Source: a virus
Lineage: Duplodnaviria; Caudoviricetes
IMG/VR virus record: IMGVR_UViG_3300032050_000002
DNA length: 64,000 nt
Reading direction: 5' to 3' (one strand)
Within the stretch, counting starts at the first letter, position 1. Each line of letters opens with the position of its first letter. The position numbers and the translations under genes were made by a program. Below the pieces are notes generated by a model. The model ran no database searches. It had not been told where the DNA came from and saw only the letters and a list, made by a program, of their open reading frames with translations. This document shows positions 1 through 64,000 of the stretch, piece by piece.

Positions 1-243
1 TTTTGAAGATAGCACTCTATCTTTTGTCATTTCTTGTGGAGGTCTTTGTTGAGGTATCGATGCTTCTTGTAGATATTCTTGAGGTAAAGAATATTTTGCC
101 ATTGGTGTTGAAAATTCTTGTACTTCAGGTACATTACCATTCATTGGCATTGAGTCCGCGCCAGCTCTCGGCATTTGTTTATGTTTATCCATTATTTGTT
201 TGGATATCATTAATTTTGCTATTAAATCATTTTCTGTTTTCAT
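1..243 (-). CDS. Hypothetical protein, partial (runs off the window start); not in ORF track
   Basis: Own translation from ATG at 243 (ATGA overlap with the WYL stop): MKTENDLIAKLMISKQIMDKHKQMPRAG...DRVLSSK, open to position 1; co-oriented with the neighbouring genes. Confidence 0.75.
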   Translation of the reverse strand, partial: MKTENDLIAKLMISKQIMDKHKQMPRAGADSMPMNGNVPEVQEFSTPMAKYSLPQEYLQEASIPQQRPPQEMTKDRVLSSK

Positions 244-647
244 GCTAAATATTCTTCTTCGTTATCATCAAATTTTGCGTTTATTATAACATTAACCATT
301 CCTTTATCTCCGGCCAAATTGTAACCGGGTTTAACATCGTTAAATTTTTCGCCAGATGGTCTAAAAGATAATATCTTATCGACTCTAAATAATCTCCATC
401 CTGGTAACGGTTGTTTTCCTTTATAACCTGTATGAGACGCTCCTTTTGAATCCCACGCTCTTAATACTGGGTTATCGGATTTACTATAACCAAAACATAC
501 GGGTTCAATTTCTCTTAATCCTCTACCTCCTGGTTCGTCTCCATCATAGTATATAATTATCTTATCTTTTTTCTTAATTGCATCAACAATAGAATCAATT
601 GACGCTACTTCTAAGATAAGAGATTTTGCTATGTTGTAAAGTTTCAT
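240..647 (-). CDS. Stand-alone WYL-domain protein
   Basis: IIIYYDG..G.REIEPVCFG....LRAWD....GWRLFRVDKI matches the WYL SH3-like pattern; no HTH domain. Confidence 0.8.
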   Translation of the reverse strand: MKLYNIAKSLILEVASIDSIVDAIKKKDKIIIYYDGDEPGGRGLREIEPVCFGYSKSDNPVLRAWDSKGASHTGYKGKQPLPGWRLFRVDKILSFRPSGEKFNDVKPGYNLAGDKGMVNVIINAKFDDNEEEYLA

Positions 648-940
648 TACGCGCTTGGTGTAGTGTAAGGATTATTTGGTTTGTAATTGTTTAAAACAAC
701 TTCAGCCTTTCTTTCAAGAATATCCTGAATAGCTCCGGCCTCTTGATTATAAACATCTAAAAAATTACCCGTACCTTTTCCTTGGTCATCACCGTCAGCT
801 AATGCGTCAGGATTTACTGAGGAATATTGATTGGTATTTTTAAAATCATTTTTCGGAAATAATTTCGCTCTTTCCGCATCTGCGATTTCGCTCAACTTAT
901 TTTTAGGTTGTTCAAAATTTAAAGGTTCTTGTGTTGGCAT
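647..940 (-). CDS. Hypothetical protein
   Basis: 97-aa ORF tightly packed in the minus-strand operon. Confidence 0.75.
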   Translation of the reverse strand: MPTQEPLNFEQPKNKLSEIADAERAKLFPKNDFKNTNQYSSVNPDALADGDDQGKGTGNFLDVYNQEAGAIQDILERKAEVVLNNYKPNNPYTTPSA

Positions 941-941
941 A

Positions 942-1409
942 TTAAATTATTTTTTTGATTAAATTATTTATTCTTTTTACGTCTTCAGTGATTTTTAAAT
1001 CATCTATACTACTACCGTGTTCTTTTGAGGGTCTGTTCATGCTTGATAGGTCTTTGTTTTTTTCGTGTGGAGCGATATATTGATTAGGTAAAACCGGTGA
1101 TTTTACTTTTTTACCCAACTCGACCTCATCTCTCATACTACCCAAAGTTCTGTCAACCCATCCTTTAACATAATGACCTCCATTTAAAATAAATGGTAAT
1201 TCATTTTCGTGACCATTAAAAGAATCAAACCAATTTTTCATTCTTTTAAGTTGTTGATATGTTGTGTGCCGAGAATCTCTTAGTTCTTTATTTCTTTTAT
1301 ATCCTTCAGTATTTTCATCAGCATTTTTCGCAGCATCAAAACATTGTTGTAAATATCCAACAACGTCTTCAGGTAATTCAACTCTCTCTCCGTATAAATC
1401 TTTATTCAT
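942..1409 (-). CDS. Hypothetical protein
   Basis: 155-aa ORF overlapping the upstream gene; C-terminal ITEDVKRINNLIKKII motif. Confidence 0.75.
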   Translation of the reverse strand: MNKDLYGERVELPEDVVGYLQQCFDAAKNADENTEGYKRNKELRDSRHTTYQQLKRMKNWFDSFNGHENELPFILNGGHYVKGWVDRTLGSMRDEVELGKKVKSPVLPNQYIAPHEKNKDLSSMNRPSKEHGSSIDDLKITEDVKRINNLIKKII

Positions 1410-2247
1410 CGGTATTTAAAGCTTTGATTAATTGATTAAGACTAATACCTTCTTTTTCGGCAATTTTTTTAATTGATTGTAAATTCTTAACTAATATTTT
1501 ACTAATTGTTTTATCTTCTTTACTTACAACATCAGAGTCTCCTTTTGATTTTTTGGTTAGTATATCCTCAACCATTTTAATCATTTTTTGTTTTTGAGCC
1601 TCTTCGATACTATCTTTTTCTGTTAATCTTTGTTTCAATTTACCTTTTCTTTTTTTAGCCTTAGGTAATTTACCCAATTGTTTAGTTCTTTTAACTCTTT
1701 CTTCAGGGTCATCAATACCCATGTTTTTTAAAGTTTTTAAAGTTTCACTAAAGTCTTTATCCACAGTTTCTTCATATCCAAAAGCGTCCGAAAAATCAAT
1801 TTCAGAAACAACATTATCTTTCTTATCTTTACTTTCACCCCAATATACACGATATCCTCTTGTTACAGGGTCGTTAGAAATTCTAGCGGTAACAATTGTT
1901 TGGTCCATAGTTTTCTTTGGAGCGAGTGTCATGTTATATAATGGAGTTTTTGAACCCAATAACCCACCGTCAGAATCGATTAATTCATCAATTTCTCCAC
2001 CGTTTTCAACATTATCTAATTCTTTGTCTAAATCTTTTTTTGTGGGTTTATTCTTACCTTTTAAAAATTTGTTAACTATGGTTTTAACTTTTTTTTCATC
2101 CTTCTTATCAAATTCTTTTTTTGTTACTTTTTTCCTTGATTCTAATAAAGTATCAGCCACAGAATAGTATAATGAAATGGTATCTCCATTGTCCTTCATA
2201 AAGAAATGACAATTATTATAAAAATATTCTTTGTTATAACTAATCAT
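1402..2247 (-). CDS. Hypothetical Lys/Glu-rich protein
   Basis: 281-aa ORF, first gene of the minus-strand operon, preceded by TATTTAT on its own strand. Confidence 0.8.
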   Translation of the reverse strand: MISYNKEYFYNNCHFFMKDNGDTISLYYSVADTLLESRKKVTKKEFDKKDEKKVKTIVNKFLKGKNKPTKKDLDKELDNVENGGEIDELIDSDGGLLGSKTPLYNMTLAPKKTMDQTIVTARISNDPVTRGYRVYWGESKDKKDNVVSEIDFSDAFGYEETVDKDFSETLKTLKNMGIDDPEERVKRTKQLGKLPKAKKRKGKLKQRLTEKDSIEEAQKQKMIKMVEDILTKKSKGDSDVVSKEDKTISKILVKNLQSIKKIAEKEGISLNQLIKALNTDE

Positions 2248-2267
2248 ATTATTTTTTATAAATAAAT

Positions 2268-2288
2268 ACTTCGCTTTAATGTATTTAT
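2268..2288. promoter_or_regulatory. Divergent TATTTAT putative late-promoter pair
   Basis: ATAAATA at 2268-2274 and 2272-2278 (minus strand) and TATTTAT at 2282-2288 (plus), between divergent starts 2247 and 2299. Confidence 0.65.
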
Positions 2289-2298
2289 CATAAAAAAG

Positions 2299-5139
2299 AT
2301 GTCAAGTCAAAATATTAATCAATATGTTTATAACAATTTGTTTCCTAAGTTGTCATTAGACACTCAAGACATGTCTTTAACTTCGGATGAATTGGAGTTT
2401 AATCAGGAGGTTGTTTTTTCGCCATATTTGATTGCTCAAACATACGGGAACAAATTACCTTTTTATTTTGATACTAATAATAGTGTAACAACACAAAATT
2501 TAACTTTAATATATAAAAACTATAATCCAAATAATATATTTGTTTCACAAAACTACTATAATCCCGATGAAAAAGATTTAACTTGTTTTACTTCTTCAAC
2601 ATCCTGTGATATTGGTTTAACGGGAACTGACAATGGTTTAGTTACAGGTTTAACCGCTCAGACAATTACATTTACAAATGGACTTTTTTCTGATAGTTTA
2701 AAATTCGACAGATTACATTTTGATAGAAGATTTAAAATGTTTCAGGTGACAGGTTACACAAGTTCACCCAATATTATGTTTTCAGGATTCAATAAAACAA
2801 TACTATATGAAGTTGTAAGTAAAAACTCTCCATTTGAGGGTAGATATGAGGAGCTTTACGGAGGATTTTATCAAGGGTTTTATAAATTATTTGGTTACGA
2901 TTATGATATTTTTCCAGAAAGGATGAATAAAGGTTGGTCAGTTGAAATGATACTTAAGCCAAGATTTATTAATGAATTTTATCCCGAACCAAATGAAACA
3001 ACATTAAATAATATTTACCCAAATAATAAAAACACATTCTTTTATTTTGGAACCAGAGCAGAAAACAAATTTTATCATCACGCGGATAAAACTCCAAATT
3101 GTTTTACAGGTTATACGAGAGTAACTTCAGAATTAACCGGCTTAACAACATGTGCTTGTTGTAATAAAATAATTACAAATAGTAGATGTATATACGTTTA
3201 TCCACCAAGGTCTAAAGATAATGTTCACGACCCTCATGTTAATTATGGTTGTGATAGATGTAACGGTAATAAAGATATTAGTACTAGTTGTGGTTGTGGA
3301 TGTAACGAAATTGCGTGCGAAACTTGTGGGTGGGAATGTCAATACCATAATTGTGAATCAATTATTTATCCAACTCCAACACCAACTCCTACCCCAACAC
3401 CAACACCAAATAATTGTGTTGTGACTCCCCAATGTACACCTACTTGTACGGACTGTTCGGGATGTACTAATTGTTCTGATTGTGCGGTAACAGGATTTAC
3501 CTCTATAGAAGATACTTGTGAAAAAGACCCATTATATGATAGTATGTCAAATGCGTTTTCACTTAAACTTTGTGGAGACATTAAAAATCCACAAATAGGT
3601 GTTAGATTTTTAAGATTTACAGGTGAATGTGTTACTACAGGAAGTTGCGAAACAACTGGGAAAACATGGAGCACGGGTTATACAATAACAGAATACTGTA
3701 CTCCACCAATCTATCCTAGATGTGAAAAAGAAAACCCAAATTGGTTAAATGAAGAACATTGGTTTCAAATTAATGTTGTTTGGGAAAGGTATTCTTTTTG
3801 GGATAAATGTGATTTAAATTATAAAGGTGGATTGGGGGATATTACAAAAACCGCTTTTTTAAACTCATTAGCGAATAATTCGGTGTCGTTAATCGCTCCA
3901 CCATATACAAATGGACAAGAAGAATCGTTACAGATAACACTAACAAATTTAAATAAAAAATGGTTAGAAGAGAAAAAATATAGAAATGGAAGATTAAAAT
4001 TTTATGTTAATGGAAAATTACATTATACGGTTGAGAATTTTGAGGAAATAATTCCAAGAGCATTAAATACGGATAAAGAAAAACAAGTCGGAGTTCCGTT
4101 TAACGTATCTTGGGGTGGAGGGACTCAAGGGTTAAGAGAAAATTTAATTTTCTCATCTACGACATTACCAAACGGACCATACATACAAGACCCTGAGTTA
4201 TTTCCAAATAATGTTTTATCGGCAACAACTCTTAGTGGTTTAAACACCAATATTTTAATTGAACAAAATTTTGCAGGTACTTTTGAGGGAGCAATATCCC
4301 AATTCAGAATGTATGTAACCCCTATGTCATCACCAGAGGTTAAACATAATTTTAATATTCTAAAAAATACATTTAGAATGTTTAACCCTGATTGTCCAGA
4401 TTGCTCAACAATAAAATGCGTAGATGATTTTACATATGAAATAGAAGACGTTACAACCACTACAACAACAATAATTCCAACAACTCCATATGGTTTAGGT
4501 AGAGAATTAAAAATTGATGAAAGAGATAAAAAGTATTTAATAGAGAATAAATTAACTTTACCAAAAACCACGGTAACTCAAATGTATTGGGATGATAATG
4601 GGTGGTGGGGGAACCAAGGTAATACTCCTCAATGCGTTGGGTATTCTTGGGCTCATTTTATTGATGACGGTCCTATAAAACACTCAGGACCTAAACCAAA
4701 CACAAATCCAACTTTAATATATAGAGAAGCTCAAAAAATTGATGAGTGGATGGGAGAAAATTATGATGGAACTTCGGTTAGAGCTGGAGCAAAATATTTA
4801 AAAAGTCAAAATAAGATTAGTTCTTATTTATGGGCATATAATTTAGATACATTAATTAAAACCGTATTAACTCAAGGACCTGTTGTTGTTGGGACAAATT
4901 GGTATAATGGAATGTTTTATCCTGATAAAAATGGTTTAATAAAAATATCAGGTAGAATTATGGGTGGTCATGCTTACGTAATTAATGGTATCGATACAAA
5001 AAAACAACTATTTAGAATTAAGAATAGTTGGGGTCGTTCATGGGGAGTTAAAGGTAGTGCGTTTATAAGTTTTGCTAACATGCAAAGATTAATTAATGAA
5101 AACGGTGAGATTTGTTTAGCGGTAGAAAATAAGTTTTAA
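2299..5139 (+). CDS. Cys-rich putative virion protein with PT and poly-Thr linkers, LamG-like region and C-terminal papain-like (C1) cysteine peptidase
   Basis: [22 protein letters not shown] and KNSWG give the papain Q/C, H, N residues; LKFYVNG...[11 protein letters not shown] is LamG-like. Confidence 0.75.
3370..3408 (+). repeat. (Pro-Thr)n coding tract
   Basis: [13 protein letters not shown] with mixed codons. Confidence 0.9.
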
Positions 5140-5141
5140 GT

Positions 5142-6161
5142 ATGAGTCAAAGTATTACAATAAAAAGTATTAATTATGAAGGTGAAATTGCAAACATCAT
5201 TTTTAAACCTGCGGACGAATTAATTGCAATAAATTTAGGTAATCAAGTTTTACCTTTTATTTTCCAACCTTATTTGTTAGAACCACCAAGAACTGTTTAT
5301 GGTACATATACAATTCTAGTTTTAGAATCTGATTGTCCTACTATTTTAAATGTACCAAAACCAACACCAACTCCTACACCAACAAATACTCCCACAAAAA
5401 CACCTACACCAACACCAACTGCTACCCCAAGTCCAACGCCTACATACAACCCTTGTAATATACCTTCACCAACAAGAACGCCGACACCAACTAAAACTCC
5501 AACCCCAACCAATACTCCAACCCCATCAGTTACAAAAACTCCTTGTTACACACCAACCCCAACAAATACCTCAACTCCAACTCCTACCCCAACTCCTGTT
5601 TATTTTGCATACTTATTTATTGAACCAATTAGTGGTTCAACAAGTATTGGTCAATGGATGTTTGATTCAGGGTCTAATTTCTATGGATTTACAAATACAT
5701 CTCAACCAACTCAAAACCAAACAATATTTAATTCCGACTTAAACAGATATGTTGATTTTACAGGATGGACTAACGGAGAATTTCCATCAATTATTAAACA
5801 AACCGTACCTCAAATAAGTGGTGGGGTTGATTCATTTGGAAATGCCAAAGTTAAATATAATTTCTTAACAACTCATGTGGTAGAGAATAGTATTGGAAGT
5901 AAAGCTTGGTATACTTGGATTATACCTACATCTTTAACTAATAACGAAACTCAAGTATTAATTGATGTTAATACCGCAGATAACCCTAATTTGTTTACAA
6001 CAGTTGCTACTGAAGGAACGATAAACTCATATACATTTACATATACAGGGTCAACAATCCCTAATACAACTTATAAAGTTTATACAACTTTCCCAAATAC
6101 AATATTCCAAATAACCGACTCTCAAAATATTTATTTCAGAGGTAATGCAACATCACCATAA
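5142..6161 (+). CDS. Putative virion decoration protein with long Pro-Thr stalk
   Basis: About 80-aa PT/TP tract between a short N-terminal domain and a C-terminal beta-rich domain. Confidence 0.75.
5361..5597 (+). repeat. Pro-Thr mucin-like coding tract
   Basis: [28 protein letters not shown]...TPTPTPTP with mixed codons. Confidence 0.9.
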
Positions 6162-6163
6162 GT

Positions 6164-7021
6164 ATGAGTTTTAACTATAAGAACCCAATAACTCCGTTAT
6201 ATTCTTTAGGGAATATTAGTGTCAAAAGAGATAACGTTTTTGGTACTAATTTTAGTGTGCTATCAACTGGTGGTTTTATGGAGGTTTATGATATTGATGA
6301 CCTTTATTTTACAATACCTCCATCTACGGTGGGTCTTGTAGAGTACACTGGAAATACGATACCAATACAATTAAATGTTAGTAATGGTTCTCTATTTTCA
6401 TTTAATGTATTAACTTTAAATTCAGACAATATATCTTCAGGTAGAAGAAGAATTGGTATGTTGGCGTATGTTATTAATCAAGACCAAGTATATCAATTTC
6501 AAATACCAAATTATTATAATTTATGGACGGCAGCAACCGCAACAGGAGCGGTAGGTCCTGGTGGTCCAACGGCAGTATTTTCTGATTTTGGAACAACAAT
6601 AAAAAGTAATACTCAAGTAGGTATTAATTTTATTTCCGCTTGGACGGCAAATACAATTGAGGGTATTAGTGGAGAAACATTTACAACCGCAAATTGGAAA
6701 AAATTTAATCCATCTGCAACTATCACCGCAACTTGTTACAATCAAATAATTACTAAAGAATTAATAGGTTGTGATTTATCAGGTATAACATTATCTTCAG
6801 ATATTACTCCAAACTCAGATAACACTATAAATTTGGGAACGGGTATTAAAAGATTTAGAAACATAAATACCGTTAGTGGAACAAGTACTTATTGGTCATC
6901 GACAGTTAAAGTTATAACTCCCGAGATTGATTTAGGTTTAGATTCTTCGGGTAATACAAGAACAATAACCGCCGATAGCTCAATAATACAATATGATATT
7001 TTAAACGGTGGAAATTTTTAA
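6164..7021 (+). CDS. Putative fibre/virion structural protein
   Basis: RRRIGMLAYVI motif, ITPNSDNTINLG..KRF fibre repeat, C-terminal DILNGGNF. Confidence 0.65.
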   Translation: MSFNYKNPITPLYSLGNISVKRDNVFGTNFSVLSTGGFMEVYDIDDLYFTIPPSTVGLVEYTGNTIPIQLNVSNGSLFSFNVLTLNSDNISSGRRRIGMLAYVINQDQVYQFQIPNYYNLWTAATATGAVGPGGPTAVFSDFGTTIKSNTQVGINFISAWTANTIEGISGETFTTANWKKFNPSATITATCYNQIITKELIGCDLSGITLSSDITPNSDNTINLGTGIKRFRNINTVSGTSTYWSSTVKVITPEIDLGLDSSGNTRTITADSSIIQYDILNGGNF

Positions 7022-7037
7022 AAAAAAATAAACGATA

Positions 7038-7044
7038 TATTTAT
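7038..7044 (+). promoter_or_regulatory. TATTTAT putative late promoter
   Basis: Motif 13 nt upstream of the ATG at 7058. Confidence 0.65.
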
Positions 7045-7057
7045 AAAGTAAAAAATA

Positions 7058-8692
7058 ATGGCAACAAGACAAACACGGTTAATAACCAAAAACTCGTTAA
7101 CATCAAATCAACCTCTATCGGGGGCAACCGCATTAAAAGGTGAAGCGGTAGTAAACTTATTTGACGGTATACTATATTACTCAGGCGCGAGCGGAGGAGG
7201 ATTTGTATCATCGGATAATCCAACATCAGGCTTTTTTGAGGTGGGTTCAAACCTATATCAATTAAAAATTAGAGATAAAATAACATCTTATAGCGGAGTA
7301 ACCAATTTATCAGGTCAATTCCTTTCAGGCACATCAACAGGATTTGTTTTAGCTCCAATATCTTCTATTCAGGGTGTTGATAGACATGTTACGGGTTTTA
7401 CTTACGACCCAAATACAAATTCGTTCACAATAACTCAAAGTGAAGGAGGTCCTACAAAAACCGCTTCATTTGACTCAGTGTCAGGGTTAACTATTAACGG
7501 TAATTTGACTGTAACAGGAAATACTGTATTATCTTCAATTACTGGTGGTAGTACAACAATTAATGGTAATTTAACTGTAACAGGAAATACTAATTTAAGT
7601 GGTACAACTTTATATGACGAAACTGTTTCGGGGACAAATCCTCTAGAAATTATAAATTTAAATTATTTAACGGGATACGTACAAACCACTGATGTTTATG
7701 TAACCGGCGCAACTTACACACCCGCAACAAATGATACGGATTATACAAGTTGGTTATTACAATATCACGGTACTCCAATAGGAAGTCCTCACTCTTTCTC
7801 AGGTGAGAACACATTTGTAACTGGTGGTACTTATAGTTTAGGAACAATTACCTTTAACTATAACGATAGTGGTAAACCCGCTTTTACAGTAACAGGTATT
7901 GACGGAACTGATACATACGTAACAGGAGGTACAATATCAACATACCCTTCAACAAGTAATATTACAGGTCAAACTCAATTATCTTATAATAATCCTGAGG
8001 CTGGAGGTCCTTATTATTTACCTTATAGTGATGTATTTGTAACAGGTTTTACTTACTCTAATAACACATTTACAATTAAAGATAATAGTGGTAACACTTA
8101 TTCTGATGTTATTAATACCGTTACAGGTTTAACTGTTAATGGTAATTTAACGGTAACAGGTTTAGGTACTAATAGAGTTGTTTATACAACAACAGGTGGT
8201 TTATTAACAACTGAAAGTAATTTTGGATATAATGATGGAACAGATACTTTATCGGTTCAAAACATTGATGCGAGTGGAGATGTTACAGTCCAAGGTTCAT
8301 TAACGGTTTTCGGACCTAGTATATCCGCATTTACTACTAACTTATATGTTGAAGACCCTAACATTTATTTGAACTATAACCCAACAGGTTCTACAACTGT
8401 AACTTCAGTTAATGCCGGTTTTACAATTCAAGATGGTAATGGAGTTTCTAGTGGAGATGTTAATTTTGATATTATTAGATTACAAAATTTAACAGGATTA
8501 ACATCAAACAATGTTCCAAATGTTTCAGAATATACCTCCCCAACAGGGTATTCTAATAGAGGTTGGATAACTCAATTAAATGATATCGTTATTAGAAGTA
8601 CTGATGTCACCGATGAAATAACTCCGCCATCATCAATTAATGGTGTTAGGGTATTGGCAGAATTTGACGTACTCGATGGGGGTCAATATTGA
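7058..8692 (+). CDS. Putative tail/head fibre protein
   Basis: KGEAVVNLFDGILY resembles the Mtd_N-type N-terminus; repeated D.(Y/F)VTG.TY and INGNLTVTG; C-terminal DVLDGGQY. Confidence 0.7.
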   Translation: MATRQTRLITKNSLTSNQPLSGATALKGEAVVNLFDGILYYSGASGGGFVSSDNPTSGFFEVGSNLYQLKIRDKITSYSGVTNLSGQFLSGTSTGFVLAPISSIQGVDRHVTGFTYDPNTNSFTITQSEGGPTKTASFDSVSGLTINGNLTVTGNTVLSSITGGSTTINGNLTVTGNTNLSGTTLYDETVSGTNPLEIINLNYLTGYVQTTDVYVTGATYTPATNDTDYTSWLLQYHGTPIGSPHSFSGENTFVTGGTYSLGTITFNYNDSGKPAFTVTGIDGTDTYVTGGTISTYPSTSNITGQTQLSYNNPEAGGPYYLPYSDVFVTGFTYSNNTFTIKDNSGNTYSDVINTVTGLTVNGNLTVTGLGTNRVVYTTTGGLLTTESNFGYNDGTDTLSVQNIDASGDVTVQGSLTVFGPSISAFTTNLYVEDPNIYLNYNPTGSTTVTSVNAGFTIQDGNGVSSGDVNFDIIRLQNLTGLTSNNVPNVSEYTSPTGYSNRGWITQLNDIVIRSTDVTDEITPPSSINGVRVLAEFDVLDGGQY

Positions 8693-8710
8693 TGCAATAA
8701 CTTTATATTT

Positions 8711-8740
8711 AAAAAAGGGAAGAATTTACTTCCCTTTTTT
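8711..8740. terminator. Intrinsic terminator (bidirectional type)
   Basis: A6-GGGAAG-AATTTA-CTTCCC-T6. Confidence 0.85.
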
Positions 8741-8750
8741 ATTTTATACA

Positions 8751-8757
8751 TATTTAT
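8751..8757 (+). promoter_or_regulatory. TATTTAT putative late promoter
   Basis: Directly after the terminator, 49 nt before the ATG at 8807. Confidence 0.65.
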
Positions 8758-8806
8758 TAAGTGAGGTTATATAACCTAATAACGTGACTCTATATAGAGA
8801 TTTTTA

Positions 8807-10240
8807 ATGGCGAATAGAAAAACAACCTTTCTTTTAAGAAGGTCAAATGTTATTGATAAGATACCTGATTTAACAGGTCTTACAATTGGTGAATTAGCGG
8901 TTAACACTGCCGATGCAAAACTTTACACAATATATACAAGTGGAACAACTGGTGCTACTGAAGTTAGACAAATTGGTTGGGATAGACTATCAATAATTTC
9001 AGGAGGCACCGTTTCAGGTAATACTATATTCACTTCGGGAGTCACGGGAAATTCATTTAATATATTTTCAACACCTGTAAATAATAATACAAACTCACAA
9101 ATTTTAACAAGAAATTCCACAACTGGTAATGTTGAATATAGGACCCTTTCAAGTATAACAGGTGATTACTTACCATTATCAGGAGGTACTGTAACGGGAG
9201 GAGTGGTATTTACTTCGGGTATTACGGCAAATACTATATCTAATGTTCAGTATATAGATTTTAATAAAACCGCCAGTACGACTCATGTTGAGGGTAGAGT
9301 TCATTGGAATAATGATATTAAAAGTTTGGAGATTGATACCGAAAATCCTGAAGTTCAATTAGAAGTTGGTCATGAATTAGTTCTTAGAGTTGTTAATAAA
9401 ACCGGAGCTGACATCCCAAAAGGAAGAGCGGTTTATATAGATGGTGAACAAGGTCAAAGACCAACAATTAGATTAGCGAGTTTTACTGCTGATACTACGT
9501 CTGCGTCGGTAGTTGGTTTAACAATGGCACAAATAAGTAACAATAATAATGGATATGTTATTTTAAATGGTTTGTTAGTCGGAAGTATTTCTGAACCGTT
9601 AGATACAAGTTCATATAGTGCGGGAACACCATTATATCTTTTAACCGGAGGAACATTAACAGATATAAAACCTCAAGCTCCTGACCACGATGTTAGAATT
9701 GGTAAGGTAGTTGTTTCAAACGCAACAACAGGTTCAATATACGTTCAAGTCCAAAACGGATACGAATTAGATGAGCTACACGATGTTAGGATAACAAATA
9801 AGACATTTGGGGATATTATAACTCTAAGTGCTTATAACGGAAATGATGTTTGGGTTAATTCAAAAACTTTAAATGGTTCTTATACAATAACAGGAAGTAC
9901 ATCGATTAATAACGGGTTATTTGTAACGGGTAACACAACTTTACAATCGTTTACCGCGGGAACAGGAACAATTAATGGTAATTTAACTGTTACGGGAAAT
10001 ACAAACGTAAGAGATGTCACAGGTACTACAGGGACGTTTAATGGAAATTTATTAGTTACCGGTACGTCAAGTGCGTCAACGGTTACCATAACGTCAACCC
10101 CGACAAGTGGTATAACATCCACCCAAATTTTAGTAAGAAATTCAACAACAGGTGTTGTTGAGTATACCGATAATACGTCACCAACCATATTTAATTATGG
10201 TTTGGCTTACGCATTTAGTACATCAAATATAACAGTTTAA
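8807..10240 (+). CDS. Fibre protein with Mtd_N-like N-terminus and internal beta-module shared with 21135-23702
   Basis: FLLRRS...GELAVNTADAKLY N-terminus; VVNKTGADIPKGRAVYI...VVGL module; INGNLTVTG repeats. Confidence 0.7.
   Translation: MANRKTTFLLRRSNVIDKIPDLTGLTIGELAVNTADAKLYTIYTSGTTGATEVRQIGWDRLSIISGGTVSGNTIFTSGVTGNSFNIFSTPVNNNTNSQILTRNSTTGNVEYRTLSSITGDYLPLSGGTVTGGVVFTSGITANTISNVQYIDFNKTASTTHVEGRVHWNNDIKSLEIDTENPEVQLEVGHELVLRVVNKTGADIPKGRAVYIDGEQGQRPTIRLASFTADTTSASVVGLTMAQISNNNNGYVILNGLLVGSISEPLDTSSYSAGTPLYLLTGGTLTDIKPQAPDHDVRIGKVVVSNATTGSIYVQVQNGYELDELHDVRITNKTFGDIITLSAYNGNDVWVNSKTLNGSYTITGSTSINNGLFVTGNTTLQSFTAGTGTINGNLTVTGNTNVRDVTGTTGTFNGNLLVTGTSSASTVTITSTPTSGITSTQILVRNSTTGVVEYTDNTSPTIFNYGLAYAFSTSNITV
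9689..9735 (+). repeat. 47-bp exact direct repeat, copy 1 (copy 2 at 22533-22579)
   Basis: GATGTTAGAATTGGTAAGGTAGTTGTTTCAAACGCAACAACAGGTTC occurs in both fibre genes. Confidence 0.9.
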
Positions 10241-10263
10241 TAAAAAAATAAAAAATATAAATT

Positions 10264-10689
10264 ATGCCAGCAAACGTACAACCAATTTACACAAGAGAAC
10301 CTGACGTACAATGGACGATTTCAGCGATGACAGTTGCCAACACAACAAAAGATTTAACGGGAGGAACCATTTATTTAGCGTTTACTGCCGACACAACAAA
10401 CGGTAGTTATGTGCAAAGAATTAGATTTAGACCATTAGGGACTAATAATAGTGCCACTGTTGCTAGGGTTTGGATAAATAACGGTTCAACAACGACTACC
10501 GCAGCAAATAATGCGTTAATAGACGAAATAACATTACCAACAATAACAAATTCTGAGGTAGCAGCACAGTCAAATTATGAATTACCTCTAAATTTTGGAC
10601 TAGCACCTAGTGATAGAATTTATGTCACACTTGGTACCGCACCAAATTCTGCGGGATGGCAAGCAACGGTTATTGGGGGTAAATATTAA
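10264..10689 (+). CDS. Putative small fibre-associated beta-sandwich protein
   Basis: 141-aa Thr-rich ORF ending VIGGKY, in operon with the fibre genes. Confidence 0.65.
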   Translation: MPANVQPIYTREPDVQWTISAMTVANTTKDLTGGTIYLAFTADTTNGSYVQRIRFRPLGTNNSATVARVWINNGSTTTTAANNALIDEITLPTITNSEVAAQSNYELPLNFGLAPSDRIYVTLGTAPNSAGWQATVIGGKY

Positions 10690-10701
10690 AAATACAATAT
10701 T

Positions 10702-10896
10702 ATGAAATATAGTTTATGTCAATTTGAATATGGTTATGAAGGACAATTTTATCAAATCTGTGATTTAAATAGTGAAATTGGATTTGTTAGGTTTTCTGAT
10801 TTGGATGGGAATACTTTAGAATTAGTACCACCATACGGTTATTACATAGTTGATGGTGATTCACCAACACCGACTTGGGATTTAAATAATGATTGA
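10702..10896 (+). CDS. Small hypothetical protein (possible fibre chaperone)
   Basis: 64-aa acidic ORF overlapping the next start. Confidence 0.6.
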   Translation: MKYSLCQFEYGYEGQFYQICDLNSEIGFVRFSDLDGNTLELVPPYGYYIVDGDSPTPTWDLNND

Positions 10897-11809
10897 TTAT
10901 TCTAATATATCACAAATAACAAACCATCAAACTTTTTTCGGTTTAGGTTCAACTGTTTGGCAGACTTGGCAAAAACCAAAAAATACAAATTTTGTCTTTA
11001 TAACCGCAATAGGTGGAGGTGGTGGTGGAGGAGGTTCTACAAATAGTACCTCCCTATCAATTGCTGGAGGTGGTGGAGGAGGATGTTCATCAATATCAAA
11101 AATATTTGTTCCCTCTTTCTTGTTACCCGATACATTATATATAAATGTTGGTATGGGTGGAGCTGGAGGTGTAAATGCTGCCGGTTCTTCAGGTGGAATT
11201 TCGACCATTTCAATACAACCAAACACAACTTCTTCAAATGTTATTATTGAATCAGGAATTGTTGGTGCGGGGGGAGGTTCAAGAGGAACATCAACCGTAG
11301 GCAGCGGTACTGCCGGAACTGGAGGTACCGCGTTTGTAACATCAGAAGGATTCTTATCATCATTAGGTACTTGGTCAAGTTTTAATGGTATTTCAGGGGC
11401 AAATGGTGGTGCCCCAGGATTTAACGCCGGAGGGACTGTTACTGCTTTAAACACTTTCATATTGACAGGTGGTGGTGGTGGTGGCGGAAGAAGTACATCA
11501 AATGGGGGTGCCGGTGGTAGTATATTAGCAAATGGGGTTTTAGGTAGGTCGGCAGGAGGAACACCTACTAATGACGGAACAAATGGATTGATTACTATAA
11601 GACCAACACTTTTAACGTATTCATCAACAAAGTTTCCTTTTGCTGCAACAGGTGGTGCTGGAGGTGGTGGTGCAGGTCCCGCCGCTACGGGTGGTTCTGG
11701 TGGTAATGGTGAAATTGGGTGTGGTGGGGGAGGTGCCGGTGGTGGTGAAGAGGGTGCTGGTAATGGTGGTAGAGGAGGTAATGGAATTGTATTTATAACA
11801 ACTTTTTAA
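10889..11809 (+). CDS. Glycine-rich (polyglycine II type) fibre/adhesin protein
   Basis: TWQKPK..FVFITAIGGGGGGGG start, GGxGGxG runs, GGRGGNGIVFIT end. Confidence 0.7.
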   Translation: MIDYSNISQITNHQTFFGLGSTVWQTWQKPKNTNFVFITAIGGGGGGGGSTNSTSLSIAGGGGGGCSSISKIFVPSFLLPDTLYINVGMGGAGGVNAAGSSGGISTISIQPNTTSSNVIIESGIVGAGGGSRGTSTVGSGTAGTGGTAFVTSEGFLSSLGTWSSFNGISGANGGAPGFNAGGTVTALNTFILTGGGGGGGRSTSNGGAGGSILANGVLGRSAGGTPTNDGTNGLITIRPTLLTYSSTKFPFAATGGAGGGGAGPAATGGSGGNGEIGCGGGGAGGGEEGAGNGGRGGNGIVFITTF

Positions 11810-11820
11810 TTTTTTAATAT

Positions 11821-12777
11821 ATGATAGATTTTTTTAACTTACCAAATATAACAAATACACAAGTATTTTATGCTCAAGGAACGACTGTTTGGCAAATATG
11901 GCAAAAACCAAGAAATTGTAAATTTGTTCACTTGTTTGTATTAGGTGGTGGAGGTGGTGGTGGTGGAGGTAGAGGTGGTGGTAGTGCTCCTGCAACAGGT
12001 GGCGGAGGAGGGGCGTCTTCTTCTGTAACGACAGGATTTTTTACCGCAAACCTTATACCGGATAACCTTTATATTTTGGTAGGACCTGGTGGGACTTCAG
12101 GACCTGGTGGAGGTTCAGGAACAAACGGAACTGTGGGTGGTAATGGTTCATTATCATATGTTTCTGTAACAAATAGTGCGTCCGCAGCAAATGTTATTTT
12201 GGCCAGTGGAAACGCCGCGGCAACAGGAGGTTCAGGTGGGATTGCCGGACCTAACACGGTTGCTGGAGGAACTGCCGGGACATCGTTTACATCGACAAAC
12301 GGATTATTGTCTAATTTGGGAATTGTAAATTCAATTGGTGGCCAAATTGGTCTTTCAGGTCAAAATCTTTCCGCTGGAGTTGACGTTACTATCACGGGTA
12401 TAACATCTGGAGGTGCGGGAGGTGGTGGAGCTCAAAGTAGTGCTACGGTATACTCTGGAGGGTCAATAAACTCGTCAGGATTTATACCAAGAGTAAATGG
12501 TGGTGTTTTAGGTCTCGGTTCCAATGGTGGAACGGCCAATTCTGGATTTATTAGTTTAAACCCTTCTTCTTTATCAACATCAAAACAACCATTCTTAACC
12601 ACAGGTGGTGCTGGAGGAGGGGGTTCAACAAATAATGGAGTTGGTACATTTACCGGTGGAACTGGAGGTAATGGTGGTTATGGCTCTGGCGGTGGAGGAG
12701 GTGGAGGAGCATATAGTAATACTGGAGGCGCCGGAGGTAGAGGTGGTAATGGTATTGTAATAATAACTTCTTGGTAA
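11821..12777 (+). CDS. Glycine-rich fibre/adhesin protein, paralogue of 10889-11809
   Basis: Same N-terminus (TTVWQIWQKPR) and C-terminus (GGRGGNGIVIITSW). Confidence 0.7.
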   Translation: MIDFFNLPNITNTQVFYAQGTTVWQIWQKPRNCKFVHLFVLGGGGGGGGGRGGGSAPATGGGGGASSSVTTGFFTANLIPDNLYILVGPGGTSGPGGGSGTNGTVGGNGSLSYVSVTNSASAANVILASGNAAATGGSGGIAGPNTVAGGTAGTSFTSTNGLLSNLGIVNSIGGQIGLSGQNLSAGVDVTITGITSGGAGGGGAQSSATVYSGGSINSSGFIPRVNGGVLGLGSNGGTANSGFISLNPSSLSTSKQPFLTTGGAGGGGSTNNGVGTFTGGTGGNGGYGSGGGGGGGAYSNTGGAGGRGGNGIVIITSW

Positions 12778-12779
12778 GA

Positions 12780-12786
12780 TATTTAT
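12780..12786 (+). promoter_or_regulatory. TATTTAT putative late promoter
   Basis: 6 nt upstream of the ATG at 12793. Confidence 0.6.
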
Positions 12787-12792
12787 AATTAA

Positions 12793-13305
12793 ATGCAAAC
12801 AATAGAAATAACAGGAGCAACAGGGACAGGACCTTACGATGTTTATCTTTGTGATATAACATTAACATATTGTTTTTTAATTTCGGGTTCAACAACAATC
12901 CCACCAACCGTATCATTCGAATTACCATCGTCATTACCAAACCCTTTTCCTCCACCAGCGAATATATCTTTTACAGGTGCGGATTCAGTCATTGTTAAAT
13001 TAGTCGATACATCAAGTGGATGTGAAAAATTCATATATTATGGTTGCCCTGTTAGTCCAACACCAACACCCACAATGACTCCAACCCCAACTCCTACACC
13101 TACTTCAACTTGTAGATGTATTACGGTATCTGCAAGTACAATCACAAATGGTGTGTTTTATTATACAGATTGTTTTGGGGTTACATTAGCGCCAATAACC
13201 GTAACTCAAAATACGATATCTTATTATTGTGGAACAAATCCAATCATTGTATCAGATTGTTCAGTTACTTTAGGGTCTCCTTGCGTATCAGGTTCTTGTC
13301 CTTAA
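12793..13305 (+). CDS. Cys-rich putative virion protein with Pro-Thr linker
   Basis: [18 protein letters not shown] between two small Cys-containing domains. Confidence 0.7.
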   Translation: MQTIEITGATGTGPYDVYLCDITLTYCFLISGSTTIPPTVSFELPSSLPNPFPPPANISFTGADSVIVKLVDTSSGCEKFIYYGCPVSPTPTPTMTPTPTPTPTSTCRCITVSASTITNGVFYYTDCFGVTLAPITVTQNTISYYCGTNPIIVSDCSVTLGSPCVSGSCP

Positions 13306-13359
13306 TTTTTATTAATCTATTCATATTTATTTGATTTTTTTTATTTTTAAAATAAAAAA

Positions 13360-14607
13360 ATGTCAAAGATTTTTATTCAAATTGCATCTTATAGAGACCC
13401 ACAATTAATTCCAACAATTAAAAGTATGTTGGAAAACGCAAAGAATCCACAAAATTTAGTTTTAGGTATTTGTAGACAATATCACCCTGATGATAAATTT
13501 GATGATTTATCAGAGTATAAAAATGATAAAAGATTCAGAGTTTTAAATGTTTTATACACAGAATCAAAAGGTGTTTGTTGGGCAAGAAATCAAGTCCAAC
13601 AATTATATAAAAACGAAAAATATACATTACAAATTGACTCACACATGAGGTTCGCTCCAAATTGGGATGTTGAAATGATTAATATGGTTAGAGACCTTCA
13701 AAAGAAAGGTTATAAAAAACCATTATTAACAGGATATGTATCATCGTTTGACCCTGACAATGACCCAAATGGAAGAGTTAATGAACCTTGGAGAATGGTA
13801 TTTGATAGATTTATCCCTGAAGGAGCGGTTTTCTTTTTACCTGAAACAATTCCAGATTGGAAAAATTTAACCGAACCAGTTACGACAAGATTTTATTCCG
13901 CTCACTATTGTTTTACTTTGGGACAATTTTCAAAAGAAGTTATTCATAATCCAAATTACTATTTTCACGGAGAAGAAATCTCAATTGCTGTGAGAGCTTA
14001 TACTCATGGATATGATTTATTTCATCCTCATAAAGTTTTAATTTGGCACGAGTACACAAGAAAGAATCGTACAAAACAGTGGGATGATGACAAGGAGTGG
14101 TTTAAAAAGAACGACCAATCACACAAATTAAATAGACAACTATTCGGTATGGATGGTGAGGAAATGATTGATTTTGGTGAGTATGGTTTTGGTAAGGAAA
14201 GAACTTTAGAAGATTATGAAAAGTATGCAGGAATTAAATTTTCATTAAGAGGAGTTCAACAATATACTTTAGATAAAAATTACCCTCCTAATCCATATAA
14301 TTACGAATCTCAAGAAGAATGGTTAAAAAGTTTCTCATCAATCTTTAAACATTGTATTGATGTTCACTTTAATCAAGTTCCTGAAAAAGATTATGATTTT
14401 TGGGTGGTAGCGTTTCATAATGAAAAAGATGAGACAATATATCGAAAAGATGCCGATATAAATGAAATAAACAGAATGATGACCGACCCTGACGGATATT
14501 GTAAAATATGGAGAGAATTTCAAACAACAATTAAACCAAAGTATTGGGTTGTTTGGCCATATAGTAAATCTAAGGGGTGGTGCGATAGATTAACAGGAAA
14601 TTTATGA
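13360..14607 (+). CDS. GT60-like (GlcNAc-transferase) glycosyltransferase
   Basis: IFIQIASYRDPQL..T, SKGVCWAR, LQIDSHMRF..NWD, FHGEEI...RAYTHGYD and IWHEY are the motifs I recognise from the Gnt1/Gnt2 GlcNAc-transferase family. Confidence 0.8.
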   Translation: MSKIFIQIASYRDPQLIPTIKSMLENAKNPQNLVLGICRQYHPDDKFDDLSEYKNDKRFRVLNVLYTESKGVCWARNQVQQLYKNEKYTLQIDSHMRFAPNWDVEMINMVRDLQKKGYKKPLLTGYVSSFDPDNDPNGRVNEPWRMVFDRFIPEGAVFFLPETIPDWKNLTEPVTTRFYSAHYCFTLGQFSKEVIHNPNYYFHGEEISIAVRAYTHGYDLFHPHKVLIWHEYTRKNRTKQWDDDKEWFKKNDQSHKLNRQLFGMDGEEMIDFGEYGFGKERTLEDYEKYAGIKFSLRGVQQYTLDKNYPPNPYNYESQEEWLKSFSSIFKHCIDVHFNQVPEKDYDFWVVAFHNEKDETIYRKDADINEINRMMTDPDGYCKIWREFQTTIKPKYWVVWPYSKSKGWCDRLTGNL

Positions 14608-15323
14608 AAAAAATATTATTAACAATGTTGTTTTGGACTGATGGTCAAAGTCAGTCTACCAGAGAAAGAAATGTTAAATTTACGTTTCCAAAAATTATAG
14701 ATTTAACCGAATTTTTAAATAAAAATAATATTGAATGCGAATTCAAACTATATGATTTTTCACCTATTAAAGTAATTTACGATTCAATTCATATACCTTA
14801 CGAGTTAGGGGATTATAAACGGTCTGAAAAAATAAATCTAATATTAAAACAAAATGAAAATTTTGATTTTGTATTTATGTTTGATTGCGATACTTTTTTT
14901 AATGAATCTAATTTTTTACAAATATTAAACATTATTAATAATTTAGAAAAGGGGGATATTGTGACTTTTGATGCTGCAAAACTAAAAGAAGAGGATTTAG
15001 ACTTAATATTTAAAACCGGCAACGTTGATGAAAAAACCACAGATTGGTGGTATGCGTATTCAGGTGAAAAAAAATACGGACCTTTAAACGGAAGAGCGGG
15101 TGGATTAGGTGGCGTTTTTATTTGTGATATAGATTTAATATTAGGTAATGGCGGGTTTGATGAAAAATATGTTGGTTGGGGTGGAGAAGATGGAGATATG
15201 TTGGATAGAATAATTAATTCAAAAAAACTTAATAGATTAACTCCGACTAGAGATTTTGCGCCTTATCATCTCCCACATTTTGTGGATTTAAATAACAAAA
15301 AATATAATAAAAGATTCAAATAA
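14604..15323 (+). CDS. GT-A fold glycosyltransferase (GT2/GT7C-like)
   Basis: FMFDCD (DxD) and GGFDEKYVGWGGEDGD motifs. Confidence 0.8.
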   Translation: MKKILLTMLFWTDGQSQSTRERNVKFTFPKIIDLTEFLNKNNIECEFKLYDFSPIKVIYDSIHIPYELGDYKRSEKINLILKQNENFDFVFMFDCDTFFNESNFLQILNIINNLEKGDIVTFDAAKLKEEDLDLIFKTGNVDEKTTDWWYAYSGEKKYGPLNGRAGGLGGVFICDIDLILGNGGFDEKYVGWGGEDGDMLDRIINSKKLNRLTPTRDFAPYHLPHFVDLNNKKYNKRFK

Positions 15324-15339
15324 TAAAAAAATTAAATTT

Positions 15340-16188
15340 ATGAAAACACTTTTTATAACCTCTATTTATTCAAATCTTTGGGGCACTGAGTTTGGCGGAA
15401 GACCTAGTAGAGAGTATCATTATAGGATAAGTCTTCAAAACATTTTGAATATGAATCCCACAAAATGTGTTTGTTTCACTTCATCAGATGAAATAGAAAA
15501 TCTAAAAAATGTATTCTATAATAATTTTAAAATGCCTCAAGAACAATTATCATTTGTAATTTTTGATTTACACAATACCAAATATTTTGATGAGATTAGA
15601 AAATTAAAAAATTTGGAGGAGATGAAAAGAACCGATAGATGTTATGAAATTCAGTATAATAAATTTATGTGGAAATATAACATAAATGAAATTTATAATT
15701 ATGATAGGGTTTATTGGATTGACTCTGGATTATCTCATGGAGGTATTTTTCCTGAAAAATACCAAAAAGATAATAGTCGAGAAGGTCATTATAAAATAAG
15801 TTTATTTAGTCAAAAATATTTAAACCATTTAAATCAATTAACTTCAGATAAGATTCTTTTATTATCTAAAAATAATGAAGGACAATTTTTTTGGTCGCAA
15901 CAAATACCCCAACATTATTATAAAGAATTTGATAGGTCTAAACATATTATCGGAGGTCTTTTTGGGGGAACACCAAAAAAATTTTTAGAATTTTGTGATA
16001 AGTTTGAAACTTTATTAATACAATTATTAAGAAATGAAAATCAATTATATATGGAAGAACTAATAATGTCTTGTCTATATTTTAATGAAAAAAATAATTT
16101 TACTTTATTGGAATTCGATGATTGGTATAAAAGAGAGCACCATAATGACCCTAATATAAAATATTTTTATAATATGTTTGAATTATGA
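15340..16188 (+). CDS. HtrL/WlaTC-like putative glycosyltransferase
   Basis: YWIDSGLSH and IIGGLFGG motifs; paralogous to the N-terminal half of the next gene. Confidence 0.65.
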   Translation: MKTLFITSIYSNLWGTEFGGRPSREYHYRISLQNILNMNPTKCVCFTSSDEIENLKNVFYNNFKMPQEQLSFVIFDLHNTKYFDEIRKLKNLEEMKRTDRCYEIQYNKFMWKYNINEIYNYDRVYWIDSGLSHGGIFPEKYQKDNSREGHYKISLFSQKYLNHLNQLTSDKILLLSKNNEGQFFWSQQIPQHYYKEFDRSKHIIGGLFGGTPKKFLEFCDKFETLLIQLLRNENQLYMEELIMSCLYFNEKNNFTLLEFDDWYKREHHNDPNIKYFYNMFEL

Positions 16189-17855
16189 TTACATTAGTTA
16201 CGGGTCTTTGGGATATAAAAAGAGATAGTCTTTCTGAAGGGTGGTCTCGTTCATTCGAGCATTACAAACAAAAATTTTCAGAACTACTTAAAGTAGAAAA
16301 TAATATGATTATATTCGGTGACCCCGAGTTAGAGTCATTTGTTTGGGAACATAGAGGTAAAGAAAATACACAGTTTATTGTAAGATATCAATCTTGGTTT
16401 AAGACCAACGAATATTATGAATTAATTCAAAAGATTAGAAACAATCCAGAATGGTTTAATCAAGTAGGTTGGTTAACAAATTCCACTCAAGCAAAACTTG
16501 AGATGTATAACCCACTTGTAATGTCAAAGATGTTTTTATTACATGATGCGAAAATACTTGATAGGTTTAATTCCGAATATCTATTTTGGATTGATGCTGG
16601 TCTTACAAACACTGTTCACCCTGGTTATTTTACTCACGACAAAGTTTTAGAGAAGTTGCCAAAATACGTTAATAACTTTAACTTTGTTTGTTTTCCTTAT
16701 GAAGCAAATACCGAAATTCATGGGTTCAAATTTGATAAGATGAATGACTATTCAGGTAAGAAAGTTGATAAGGTTGCTAGAGGAGGATTTTTTGGTGGTA
16801 GAAAAGAATCAATAACCGAAATTAATAATCTATATTACAATTTATTAGTTGAGACATTAAACAATGGTTTAATGGGTACTGAAGAAAGTTTATTTACAAT
16901 TCTATTATACAAATACCCAAACACATTTAGTTATTCTGAAATAGAAGGTAATGGTCTTATGGGTAAATTTTTTGAGGATTTAAAAAACGATTCTGTGGTC
17001 GTCAAATCGGAAAAACCAATTAGACAAGAGATTAAAAATATTGATACGAGTAAGGTTGGTTTATATGTTATTACATTTAATTCACCAAATCAGTTTGAGA
17101 CATTAATTAAATCAATGTTAGAATATGACTCTGATTTTATAACAAAAACAAAAAAGTTTTTACTTGACAACTCAACAGATTTATCAACAACTCCAAGATA
17201 TAAACAATTATGTGAGCAATATGGTTTTGAACACATAAAGAAAGATAATTTGGGAATTTGTGGTGGAAGGCAATTTGTGTCTGACCATTTTAATGAATCT
17301 GATTTAGATATAATGGCGTGGAGCGAAGATGATATGTTTTTTCAAAACAAACCTAATGAAACTTGTAGAAATGGGTTTAATAGATACACATCAAATTTAT
17401 ATCAAAAATGTTTAGATATTTTAAAGAAAGAAAATTTTGATTTTTTAAAAATAAACTTCACGGAATTCTACGGAGATAATTCAACTTGTTGGCCGTGGTA
17501 TAATGTTCCGCAAGATTTTAGACAAAAACATTGGCCAAATAAACCAAATCTTCCTGTGCAAGGTTTAGACCCCGATTCTCCTTTGTCGAAATATAAACAT
17601 ATTAAATCTTATAAAGGTTTACCTTATGTTAGTGGTGACATTTATTATTGTAATTGGACTCATTTTATAACAAAAGAAGGTAATAGAAAAATGTTTCAAG
17701 AAACAAAATGGGATAGACCATTTGAACAAACTTGGATGAGTCATATATATCAAGAAACAATTAAAAGTAAAATTAACCCTGGTTTATTACTATTAACACC
17801 AATTGAGCATAACCGTTTTGAACACTATGACGGTAAATTAAGAAAAGAAAGTTAA
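16185..17855 (+). CDS. Two-domain glycosyltransferase: HtrL-like N-domain plus GT2-like C-domain
   Basis: TLVTGLWDIKR, FWIDAGL, GGFFGG, GTEES in the N-half; YVITFNS, LLDNS, NLGICGGR, WSEDDMF in the C-half. Confidence 0.7.
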   Translation: MITLVTGLWDIKRDSLSEGWSRSFEHYKQKFSELLKVENNMIIFGDPELESFVWEHRGKENTQFIVRYQSWFKTNEYYELIQKIRNNPEWFNQVGWLTNSTQAKLEMYNPLVMSKMFLLHDAKILDRFNSEYLFWIDAGLTNTVHPGYFTHDKVLEKLPKYVNNFNFVCFPYEANTEIHGFKFDKMNDYSGKKVDKVARGGFFGGRKESITEINNLYYNLLVETLNNGLMGTEESLFTILLYKYPNTFSYSEIEGNGLMGKFFEDLKNDSVVVKSEKPIRQEIKNIDTSKVGLYVITFNSPNQFETLIKSMLEYDSDFITKTKKFLLDNSTDLSTTPRYKQLCEQYGFEHIKKDNLGICGGRQFVSDHFNESDLDIMAWSEDDMFFQNKPNETCRNGFNRYTSNLYQKCLDILKKENFDFLKINFTEFYGDNSTCWPWYNVPQDFRQKHWPNKPNLPVQGLDPDSPLSKYKHIKSYKGLPYVSGDIYYCNWTHFITKEGNRKMFQETKWDRPFEQTWMSHIYQETIKSKINPGLLLLTPIEHNRFEHYDGKLRKES

Positions 17856-17879
17856 TCTATTTATTTTACATTATTAAAG

Positions 17880-17886
17880 TATTTAT
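17880..17886 (+). promoter_or_regulatory. TATTTAT putative late promoter
   Basis: 15 nt upstream of the ATG at 17902. Confidence 0.6.
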
Positions 17887-17901
17887 ATGATAAAAAGATA
17901 G

Positions 17902-18645
17902 ATGGATTTTTTTATCAAAAAAAATAGTACTCTCCCACTTTTAAAATTACAGGTCGTAAAGAATGGTCGTAACGATTATGATAATTTTATGAAAACCATA
18001 GAATTATCAGCAATCTTCTTTTCAATGGTCGATATTGAAACGGGAGTTGCTAAGATAAGTTCAAGACCCGCAGGATTTGTAGAAAAAACTTTTATTGACC
18101 CAAACGCAGAACCTGAATATTATATTTACTATCAATTTACAAATAGAGATACAAATAAAGTAGGTAGATATGAAGGTCAGTTTATGTTAAGAAATGATGA
18201 CGGAGTTTTAATATTACCTATTAGAGAAAAACTTTTTATTAATATTCAAGAGTCATTTATCGCGGATGATTTACCATATGAGAATTGTTATACATCAGAA
18301 TTTCCTTGTTGCGTTAACGGACCTTATACAACAACTACAACAACGACTCCGTGTCCAAGTTGTCCAACTTGTCCTGAACCAACTCAAACTCCTATAACAA
18401 CTACTACAACAACAATTATCCCTATAACAACTACTACGACAACAATAAATATAACTGAAACGCCAACTCAAACTCCTACAGTAACTCCAACTCCTACAAT
18501 AACACCAAGTCCGACACCGGCACCTCAAAACGATTTGATGTTTATGTTTATTCCTGAAGGTGATATAGAATTTGTATTAATACCTGACGGTGATTTAGGA
18601 GTTTTTGATTTACCAATTGATGATTTAGGTTTTGAATTTTTATAA
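17902..18645 (+). CDS. BppU-like Ig-fold protein with poly-Thr/Pro-Thr stalk
   Basis: FFIKKNSTLPLL...DTNKVGRYEGQF N-domain followed by T7, CPSCPTC, T6, T6 and TPTVTPTPT. Confidence 0.6.
   Translation: MDFFIKKNSTLPLLKLQVVKNGRNDYDNFMKTIELSAIFFSMVDIETGVAKISSRPAGFVEKTFIDPNAEPEYYIYYQFTNRDTNKVGRYEGQFMLRNDDGVLILPIREKLFINIQESFIADDLPYENCYTSEFPCCVNGPYTTTTTTTPCPSCPTCPEPTQTPITTTTTTIIPITTTTTTINITETPTQTPTVTPTPTITPSPTPAPQNDLMFMFIPEGDIEFVLIPDGDLGVFDLPIDDLGFEFL
18328..18525 (+). repeat. Poly-Thr/Pro-Thr mucin-like coding tract
   Basis: [66 protein letters not shown]. Confidence 0.9.
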
Positions 18646-18662
18646 AAAAGAAAATAAATGAA

Positions 18663-18674
18663 TATTTATAAATA
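18663..18674 (+). promoter_or_regulatory. TATTTAT(AAATA) putative late promoter
   Basis: Palindromic TATTTATAAATA upstream of the ATG at 18680. Confidence 0.6.
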
Positions 18675-18679
18675 AAAAA

Positions 18680-20758
18680 ATGGCAATAGGAATTAGAATA
18701 ACGAGTAATAATTTAAATGGTAAAGTTGCTAATGTGACTTTTAATCCATCGACTGGTGGTACAATAAATATTGGTGATGTGACAATTCCGTTTAATTATA
18801 TAACAGAATTTCCTTATGGAACATATCAAGTTTATGTTCCGTTTTATGACTACACTTATGATTTAACAATTAATCAACCTGTTGATGTTAAATCTTTTGT
18901 ATTTGTGTCAAAAACAACCACAAATAATAATAATGGTATTGTTAATTTAAATTATGGTGATTTAACCGCAACGGTATTTAATTTAGGAATCGATAGCACG
19001 GGATGGTATATAAATGATTTATATCCGATAACAAATTCAGGTTACGCAATATATTTTCAAAACGATAATACTTGTGATTTACAATGGGTTGTTTTTATAG
19101 ATTCAGAAGGTAATGTAATTGAAAGTTATCAAACTAATTGTAATTGTGATTACGATTATAATATTTTAGGAGGTAAATACGCAACGTTTGAAGATTACTA
19201 TAATCGTGTTTTAAAAATTTTTAATGGTAAAGAAATTACTACACTTAGTCCTGATGATGAAAATGAAGCGTATTTTACAGTTGATGATTATGATGGTGTA
19301 TTATCAAATAATAATATTATTGTTGCAAAACAAAACCTTTCTGCCAACACATTTACGTTAAATATTTTAAATAATAATACTTTAATTCCTTTTGGAGATG
19401 TTTATACCTACTCAACAGGGTTTATGGATTTTTCAACATATTTTGACGGTAATTTTATACGTATTAGAAAATATAATAATTCTTTAAGTTCATTTGAATA
19501 TATTAAAATATATGATGGTTCAAATGGTAATTTATTACAAAATATCGATTTAACAACAAATATCTATAATCAAGATAGATATTCATTTTATGGTAATAAT
19601 AAATTGATTGAAATCTATTGGAACAATTCCGACAGTAGTATTGATTATTTAATAATACATTATGACGGTAACACAAATACATTAAATACCACAACACATA
19701 ATAGGTTAAATTATCTGGGTTATCCTGATTTAACAACAAATGAAAATCTATATCCAAATAATGGTGGTTCGGATTCTTTTAGTTTAATGATATATGATAA
19801 TTCAGGAAGTTACAATGGTATTGGAACTTCCGTTAGTTATTGTGATATATTATACATGTTAAGTGGGGATACAAACATTCAAACATTCACTTTTCAAAAT
19901 AGCGGAGTCCAAGATAAAACAATTAGAACATATGTTTCATTAAATGATAATATTTTTGTTCCTTGCGACAATGGTGATGGAAAAGTTTCAATATTAAGTA
20001 TTACAAGTTCAGGTATAAACTATCATGACACAAATCTTTTAATGTCTAGTAATCCTCAAGTTAGTGATATGGTTGAATGTGGAAATGGTTTTGTTGGTTC
20101 ATTTTTTGATGATACTAATTATACTCAAATGAGTTTAATACATATAACAGAAACCGGAACTTTAGGAGATGTTATTAACGGTATTAATTTGACAGGGGTG
20201 TATCAAAGAAATGTAGAATATTACGGTAATTTATATCATTTTAGACCTTACACAGGTGATACTTATTATATAATTCCAAACTCATCTTCTTTTCAAATAG
20301 GTAATTTTACAGGTAGTACGGTTAATCCTTATAATCCACAAACTTCATTTAAAGAAGATTTTTTAAGAAGAGGTAATTTATTATATATTGATTATACCAA
20401 TTCTCAGTGTTGTTTATTAACTGAAAGCGGTCTTACCTCAACTTTTAATTTACCTATTGGTTCGGCTGGGTATTCTGTAAGTGTTGGAGAAACCACATTT
20501 ATGTATGTTTATAATGATAGTATCACTAATTTTATAACAATAAATCTGTACGATTTCAATTTCAATCTATTAAATAGTCAAATAACCACTTTTACAAATA
20601 TATGGACTACTGATTCTTGTAATGATAATCACGTATTAATAATTAATGAAAATAATAAATATTATATTTATTTGGTTTCTGAAAATGAAATAACTTATAA
20701 AGAATTGTCGGATAATGATTCGTATAGAACGTTCAATGATTATGTTTGGTGGGATTAA
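18680..20758 (+). CDS. Large beta-rich putative virion protein; N-terminal domain shared with 5142-6161
   Basis: Asn/Tyr/Thr-rich, likely beta-propeller-like; N-terminal I.I.S.N..G..AN..F.P...IN.G..PF...YGTY pattern. Confidence 0.65.
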   Translation: MAIGIRITSNNLNGKVANVTFNPSTGGTINIGDVTIPFNYITEFPYGTYQVYVPFYDYTYDLTINQPVDVKSFVFVSKTTTNNNNGIVNLNYGDLTATVFNLGIDSTGWYINDLYPITNSGYAIYFQNDNTCDLQWVVFIDSEGNVIESYQTNCNCDYDYNILGGKYATFEDYYNRVLKIFNGKEITTLSPDDENEAYFTVDDYDGVLSNNNIIVAKQNLSANTFTLNILNNNTLIPFGDVYTYSTGFMDFSTYFDGNFIRIRKYNNSLSSFEYIKIYDGSNGNLLQNIDLTTNIYNQDRYSFYGNNKLIEIYWNNSDSSIDYLIIHYDGNTNTLNTTTHNRLNYLGYPDLTTNENLYPNNGGSDSFSLMIYDNSGSYNGIGTSVSYCDILYMLSGDTNIQTFTFQNSGVQDKTIRTYVSLNDNIFVPCDNGDGKVSILSITSSGINYHDTNLLMSSNPQVSDMVECGNGFVGSFFDDTNYTQMSLIHITETGTLGDVINGINLTGVYQRNVEYYGNLYHFRPYTGDTYYIIPNSSSFQIGNFTGSTVNPYNPQTSFKEDFLRRGNLLYIDYTNSQCCLLTESGLTSTFNLPIGSAGYSVSVGETTFMYVYNDSITNFITINLYDFNFNLLNSQITTFTNIWTTDSCNDNHVLIINENNKYYIYLVSENEITYKELSDNDSYRTFNDYVWWD

Positions 20759-20774
20759 AAAAAAATAAAAAAAT

Positions 20775-21020
20775 ATGATAACAACAGTAAGAATTAATGT
20801 AGAAAAATTAAAAAACTCCTTGTTGAACTACTCAACAACAGTTCACCTCAATGAAGGTTCGACTTATTTAGATTTAAAAGAAAAATTATATTCGATGGTA
20901 AATCTTGATAAATCTTTTGAGGTTGATAAATCGTCAATTTATGTTAAAAACAAAGAAGTAAAATATGATGAAGTAGTATCAACCGAAAATAAAATCTTAT
21001 ATAATGTAACGGTTAAATAA
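20775..21020 (+). CDS. Small protein with beta-grasp (ubiquitin/MoaD-like) pattern
   Basis: TVHLNEGSTYLDLKEKL followed by SSIYVKNKEV..D.V and a terminal strand; no C-terminal GG. Confidence 0.45.
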   Translation: MITTVRINVEKLKNSLLNYSTTVHLNEGSTYLDLKEKLYSMVNLDKSFEVDKSSIYVKNKEVKYDEVVSTENKILYNVTVK

Positions 21021-21054
21021 AATTTAATAAAAATTAATAAAATGTCTTAATAAT

Positions 21055-21088
21055 AAACCCCAATTTTTGTTGGGGTTTTATTTTTTTA
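21055..21088 (+). terminator. Intrinsic terminator
   Basis: AAACCCCAA-TTTTTG-TTGGGGTTT followed by a T-rich tract. Confidence 0.85.
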
Positions 21089-21111
21089 TATAAACAAATA
21101 TAATCCAATGA

Positions 21112-21118
21112 TATTTAT
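21112..21118 (+). promoter_or_regulatory. TATTTAT putative late promoter
   Basis: After the terminator, 16 nt before the ATG at 21135. Confidence 0.65.
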
Positions 21119-21134
21119 ATCATAAAAAGACTTC

Positions 21135-23702
21135 ATGGCAAATATAAAGATATCGGCGTTACCAAGTGTCCAACCAAGTGGTTATACGAATGACGATTTA
21201 TTGGTAATAGTAAATTATGACGTTTCAAGTGGGACAACAAAGAATACACCTTTAAGTGGATTAACTTCTTATATATTAAGTGGAGTAACATTTCCAACAG
21301 ATTATCTTCCGTTAAGTGGTGGGACAGTTACAGGTGATACAATATTTAATCAAGGTTTAACCGCAACAACAATATCCGCATCAACATACTTAGGACTACC
21401 TTTAGATGTTTATGTTACGGGGGGAACTTATTCTGGAGGAACAATAACGTTTACAAATAATAGTGGTGGAACATTTCCTGTATCAGGAATAACTTCAAAT
21501 GAGGGAAATCAATGGTTAATACCAACTGGAGATACCGTTACCGTTAATTCAAATTATCAATATTTCATATATGGTGATATAATAGTTCAGGGTACTTTAA
21601 TACTCGAAACTAATAGTCAGTTAGTAGTTGTTAATGGAGATGTTATAAATAGTGGAGGAACAATCACAAATAACGGAACAATATCCGATATTGAAATTCC
21701 TTTATTTGATACGAAAGTTACTGGTGGAACGTATTCTGCCGGAACAATAACATTTACAAATAATAGTGGGGGAACTTTCACGGTTACAGGAATTACCGCA
21801 ACTGGCGGAGGAACATTTACTGGAGGAACGGTTAGTGGAGATACAATTTTTAGTAGTGGATTAACCGCAACTACGATATCCGCATCAACATACTTAGGTT
21901 TGCCTTTAGATATATATGTGACCGGAGGTACATATAGTGCTAGTTCATCTACAATTATATTTACAAATAATTCCGGTGGTACTTTTGATGTCACGGGAGT
22001 GACTGCTTCGGGTGGAGGAACATTTACAGGAGGAACTGTAACTGGGGAAACAATATTTCAAAGTGGGATAACCGCAACAACAATTTCAGCAACATCTTTA
22101 ACAGTTGATTATATTGATTTTAATATAACCGCAAATACCACTCATCAGGAAGGAAGAATTCATTGGAATGATGCTCTAAAAACTTTAGAGGTTGATACAG
22201 AAAATGCCGGTGTGCAACTAAAAGTGGGACATGAATTAGTTGTGAGAGTTAACAATCAGACTGGTTCACCAATTCCAAAAGGAAGTGCGGTTTATATAAA
22301 CGGAGAACAAGGACAAAGACCCACAATAACTTTGGCAAGTTTTACGGCAGATAGTACATCCGCAGCAGTTGTTGGTCTAACAATGACTCAAATAAATAAC
22401 AATAATAATGGTTATGTAATTGTTGGGGGTGTATTAGAAGGTCTTGACACCTCTTCTTATACCGCAGGAACGCCATTGTATCTTTATACAGGAGGAACCT
22501 TAACTTCAACAAAGCCACAAGCCCCTGACCATGATGTTAGAATTGGTAAGGTAGTTGTTTCAAACGCAACAACAGGTTCTATATATGTTTCCATTCAAAA
22601 TGGTTATGAATTAGATGAATTACATGATGCTAGAATTACAAATAAATCTGTTGGAGATTTATTAACAGTTAGTGGGTATAACGGATATGATTTATGGGTT
22701 AATTCAAAAACATTAAACGGTTCATATACAATAACCGGAGATACTACGATAGGTCAAGGATTAACCGCGACAACAATATCGGGAGGAACAATATATGGTA
22801 GTGGTTTGGGTTTAATAAATATTCCTATTTCTGGTGTTACCAATCTACAAACATCATTAAATAATAAATTTGATATAACAGGTGGAACTATTAATGGAAA
22901 TTTAACTGTAACCGGAAATACAAATTTACAAACATTTACTGCGGGAACAGGAACTATTAACGGTAATTTAACTGTAACAGGAAATACTATTTTAACATCC
23001 GTTACAGGAAATAGTTTAAATATAACCGGAAATACAATAATATCTTCTTTTACAGGAGGTTCGGGAACAATTAACGGTAATTTAAATGTAACTGGAAATA
23101 CCTCAATGACAGGAACATTAAATGTTACGGGTAATACAAACGTGAGAGCGTTTACAGGTACTACGGGATATTTTTCTGGAACAGGTCAGAACGTGTTAAC
23201 AGTTATTGGTTCAGGTAATAGCACATCGTCACCAATATTTTCGGTTATAGGAAATGGAACTAGCGCGGAATTATTTAGTGTTACAGATTCTTTTTCAGGT
23301 TCGTTATTTTCGGTTAACGATATTTCAGGATTATCGATATTAGATGTTAACTCTGATAGTACAATTTTGATGGGTAATTATTTAGCTCCGTCATTAAACA
23401 CAACAACAAGAACAAGTCTAACCGCAGGAACTACCACGGTTTATTCAATACCGACAAGTGCCTATACAGGAGCGTTTTTTGATTATACTTTAATTAGTAC
23501 GGGAAGCACAGGTGCTAGAGCGGGAACGATAATGTCAATATGGAGTGGGTCAAGCTCTCAGTTTACTGAGGTTTCAACTAACGATATTGGTGTTACAACT
23601 GGAGTTACTTTCACAGTTGCGGTTTCAGGAAATAATGCGGTGTTAAGTAGTTCGGCAACAACAACGGGTTGGACATTAAAAACAATAGTTAGAAGTATAT
23701 GA
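21135..23702 (+). CDS. Long fibre protein with internal repeats
   Basis: MANIKISALP fibre-type start; repeated TGGTYS.GTITFTNNSGGTF and INGNLTVTGNT; module shared with 8807-10240; LFSVTDS..GSLFSVNDISG region. Confidence 0.75.
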   Translation: MANIKISALPSVQPSGYTNDDLLVIVNYDVSSGTTKNTPLSGLTSYILSGVTFPTDYLPLSGGTVTGDTIFNQGLTATTISASTYLGLPLDVYVTGGTYSGGTITFTNNSGGTFPVSGITSNEGNQWLIPTGDTVTVNSNYQYFIYGDIIVQGTLILETNSQLVVVNGDVINSGGTITNNGTISDIEIPLFDTKVTGGTYSAGTITFTNNSGGTFTVTGITATGGGTFTGGTVSGDTIFSSGLTATTISASTYLGLPLDIYVTGGTYSASSSTIIFTNNSGGTFDVTGVTASGGGTFTGGTVTGETIFQSGITATTISATSLTVDYIDFNITANTTHQEGRIHWNDALKTLEVDTENAGVQLKVGHELVVRVNNQTGSPIPKGSAVYINGEQGQRPTITLASFTADSTSAAVVGLTMTQINNNNNGYVIVGGVLEGLDTSSYTAGTPLYLYTGGTLTSTKPQAPDHDVRIGKVVVSNATTGSIYVSIQNGYELDELHDARITNKSVGDLLTVSGYNGYDLWVNSKTLNGSYTITGDTTIGQGLTATTISGGTIYGSGLGLINIPISGVTNLQTSLNNKFDITGGTINGNLTVTGNTNLQTFTAGTGTINGNLTVTGNTILTSVTGNSLNITGNTIISSFTGGSGTINGNLNVTGNTSMTGTLNVTGNTNVRAFTGTTGYFSGTGQNVLTVIGSGNSTSSPIFSVIGNGTSAELFSVTDSFSGSLFSVNDISGLSILDVNSDSTILMGNYLAPSLNTTTRTSLTAGTTTVYSIPTSAYTGAFFDYTLISTGSTGARAGTIMSIWSGSSSQFTEVSTNDIGVTTGVTFTVAVSGNNAVLSSSATTTGWTLKTIVRSI

Positions 23703-24385
23703 GTTTTAGTTACGGACAAAAAATAGTAACAAATGGATTGGTTTTATATCTAGATGCCGCAAATATTAGGTCATACCCAAAAACCGGAAATACTTGGTAT
23801 GATTTAAGTATTGGTACTAATACTGGTACTTTAAATAGTGGTTCAACATTTAATACCTCAAATGGTGGTAGTATTGTTTTTGATGGTACAGATGATAATG
23901 TAAATTGTGGAAACAATTCAATATTAGATGTTGGAAATAACATTACGGTAAACGCTTGGATTTTTTTACCGAGTACTGGTGCGACAACAGGTTATAGACC
24001 GATAGTATCTAAAGTTGTTAGTGGAGCCACTGTTGGTTGGGAAATGGGTGTTAGTATTGGAAAATTAAGATGTGTCTTCAGGCCGACCTCAAATATTATA
24101 GACCTTACTGGACCTGATTTATCTATAGGTGTTTGGCAAATGTGTACATTTAGTTATGATAACTTAACCACTAAGTTATATCTAAATGGGGTTTTAAGAA
24201 CCTCAACATCAAGTGGTGGTCCTGTTATATTAGATTCATCACAACCATTTCAAATAGCGACAAGAGGAATCGGAGGAAATACGTTTTTAGGTAGGATATC
24301 ACAAGTCTCGATGTATAATCGAGCCTTATCTTCATCAGAAATTTTACAAAACTATAATTCGACAAAAGCGAGATTTCAATTATGA
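23699..24385 (+). CDS. LamG/concanavalin A-like domain protein
   Basis: GLVLYLDAAN, FDGTDD, TVNAWI, KLYLNG, GRISQVSMYNRALSSSEILQNY. Confidence 0.8.
   Translation: MSFSYGQKIVTNGLVLYLDAANIRSYPKTGNTWYDLSIGTNTGTLNSGSTFNTSNGGSIVFDGTDDNVNCGNNSILDVGNNITVNAWIFLPSTGATTGYRPIVSKVVSGATVGWEMGVSIGKLRCVFRPTSNIIDLTGPDLSIGVWQMCTFSYDNLTTKLYLNGVLRTSTSSGGPVILDSSQPFQIATRGIGGNTFLGRISQVSMYNRALSSSEILQNYNSTKARFQL
23777..23807 (+). repeat. 31-bp exact direct repeat, copy 1 (copy 2 at 24463-24493)
   Basis: CCAAAAACCGGAAATACTTGGTATGATTTAA near the 5' ends of two tandem LamG genes. Confidence 0.9.
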
Positions 24386-25140
24386 GCGGAAGTATTGTAA
24401 GTTCAAAAATAGTTACAAATGGATTAGTATTATACTTAGACGCGGTTAATACTCTTTCGTATCCAAAAACCGGAAATACTTGGTATGATTTAACAACCAA
24501 TGGGTTTATTGGTCAACTAAACAACACCCCCTTATTTGTAACAACAGGTGGAACTTCTTTTTCTTTTGACGGTACCAATGAAAATGTTAATTTAGGTAAT
24601 CTGTCATCACTTTCTTTTACTAGTGGGACATTTTCCGTTGAGATTTGGGTTAATGTTCCAAGTAGTTGGTCTGGACCTGCAAACATAAATCAATATCCTA
24701 ATTTAATTAGTAAAGGAGCTAACGCTGGATGGGACACAAATGGGTGGTCATTACATTGTTTTAGAGGGGTGTTAAGTTCTGACCCCAAAGTTATTGGGTT
24801 AGGGATTAAAAATGGGTCTAATCTTGTTACATCATCCACACAAATAACATTAGAAAATACAGATTTAGATAGATTCATATGTGTATCAGTAACTATGGAT
24901 TTAACCTCTATTAAAATTTTTAAAAACGGAATACTTAATAAAACGGTAACATCTTTAACTTCGCCATTAGGAAACCCTTTAGTAGGTCCTGCGGAAAATT
25001 CATCAAATGTTGTTATCGCAAGCGGTCCATCGTCACAATATTTTCCTGGTAAGATATCTAACATTAAATTATATGATAGAAAATTAAGTGATTCTGAAGT
25101 TTTACAAAATTATAACTCAACTAAAGTAAGATATATTTAA
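24382..25140 (+). CDS. LamG-like domain protein (paralogue)
   Basis: GLVLYLDAVN, FDGTNE, GKISNIKLYDRKLSDSEVLQNY. Confidence 0.8.
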   Translation: MSGSIVSSKIVTNGLVLYLDAVNTLSYPKTGNTWYDLTTNGFIGQLNNTPLFVTTGGTSFSFDGTNENVNLGNLSSLSFTSGTFSVEIWVNVPSSWSGPANINQYPNLISKGANAGWDTNGWSLHCFRGVLSSDPKVIGLGIKNGSNLVTSSTQITLENTDLDRFICVSVTMDLTSIKIFKNGILNKTVTSLTSPLGNPLVGPAENSSNVVIASGPSSQYFPGKISNIKLYDRKLSDSEVLQNYNSTKVRYI

Positions 25141-25145
25141 TTAAT

Positions 25146-25409
25146 ATGGAAACACAATTATACGAGAATAGAAAATTTATGATATTTAATGTATCTGAAT
25201 TAGAATTAATAGATTTTACACAAGTATGTGAAACTTCAATTGACACGGTTAGAAAAAGTGTTGATGGTGATAAAACATTTGTTAAATGGGACACCGAAGG
25301 AATTCCTTCATCAGTGGATAGTTTAACAACTAAAGAAGGTCCTTATACTTATGAAGAAATTTTAAACATACTATCAACTTCAGAATGGACTGATGTAACA
25401 ATAATATGA
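25146..25409 (+). CDS. Small acidic protein, possible fibre-assembly chaperone
   Basis: 87 aa; IDFTQVCETS.DTVRKS.DG.KTFVKW and GPYTYEEIL..L...EW; sits among the LamG genes. Confidence 0.6.
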   Translation: METQLYENRKFMIFNVSELELIDFTQVCETSIDTVRKSVDGDKTFVKWDTEGIPSSVDSLTTKEGPYTYEEILNILSTSEWTDVTII

Positions 25410-26149
25410 GTACAGTAGGAAATTGGCAAGGTCCAAAAATAGTTAAAGAGGAGTTAGTTTTATATTTAGATGCGGGTTCTCCCAATTCTTATTTTGATAA
25501 AACAAGCACAACTTGGAGAGATATTAGTGGATATGGTAACAACGCCACATTACTAAATGGGGTAACGTATAGTTCAAATAATGGCGGTGTTTTTATTTTT
25601 GACGGTACTGATGATGCGGCCAGAGTCTCACCAAACGCAATCTATAGAAATTTTACAAATGCAACTTTTAGTATATGGTGTACATTCTCAACACTATCTA
25701 CTAATAGTATCTATACTTTAATAAATAATGGAATCCAATCAACTGATAGTCATTTTTGGTTATATTATGATAATAGGACTTCATTACCATCTAATGTTAA
25801 TAGAATAGGTTTTGAGTGGGGTAATGGCACTAATAGAACTGGTTTACTATCAACATCAACTTTAATTCCTGTTTTAAATAATTGGTATAATATTGTGGCA
25901 ACTTTTGATAACGGAACTTCAATAATTTATGTTAATGGAGTTGTGTTTGGTAGTGGTACAACATTAGTAACAACAATAGCCGGAGTTGCCGCGGCTCAAA
26001 TATATACAGGAGGTTATTTTTCCGCCGGTCCTTCGGGAATACAATTATCTTGGCCGGGAAATTTAAATCAACATTTAATATATAGAAAAACATTATCTCA
26101 ATCAGAAGTTTTACAAAACTACAACGTAACAAAATATAGATATTTATAA
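25406..26149 (+). CDS. LamG-like domain protein (paralogue)
   Basis: LVLYLDAG, FDGTDD, WYNIVATFD, IYVNG, LSQSEVLQNY. Confidence 0.8.
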   Translation: MSTVGNWQGPKIVKEELVLYLDAGSPNSYFDKTSTTWRDISGYGNNATLLNGVTYSSNNGGVFIFDGTDDAARVSPNAIYRNFTNATFSIWCTFSTLSTNSIYTLINNGIQSTDSHFWLYYDNRTSLPSNVNRIGFEWGNGTNRTGLLSTSTLIPVLNNWYNIVATFDNGTSIIYVNGVVFGSGTTLVTTIAGVAAAQIYTGGYFSAGPSGIQLSWPGNLNQHLIYRKTLSQSEVLQNYNVTKYRYL

Positions 26150-26157
26150 CTTTAATA

Positions 26158-26164
26158 TATTTAT
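26158..26164 (+). promoter_or_regulatory. TATTTAT putative late promoter
   Basis: 35 nt upstream of the ATG at 26200; a second copy at 26141-26147. Confidence 0.55.
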
Positions 26165-26199
26165 AATAAAATAAACATTACTGGACAGGGGAAGTAATT

Positions 26200-27018
26200 A
26201 TGCCAAACGAATTAATAGTAAGAAACGGTTTTACAAGTCAAGGAAACTCATTTATAAACGGTACTTTGTCCGTAACAGGAAATACAACTTTACAGACAAT
26301 TAATGTTACGACATTAGGTATTACAGGAACAACTACCACAAGAAGTATTATACCTGAATCAAATAATACTTATAATTTAGGAGCAACAAATAGAAGATGG
26401 AGTGGTGTTTATACAAGAGAAATAAGATTTTACGATGCTGACGGAACATCGGTAAATGACTACATAACTGTTAGCGCTCCAACAGATTTAGCTAGCTCTC
26501 CAAAACCAGCTTGGGCGTTAACTTTACCTCTATTAAGTGGTTCAACAAATAGTTTTTTAGGAGTATATAGTGGAGCATCAAACACGTCAAATACAACTTG
26601 GTTCTCATTATCAGGAGGAACAGGAATTTCCATATCTCAAACATCAAATGCTAGTGGAGGAACGATGACACTATCTTCTTCCCCAACCAGTTTTTATTCC
26701 GAACCATCATCAACTGCGGTTACGTGGAATGTAAGTGGTAATAGTACAAACTATAAACTAACCTTAACCGCAAACACAACATTAAATTTAAGTAATGTTA
26801 GAAATGGTGATTACGGAACAATTATTTTAACTCAAGATTCGGGAGGAAATAGAACGGTAACTTTAGGAACGGTTAACGGTGGCTCAGCAACACATAAAGT
26901 TGTTAATGGTGGCGCTGGTTTAGTTAGTTTAACCGCAACGGCAAACGCAATTGATATTCTATCTTTTACATACGATGGAACAAATATGTATTGGAATAAA
27001 GGTTTAAATTATACATAA
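26200..27018 (+). CDS. Putative fibre protein
   Basis: MPNELIVRNG start, IIPESNNTYNLG..RRW repeat, C-terminal LTLTANTTL...IILTQDSGG.R...IDILSF domain. Confidence 0.7.
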   Translation: MPNELIVRNGFTSQGNSFINGTLSVTGNTTLQTINVTTLGITGTTTTRSIIPESNNTYNLGATNRRWSGVYTREIRFYDADGTSVNDYITVSAPTDLASSPKPAWALTLPLLSGSTNSFLGVYSGASNTSNTTWFSLSGGTGISISQTSNASGGTMTLSSSPTSFYSEPSSTAVTWNVSGNSTNYKLTLTANTTLNLSNVRNGDYGTIILTQDSGGNRTVTLGTVNGGSATHKVVNGGAGLVSLTATANAIDILSFTYDGTNMYWNKGLNYT

Positions 27019-27020
27019 TA

Positions 27021-27908
27021 ATGTCTAGACTATTTTTTAGTTCATTAAGTGGTGTTGATTACGGAGGAAGTATTGACCCGATAACTTTAAACCCAACGGT
27101 TTATTTTCAGGTGTTTGATACAAGTTATTTAACCCCGTCATCACCTTCTTCAGGAACTTCAATTACTGAAATTAGACAATACACGGCGGAAACTTATTCA
27201 GCAATTACCGCTGCGACCGATTGTGCCCCAACTTGGGATGTTTTGGGGGGTCAAAATTTACTTTATTTTCCCGCAATATATGGTTCTTGCTGGCCACCTC
27301 CTTGTGTTGCGACTTGTGATGGTAGTTATTATACAACGAATCAAAATATTAGTTTTATGTCTACAAGTGGGTATTCATTTACTCTTTATCTTGTAGTAAA
27401 ACCGTTATCGGGAAGAACTGCTGATATTTCAAGTAATCTAAATTTTATATTAAACGATGACCCATTATATTTACCTTTACCAAGAACTTCAAATGTAGAA
27501 TATATTGCGGTAGTCGATAATAAAGACATTTATTTAAAAACAGAAACAGATAATTATAACACAATACTAAATGTACCAATTGAGATTAACTCTGATGAAA
27601 CCGAACTTCAGTCAAAAAATTTAAGAATCTTTTCAATTAGGGCTCAAGACACTAGAGATTTAATAAACAATTCCGTTTTTACGTATGTTAATGGAATACA
27701 GACAACCGCGATGACTCAGTCAACCGTTACAACAGGAACTACAATAGGAATTGATTTTTCTTTAGGAGGAGTAAATCCAACCAATAGTATTGTAGAGGAA
27801 TTATATCAAGGTTATTTTGGGGAATTAATAATTTTTAATACAATACACTCAATTGATACTCACAGTAAAATAATAACCTTCTTAAAAAATAGGTGGGGAA
27901 TATCATAA
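27021..27908 (+). CDS. LamG-like/lectin-like virion protein
   Basis: FTLYLVVKP, TYVNG, YQGYFGELIIFN; ends ..RWGI. Confidence 0.65.
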   Translation: MSRLFFSSLSGVDYGGSIDPITLNPTVYFQVFDTSYLTPSSPSSGTSITEIRQYTAETYSAITAATDCAPTWDVLGGQNLLYFPAIYGSCWPPPCVATCDGSYYTTNQNISFMSTSGYSFTLYLVVKPLSGRTADISSNLNFILNDDPLYLPLPRTSNVEYIAVVDNKDIYLKTETDNYNTILNVPIEINSDETELQSKNLRIFSIRAQDTRDLINNSVFTYVNGIQTTAMTQSTVTTGTTIGIDFSLGGVNPTNSIVEELYQGYFGELIIFNTIHSIDTHSKIITFLKNRWGIS

Positions 27909-27913
27909 GTTAT

Positions 27914-27942
27914 TTGACAATTCATTAGATTAATTTTATATT
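27914..27942 (+). promoter_or_regulatory. Sigma70-type promoter of the DNA polymerase gene
   Basis: TTGACA (27914-27919), 17-nt spacer, TATATT (27937-27942). Confidence 0.75.
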
Positions 27943-28003
27943 TATTTAGGTAAGGTAAATCTCAAATAGTTTGAGAGCGAATAAACCACTTTAAATTTTT
28001 ATT

Positions 28004-30778
28004 ATGATTAGTCAAGAAGAAATCAAATCCTTCTTAGAGGGTAATGACCCCGAAGAACACATTGTTGCGATAGAATTCGATTACGCAACCGATTCCATTT
28101 ATAAAATAAAAGAACCACCAGGACAAGGAAAGATTATCAAGAAAGATAATTTTACCGCATTTGCTTGGGTCGGAGACCTTAAAGGGATAAATTTTTATCA
28201 ATCATCAAAAGCACTACAAAAAGAGGCTATGTCCAAATACGGAATTATGATTGAGAAACTTGAGACCAAAGGAAATAAAAGATTGGAAGATGGTCTTAAA
28301 TTTATGGTTAAATCTTTAAAAGGTTACCGTTCACTCATACAATTCTTCAGAGATGGTGGGGCAGACCCTTGGGGAGAAAGAACAAAAGATTTAATAATGG
28401 TTCTACCTCCAGTAGAACAATATCTAATCCAAAAAGAAAAACGTTTATTTAAAGGATATGAAGAATACAACGACATCACAAGGTTTGTATTTGACTTGGA
28501 GACGACCTCATTAGAACCAAAAGACGGTCGTATTTTTATGATTGGATTAAAAACAAATAAAGGATTTCAAAAAGTTATTGAATGTTCCGATGAAGAGCAA
28601 GAAAGAGCGGGACTTGTTGAGTTCTTTAGAATTATAGATGAGATAAAACCAACAATCATTGGTGGTTATAACTCCGCAAATTTCGACTGGTATTGGATAT
28701 TTGAAAGATGTAAGGCGTTACATTTGGATATTAAAAAGATATGTAGAACATTAAATCCGAACTACAATATTAAACAAAGTGAGAATTTACTTAAACTCGC
28801 CAATGAGGTTGAGAAATATAATCAGGTTGGAATGTGGGGTTATAATGTTATTGATATTTTACATTCGGTTAGAAGAGCTCAAGCTATTAACTCAAGTATT
28901 AAGTCAGCGGGTCTTAAATATATTACACAATATATTGAGGCAGAAGCACCTGACCGTGTTTATATTCCCCATGAAGATATTGGTGCAATGTATCGTGATA
29001 AGAATGAGTATTGGTTAAACATTACAAACGGAAAATATAAAAGAGCGGATAAACCTGAGTTCGATAATTTAGATACAAGATTTCCTGGAACATATATAAA
29101 AGTAACGGGGGATAATATTGTTGAGAGATATCTTGATGACGATTTGGAGGAAACCCTATTAGTCGATGATGAATTTAATCAAGGGACATTCTTACTTGCG
29201 TCAATGGTACCAACAACTTACGAGAGAGTTTCTACTATGGGAACTGCGACTTTATGGAAGATGTTGATGTTAGCTTGGTCTTATAAATTCAAATTAGCAA
29301 TTCCTAAAAAACAAGAAAAAGCGGACTTTGTAGGAGGATTATCAAGATTACTAAAAGTAGGATATTCAAAGTCAGTATTAAAACTAGATTATTCTTCACT
29401 ATACCCATCTATTCAATTAGTTCATGACGTGTTCCCTGATTGTGATGTTACAGGAGCAATGAAAGGAATGTTATCTTATTTCAGAAATACTCGTATTATG
29501 TATAAGAACTTAGCGGGGGAATGGTATGAGAAAGATAAGAAAAAATCATTATCTTATGACCGTAAACAGTTACCTATTAAGATTTTCATTAACTCAATGT
29601 TCGGGGCTTTATCAGCACCACAAGTATTTGCTTGGGGAGATATGTTTATGGGAGAACAGATTACTTGTACGGGAAGACAATATCTTAGAATGATGATTAA
29701 GTTCTTTATGAAAAAAGGTTATACTCCGCTAGTAATGGACACCGATGGGGTCAATTTTTCAAAACCTGATGGAGTGGAGAATAGAGTTTATATTGGTAAA
29801 GGTAATAATTGGAAAGTTAAAAAGGGTAAAGAGTATAAGGGTGATGATGCTGATGTTGCAGAATTTAACGATATGTTTATGAGAGGTGAGATGGCATTAG
29901 ATACCGATGGAACTTGGCCTTCTTGTATTAATCTTGCTCGTAAAAACTACGCGGTTATGGACGCAAAAGGTAAAATCAAATTAACAGGTAATACAATTAA
30001 ATCAAAAAAACTTCCACTATATATTGAAGACTTTTTAGATAAAGGAGTTAAATACTTGCTTGAGGGTAAAGGTCAGGAGTTTGTTGAGTGGTATTACGAA
30101 TACCTATCCAAGATATACAATAAAGAAATCCCACTAATGAAAATCGCCCAAAGAGCGAAAGTAAAACTTAGTATGGATGATTATATCAAAAGGTCAAAAC
30201 AAAAAACAAAGGCGGGTGGTGATATGTCGATGATGGCACATATGGAATTAGCAAGACAACATAAGTTAAATGTTAATTTGGGTGACGTTATCTATTATGT
30301 AAATAACGGGACAAAGGCTTCAGAGGGGGATGTTCAGAAGATAACAAAAAAATTAACTAAGAAACAAATAACTGAACTTGAGGCAGCAGGTAAAAAAGTT
30401 CCTGAACCAACAAAAGAAATTCAAATTAATTGTTATATGTTAGATGCCAAAACATTAGAAAATAATCCAGGTATGACAGGTGATTATAATGTTGCAAGAG
30501 CGGTAACAACATTTAATAAAAGGATTGAGCCATTACTTGTGGTATTTAAAGATGAAGTTAGAGATAGTTTACTTGTTGACAAACCTGAAGATAGAGGGTT
30601 ATTTACAAAAGACCAATGTGAATTAATTAATGGACACCCATTTGAACCTGAAGACCAAGATTCTTTAGAAGAAGTTTTAAAATTATCTGAAGGGGAAGTT
30701 AAGTATTGGGAGAAAAGAGGTATTGACCCTAACTATATGTATGAATTGGCTGATGAAGGGTGGGAAGAATACATTTAA
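28004..30778 (+). CDS. polB: Family B DNA polymerase with 3'-5' exonuclease domain
   Basis: FDLETT, GYNSANFDW, LDYSSLYPSI, KIFINSMFG and DTDG motifs. Confidence 0.95.
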   Translation: MISQEEIKSFLEGNDPEEHIVAIEFDYATDSIYKIKEPPGQGKIIKKDNFTAFAWVGDLKGINFYQSSKALQKEAMSKYGIMIEKLETKGNKRLEDGLKFMVKSLKGYRSLIQFFRDGGADPWGERTKDLIMVLPPVEQYLIQKEKRLFKGYEEYNDITRFVFDLETTSLEPKDGRIFMIGLKTNKGFQKVIECSDEEQERAGLVEFFRIIDEIKPTIIGGYNSANFDWYWIFERCKALHLDIKKICRTLNPNYNIKQSENLLKLANEVEKYNQVGMWGYNVIDILHSVRRAQAINSSIKSAGLKYITQYIEAEAPDRVYIPHEDIGAMYRDKNEYWLNITNGKYKRADKPEFDNLDTRFPGTYIKVTGDNIVERYLDDDLEETLLVDDEFNQGTFLLASMVPTTYERVSTMGTATLWKMLMLAWSYKFKLAIPKKQEKADFVGGLSRLLKVGYSKSVLKLDYSSLYPSIQLVHDVFPDCDVTGAMKGMLSYFRNTRIMYKNLAGEWYEKDKKKSLSYDRKQLPIKIFINSMFGALSAPQVFAWGDMFMGEQITCTGRQYLRMMIKFFMKKGYTPLVMDTDGVNFSKPDGVENRVYIGKGNNWKVKKGKEYKGDDADVAEFNDMFMRGEMALDTDGTWPSCINLARKNYAVMDAKGKIKLTGNTIKSKKLPLYIEDFLDKGVKYLLEGKGQEFVEWYYEYLSKIYNKEIPLMKIAQRAKVKLSMDDYIKRSKQKTKAGGDMSMMAHMELARQHKLNVNLGDVIYYVNNGTKASEGDVQKITKKLTKKQITELEAAGKKVPEPTKEIQINCYMLDAKTLENNPGMTGDYNVARAVTTFNKRIEPLLVVFKDEVRDSLLVDKPEDRGLFTKDQCELINGHPFEPEDQDSLEEVLKLSEGEVKYWEKRGIDPNYMYELADEGWEEYI

Positions 30779-31158
30779 TCCAACTTAATACCATCGGACG
30801 AAATTATATACCAGTTGTTTTCAATTAAAACCATCTCAACACAAGCACCCTTACTTATATTAAGTTCATCATAGTACTCATCTATCTTTCCGATAGATGG
30901 GGTTATGGTAACGTTTGTTAATACTTTAATAATAAGGTGGTCGGATTTAGAATTGTCTAAAACTAAATTACAATGTTCGGCATTTTTGATTAAAATTAAA
31001 TCTTCACCATTTGTTTTATACGAAGATTCGGTTACGACTTTTTTTAAAAACTCAGGCACTAACGGAATAAGTTTCTCAAAATATTCAATCTCTTTATGTT
31101 GTTTAATATTATAGGTTTTATCACCAATTTTTTTCCTAACCAATGTCGATTTTATCAT
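30775..31158 (-). CDS. Hypothetical protein
   Basis: 127-aa ORF coupled to the neck gene; its stop overlaps the polymerase stop. Confidence 0.75.
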   Translation of the reverse strand: MIKSTLVRKKIGDKTYNIKQHKEIEYFEKLIPLVPEFLKKVVTESSYKTNGEDLILIKNAEHCNLVLDNSKSDHLIIKVLTNVTITPSIGKIDEYYDELNISKGACVEMVLIENNWYIISSDGIKLD

Positions 31159-32276
31159 ATTACATAAATTTGTCTTGGCATTGCGGTAAATTTCTTTTGT
31201 TTGTTTAAGTTTTCCGCAAGTAACGCCTCACGCTCCATTACTTTTTCAGGTCTTAATCTTGTTAATCTACCCTCAGCACCTGTTAATTCCTCAATTAATT
31301 TAGTTTTTTCGTCTTTTGACTCAGTCGCTAAAGATTGGTAATCCATTGTTAATTCAGAATCAGGAGTTTTTAAATTACCGCTATATTTTCCTCTTACCTT
31401 TGATAAGGTTTCTTTACAATATGCAATAAACCATCTTCTAACCCATTGTTGTGCTGGGTTATTAAGGTCTGCCCAACTAATCTTTTCAAACGGAACATCA
31501 GAAGGTAATCTAATAATATCAGGATTGTCCTTCAAACATTTATCTCTATCAGGACCATCAACCTCATAATACCAATACCAAACCTTACCTCTCATTAATG
31601 TAGAATTTCCAAAATCAAATTTACCACCTGGTACATTCATAAGGTGAATTGCCTTCTTTCCTTCAGGAAGTGCGGTAACTCTATATGTTAATTCTCCCGC
31701 AATAATTCTTCTTTGTATATTAATCTCTTGCATTCTTAATAACATATCAAAGGCAGGCATCATAAAATATGAGCCCGAATAACCAAACTGAGAATAACCA
31801 GCGGGTCCTCCCAAACCAACACCACCTAATGCTCCAAATGTCCAAGGGTCAAATAATAAATTATTTAACTCAGCCGGAGTAAACCATAATAATTCATTTA
31901 ATTCTCTACCGGCAGGAATTTCGTACATTTGTTGTCCTTTAACTAATTGTATGTAATCTTTTTTAAGAACAGAATCTCCTCCCGCTTGCAATCCAACAAT
32001 TTTCGAATACGCGTAAGTATATCTTTGTTCGTAATCTAAACTTTTTGTGGTAAATGCTTTAGATAAAGATTGAGTATCTAAATTTAAATTATAAAGTGAT
32101 GTCCATTGAGATTCAATTAACCAATCTTGGACATATTGCGAATAATCGTCTATTGAGAATTCTAATAGAGTGTCCATTTGTTCATCCTCTAATTCAATAG
32201 ACCTTAAAGGAGCACCTAATAAGTGTCTAACTTTACGATATAAATCGCTTCTTTCTGGTTCTGCAATGATTGACAT
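31155..32276 (-). CDS. Neck protein (T4 gp13-like head-tail adaptor)
   Basis: LLGAPLRSIELEDEQ N-terminus; W...W.IAYCKE.L..VRGKYSG C-terminal region. Confidence 0.75.
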   Translation of the reverse strand: MSIIAEPERSDLYRKVRHLLGAPLRSIELEDEQMDTLLEFSIDDYSQYVQDWLIESQWTSLYNLNLDTQSLSKAFTTKSLDYEQRYTYAYSKIVGLQAGGDSVLKKDYIQLVKGQQMYEIPAGRELNELLWFTPAELNNLLFDPWTFGALGGVGLGGPAGYSQFGYSGSYFMMPAFDMLLRMQEINIQRRIIAGELTYRVTALPEGKKAIHLMNVPGGKFDFGNSTLMRGKVWYWYYEVDGPDRDKCLKDNPDIIRLPSDVPFEKISWADLNNPAQQWVRRWFIAYCKETLSKVRGKYSGNLKTPDSELTMDYQSLATESKDEKTKLIEELTGAEGRLTRLRPEKVMEREALLAENLNKQKKFTAMPRQIYVI

Positions 32277-32293
32277 AATTGTGTTCTTTATAT

Positions 32294-32300
32294 ATAAATA
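32294..32300 (-). promoter_or_regulatory. TATTTAT putative late promoter (minus strand)
   Basis: ATAAATA on the plus strand, 17 nt from the neck-gene start. Confidence 0.6.
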
Positions 32301-33821
32301 TCAATCTATCTTAAAAACTAAATCACTCTTATTTAAGACAAAATTTCCTTCAACAATTTCGGTATTTGAATTATCAAACACATATATTTTTTTTCTATTT
32401 GTGAATATTAACCAATCTGTTTCATATTCCTTAACTCCACCAGTTTCGATAAAATTAACTTTATCCCCGTCAAGTTTAATATCTTTAAAAGGTTTAACTT
32501 GAGCGGTCTTTTTACTTCCATTATAAATAATTTCACAATCAACTCCTTGTAATGTATCACTAAGATTACCAATACTAGCAATCTTTTTAACATTATCGTT
32601 ACCAAGTCTTTCTTTTAATTTTTTAACAACATAGTCTTCGTTAGTATCACCAAAACCACCTGTCTTTTTAACGGTATCCATTAACGATTTAAATGTTGAT
32701 GATTCGGGATTAAAGATTCTATTTTTAAAATAAGTTATTGCGTTTAATAATCTTGTAAGTTGTTCATCATTGTTTTCAACATTAAAGGTTATTGGTCTTT
32801 TCTTCATTGTGAAAAGAACTTTATTTATGTCGTTAACTAAGATACAAAAACAGGTATAATTTGTATTAACTCTATTAAATATTGAACGACCGGGTTCTCC
32901 CATAAAATCGTATAAACCTCTTAATGTCCCTGGAGCATATTCATTTCTTTTATAATAGTTGTCAGGAAACACCTCAGACAAAGTTTTCTCAATCCATTCG
33001 TTAAAATCTTTCTTAATATTTGGGTACTTGTTAAATAACTCTCTATAAAAAGAGTTTTCTCTTGTACTACATTTTTCATCCACCGATTCCGACAAAATAA
33101 TTCTTCTAAAATAATTTTCGTTTAATGTTGTTTTGGTTTTCATTTCATACATTTTGTTAACAAATTCCCAATTAACAAAATCCCAAAAACCTTTTATATA
33201 TTCATCCCTTTTATTTTGGTATTTTAAATAATAAGCATGTTCCCATAAATCTAAACCTAGTAAAGGATAACCACCTCTTTTAATAACATTCATTAGTGGG
33301 TTGTCTTGATTAGGAGTTGACATAATTTTTAATCTTCCCTTTTTGGTTAAAACAAGCCACACCCATCCTGAACCAAATCTTTTTTGTGCAACATCTTCAA
33401 ACCTTGTTTTAAAGTTTTTAAACGATTCAAAATGTTTATTTATTTTATCAAGTAGTTTATCGGAAGGGTTTTGTTTTTTTGGGGATAACATCTTCCAAAA
33501 TAAAGCGTGGTTAAAAGCTCCTCCCGCATTATTTCTAATAACTTTTGGAAATCTACTTATTGATTTTACAATTTGTTCAAGTTCTAAATCACCATAGTCT
33601 TTTTTGGATAAAGCGTCATTCAATTTCTTAACATATCCTTTATAATGTTTGTTATAATGAATATCCATTGTTTCAGAATCAATGAATTGTTTTAAAGAAG
33701 AATAAGAATAAGGTAATTTTTCAATACCGATTTTTTTCATTTCGGTTAATAAGAAATTCTTACTTTCTGACTTTTGAATTTGTTCTAATAAAACTGATGT
33801 CTTTTCTAATATACTTTTCAC
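32301..33821 (-). CDS. sodA: Mn-type superoxide dismutase fused to an uncharacterised C-terminal domain
   Basis: LPYSYSSL, IHYNKH...Y, GGAFNHALFW, FGSGWVWL, NQDNP and DLWEHAYY; about 270 additional C-terminal aa. Confidence 0.9.
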   Translation of the reverse strand: MKSILEKTSVLLEQIQKSESKNFLLTEMKKIGIEKLPYSYSSLKQFIDSETMDIHYNKHYKGYVKKLNDALSKKDYGDLELEQIVKSISRFPKVIRNNAGGAFNHALFWKMLSPKKQNPSDKLLDKINKHFESFKNFKTRFEDVAQKRFGSGWVWLVLTKKGRLKIMSTPNQDNPLMNVIKRGGYPLLGLDLWEHAYYLKYQNKRDEYIKGFWDFVNWEFVNKMYEMKTKTTLNENYFRRIILSESVDEKCSTRENSFYRELFNKYPNIKKDFNEWIEKTLSEVFPDNYYKRNEYAPGTLRGLYDFMGEPGRSIFNRVNTNYTCFCILVNDINKVLFTMKKRPITFNVENNDEQLTRLLNAITYFKNRIFNPESSTFKSLMDTVKKTGGFGDTNEDYVVKKLKERLGNDNVKKIASIGNLSDTLQGVDCEIIYNGSKKTAQVKPFKDIKLDGDKVNFIETGGVKEYETDWLIFTNRKKIYVFDNSNTEIVEGNFVLNKSDLVFKID

Positions 33822-33837
33822 AAATATTTATTTTATA

Positions 33838-33844
33838 ATAAATA
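33838..33844 (-). promoter_or_regulatory. TATTTAT putative late promoter (minus strand)
   Basis: ATAAATA on the plus strand upstream of the SOD fusion. Confidence 0.55.
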
Positions 33845-35608
33845 TTATGTTATTGAATTAATTTTATTCATAATCTGTTCTACGATATCACCTTTATCTA
33901 AATTGTCACCCATTACAGTTTCAATTACAGATTTCTTTGAGTTTACAATATCATATATTGACCCCTCAATAGTATTTTCAAATATTGGGTAATAAACAAG
34001 GACATTATTTTTTTGACCATATCTATACGCTCTATCTTCGGCTTGAGATAAATCACCAGGAACAAATGATAGGTCATTAATGATTACCGATTCCGCCGCG
34101 GTTAATGTTAACCCAACTCCTGCCGCCTTAACGTTACCAACAAATACTTTTATTTTATCGTTTTCTTGGAATTGGTCAACCGCATATTGTCTTTGTGGTT
34201 TAGAAGAACTTCCGTCTAATCTTACCGCTTGTTTACCAAAGTGGTCGGCAATACGATTTAAAGTATCTGTAAAGTTTGTGAATATGATAACTTTCTTTTC
34301 TTGGTCAATTATGTTTTGAGCAAGTTCAATAGTATGTTCTATTTTTTCTTCAGCAATTACTTGTCTTACTTTCATAAGTTTTGTAAACTGAATTGTTAGC
34401 GATTTTGATTCCTCACCCTTTGTTCTATACCAATCAAAGTATTCTCCCATTAACCCTTCATATAATTTAGACCTCAACCTTAAATAAACGGGGGTAATAA
34501 TCTTTTCAGGTAAATCCAATACTTCCGTTTTCAATCTTCTTAATACTTGTTTTGAAGTTCTATCTCTTAGTTCTTCTAAGTTAGACGCTCCTGATACATT
34601 CCAAATCTTTCTGTTACCGGCTTTAAATTGATACCCTTGACAATATCTGATAGCGTAAGCCATCCAATTCTGAGCAACAGGACTTTCAATTAGTTGAAGT
34701 AAATTGAAATAATTCATTGGTCTGTTTGTCATTGGTGTTCCTGTTAATAACCAAAGAGTATCGGCTTTTTTAGAAAAATGATTTACGAGTTTTGTTCTTT
34801 GAGCTTGGCCATTTTGAATGTAATGAGCCTCATCAATTATAATAAGTTCAGGTTTAAACTTACCAATAAATGAATTATCTTTATCTTTTAAATCATAAAA
34901 GTTTTTAAGGATATCGTAATTAGTAATTACAAAATCGTGTTCTAATGAAAAGTTTTTACCCTCACAAATAAAAATACTTCTGTCCGTATAGTTTCTAATC
35001 TCCCTTTCCCAATTAATCTTTAAAGATGCGGGACAGATAATTAAGACTTTTTTAGCATTTGTTTCTAAAGCGGCGATAGTCGCTGAGGTAGTTTTACCAA
35101 CACCCATATCATCCGCCAATATAAATCTTTTAGAACCAACCAATTTTTCTATCGCCTCTTTTTGATGATTTAAGGGTGGTCTATGAGAATATTTAAAGTA
35201 GTCAATTTCGACCACTTTAGTTGTGTGAGTTTTTAGTAAGGCTCCTTTGGGTAACCAAAAATCGTGTATTGTTTCACCCGAAAAAACTTTACCCCAAATA
35301 TGATAGGATTTTTCTTTTTCTGATAATAACTTCTCAACCCAAACTTCAGTTGGTATTTCAGTATATAATTTCTCATCGGCAATTTTCTTTGCGAAGTATG
35401 GGTCTAAATCGACCCACTTCTTAGCAACCCTTGGTGTTTTGTTGTGATTGTTAATTATATATTCTGATTGTGAACGAGTGGGATAAAACTTTTTGTTAGT
35501 ATCTTTTTGGTGTTTTAATTTTAATATAAAATTATTTGCACCATCATATGAATCCAATAAAGATAATGCGGTGTGTTCGATAAGATTATTTGTCAGACCT
35601 GAAGTCAC
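33845..35608 (-). CDS. SNF2-family helicase/translocase (SMARCAL1/HARP-like)
   Basis: DDMGVGKT, DEAHY, LTGTPMTNRP, AGVGLTLT and QAEDRAYRYGQ. Confidence 0.9.
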   Translation of the reverse strand: MTSGLTNNLIEHTALSLLDSYDGANNFILKLKHQKDTNKKFYPTRSQSEYIINNHNKTPRVAKKWVDLDPYFAKKIADEKLYTEIPTEVWVEKLLSEKEKSYHIWGKVFSGETIHDFWLPKGALLKTHTTKVVEIDYFKYSHRPPLNHQKEAIEKLVGSKRFILADDMGVGKTTSATIAALETNAKKVLIICPASLKINWEREIRNYTDRSIFICEGKNFSLEHDFVITNYDILKNFYDLKDKDNSFIGKFKPELIIIDEAHYIQNGQAQRTKLVNHFSKKADTLWLLTGTPMTNRPMNYFNLLQLIESPVAQNWMAYAIRYCQGYQFKAGNRKIWNVSGASNLEELRDRTSKQVLRRLKTEVLDLPEKIITPVYLRLRSKLYEGLMGEYFDWYRTKGEESKSLTIQFTKLMKVRQVIAEEKIEHTIELAQNIIDQEKKVIIFTNFTDTLNRIADHFGKQAVRLDGSSSKPQRQYAVDQFQENDKIKVFVGNVKAAGVGLTLTAAESVIINDLSFVPGDLSQAEDRAYRYGQKNNVLVYYPIFENTIEGSIYDIVNSKKSVIETVMGDNLDKGDIVEQIMNKINSIT

Positions 35609-35635
35609 AATATTTTAATAAACTTAATTAAAACA

Positions 35636-35664
35636 ATAATAAGAAGTATTTATAAATATGTCAA
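35636..35664 (-). promoter_or_regulatory. Sigma70-type promoter of the SNF2 gene
   Basis: On the minus strand: TTGACA (35664-35659), 17 nt, TATTAT (35641-35636); overlaps the divergent TATTTAT at 35647-35653. Confidence 0.6.
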
Positions 35665-36173
35665 ATAATAAAATTCCAATAACGAGATTGGGCAAATTTT
35701 TTGGTCGAGAAGATTTCGATTTAGACTTATCAATGGGGGAAGAGTGGTTACACGGGGATATGAATTTTACTTTGGTATTATACAGAGTAGATAGAATGAA
35801 GACAAAAACCGATGATGTGTATGGTGAGACCGTAGAAGATGGTATTAAGTTTTTACCACCTGTTGAGTTTAAAGGTTATGTTCAAATTATGTCACCCGAA
35901 AACAAAAATCTTGGTAATAGCAAAATAAATCAATTTGAACCAGGTAATTTAAAAGTTTCTGTTTATCAAAAACATTTGGATGAATTGGGTATCGACATTA
36001 ATTTTGGAGATTATATTGGATATTATGAAACTGAGAGTAGGGTTAGATATTATACCGTAAATAACGATGGTAGAGTTGTGTCTGACAATAAACATAATTA
36101 CGCGGGAACAAGACCTTATTATAGAACAATAATGGCTTCTGCGGTTGTTAATAACGAATTTAGAGGATTATAA
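35658..36173 (+). CDS. Head closure/neck protein (T4 gp14-like)
   Basis: DDVYGE, F.PPVE, FEPGNLKV.VY..HL.ELGIDI.FGDYI; position before the terminator and sheath genes. Confidence 0.65.
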   Translation: MSNNKIPITRLGKFFGREDFDLDLSMGEEWLHGDMNFTLVLYRVDRMKTKTDDVYGETVEDGIKFLPPVEFKGYVQIMSPENKNLGNSKINQFEPGNLKVSVYQKHLDELGIDINFGDYIGYYETESRVRYYTVNNDGRVVSDNKHNYAGTRPYYRTIMASAVVNNEFRGL

Positions 36174-36177
36174 AATA

Positions 36178-37221
36178 ATGCCGTTACCTAAAAAAATAAA
36201 AAAAAATATACCTTTAACCGAATCTAAAATTCTTTTAGAAAGAAGACAGGAATTGGTTGATATGATTAATAAAGATGGTACTTATTTACCTAAGAGTTTA
36301 TTACATGCTGATTTGGATGGTGGGTTTTTAGATTTTGTTAAAAATGATTTAAAATTAGTTGTTACAGGTAAACTTGTACCAACCGTTGATGTTATTATAA
36401 CAACCCAAAATTGGGCTCAATTTACGGAGACTTGGAATTTTCAAAATTTAGATAAAAATACTGAACCTCCTTTTGTCACAATAGTTAGAAATCCTGAAGT
36501 AAAATACGGAAGTAATCCTTTAATTTACACAATACCAAATAGAAGACAATATTTTTATGCTCAAGTTCCGACTTGGGATGGTCAAAGAGCGGGAATGGAT
36601 ATATATAAAATACCTCAACCAGTCCCAATAGATATAACATATTCTGTCAAAATAGTTTGTAACAGAATGAGAGAATTAAATAAATTTAACCAAATTGTTT
36701 TAGAAAAATTTTCATCTAGACAAGCATATGCGAATATAAAGGGTCATTATATACCTATTTTAATGAACAACATTTCAGATGAATCTGTAATGGATGTCGA
36801 AAAAAGAAAATATTATATTCAAAGTTATGAGTTCACTATGTTAGGGTTTTTAATAGATGAAGATGAGTTTGAAGTTTCGCCAGCGGTAACAAGAATATTA
36901 CAGATTTATGAATTTGATAAAAAATCTTTAAAACGAAGTAAACGAAATGAAAATGAAGAAAAACCAACAACTATTAATTTTCTTTTTGTTGTCGGTAATA
37001 ATATTTTAACGGAAAAATTTAACTATACATCAAATATAAAAGTGGGTAACACTACTAATTTAAATTTATTAAATGGGTATTCTGTTTATATAAATAACAA
37101 TTATTATGGTGACGATGTTACTGAAATACAAATAAACACTAATGATGTTCTAAAAATAGAAGTTAATAAACAAGATATTAATTTAGAGTCTAATATAGAA
37201 TTATTTATAGAATATATTTAA
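36178..37221 (+). CDS. Tail terminator/sheath stabiliser (T4 gp15-like)
   Basis: PQPVPIDITYSVKI, YIQSYEFTMLGFL; ATG at 36178 preferred over the TTG at 36145. Confidence 0.65.
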   Translation: MPLPKKIKKNIPLTESKILLERRQELVDMINKDGTYLPKSLLHADLDGGFLDFVKNDLKLVVTGKLVPTVDVIITTQNWAQFTETWNFQNLDKNTEPPFVTIVRNPEVKYGSNPLIYTIPNRRQYFYAQVPTWDGQRAGMDIYKIPQPVPIDITYSVKIVCNRMRELNKFNQIVLEKFSSRQAYANIKGHYIPILMNNISDESVMDVEKRKYYIQSYEFTMLGFLIDEDEFEVSPAVTRILQIYEFDKKSLKRSKRNENEEKPTTINFLFVVGNNILTEKFNYTSNIKVGNTTNLNLLNGYSVYINNNYYGDDVTEIQINTNDVLKIEVNKQDINLESNIELFIEYI

Positions 37222-37382
37222 CTTTCACCATAAATATCTTTTTTTTCTTTACACTTTTCAACTATAAGTTTTTCTAAAAACCTATACATTTTAATACCGT
37301 TTTTATCACAATACTTTTTTAGTAAGTCATGAACCTCAATGGATATCTTTAAATTCTTTATTTTTTTATTACTGGTCGACAT
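37218..37382 (-). CDS. Ribbon-helix-helix DNA-binding protein (54 aa; not in ORF track)
   Basis: Own translation MSTSNKKIKNLKISIEVHDLLKKYCDKNGIKMYRFLEKLIVEKCKEKKDIYGES: alternating strand, helix, G-turn, helix. Confidence 0.8.
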   Translation of the reverse strand: MSTSNKKIKNLKISIEVHDLLKKYCDKNGIKMYRFLEKLIVEKCKEKKDIYGES

Positions 37383-37393
37383 AAGATAATAAA

Positions 37394-37424
37394 GGCAGAA
37401 TTTATTCTACCTAATTTATAAATA
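37394..37424 (-). promoter_or_regulatory. Inverted repeat (possible operator) and TATTTAT upstream of the RHH gene
   Basis: GGCAGAAT-TT-ATTCTACC at 37394-37411; ATAAATA at 37418-37424. Confidence 0.5.
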
Positions 37425-37461
37425 CTATGAATAAAGTAAAGAACTTTGTTATTTTTTGTAA

Positions 37462-37468
37462 TATTTAT
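37462..37468 (+). promoter_or_regulatory. TATTTAT putative late promoter of the sheath gene
   Basis: Followed by an A-rich leader to the ATG at 37506. Confidence 0.65.
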
Positions 37469-37505
37469 CTATAATAAATAAAAAAAATAAAATTAAAAAA
37501 GAATA

Positions 37506-48400: not shown

Positions 48401-50478
48401 TTGAAGTTAATTGTAATAAAAATATAACAGGAAGTACAGGAGGAAGTGTTGCAGGCAAAGTAACAAACAATGGTTCTCAATGGTACTCAACAAACGCAAT
48501 GGCTTGTAGAAGAGTTGCAATTAAAAATATTAGTATAGAACCAATTATTTCAGTTGATGTTACTGTAGGAGAAACTGACCCGGTTCAGAAAAAAACAATA
48601 ACCACTGAAACAATTATACCAAAAAAACCAAAGGTTGAAAAAACAATAACCCAACAAGAAAAAGAAGGAATTTCAAAAATAGTTTTAAGAAATTTGTTAA
48701 CTGAATGTGATTATTTTTCATTAATACAAGAAAAAGACCCAATGGTTTATGATTCAATTAAACAAAAAATAAAATATTTCACACCCGCATTTCATTCTAT
48801 GACTCCAGAGGGACTTAATTCGAGAATAACTTTTTTGAATCAATGCGTCAGACCTGGAGAAACAATACCTGTAATTGGAACTGACGGAAAACCAAAATAT
48901 AATGATTCTTTAAATACTTCATTTGGTGCTCCACCGGTTTTGGTTTTAAGAATAGGTGATTTTTATCACACTAAAGTTGTTCCAGACAGCATGGCATTCA
49001 CTTACGAACCTTTTATATATGATATGAATCCCGAAGGTATTGGAATTCAACCAATGATTGTCAACGTAACTATGAGTGTTAAATTTATAGGTGGTCACGG
49101 ATTATCTAAACCAGTTGAACAATTACAAAATGCTTTATCTTTTAATTATTATGCGAACACAGAGATATATGACGAGAGAGCGGTTTGGACGGAAAATACC
49201 TCAGCTTTAGATAAAGAAGTACTTCAATCAATCGTTGAAAAAGAAGCAGCTGCGTCACCTCCTGTTCCACAAAACCAACCACAAAATAACGGAGGCACAA
49301 CAATTGGGGAGGTAATAACTAATATTCCGGTAACTGATGGACAAACAGGAGAAACATCATATCAAAAAATAATGGATAGTTTAGTAGATAACACCAAAAC
49401 ATATATGGAAAATGTTTTTAACACTATGGAAAAAATAATGTTACAAACTAATTTTGGTATTATGCAACTTGTTAGTCAAAAAAGAAAATATTTTAAGGGC
49501 AAAATTAAGGCAGACGCATCTAATGATGTTATTTTATATGGTAAACCTGAAGGTGAAGGAGGTAGAATAGATAAGTTATTTGAAAATGTAATAATTGGTA
49601 TTAAAGATAGAACAAACCCTATAATGGATTATTTGTTTAATGGTGTTAATAATAATGGGTTTAGTGATAAAGATATTGAATTAGTAACCACTAACATGAT
49701 TAATTATGTTAACGAATTAAAATCTCCATTATCAACTTCAGTAGCGACATTATTACAAGAATTAATTTTGTTTGAACAAGATTATATTCAAATAATAAGA
49801 AAATGTAATTTAGTTTATGATAAGACTGATGGAAAAATATTAGAATCTGGTGACCCAAGAATCTATACAATTTCAGGAACCGATAATGTAAGTAATCTTA
49901 GTACTAATAACCCTCAAGATACTTATATAGAATTTTTTGATGATTTTGAAACTTTATCTTCTTGTTTACAGCAATATAATCAAAATATATTAACATATAT
50001 TGAAGTTTTTGATGACGGAACATCTTCTTCTTATGAAGACGGAGACTTCCAAATGGCAAACGAACAAAATTTTACAGGTAATAATAATGAACTTTTCTTT
50101 AGTGTAATGGCTAGAATTCTTGCAGATAATAATAAAAAAGAAGAATTTAAAACCAAAATAATATCAGGTGACCTTTTAAAGGTACCAAATTTAAAGAAAA
50201 AATTTAATAAAATTGTTGATAATTTATCAAAATCTTACTCTAATGAATTAAAAGATGAAGAAAAACTTTTCACAAAAATTAAAAAATCTAAAGAATATAA
50301 AGACTTAATAGACGGTATCACTGAAAAAATGTACCCAAAAGGAAAACTTAGAAAGTTTAATTACACAACAGTTCCTGGAGGAAATCTAAACCAACAAACT
50401 CAAGATGTTAAAAATCTATACAAAACACAAAATATAGATAATGACGATACATGGACTAATAAATACATACTTTTATAA
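45433..50478 (+). CDS. Large baseplate protein with internal OmpA-like domain
   Basis: MFSIENLAW..WFPPYDLKF and PPVLVLRIGDFYHTKVV tube-initiator-like segments flank YFEND..GSAS..YNQKLSERR..ACRRV. Confidence 0.65.
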   Translation: MSSPLSFASTTSFRTLLMGKNLPPYSVPGFYRPQVGDVNYETQITVSNVIDSPGELINTDPYAQQLYPLNQYGPNGGYQVGITYNNLASPVTSNQGEYDPNDTKLDLLNEFYIDTAAIENKYLPQGGYDNMVIVDDVEVNNKIYQPYWEPPSFRPSSYTPYQILLSDNPSGTNGTLSNDSYIARLGAQKLRESLQARVDTEIFQNTTGLLNTQGLSDPFQASLIAAGQQPLVYRNWVITRPENPLVAAADFLTRLGGAYWPVSPIPGDYFDENQINGGVYQQASQALNTVNQLTGGFLGPILNKFRNPSEIFLANTGNAQRSVLFNTLDLNRYQPGYNKNYGGILGIAQGVVNLAVSLINAANDTLVSSYYVGSRNAEPGTITSPPNQVPVNPVGQQVMAPVYGPSELAILYEGNQNQLNFGLAGKTLNDGGTIDGQFVWVSPKYKGAAGYNATPGGGKGSLDEEYNLISSAYESNESTNITFKENSILDQTQRLINSADNVAGITRLKHVGNAINQVSKVFNDGYKEMTKGSQVVSYKDFTTGDEKGIEYCRVFTKDTPYYTYADLQKTDGITKSGRRFTNSVFDNTFNLNIAPLKNPNSTNIVANNPLGRGGYAKKYMFSIENLAWRTSSRPGFTYDELPVCEKGPNGGRVMWFPPYDLKFNDTSSAGWTPNEFMGRPEPIYTYKSTQRTGSISWKIIVDSPSVLNLIVEEQLKGANKERVNSILDSFFAGCVKFDIYELAKKFNRIPSKDLYLIQEKLSNPRLTDVEASKLVRSIETDLPIDGETNPAENTKGIATTVTPDFSTFKTEYEGLSFYFENDIPKPSNTNANYEPLYKSYNTETMQKKYVENAKTYFDPDSPFCKKNETYCTENREVEPFFKSVIENNYKKFTEGEKNFITDTYKLFNEKQALSMTITVLGSASALSDVGYNQKLSERRIKAMENFLKTKEVGGVKLEEFFKNGQIKIIPEASGETTKVTPKGEGKFSGVEVNCNKNITGSTGGSVAGKVTNNGSQWYSTNAMACRRVAIKNISIEPIISVDVTVGETDPVQKKTITTETIIPKKPKVEKTITQQEKEGISKIVLRNLLTECDYFSLIQEKDPMVYDSIKQKIKYFTPAFHSMTPEGLNSRITFLNQCVRPGETIPVIGTDGKPKYNDSLNTSFGAPPVLVLRIGDFYHTKVVPDSMAFTYEPFIYDMNPEGIGIQPMIVNVTMSVKFIGGHGLSKPVEQLQNALSFNYYANTEIYDERAVWTENTSALDKEVLQSIVEKEAAASPPVPQNQPQNNGGTTIGEVITNIPVTDGQTGETSYQKIMDSLVDNTKTYMENVFNTMEKIMLQTNFGIMQLVSQKRKYFKGKIKADASNDVILYGKPEGEGGRIDKLFENVIIGIKDRTNPIMDYLFNGVNNNGFSDKDIELVTTNMINYVNELKSPLSTSVATLLQELILFEQDYIQIIRKCNLVYDKTDGKILESGDPRIYTISGTDNVSNLSTNNPQDTYIEFFDDFETLSSCLQQYNQNILTYIEVFDDGTSSSYEDGDFQMANEQNFTGNNNELFFSVMARILADNNKKEEFKTKIISGDLLKVPNLKKKFNKIVDNLSKSYSNELKDEEKLFTKIKKSKEYKDLIDGITEKMYPKGKLRKFNYTTVPGGNLNQQTQDVKNLYKTQNIDNDDTWTNKYILL

Positions 50479-50480
50479 AA

Positions 50481-50804
50481 ATGGGAAAACAATACTATAA
50501 TAGATATAATAATTTTATTATTAATGGGGAACAAACTGTAGTTCCTTATATTAATCTACCAAGTAAAACCACAGATAAAAGGTATATTTATAAAGTCGGA
50601 CAAAGTAGATTAGATAAAATTTCACAACAATATTATGATTCCCCAACATTTGGATGGTTAATAATGTTAGCGAATCCGATTTATGGTGGACAAGAATGGC
50701 AAATACCTGACGGTTCTATATTGACAATTCCATTTCCTTTAGTAGCTTCTTTACAAGATTACAATAACGAATTAAATAACCATTTCTTCTATTATGGTAG
50801 ATAA
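50481..50804 (+). CDS. LysM-like baseplate wedge protein (T4 gp53-like)
   Basis: YKVGQSRLDKISQQYYDSPTFGWLIMLANP...IPDGSILTIP. Confidence 0.8.
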   Translation: MGKQYYNRYNNFIINGEQTVVPYINLPSKTTDKRYIYKVGQSRLDKISQQYYDSPTFGWLIMLANPIYGGQEWQIPDGSILTIPFPLVASLQDYNNELNNHFFYYGR

Positions 50805-53800
50805 AACAGAAAATATATTAGTAGAATTTGACTACAACAACATTACGGTAATAGACCCAAACAAGGTTATTGATGAAAACGGAAAGGCAAAAGAAAGATT
50901 TGTAAATCAAGAAGATTTAGTTATGTATGCCAATTTAGAGTGTAATGTTTTACCAAGAACGAAATTGGCCTTAGGGGTTGCGAGTAACGACCAAATACAA
51001 ACTGTATCAATTGCTAGTATTAATTTTTTAAAACCAGGGGGAAAAGAATTTTTAGATAATTCTTGGACTGACGAATTAACTGGAAAAGATACAATACAAG
51101 GTAAAGGGGTTAATCAACCAAATTTAGAATCGATTAAAAACCCAAAAAAAGACAATGATTATTACATAAGACAAACAATATCATCTAATGGAAAGGCCGG
51201 TGCGACTGATAATGGATTATTAGGAATTACTTCTATTGACATTAGACAGAATACTTCCTTTATGCCTGTTATTACAATAAAATTAATAGACGTAAAAGGT
51301 AGAGCATTGTTTGAGTCAGGAGATAATTCACCATATGCCGCATTTTTTAATCTACCGTATCCAATGTTTAATTTAACAATAAAGGGATACTACGGTAGAG
51401 CGGTTAAATTACCTTTAATGTTACAAAATTTCACATCTTCATTTAATTATAATACAACCAATTTTGATATTACATTAACTTTTTACACTTACAAATATAC
51501 TATGTTGGCTGAAATTATGATGGGGGCGTTAATAGCGACTCCAAATATGTATAAAAATAATTTAACAATTGAAACAAAAAAAGGAACTCCATCTCAATAT
51601 GTTAATGTTAAAGATTCGGTAATTGAAAAAGGGTATCAGAAAGTTAAAGAAGTTTATAGTGAATATAAAACAAAAGGATTAGTACCTGAAGATTTTCCGG
51701 AATTAACCTTAGTTCAAATGAAATATAACATTTCAAATTTTATTAAAAATATTTTTGATTCTTTTACCAAACAGAATATGGAACCTTTAAATTATTTAAA
51801 GACATATCAAGACACGTTGTCAGAGTATAAGAAAGATGTTTTTACCGCAATAAATGGTTCTTGGTTTTCTAAAAATATGGACAATCAAAATTATATCGTA
51901 TTAAAAGATAAAACAAAAATTTATACATTTAAAAAAGATATAACGGATTATAAAGGTGCTAAAAGTGAATTAGAAAAAAGTATAATAGATAAATATAATA
52001 CTAAATTAAATGGTAATAAAACCGTTGGGCAAAATGGTTCGTATCAGATTGGTGGTAAAGGTGATAAATCAACGGCAATTAAATGTGACATATCTTTAAA
52101 TGATTTTATAGTTAAAAACGTGAGTTTTGATAACGATATTGATTGGGTTGAAACATATATTGTTTGGAAAAAAGATAAAAAGAAATTAAATGAACAAAGT
52201 GAAGAAATAAAACTTTTTATAGATGAAGTTAAAAAATCAAATTTATTCAATACCGTAGAGACAACAGATAATAATGGTAATAAAAAAACCGTTAAAGATT
52301 GGTTTGTTTTTGAAAAATCAATAGAAATTAAAGACCCCGTAACTAATATAAAATTACCTACTAAAACATTTAATGATAAATTAAATGACATATCAAAAAC
52401 TTTAAAAGAATATAAAGAAAAAATAGAAACTGATTTAACAAACGCTTTATCTGATTTATTACAAGATAAAAATTCAGGTATCGGTTTTGTACCGAACATA
52501 AGAAATGTTTTGGCGGTTATTTTTGCAAACTGTGAGGCATTTATTAGGTTATTAGATGATGTTCATAAACAAGCTTGGGATATAAACAGCGATGAGGATT
52601 TATTGAGACATAGAAAAAATGCAATATTCAATAATCAAGTTGCGGGAGCTTCACCCGATAATTTGGGAGACGATAAAACACCAATTTATCCGTGGCCACA
52701 ATTAATTGTTGCAACCGCTGGTGAAAATGGTCAAGAAACTTATGAGATTAGATATCCAGGTGATGATGATTTAAAAACATTAACTAAAAGTAATATTGAT
52801 GGAACTTGGCCTGAAGTAGAATTTGTCGAAGAATTTATTAGAGGATTAGTTGAAAAACAAACTATCACATCAAAAACAATTCCGGTTGAAAATAATGTTT
52901 TAGACATTAAAAGAATTAGTTTTGACGCTATTGAATTTCCAATAGGAAACGATGTTTATAGTAATAAAGAAGAAGTTAAATTCTTTTATGAGATTTACGA
53001 GAGAATACTTTTAATTTCTAATATGTCTAAATTATCTAGAGCATCCTTGTCAACAACTGATACTGATGAAATTACTAATTTAATTGCTGAATGCGAAAGT
53101 ATTAATTTAAATAACAGTTTATCTAGTAATGACCCATTTTTGATTAAAAAATTAACCGATTATGGAATAAATGCGTCTAATTATTTGCTGATTCTAAGGC
53201 ATTTTTCAAACCAAGGATTAGGTCAAAGTTGGCAAAATTATATTAGAGGAATATATAACACTTCTTATATTAATAATAGAATCATTAATGGACAATTCGA
53301 TTTTATTAATAGTAATATATTAAACAGTGTAAAAACACAACCACAAGTATCAGTTGAAAACGAAGACAAAATTTCAAAATATATAACAGGGTCAACAACA
53401 TCCAACGAGTTTGATTTTTCAGACACATACCCATTTATAAATGAAAAATGGTCAAAAGAAAATTTATCAAACTCATCATCATTTTCTAAAGTAAAAGATT
53501 CATTTAACACAACAAAAGTTTTAAAATACAATCAACAAAGAAAAATAATTACTAATTTTGTTGAAGGAGAAACAACTGAAAAGATAAGACCGATAACTAA
53601 TTTTAATTACATATCTTTAAGTTATCCTTATGTCAGTAGTCCTGGAGACTTAAACGCCCAAACATTAAAAGCGTTTTATCAGAATAGAAGAATTAAAGAC
53701 CAATTACCCACAGAAGGTAATATTGTATATAATGATTATACAAATCAAGTTAGACCAGAACAAACAACATCTATTTTTAATACCCCTTATTTTATTAATT

Positions 53801-56800
53801 CTATACAAGAAGGTATTCAAAATTTTAGAAATTTTTCAGAATATCCTTTTGTTTCTTCCGCATATTATTTTATTAATAGTTTACCTATTGCGACATTAAA
53901 AGAAAAATATAAAAGTTATGAAAACAACTCAATTACTGAGTTAGATTACATTTTTGCAACAATCAAAAAATTTGGAGCAATTCATAAAGTACCATACGCT
54001 TGGGCATTAAAGATAGGTTCGGTGTGGCATAGGTATAAAAAATACGTAGAAACAGGTGTTGATATTTTAGATAGAAGTTGGTCAGGATTTAGTTACACAT
54101 ATAACTATGACCCAACAACTCAAAATAAAGAAAAAGTGTATAGTTTATCTTTTAACAATTCTCAAATTGACATTGTATTACAAAAAGATACTACCATAGG
54201 AGCTGAATTATCCACGGTTATTAATACTGGATTTTATCCAAAATTAATAAATGATTTTAATGTATTTTATCAAGGGTATGAAATTTATTCTTCGTATTCC
54301 GAAAGTGATATACAATCAGGGTTTAGCTCAGGAGTTACTTTAAATTATGTTGATGATGCTATAATCAATTTGTATGAAGGTTTTGATGAATCTATACCAA
54401 ATAGAGATTTAAGAATTGTACCTTGGTCTGTTACAGTGGATAGTTTTTTAGAACCCGATTCTTTATTTGTAATGCCATCACAAGGTTCTTTATTTAATCA
54501 AACGTTATCGGAGTGTTTTAATTTAAATACCGCACCAACATATAGACTAACAAATGAGGTTTTTGATAACTCCTCAATGTATAATGGCTCTGTGAGACTT
54601 TTTTGGGCGGCACCTAATTATGGGTATTTTGACGATGGTTTGGTATCAAAACCTTCACCCGAAGAATATCTAAAAACGGTATTAACAGGAGAAAGTATTC
54701 AAGAAAACTTTTCAATTAAATCAAGTGGTTCATATACAAAAATAAGTGAAATTTTTTCGGTTTTTGAAAAAGAAATTTTAGATAAATTTGAGACTATGTT
54801 TTTGAATTTTTCAAAATCTATCTACGACTCTGATTTAGGTAATTTAACTACGGACCCTGAAATATTCACAGAATCAGGAGGTAATAGCGAATTACCCTCA
54901 AACATTATGTTTAAAAATTTTCAATCAATTATGGTTGAAATGATGAAAATTAAAAAACAACCTTATACCGGAGGAACCGAATTTGTAACTACAATACAAA
55001 ATAACCAATTACAAAAAATAGGAAGTGTGTTAAAATCTTTCTTAACATACGATGTAGTATTTAAACACGGCAATCCATCATCCTATGATATAAGATTATT
55101 TAAAACGTTTTCACAATTAGATTTAACCGACCCATATACTTGGGAAGATTATAGTGTTGAAACACCAAATTCATTACCAACAAGTAGTAATTCGGTCACA
55201 TTATCACAATCGGTCTCAAATTTTCCAGAAGAGTGGAAGACGTTAAAATCATATGTTGGATTTTCAGAAATACCCGAATTAAAATACGATAACAACGGTT
55301 CTTATATAACTGATTTTTTTATTGATTTTAATGTGGCCTTTAAAAAAGATAATATAATTAGATTCGCTCCGATAATCAAAATATATGTGACACAAAAATT
55401 AATTAATAATAATATAAAAGTAGGGGATTTTTATAATTTAATGACGAGTTATTTAGGTTCTAATTTAAGCTTCCAAAACAAAATTTTGGATAATTTAATG
55501 ATTAAAATTGCGACAAAATTACCTAAAACAACAATTACTGTTGATGTTAAAAAACCTTCAGAAGTTAATGGAGGAACTCAGTCAAAATCAGAATTGTATG
55601 AATCTTTTAAATCATTAAATGATAAATGGATTGCCGGAAACGATGTTAAAAATAAAACATTATTTGAAGATGTTCTATTATTGGATAGGGCTAGTAGAAA
55701 TATTGGAGAAAAAATACTAGTCGATATTTTTAAATTACAAAATAGATTAGAAAATTTAGATTCTCAAATTGATGTGTTAGGGTTTGTTCAAACAATATTA
55801 GTAGAGAATCATTTTGTTGTTATGAATTTACCAACTTATGTTAATTTTTATAATGTGCAAGATGTTGTAAAAAACGCAATCCCAAAACCTGAAGGTACTT
55901 TAGAATTTGCAAATACTTTATTTGGAACATTTTTAAATGTTGATTATAGAAATTCTTCCTCTAAATTAGTTTGTTTTTACGGCGGAAAACCTAGTGAACA
56001 ATTAGATTTAAAAAATAACGTTGATTATAGATTTAGAAATGACGCCTTTGAATTGAGAAGAGCGAGTGATAATCCGTTAGTGGAAAACCAAATTAATAAA
56101 AAAGATTGGGCTTTATCTAATAAAGTAGTTGGATTTAATGTAGACATAGGACCTCAAAATCAACAGATTTTTATGGGGTTTGATGTTAGCCAAACTGCCG
56201 GTAAAGCGACTGCCGAAAGTATTGAAGTTACTACTCAAATGGGTAATCAAAATCGTAATAGAAAAGGAGCGACTCAAAGCGTATCTTTATATAATTTATA
56301 TAAAAATAGAAGTTATAGATGTCAAGTTACAATGATGGGTAACGCGTTAATACAACCAACAATGTATTTTAATTTAAGAAATGTTCCTATGTTTAGTGGA
56401 CCTTATATGATATTGGAAGTAAGTCATAGGATTTCGCCAGGTTCTTTTACAACTTATTTTACAGGAGTTAGACAACCAACCGCTTCATTACCAATTCTTG
56501 ATGATTATATACAATCACTAAGAAAAAATTTACTTCAATCCATAATTGAAAAATTAGAACAAGATAAGATTGAACAAGAAAGACAAGCAAATGCGAATAA
56601 TCCAAAAAATAATACTGCAAGTAACACTTCTTTAATTACTGATTGTATAAAAAATGCTTATAAAGATTATCAAAAATTCTCGGCAATTACACCAACACAA
56701 ACAACAATAAATGTTAGTGATATGTATAAAAAAATTGTAGATACAACACCAAATGTTATGTTACAAAAATTAATATTCTGCAGAATATACTTTAGCTCAT

Positions 56801-57174
56801 TGGATAATTCAAACACTAACAGATTCACATCTGTTAACAATAATTACGCAGGAATTTTTTTAGACTCGAACAATAATTGGGGGGCAAACGGAGAAGAAAA
56901 TCTGTCAAAGAAATTTTATTGTGCTCTTGGAAACACCGTAAATGCGGTTTTTGAAAATGAAGTGAAAGTTATTTCCTTATTGAAAAATAAATGGGAATCT
57001 AGAGTCGTTTCCGTTAAAGATAATATAACGGATATTACTAAATTCATAGTTAATAATTATGACGCCAAAACTAACAATAACGCTTACAATTCGCTTAATT
57101 CTGTTGATAGAGATAATTACACGAATATAATTAATAATGCGGTTAATTTATTTAACACATTAAAAAATAGATAA
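50794..57174 (+). CDS. Very large baseplate hub protein (gp27/late-control D-like ends)
   Basis: GITSIDI...P.ITI.L.DVKGRALF at the N-terminus; CQVTMMGNALIQPTMYF.L.NVPMFSGPY.I.EVSH.I at the C-terminus. Confidence 0.7.
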   Translation: MVDKTENILVEFDYNNITVIDPNKVIDENGKAKERFVNQEDLVMYANLECNVLPRTKLALGVASNDQIQTVSIASINFLKPGGKEFLDNSWTDELTGKDTIQGKGVNQPNLESIKNPKKDNDYYIRQTISSNGKAGATDNGLLGITSIDIRQNTSFMPVITIKLIDVKGRALFESGDNSPYAAFFNLPYPMFNLTIKGYYGRAVKLPLMLQNFTSSFNYNTTNFDITLTFYTYKYTMLAEIMMGALIATPNMYKNNLTIETKKGTPSQYVNVKDSVIEKGYQKVKEVYSEYKTKGLVPEDFPELTLVQMKYNISNFIKNIFDSFTKQNMEPLNYLKTYQDTLSEYKKDVFTAINGSWFSKNMDNQNYIVLKDKTKIYTFKKDITDYKGAKSELEKSIIDKYNTKLNGNKTVGQNGSYQIGGKGDKSTAIKCDISLNDFIVKNVSFDNDIDWVETYIVWKKDKKKLNEQSEEIKLFIDEVKKSNLFNTVETTDNNGNKKTVKDWFVFEKSIEIKDPVTNIKLPTKTFNDKLNDISKTLKEYKEKIETDLTNALSDLLQDKNSGIGFVPNIRNVLAVIFANCEAFIRLLDDVHKQAWDINSDEDLLRHRKNAIFNNQVAGASPDNLGDDKTPIYPWPQLIVATAGENGQETYEIRYPGDDDLKTLTKSNIDGTWPEVEFVEEFIRGLVEKQTITSKTIPVENNVLDIKRISFDAIEFPIGNDVYSNKEEVKFFYEIYERILLISNMSKLSRASLSTTDTDEITNLIAECESINLNNSLSSNDPFLIKKLTDYGINASNYLLILRHFSNQGLGQSWQNYIRGIYNTSYINNRIINGQFDFINSNILNSVKTQPQVSVENEDKISKYITGSTTSNEFDFSDTYPFINEKWSKENLSNSSSFSKVKDSFNTTKVLKYNQQRKIITNFVEGETTEKIRPITNFNYISLSYPYVSSPGDLNAQTLKAFYQNRRIKDQLPTEGNIVYNDYTNQVRPEQTTSIFNTPYFINSIQEGIQNFRNFSEYPFVSSAYYFINSLPIATLKEKYKSYENNSITELDYIFATIKKFGAIHKVPYAWALKIGSVWHRYKKYVETGVDILDRSWSGFSYTYNYDPTTQNKEKVYSLSFNNSQIDIVLQKDTTIGAELSTVINTGFYPKLINDFNVFYQGYEIYSSYSESDIQSGFSSGVTLNYVDDAIINLYEGFDESIPNRDLRIVPWSVTVDSFLEPDSLFVMPSQGSLFNQTLSECFNLNTAPTYRLTNEVFDNSSMYNGSVRLFWAAPNYGYFDDGLVSKPSPEEYLKTVLTGESIQENFSIKSSGSYTKISEIFSVFEKEILDKFETMFLNFSKSIYDSDLGNLTTDPEIFTESGGNSELPSNIMFKNFQSIMVEMMKIKKQPYTGGTEFVTTIQNNQLQKIGSVLKSFLTYDVVFKHGNPSSYDIRLFKTFSQLDLTDPYTWEDYSVETPNSLPTSSNSVTLSQSVSNFPEEWKTLKSYVGFSEIPELKYDNNGSYITDFFIDFNVAFKKDNIIRFAPIIKIYVTQKLINNNIKVGDFYNLMTSYLGSNLSFQNKILDNLMIKIATKLPKTTITVDVKKPSEVNGGTQSKSELYESFKSLNDKWIAGNDVKNKTLFEDVLLLDRASRNIGEKILVDIFKLQNRLENLDSQIDVLGFVQTILVENHFVVMNLPTYVNFYNVQDVVKNAIPKPEGTLEFANTLFGTFLNVDYRNSSSKLVCFYGGKPSEQLDLKNNVDYRFRNDAFELRRASDNPLVENQINKKDWALSNKVVGFNVDIGPQNQQIFMGFDVSQTAGKATAESIEVTTQMGNQNRNRKGATQSVSLYNLYKNRSYRCQVTMMGNALIQPTMYFNLRNVPMFSGPYMILEVSHRISPGSFTTYFTGVRQPTASLPILDDYIQSLRKNLLQSIIEKLEQDKIEQERQANANNPKNNTASNTSLITDCIKNAYKDYQKFSAITPTQTTINVSDMYKKIVDTTPNVMLQKLIFCRIYFSSLDNSNTNRFTSVNNNYAGIFLDSNNNWGANGEENLSKKFYCALGNTVNAVFENEVKVISLLKNKWESRVVSVKDNITDITKFIVNNYDAKTNNNAYNSLNSVDRDNYTNIINNAVNLFNTLKNR

Positions 57175-57198
57175 AAATAATTTTTTATTATTATTAGA

Positions 57199-57205
57199 TA
57201 TTTAT
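57199..57205 (+). promoter_or_regulatory. TATTTAT putative late promoter
   Basis: TATTTATAAATA upstream of the ATG at 57219. Confidence 0.6.
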
Positions 57206-57218
57206 AAATAAAAAGATT

Positions 57219-57443
57219 ATGAATACAAAATTAATATTAGATAGTTATCTTGGTAAAAACACAAGAACATCTGAAAAAGACTTAGGAAATGGTTCTAAAC
57301 AAGTTTGTGATTTAGACACTGGAGAGTGTTATACGGTTAGAATGAAAGACGGTCTTATTGAAAGGGTAGATAACACTATGAAGACTAATAAAAGAATCCA
57401 AGTTGAAACCACTACAGGTATAAAACAATTATTAAATGGATAA
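57219..57443 (+). CDS. Small hypothetical protein
   Basis: 74-aa ORF with its own promoter motif. Confidence 0.7.
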   Translation: MNTKLILDSYLGKNTRTSEKDLGNGSKQVCDLDTGECYTVRMKDGLIERVDNTMKTNKRIQVETTTGIKQLLNG

Positions 57444-57448
57444 TTAAA

Positions 57449-58135
57449 ATGAGTATAGATAAAAAAATATTAGAAGAAATTAATAGGTACAAACGTATTA
57501 ATAACTATATTAACGAGCAAGAAATGGCGGAATTACCTCCACCTCCGGCAGATGCCGCAGCGGCAGCACCAACTGACGCACCACCAACCGACGCGGTGAC
57601 ACCACCTCCAGTAGACGCGGCAGCGGGGGCTCCTCCTGCCGAATCAACACCTCCACCAGCACCTGTAGACACCACAACCGACCCTGATGTTGAAAAAATA
57701 GGTGACGAAAAAGAGGATAAGAAAGAATTAGATATTACTGATTTAGTCAACTCTCAAAAAAATGTTGAGGATAAACAAGAAGAATATTTTAATAATTTAT
57801 TTAAATCTTTAAGTGATTTAGAGGAAAAATTATCCAATATGGATATGATTGTTAACAAACTAAATGATATTGAAGCGAAAGTTGAAAAATATAGAACAAA
57901 AACACCTGAAGAAAAATTAGAATTAAGAAGTTTGGATTCAGGACCTTTTAATCAGAAATTATCGCAATATTTTGAAGATAAACAAGACGATTTTGAAAAA
58001 CAAGGTAGAGAAGAATATATCTTAACAAAAGATGAAGTTGAAGATTTTTCTCCATCAGAGGTTAAAAAAAGTTTTAGAAACTTTGAAGAAGGTAGAGACG
58101 ATGAACCAAACGCATTTAACCAATTTAAATATTAA
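57449..58135 (+). CDS. Acidic Pro/Ala-rich coiled-coil protein (possible prohead core/scaffold-type)
   Basis: ILEEINRYKRINNYINE start, PPPP/AAAA linker, heptad-like C-half. Confidence 0.55.
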   Translation: MSIDKKILEEINRYKRINNYINEQEMAELPPPPADAAAAAPTDAPPTDAVTPPPVDAAAGAPPAESTPPPAPVDTTTDPDVEKIGDEKEDKKELDITDLVNSQKNVEDKQEEYFNNLFKSLSDLEEKLSNMDMIVNKLNDIEAKVEKYRTKTPEEKLELRSLDSGPFNQKLSQYFEDKQDDFEKQGREEYILTKDEVEDFSPSEVKKSFRNFEEGRDDEPNAFNQFKY

Positions 58136-58139
58136 GTAA

Positions 58140-58157
58140 TGGGGATGAAATTCCCCA
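58140..58157. terminator. Hairpin between the late genes and the ssb promoter
   Basis: TGGGGA-TGAAAT-TCCCCA; no strong U-tract. Confidence 0.45.
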
Positions 58158-58163
58158 ACTAAT

Positions 58164-58192
58164 TTGACATTACAAAGGCTGACACTTATATT
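58164..58192 (+). promoter_or_regulatory. Sigma70-type promoter of the ssb-recA-exo operon
   Basis: TTGACA (58164-58169), 17 nt, TATATT (58187-58192); same hexamers as the polymerase promoter. Confidence 0.75.
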
Positions 58193-58222
58193 TTATCATA
58201 AACAATTAAATAACACGAAAAA

Positions 58223-59071
58223 ATGGCGACAAACAATTCACTCGACGCGGTACTGGCGCAGTACGAAAATTCAAAACAGGGGTCATCATCCACCTCTAAA
58301 ATGTCTCAAGACGAAAGGATGAAAAAATACTTCGCGGCAATCCTTAAAGACAACGAAAAACAAGGACAAAAACGATTAAGAATTCTACCAACAAAAGACG
58401 GCTCTTCACCATTCAAAGAAGTTTGGTTTCACGAAGTTCAGGTAGATGGTAAATGGCAAAAATTCTACGACCCAGGTAAAAATGACAACGAACGTTCTCC
58501 TTTAACTGAGGTTTATGAAGAATTAATGGCAACAGGAAAAGAGTCTGATAAGAAGTTGGCAACACAATACAAACCACGTAAGTTTTATATTGTTAAAGTT
58601 GTTGATAGAGATAACGAATCTGATGGAGTTAAATTCTGGAGATTCAAACACAACTATAAAAATGAAGGAATCTTAGATAAAATTATTCCAATTTGGAGAG
58701 CAAAAGGAGACATCACAGACCCTGAAAAAGGTAGAGATATTATTCTTGAGTTAACCAAAGCAAAAACACCAAACGGAGCGGTATATACAGTAATTCAAAC
58801 AATTATGTATGATGACCCGGCACCGATTCACGAAAAGAAAGAAACAGGCGATTCTTGGGTTAATGACGAATTAACTTGGGAAGATGTATACTCTAAAAAA
58901 CCTGAAGAATATCTTGAGGCAATTGCAAGAGGAGAGACTCCACGTTGGGATTCAGATGCGGGTAAATACGTTTATGGAAATTCTGACGAACAAACAATTG
59001 ATATGGGTAGTAAAAAATCTACAAAAGACCCACAGGCTGACGCAGAACCTGATGAAGATATGCCATTTTAA
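58223..59071 (+). CDS. Single-stranded DNA-binding protein (T4 gp32-like)
   Basis: KRLRILP, EVWFHEV, FYIVKVVDR, GRDIIL and acidic tail DEDMPF. Confidence 0.8.
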   Translation: MATNNSLDAVLAQYENSKQGSSSTSKMSQDERMKKYFAAILKDNEKQGQKRLRILPTKDGSSPFKEVWFHEVQVDGKWQKFYDPGKNDNERSPLTEVYEELMATGKESDKKLATQYKPRKFYIVKVVDRDNESDGVKFWRFKHNYKNEGILDKIIPIWRAKGDITDPEKGRDIILELTKAKTPNGAVYTVIQTIMYDDPAPIHEKKETGDSWVNDELTWEDVYSKKPEEYLEAIARGETPRWDSDAGKYVYGNSDEQTIDMGSKKSTKDPQADAEPDEDMPF

Positions 59072-59086
59072 AATTTATTAATCATT

Positions 59087-59110
59087 GCGTGGACAAATCG
59101 TCCACGCTTT
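59087..59110 (+). terminator. GC-rich hairpin after ssb (weak terminator or mRNA stabiliser)
   Basis: GCGTGGAC-AAATC-GTCCACGC followed by TTT. Confidence 0.6.
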
Positions 59111-59124
59111 ATTACATTTAACTT

Positions 59125-59358
59125 ATGAAAGCGACGAATAACGAAAACAAAATTACAGAAAAAATGTATAAGGCTTTATGTGCCAAATACGAATCACAAG
59201 CTTTAGAGGCTGAGGCATCACTACTTGTTTATTTTACTTCACCTGTTGGAATTGGAGAACATCCACAACATATTGAAGAAATGGATAAACTTGTTGAAAA
59301 GATTGCAAACGCAAAAGACAAATTAGAAACAATTAAAGAATTCTATAAATACGAATAA
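59125..59358 (+). CDS. Small helical hypothetical protein
   Basis: 77 aa with SPVGIGEHP motif. Confidence 0.75.
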   Translation: MKATNNENKITEKMYKALCAKYESQALEAEASLLVYFTSPVGIGEHPQHIEEMDKLVEKIANAKDKLETIKEFYKYE

Positions 59359-59360
59359 TT

Positions 59361-60350
59361 ATGGCGATTAAGAAAAAAGAAATAACTTTAGATTCCATAA
59401 AATCTAAGTTCTCCACAAAAACTAAATATAAACCAGAGAGTTATTATAGTTGTGGAGATGCTTTTATGGGAGCTTGTGGGTTACCAGGTCCTATTATGGG
59501 AGGTATTAATATGTTCTTAGGGCACTCTAATAGTAGTAAAACAACCGCCATGATTTTGGCAGGAGTTGACGCTCAAAAGAAAGGACATCTACCCGTATTC
59601 ATAATTACTGAAAAGAAATGGAGTTGGTCTCATGCGGTTGAACTTGGATTAAAAGCAGAACAAAATGAACAAGGGGAGTGGGACGGTGATTTTATTTTTA
59701 ATGATAGTTTTGATTATATTGAACAAGCAACTGATTTTATAAATGAAGTTTTAGATGCTCAAGAAAAAGGAGAATTACCATATAGTTTATTATTCTTATG
59801 GGATTCTGTTGGGTCAATCCCATGTAAAATGACCTTTGAAGGTAAAGGTGGAAAAATGCACAACGCATCTGCTTTAGCGGATAGAATAGGAATGGGAGTA
59901 CATTCAAGAATATCTAAATCAAAAAAAGAAGATTATCCTTATTATAATACTATGGTAGTAGTTAATCAACCTTGGGTTGATTTACCTGACAATCCATTTG
60001 GACAACCTGAGATTAAGGCGAAAGGTGGAGAGGCATTGTGGTTGGCATCTTCTTTAGTTTTTCTATTTGGAAATCAAAAGAAAGCAGGTATTAATCATAT
60101 TACCGCAACTAAAAATGGTAGAACTGTTAGATATGCTATTAGAACCAAAATATCGATTATTAAAAATCACGTAAATGGTTTGGGTTATAATGATGGTAAA
60201 ATTATTGCCGTACCACAAGGTTATATTTCCGATACAAAAGAGGCTTTGGAAGAATATAAAAAACAATATTCTAGTTATTGGAATGCTGTTCTTTCAGGTA
60301 CAGGGGAAATTTTATTAGATGAAGAAGTTGTAGATAGTTTGGAAGACTAA
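59361..60350 (+). CDS. recA: RecA/UvsX-like recombinase
   Basis: GHSNSSKTT P-loop, ITEKKW, FLWDSVGS, VVNQPW, KGGEALW and RTKISIIKNH. Confidence 0.8.
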   Translation: MAIKKKEITLDSIKSKFSTKTKYKPESYYSCGDAFMGACGLPGPIMGGINMFLGHSNSSKTTAMILAGVDAQKKGHLPVFIITEKKWSWSHAVELGLKAEQNEQGEWDGDFIFNDSFDYIEQATDFINEVLDAQEKGELPYSLLFLWDSVGSIPCKMTFEGKGGKMHNASALADRIGMGVHSRISKSKKEDYPYYNTMVVVNQPWVDLPDNPFGQPEIKAKGGEALWLASSLVFLFGNQKKAGINHITATKNGRTVRYAIRTKISIIKNHVNGLGYNDGKIIAVPQGYISDTKEALEEYKKQYSSYWNAVLSGTGEILLDEEVVDSLED

Positions 60351-60360
60351 AAAACAAAAA

Positions 60361-61368
60361 GTGATTAAAACATTATTGGTTGACGGAAACAACCTATTTA
60401 AAATAGGACTTCACGGAGTTAAGGATTATTACCATAATGCTAGACATATTGGGGCAATCTGGCACTTCGTGAATACTTTAAGAAAATTTATTGAAGAAAG
60501 TAATTTCGACAAAGTAGTTGTATTTTGGGATGGAAATGAGAATTCAGTTGCTAGAAAAACAATTTACCCTCAGTATAAAGAAAATAGAAGAGAATTAGAC
60601 AACCCATTCAAAGAAGAATCTTCTAATTATCAGAAAGAAAGAATCAAACAATACTTAGAAGAAACATTTGTAAGACAAATCAATGTTGAAAAGAATGAGG
60701 CGGATGATTTGATATCATACTATTGTCAAATTTCAACTAACGAACACAAAACAATATTCTCATCCGACAAAGATTTAACCCAATTAATTTCAGAAAACGT
60801 AACAATATATTCACCTTCAACAAGACAATATTATAAGCATGGTGATAAGATTAGAATATACGATTATGAGTTCCCACACTATAATATAAAGACTTATAAG
60901 ATATTATCGGGAGATAAATCAGATAATATTGACGGAATCTACTATTTGGGGGAAAAAACTTTAGTAAAATTATTTCCTGAGATACTTGAAAAACCAATTT
61001 CTTTTACCGATATTTTAAATAGAGCTGAAGAACTCTTAAAAGAGGACAAAGAGAACAAGGTATTAAAGAATTTACTAACAGGAAAAACAAAAACGGGAAT
61101 ATATGGAGAGGAATTCTTCGAAATCAATCAAAAGATTGTTGACTTATCAAACCCAATTATCACAGAAGAAGGAAAAGAAATCGTTGAACTTTATTATAAT
61201 GAAACATTAGACCCTGAAGGAAGAGGTTATCGAAACTTAATTAAACTTATGATGGAAGATGGTTTTTTTAAGTTCCTACCAAAAGGAGATGACGCATGGG
61301 TTAATTTTATAAAACCATTTTTAAAGTTAACAAGAAAAGAAAAGAAAAAATACCAAACAAATAAATAA
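60361..61368 (+). CDS. 5'-3' exonuclease / RNase H (PolA N-terminal, T4 Rnh-like)
   Basis: LLVDGNNL, VFWDG, YPQYKENR, NEADDLI, SSDKDL.QL, GDKSDNI.GI..LGEKT. Confidence 0.9.
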   Translation: MIKTLLVDGNNLFKIGLHGVKDYYHNARHIGAIWHFVNTLRKFIEESNFDKVVVFWDGNENSVARKTIYPQYKENRRELDNPFKEESSNYQKERIKQYLEETFVRQINVEKNEADDLISYYCQISTNEHKTIFSSDKDLTQLISENVTIYSPSTRQYYKHGDKIRIYDYEFPHYNIKTYKILSGDKSDNIDGIYYLGEKTLVKLFPEILEKPISFTDILNRAEELLKEDKENKVLKNLLTGKTKTGIYGEEFFEINQKIVDLSNPIITEEGKEIVELYYNETLDPEGRGYRNLIKLMMEDGFFKFLPKGDDAWVNFIKPFLKLTRKEKKKYQTNK

Positions 61369-61369
61369 T

Positions 61370-61822
61370 ATGAAAGAGCAACAAGAAAGCACAAAGTTAG
61401 AGTTTGTAATGATGGTTAACAATAACATCATCGTACAAAGATTCTTCAATGTTAGAGATTATAATCCTAACGCAAAAAGTTCACTTGAACTGTATGAGTA
61501 TCTAAAAGATTTAAAGGATGAATTATCCTATGAATTAAAGATGAAGACCGCAGTTTATATGTTGGATAACAGGTATGAGATTGAGAACAATCCTGAAGTT
61601 TTAAACACGTCTTATACTGACGGACCTGAATCATTTAATATCTTTCTTAAAGAAGGAGATAAGACAATTTGTCATAGAAGATTCGACGCAAAAATCTATC
61701 CACCTAAAATAAGATACACCGTAGACATACGTCCGCACATAAAAAGTATTCTTTCGGGTTTAACTGACATTTTTTCATCTGAAAATTTAACTTACAAATA
61801 CCTTGAAGTTAATACAATTTAA
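61370..61822 (+). CDS. Hypothetical protein
   Basis: 150-aa ORF inside the replication operon. Confidence 0.75.
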   Translation: MKEQQESTKLEFVMMVNNNIIVQRFFNVRDYNPNAKSSLELYEYLKDLKDELSYELKMKTAVYMLDNRYEIENNPEVLNTSYTDGPESFNIFLKEGDKTICHRRFDAKIYPPKIRYTVDIRPHIKSILSGLTDIFSSENLTYKYLEVNTI

Positions 61823-61825
61823 GAA

Positions 61826-61832
61826 TATTTAT
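61826..61832 (+). promoter_or_regulatory. TATTTAT motif upstream of dnaB
   Basis: 19 nt upstream of the ATG at 61852. Confidence 0.5.
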
Positions 61833-61851
61833 CAATACAATTATATAACTT

Positions 61852-63231
61852 ATGGCGTCAAACAAAAATTTCGAGTATCTAGGTAGTACTTTCCAACTTC
61901 AACTTCTAAACCAAATTATCGTAGATAAAGATTTTTCAAGGTCAATTATTGATGTCATGGATTCTCAATACTTTGAGAATAAGTATTTCAAATTAATATT
62001 CCAAATGATTAAGGAATATTACGGGAAATACGAACACACCCCTAATTTCGATACTTTAGAACAAATTACTAAGTCTGAATTACAACAAGAATTAGCGTCT
62101 AAAATAGTTTTAGATACGTTAGTTAAAGTTAAGGACGCACCTCACGAAGGAAGTACCTTCGTTCAAGACAAAGCAATGAAATTCTGTAAACAACAAGAAT
62201 TACAGAAAGCAATTACTAAGGCTCAAAAAGTAATCGATGGCGGTGAATTTGAGAACTATGAACAATTAGAAACCTTGGTTAGAGAGGCTTTACAAGTTGG
62301 AGAGAGAGAAGACGGAATGTCTGACGTTTTCTTTAACCTAGATGATGTATTAAATGAAGATTACAGACACCCTATCCCTATGGGAATACCGGGTATTGAT
62401 AGATTATTAAAGGGAGGTTTGGCAAAAGGAGAAATTGGCGTTATCTTAGCACCAACTGGCGTAGGTAAATCAACATTCTTGACTAAAATATCAAATCACG
62501 CGTATAATCTTGGATATAACGTCCTTCAAATCTTTTTTGAGGACAATCCAAAGATTATTCAAAGAAAACATATTACTTTATGGACAAAGGTTCATCCTGA
62601 TGAATTATCCATTAAGAAAGATGAAGTAATGGCAAAGGTTCAAGAAGTTAGAGACTCTATGCCAAACAGATTAATCTTAAAGAAATTACCATCGGACACT
62701 ATGACAATGTTACAAATCAAGAATCAGATTAGAAAAATGATTGCCGATGGTATTAAAATCGATATGGTTTTATTAGATTATATTGATTGTGTTGTTCCTG
62801 ATAAGAACTTAGGTGACGAATGGAAATCAGAAGGTTCGGTTATGAGAGCATTTGAAGCGATGTGTCACGAACTATCAATAGTTGGATGGACGGCAACACA
62901 AGGTAATAGAAGTTCAATTTCATCTGAGGTTGTAACAACAGACCAAATGGGTGGGTCAATTAAAAAGGCTCAAGTTGGTCACGTTATCATATCTGTTGCA
63001 AAAACATTACAACAAAAAGAAATGAAACTTGCAACCATTGCAATTACAAAATCACGTATCGGAGATGATGGTGTGGTTTTTGAGAACTGTAAATTTGACA
63101 ACGGGATGTTAGAGATTGATACTGAAAGTTCGGTAACATTCTTAGGATTAGAAGAACAAAAAGAAGAACAAAATAGACAAAGAGTAAAAGATTTACTTGA
63201 GAAGAGAAAACAAAGACAGCAAAATAATTAA
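61852..63231 (+). CDS. dnaB: Replicative DNA helicase (DnaB/T4 gp41-like)
   Basis: [37 protein letters not shown]. Confidence 0.9.
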
Positions 63232-63233
63232 TT

Positions 63234-64000
63234 ATGGAAAAAATATTAAAAGAGAATCCAAACAGGTTTGTTATATTTCCAATCGAATATAATGATATTT
63301 GGGAATACTATAAACAACACCAAGCCGCTTTTTGGACGGCAGAAGAAATTGATTTAACGGGAGATATTCGAGATTGGGAAAACCTTTCAGATAATGAAAG
63401 ATATTTCATCAAAAATATTTTATCGTTTTTCGCCGCGTCAGACGGTATTGTAAATGAAAATCTGGCAGAAAATTTCTACAGAGAAGTTCAATATCCTGAG
63501 GCTAAATTCTTCTATGGATTTCAGTTGATGATGGAGAACATACACTCATTAATGTATTCTTTATTAATTGATACTTATGTCTCTAACCCCAAAGAAAAAG
63601 ATGATTGCTTTAACGCAATCGACAAGTTACCTGCGGTTCAAAAAAAGGCTACGTGGGCTCTTGAATGGATTAAAAACGCATCTTTCCAAGAAAGATTGGT
63701 GGCATTTGCCGCGGTAGAAGGAATATTCTTCTCAGGTTCTTTCTGTTCTGTATTTTGGTTAAAATCAAGAGGAATTATGCAAGGTTTGTGTAACGCAAAC
63801 GCATTAATATTTAAAGATGAAAACTTACATTGTGATTTCGCAATTCATTTGTTAAACAATCACGTTGAAGATAAACCAAGCGAGAAACGAATTAAAGAAA
63901 TTTTATTGTCCGCATTAGAAATTGAAAAGGAATTTATCACCGAATCATTACCGGTATCATTAATAGGTATGAATTCAAATCTAATGAAACAATATTTGGA
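63234..64000 (+). CDS. nrdB: Class Ia ribonucleotide reductase beta subunit, partial (runs off the window end); not in ORF track
   Basis: Own translation [17 protein letters not shown]...FWTAEEIDL...[12 protein letters not shown]...MENIHS.MY...[10 protein letters not shown]...DENLH. Confidence 0.95.

Follow-up and report, generated by a model that had tools for sequence, protein, structure and literature searches.

The DNA analysed here, a stretch of 64,000 nucleotides (the window), forms part of a 203-kb record, 68% complete, of an uncultured freshwater jumbo phage. Positions 13360-17855 hold four consecutive genes, all on the + strand (13360-14607, 14604-15323, 15340-16188 and 16185-17855), spaced by 4-base overlaps or a 16-base gap. 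The domain and fold assignments obtained for these adjoining reading frames bear out four glycosyltransferase-like genes, as the initial annotation proposed; of its five glycosyltransferase domains, four are backed by profile or fold and the remaining one, in P0003, is weakly supported. Its description of the phage as T4-like is unsupported, since the matches of its DNA polymerase were limited to 17 records of Salinibacter or cyanobacterial phages, with 22-32% identity.

A promoter-like motif, TATTTAT (13324-13330, + strand), lies 36 nt ahead of the first start codon; its promoter role is inferred. Of the 42 + strand genes, 19 have the motif in the 70 nt before them (3.7% of window positions qualify), among them 12793, 13360, 17902, 18680 and the tail sheath gene. 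Because the same upstream scan of + strand genes finds it before 13360 but not before 14604, 15340 or 16185, the four genes appear to form a single operon. That operon, neighbouring structural genes and sheath share the motif, which from sequence alone offers a hint of co-expression; the timing itself is inferred, and the motif has no late-gene specificity, as it also precedes the DNA polymerase gene.

The first gene (13360-14607, + strand) encodes P0001, a 415-aa polypeptide HexNAc-transferase-like enzyme of family GT60 and the proposed initiator of the pathway. A Pfam profile search matches it to PF11397 with an E value of 1.7e-70, and its DxH motif (D93-S94-H95), together with E205, E206 and H230, is invariant among 44 homologues at 33-87% identity. 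The predicted structure (pLDDT 96.5) comprises a GT-A catalytic domain followed by a beta-rich C-terminal domain (about residues 326-415). When this model was searched against the PDB, ppGalNAc-Ts ranked on top and supplied about 40 of the best 50 matches; against Swiss-Prot, the best match was Dictyostelium Gnt1 (E 1.2e-25, TM 0.65), and the next 29 reviewed matches were polypeptide GalNAc-transferases. Profile and fold thus agree on the GT60 assignment originally made for this gene, a relative of enzymes that initiate mucin glycosylation in protists and animals. P0001 shares with the protist GT60 alpha-GlcNAc-transferases (Gnt1/Gnt2, T. cruzi OGNT) the PF11397 domain, the DxH motif and a GT-A fold closest to Gnt1, and, like cytoplasmic Gnt1, it is soluble and lacks a signal peptide. 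It differs from Gnt1 in its prokaryotic-virus context and in sharing only 25% identity, and from GT60 enzymes in its extra conserved C-terminal domain (residues 326-415). The characterised GT60 enzymes covered by two reviews act on polypeptide acceptors (PMC8724618, PMC6939170), and one of these reviews states that GT60 enzymes do without the lectin domain found in GT27 (PMC8724618). The Thr/Pro-rich repeats that we propose as acceptors of P0001 resemble the mucin-type sequences on which Gnt2 and OGNT act (PMC8724618, PMC6939170).

The remaining cassette genes are less uniform. P0002 (14604-15323, + strand; 239 aa) is a small GT-A glycosyltransferase and a variable member, matching Glyco_transf_7C (E 6.3e-9; 35.8 bits against a cut-off of 23) and having a homologue in just one of the 80 related loci. 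P0003 (15340-16188, + strand; 282 aa) is an HtrL-like protein and probable glycosyltransferase that gave no match in the Pfam profile search, even at E 1, and is tied to the HtrL domain of P0004 by BLASTP only (E 5e-6); homologues occur in 29 of the 80 loci and in phages XacN1, Xoo-sp13 and RAS14. P0004 (16185-17855, + strand; 556 aa), the conserved last gene, is a two-domain glycosyltransferase with homologues in 69 of the 80 loci. Its residues 2-253 match HtrL_YibB (PF09612; E 9.1e-19), and its model (pLDDT 87.5) contains two tandem GT-A domains, of which the N-terminal one is HtrL_YibB and has HtrL of E. coli as a match (TM by hit 0.69). W135, D137 and E381-D382-D383 are invariant. As a whole, the P0004 model matches the tandem GT-A enzymes LH3, K4CP, LARGE1 and PgtA, all bifunctional extenders, as well as Mimivirus R699; these extenders have no sequence similarity to P0004, and since the domains are oriented differently, TM-scores against tandem GT-A enzymes stay low, at 0.22-0.34. 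The order seen here, with a two-domain GT-A enzyme coming after a proposed GT60 initiator, also resembles the Skp1 pathway of Dictyostelium, where PgtA is the two-domain enzyme.

Both genes flanking the cassette encode Pro-Thr or poly-Thr tracts, as the initial annotation had noted and a tract scan confirmed. Upstream lies a 170-aa protein (12793-13305, + strand) whose two small domains are joined by a (PT)n linker at residues 87-108; downstream, a 247-aa protein (17902-18645, + strand) consists of a conserved N-terminal domain (1-138), a poly-T/PT stalk with three tracts (140-206) that contains TPTVTPTPT, and an acidic tail. Its N-terminal domain resembles BppU_N (score 0.89), which we regard as no more than a lead. 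A tract is present in 62 of 78 homologues, and in the 52 homologue loci for which 10 kb of preceding sequence was available, GT60 lies upstream in 51. The further tracts reported earlier in 2299, 5142 and the sheath are likewise present, and the scan found another in 8807. These further tract proteins comprise a 946-aa protein (2299-5139, + strand; phrog_16701) that combines (PT)n and poly-T tracts with a papain-like peptidase domain at its C-terminus (Peptidase_C1, E 2.6e-6); a 339-aa protein (5142-6161, + strand) with three long PTxT tracts at residues 72-154, whose homologues in relatives have tracts too; a 477-aa protein (8807-10240, + strand) with a short T/S-rich tract at residues 424-439; and the 1121-aa tail sheath (37506-40871, + strand; phrog_23, Phage_sheath_1C), whose large N-terminal extension holds a poly-T linker (residues 298-332) that includes TTTTTTSTTTVKP. 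Of 77 sheath orthologues, 42 have a T/PT linker at the equivalent position; it is missing from some GT60-positive phages (L306, from the same contig as L004). The 203-kb record contains nine tract-bearing long reading frames, six of them inside the window. Thr codons within tracts are mixed, as originally claimed (ACA 51, ACT 35, ACC 12, ACG 4), in proportions resembling background. Of the tract proteins, only the sheath is certainly a virion component; for most others there is no proof.

The same arrangement was found in 80 related viral contigs, which are kin to each other and hence not independent samples. GT60 is the first gene of a cassette of 3-10 genes in every one of them, and the position immediately before it encodes a PT/T tract in 64 of the 80, versus 0-26% at other positions; in three loci GT60 is followed directly by a PT protein, with no other transferase. 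The interior genes fall into 51 families that include GT25, GT2, GT10, GT34, FkbM/CmcI methyltransferases, an epimerase, a HAD+nucleotidyltransferase and a carbamoyltransferase. None of the 210 interior proteins has more than one hydrophobic segment, as several membrane helices would require. Judged by sequence, this content would suit glycan synthesis, yet without membrane machinery, and it gives no pointer to enzymes acting on DNA or on a lipid-linked glycan, an outcome that would have refuted the initial proposal. Within the clade, the association of cassette and tract cannot discriminate, because all related contigs carry both.

Cultured jumbo phages provide a comparison beyond this clade. 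XacN1, Xoo-sp13 and RAS14 encode GT60 at 45-49% identity, an HtrL-like protein and a two-domain protein at 40-42% identity over its full length; a search of 50,697 phage records recovered the two-domain protein at full length from precisely those four genomes that have GT60. The Xanthomonas phage XacN1, Xoo-sp13 and Stenotrophomonas RAS14/CM1, which belong to another phage lineage and infect another host phylum, have the GT60 and two-domain core in common and contain PT tracts, and a carbamoyltransferase stands in their cassette where this phage has its small GT-A protein. In XacN1 the counterparts are ORF334 (GT60, 49%), ORF332 (HtrL-like) and ORF330 (two-domain, 42%), with a giant PT-tract protein, ORF325, near the core; in XacN1, Xoo-sp13 and RAS14 such a protein, of 3,100-3,300 residues, lies about 4 kb from the core, right after baseplate wedge genes. 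DNA coding for (PT)4 was found in 5/5 GT60-positive jumbo phage records and had no match in the 1.85 Mb of five jumbo relatives without GT60, of which two are Xanthomonas phages, while a reversed-pattern control gave none anywhere. With the tract at position -1 in related contigs, this upholds the predicted co-occurrence of cassette and tracts; because the GT60-positive cultured phages are one clade, five against zero corresponds to roughly two lineages versus roughly four. XacN1 virions display at least two Schiff-stained glycoprotein bands, which were not identified and which the authors did not link to GT60 or PT tracts (PMC5852040); a further caveat is that XacN1 has a second transferase, the GT9-like ORF328. 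A cultured phage with the same core hence lends support to the idea of a glycosylated virion.

The pairing extends to bacteria. Among about 76 GT60 loci from many bacterial phyla, 21 contain a regular (PT)n reading frame, and such frames number about 5 per 100 kb close to the GT60/HtrL core (within 2 kb), with none at a distance of 6-8 kb. Whole bacterial genomes have just 1-3 (PT)n places each, of which 1/2, 1/2, 1/1 and 2/3 are located at the GT60 gene. The adjacent (PT)n proteins include Tat-signal proteins and a VgrG spike.

We weighed these observations against other functions. The cassette might alter the host envelope glycan (LPS core, O-antigen or capsule) during infection, for instance in superinfection block or release, with the adjacent PT genes merely sharing a fast-evolving accessory region. 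E. coli HtrL, after whose LPS-core-region gene the HtrL_YibB domain of P0004 is named, sits in the LPS-core locus, and for that domain alone a lipid-glycan role fits equally well. Several interior families often occur in loci for LPS and O-antigen (GT25 'LPS biosynthesis', RfbT-like, CmcI methyltransferases, GT10/GT11), and their diversity, 51 families, is mosaic and O-antigen-like. Such a pathway, however, lacks here an initiating phosphoglycosyl transferase, flippase, polymerase, ligase and, across the 210 interior proteins, any multi-spanning membrane protein; its lead enzyme belongs to a family whose characterised members, as covered in PMC8724618 and PMC6939170, act on polypeptides; in bacteria the tract association has Tat-signal PT proteins and a VgrG spike as neighbours, not loci for envelope glycans; and (PT)4 tracts were not found in GT60-negative relatives. 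We consider an envelope target unlikely, though not negligible. Protein glycosylation directed instead at hydroxyproline, as for Gnt1 on Skp1, or at acceptors other than tract Thr, draws on the nearest reviewed relative being the Skp1 hydroxyproline GlcNAc-transferase and on proline making up half of the tracts. This too seems rather improbable: no 2OG-Fe(II) prolyl hydroxylase (PF13640) was found in the 203-kb record, which is only 68% complete, and Pro-free poly-Thr tracts (sheath, 17902) are also conserved beside the cassette or in the virion.

Two further readings carry much less weight. PT linkers serve as plain flexible spacers in many proteins, which counts against modification, and because cassette and tracts never part within the clade, shared descent could alone explain the phage data. 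That the tracts are unmodified, with the enzymes acting on some unknown small molecule or glycan, is nonetheless very doubtful, as cassette and tracts also lie side by side in a second phage lineage and in unrelated bacterial phyla with different PT proteins, and tracts are otherwise extremely rare in those bacterial genomes. Hypermodification of phage DNA (glycosylated hydroxymethyl bases) against restriction is a common role of phage glycosyltransferases (PMC12619734). A thymidylate-synthase-family gene is indeed present in this genome, but more than 100 kb from the cassette. To our knowledge, GT60/GT27-type folds differ from those of known DNA glucosyltransferases, and this reading, which leaves the co-occurrence with tracts without explanation, is hardly credible.

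Virus-encoded virion glycosylation has precedents. In mycobacteriophages, transferases encoded beside structural genes, as here, are proposed to O-glycosylate virion proteins in the cytoplasm (Freeman et al. 2023, PMC10527164, as summarised in PMC12619734). Their glycans occupy C-terminal extensions of siphovirus capsid and tail-tube subunits, whereas here the candidate sites fall in PT/poly-T linkers, internal to fibre-like proteins and the sheath in jumbo myoviruses. The lead enzyme in the present cassette is a GT60. Chlorovirus PBCV-1 (capsid) and Mimivirus (fibrils) similarly possess a host-independent glycosylation toolkit for virion surface proteins, the former being cited for this role in PMC5852040, but these are eukaryotic viruses with other enzyme families and linkages.

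Taken together, we regard O-glycosylation in the cytoplasm, directed at the PT/poly-T linkers of phage structural proteins, as the probable function of the cassette, although direct chemical evidence is lacking for both this phage and its clade. Each computational test named beforehand as able to refute the mucin-type reading came out in its favour, and because hundreds of phages and many bacteria show the same pairing, the cassette most likely sugar-coats stalks, bench proof being absent. The operon at 13360-17855 would then encode a soluble pathway for the phage's own structural proteins. GT60 would add the first sugar, inferred to be alpha-GlcNAc from abundant host UDP-GlcNAc, to Thr (perhaps Ser) within the linkers of 12793, 17902, 2299, 5142, 8807 and the tail-sheath extension, acceptors that are likewise inferred, as is any effect on the virion. 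The dense bottle-brush glycan of the initial annotation, and its suggested benefits for stability, adhesion or protease shielding, stand as conjecture. The three downstream transferases, one of them two-domain, may lengthen this sugar into an oligosaccharide. In related phages the cassette would have GT60 at one end and the two-domain enzyme at the other as fixed bookends, between which other transferases, sugar methyl- and carbamoyl-transferases and sugar-nucleotide enzymes are freely swapped; the glycan therefore probably varies among phages, much as O-antigens do among strains.

The gene at 13360-14607 encodes P0001, which belongs to the GT60 family as the initial annotation had supposed. 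The Pfam profile PF11397 (GlcNAc) matches P0001 with an E-value of 1.7e-70 and 238.7 bits against a cut-off of 21, and the same domain is recovered by a six-frame search of the genome. Because phmmer and profile searches of PDB sequences with the GT60 protein and with P0004, the closing two-domain enzyme, gave nothing, a fold search was needed. The AlphaFold model of P0001 is very confident (pLDDT 96.5), and its best match among reviewed proteins is Dictyostelium Gnt1 (Q8T1C6; E 1.2e-25, 25% identity, TM 0.65), the Skp1-hydroxyproline GlcNAc-transferase and founding GT60 enzyme. The next 29 reviewed matches are all polypeptide GalNAc-transferases (ppGalNAc-Ts), and ppGalNAc-T2, -T4, -T1 and others head the PDB matches (E about 1e-10). 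In an alignment of P0001 with 43 homologues (33-87% identity), D93-S94-H95 (DxH), H230, E205/E206 and R76 are invariant; judged from the sequence, P0001 possesses the DxH metal-binding motif and downstream His, and H230 is inferred to be the third metal ligand. Profile, fold and motif together assign P0001 to GT60. Members of this family described in PMC8724618 and PMC6939170 act on polypeptide acceptors, namely Skp1 hydroxyproline or Thr of mucin-like repeats, and retaining GlcNAc transfer by P0001 from UDP-GlcNAc to Thr, Ser or Hyp of a polypeptide is inferred without an enzyme assay. A predicted complex of the GT60 protein with residues 132-212 of the 17902 protein scores 0.00, with a partner pLDDT of 25, and speaks neither for nor against such an interaction.

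Proteins matching P0001 are very common in metagenomes: clustering at 90% identity gives more than 7,500 groups and clustering at 50% gives 4,597 representatives, while 288 IMG/VR stretches encode GT60. The searchable literature yielded no functional study of prokaryotic (phage or bacterial) GT60 homologues. Metagenomic proteins of 800-2,461 aa (P0127-P0139) carry two to four tandem GT60 domains.

The HtrL-like label attached to the downstream enzymes stands for family membership in P0004 (16185-17855) and for a resemblance only in P0003 (15340-16188). Residues 2-253 of P0004 match HtrL_YibB (PF09612) with an E-value of 9.1e-19 and 68.5 bits against a cut-off of 24.1, and this N-terminal domain shares the fold of E. 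coli HtrL (TM by hit 0.69). The P0004 model contains two tandem GT-A domains and as a whole matches the bifunctional enzymes collagen LH3, Mimivirus R699, chondroitin polymerase K4CP, LARGE1 and Dictyostelium PgtA. P0003 matches no Pfam family even at an E-value of 1, its sole tie to the HtrL domain being a BLASTP match to P0004 (E 5e-6), too little for assignment to the family. P0002 (14604-15323) is a small GT-A protein with a Glyco_transf_7C match (E 6.3e-9). Neither a signal peptide nor a membrane segment is visible in P0001-P0004, and the four genes include no membrane-spanning flippase, polymerase, ligase or initiating phosphoglycosyl transferase. The cassette does not meet the description of a lipid-linked (Wzx/Wzy or ABC) surface-glycan locus.

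These four consecutive glycosyltransferase-like genes indeed run head to tail on the plus strand, with 4-base overlaps or a 16-base gap between neighbours. The motif TATTTAT lies at most 70 nt 5' of 19 of the 42 plus-strand genes, against 3.7% of window positions that would qualify, and is found upstream of 12793, 13360, 17902, 18680 and the sheath gene. Since it precedes 13360 and, in a scan of the window, is absent before the three inner cassette genes, we read the four genes as one operon. TATTTAT alone is no marker of 'late' genes, because the polymerase gene is also preceded by it; the 9-mer WATATTTAT shows no window-wide enrichment (17 versus 12.7 expected), and it is informative only through where it stands ahead of start codons. 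Scans of 12600-18800 for sigma-70 promoters and terminators yield sites no more numerous than in shuffled sequence.

The window derives from a 203-kb IMG/VR virus record (G+C 30%) and encodes a contractile-tail phage, with a tail sheath (37506-40871), a family-B DNA polymerase (28004-30778) and a helicase (33845-35608). The label 'T4-like' finds no support in the polymerase, which matches 17 phage records at 22-32% identity, none of them from the T4 group. The cassette gives no megablast match to cultured phages, and 12793, 17902, 5142, 6164, 7058, 8807, 18680 and 21135 match neither Pfam nor PHROGs. Just upstream of 12793, two adjacent paralogues (10889-11809 and 11821-12777) combine a Gly_rich_2 domain with PHROG matches of the tail-fibre type, so the cassette stands where a block of fibre-like genes ends. 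Three tandem paralogues of about 230-250 aa (23699-24385, 24382-25140 and 25406-26149) all match PHROGs 24074 and 8510 ('virion structural protein'); in relatives this domain forms the terminal part of proteins of 700-1650 aa, some with huge PT tracts (L062:4969-9930, for example). Outside the window, a thymidylate-synthase-family gene is divided between two open frames separated by about 2 kb (G000:C1:199944-200414 and 202266-202823, model positions 1-107 and 104-226), which may reflect an intron or a homing-endonuclease insert.

Sequence matches suggest that the host is probably in the Bacteroidota. The closest GT60 matches in bacterial bins (67-69% identity) come from Saprospiraceae and Bacteroidia MAGs, and these may be mis-binned phage. 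On three such contigs (L167, L168 and L169) the GT60 gene sits beside a two-domain enzyme (57-61%), L168 originating from a 230-kb contig of 34% G+C; either these are mis-binned jumbo-phage contigs or they hint at the host.

Pro-Thr and poly-Thr tracts are present, as proposed, in both genes flanking the cassette (12793 and 17902), in 2299 and 5142 and in the sheath; a further one is found in 8807. As had been noted, the tracts use mixed codons; Thr and Pro codons occur in them in the same proportions as in the background, so these are not DNA-slippage repeats. The 203-kb record has nine long ORFs with tracts, six of them inside the window. The sheath linker is located in a large N-terminal extension, and a tract scan finds a T/PT linker at the same place in 42 of 77 sheath orthologues. 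Candidate acceptor domains dense in Thr, Ser and Pro are encoded together with the proposed initiating enzyme, which satisfies one of the criteria for a mucin-type system. The 946-aa PT-tract protein encoded at 2299-5139 has a C-terminal peptidase domain of the papain-like C1 type (phrog_16701; Peptidase_C1, E 2.6e-6); phage XacN1 likewise encodes a C1-family peptidase, ORF382 (PMC5852040).

The association of cassette and tracts extends to related phages. GT60 is the first gene of a plus-strand cassette of 3-10 genes in all 80 of the best viral loci, and the two-domain enzyme is the last in 69 of them. A PT/T tract is found in the gene directly 5' of GT60 at 64 of the 80 loci, against a frequency of 0-26% at any other position; the gene 3' of the cassette is usually a homologue of 17902, and 62 of 78 such homologues have a tract. 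Three loci consist of GT60 directly followed by such a PT protein and nothing else. Between the bookend enzymes, the 208 interior genes fall into 51 families, whose representatives include GT25, GT2, GT10, GT11-like and GT34 transferases, sugar methyltransferases of the FkbM/RfbT and CmcI types, an epimerase, a carbamoyltransferase and a HAD+nucleotidyltransferase. None of 210 interior proteins has more than one hydrophobic segment, and therefore the viral cassettes include no flippase, polymerase or ligase. The 80 loci are mutually related, so these counts overstate the number of independent events. A search anchored on the 17902 N-domain found no clade member without the cassette; as 51 of the 52 loci with a 17902 homologue and full upstream flank encode GT60, the clade offers no negative cases, and the discriminating comparison accordingly drew on the XacN1 lineage.

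A search of 50,697 cultured-phage records recovers GT60 from four: XacN1 and Xoo-sp13, which are Xanthomonas phages, and the Stenotrophomonas phages CM1 and RAS14. A full-length two-domain enzyme occurs in exactly those four. Their cassettes are ordered GT60, carbamoyltransferase, HtrL-like protein, (ORF) and two-domain enzyme, and a PT-tract protein of 3,100-3,300 aa is encoded at a distance of about 4 kb, immediately following the baseplate wedge genes. The DISCRIMINATING test counted (PT)4-encoding DNA in GT60-positive and GT60-negative jumbo phages, the latter picked by DNA-polymerase similarity (RsoM2USA, XbC2, XaC1, RaK2 and SCTP-2, of which XbC2 and XaC1 infect Xanthomonas). Each of the five GT60-positive records tested contains 2-17 matches, the 1.85 Mb of the five GT60-negative relatives contains zero, and a reversed-pattern control is zero throughout. 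Failure of tracts and cassette to co-occur had been named as a possible refutation; the outcome is in favour, with the caveat that the contrast rests on about two GT60-positive and about four GT60-negative lineages. Purified XacN1 virions are reported to display at least two Schiff-stained glycoprotein bands, for which the authors suggested the phage's own transferases as the source, naming neither GT60 nor the tracts (PMC5852040).

GT60 homologues of 36-69% identity also occur in bacterial genomes of many phyla, and at roughly 25 of 80 bacterial loci they have the two-domain enzyme as a neighbour. Regular (PT)n ORFs are found at 21 of about 76 bacterial GT60 loci; up to 2 kb from the GT60/HtrL core their density is about 5 per 100 kb, and at 6-8 kb it has dropped to zero. 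Across the whole bacterial genomes examined such tracts are very rare: the 6-Mb Ralstonia genome and that of Congregibacter each have two (PT)n places, one beside GT60, the single place in Luminiphilus is beside GT60, and two of three in Acidimicrobiaceae are. The adjacent PT proteins are of unrelated kinds, including a BNR/fn3 protein, and this adjacency with unrelated proteins argues more strongly than anything else for the tract itself as the recognition target of the enzymes. The bacterial PT proteins also fit a modification that takes place in the cytoplasm, on proteins assembled or exported in folded form.

Several of these proteins merit individual description. Small (PT)n proteins with a twin-arginine-like RRxLLQALG leader directly adjoin a GT60 homologue, and usually a two-domain HtrL+GT-A enzyme too, in gammaproteobacterial, acidobacterial, deltaproteobacterial and actinobacterial genomes (L229:1524-2036, L231:4880-5476, L244:4822-5460, L193:2189-3064, L198:2503-3015, L204:9563-10243 and L205:9548-10129); the gammaproteobacterial ones have an added C-terminal membrane anchor with a basic tail. 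This arrangement looks like a compact bacterial mucin-like glycoprotein module. In Gemmatimonadaceae, the gene just upstream of GT60 joins a PqqD-like (peptide-recognition) domain (PF05402, E 6e-6 and 1.5e-7) to a PT-rich tail (L177:7215-7940 and L180:7230-7955). On chromosome 1 of Ralstonia sp. 25C, a VgrG type VI secretion spike with Phage_GPD, Gp5_trimer_C and Phage_base_V domains carries (PT)~60 (L215:10267-13131); it lies about 1 kb from the GT60 homologue, and the 6-Mb genome has just one other (PT)5 place. Similar PT ORFs of 800-830 aa occur at L186, L236 and L237.

We consider it probable that the cassette directs soluble, cytoplasmic, sequential O-glycosylation of PT/poly-T linkers in phage structural proteins, the glycan being inferred with no chemistry performed here. 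GT60 would serve as initiator, P0002, P0003 and P0004 would extend the glycan, and the variable interior genes would render it phage-specific. UDP-GlcNAc is abundant in bacteria, and GlcNAc is suggested by analogy with the family precedent; the actual sugar is unknown. For O-linked HexNAc on the tracts the sole evidence is indirect, namely the Schiff-stained bands of XacN1 virions. Hydroxyproline, the acceptor of Gnt1, is less likely than Thr, since no prolyl hydroxylase (PF13640) was found in the record, which is 68% complete, and Pro-free poly-T tracts are conserved.

The LPS-type families found in the cassettes could instead point to modification of host LPS or capsule, yet membrane machinery is lacking altogether and the association with tracts would be left unexplained, which makes this explanation unlikely. 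Glycosylation of DNA has in its support the distant thymidylate-synthase-family gene and nothing further, and we regard it as highly improbable.

Virus-encoded glycosylation of virions is known in giant viruses. Among phages, mycobacteriophages provide a demonstrated case (Freeman 2023, as summarised in PMC12619734), and XacN1 gives a hint of another. As far as that summary describes them, mycobacteriophage glycans reside on C-terminal extensions of capsid and tail-tube subunits, whereas the tracts found in the present phage are internal linkers. New here are the GT60 initiator, mucin-like acceptor tracts recognisable in fibre-like proteins and the sheath, conserved bookend enzymes flanking a hypervariable interior, and parallel bacterial modules.

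A broader reading, tentative and held as a whole at slightly less than even credence, is that GT60, a tandem GT-A enzyme and a (PT)n protein constitute a conserved prokaryotic 'mucin-type' O-glycosylation module that modifies proteins in the cytoplasm before they are assembled or, already folded, exported. Its targets would be the fibres and sheaths of phages, the VgrG spikes of T6SSs and mucin-like proteins with a Tat signal, and its range would cover many phyla of bacteria and no fewer than two lineages of jumbo phages. The interior genes of the phage modules would diversify like O-antigen loci to give each phage its own virion glycan coat. Mucin initiation by GT60 in protists and by GT27 in animals would have its prokaryotic counterpart, and possibly its source, in this module. 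Glycosylation of protein would provide a first function and candidate substrates for GT60 in bacteria. For phages, the finding gives virion glycosylation a defined, widespread and testable form, with a GT60 initiator and recognisable acceptor tracts, and with XacN1 and Xoo-sp13 in culture the claim can be tested now. Should it hold, strain-specific glycan coats would be a feature of many abundant freshwater jumbo phages, with consequences for adsorption, particle stability, grazing, aggregation and antibody recognition of therapeutic phages.
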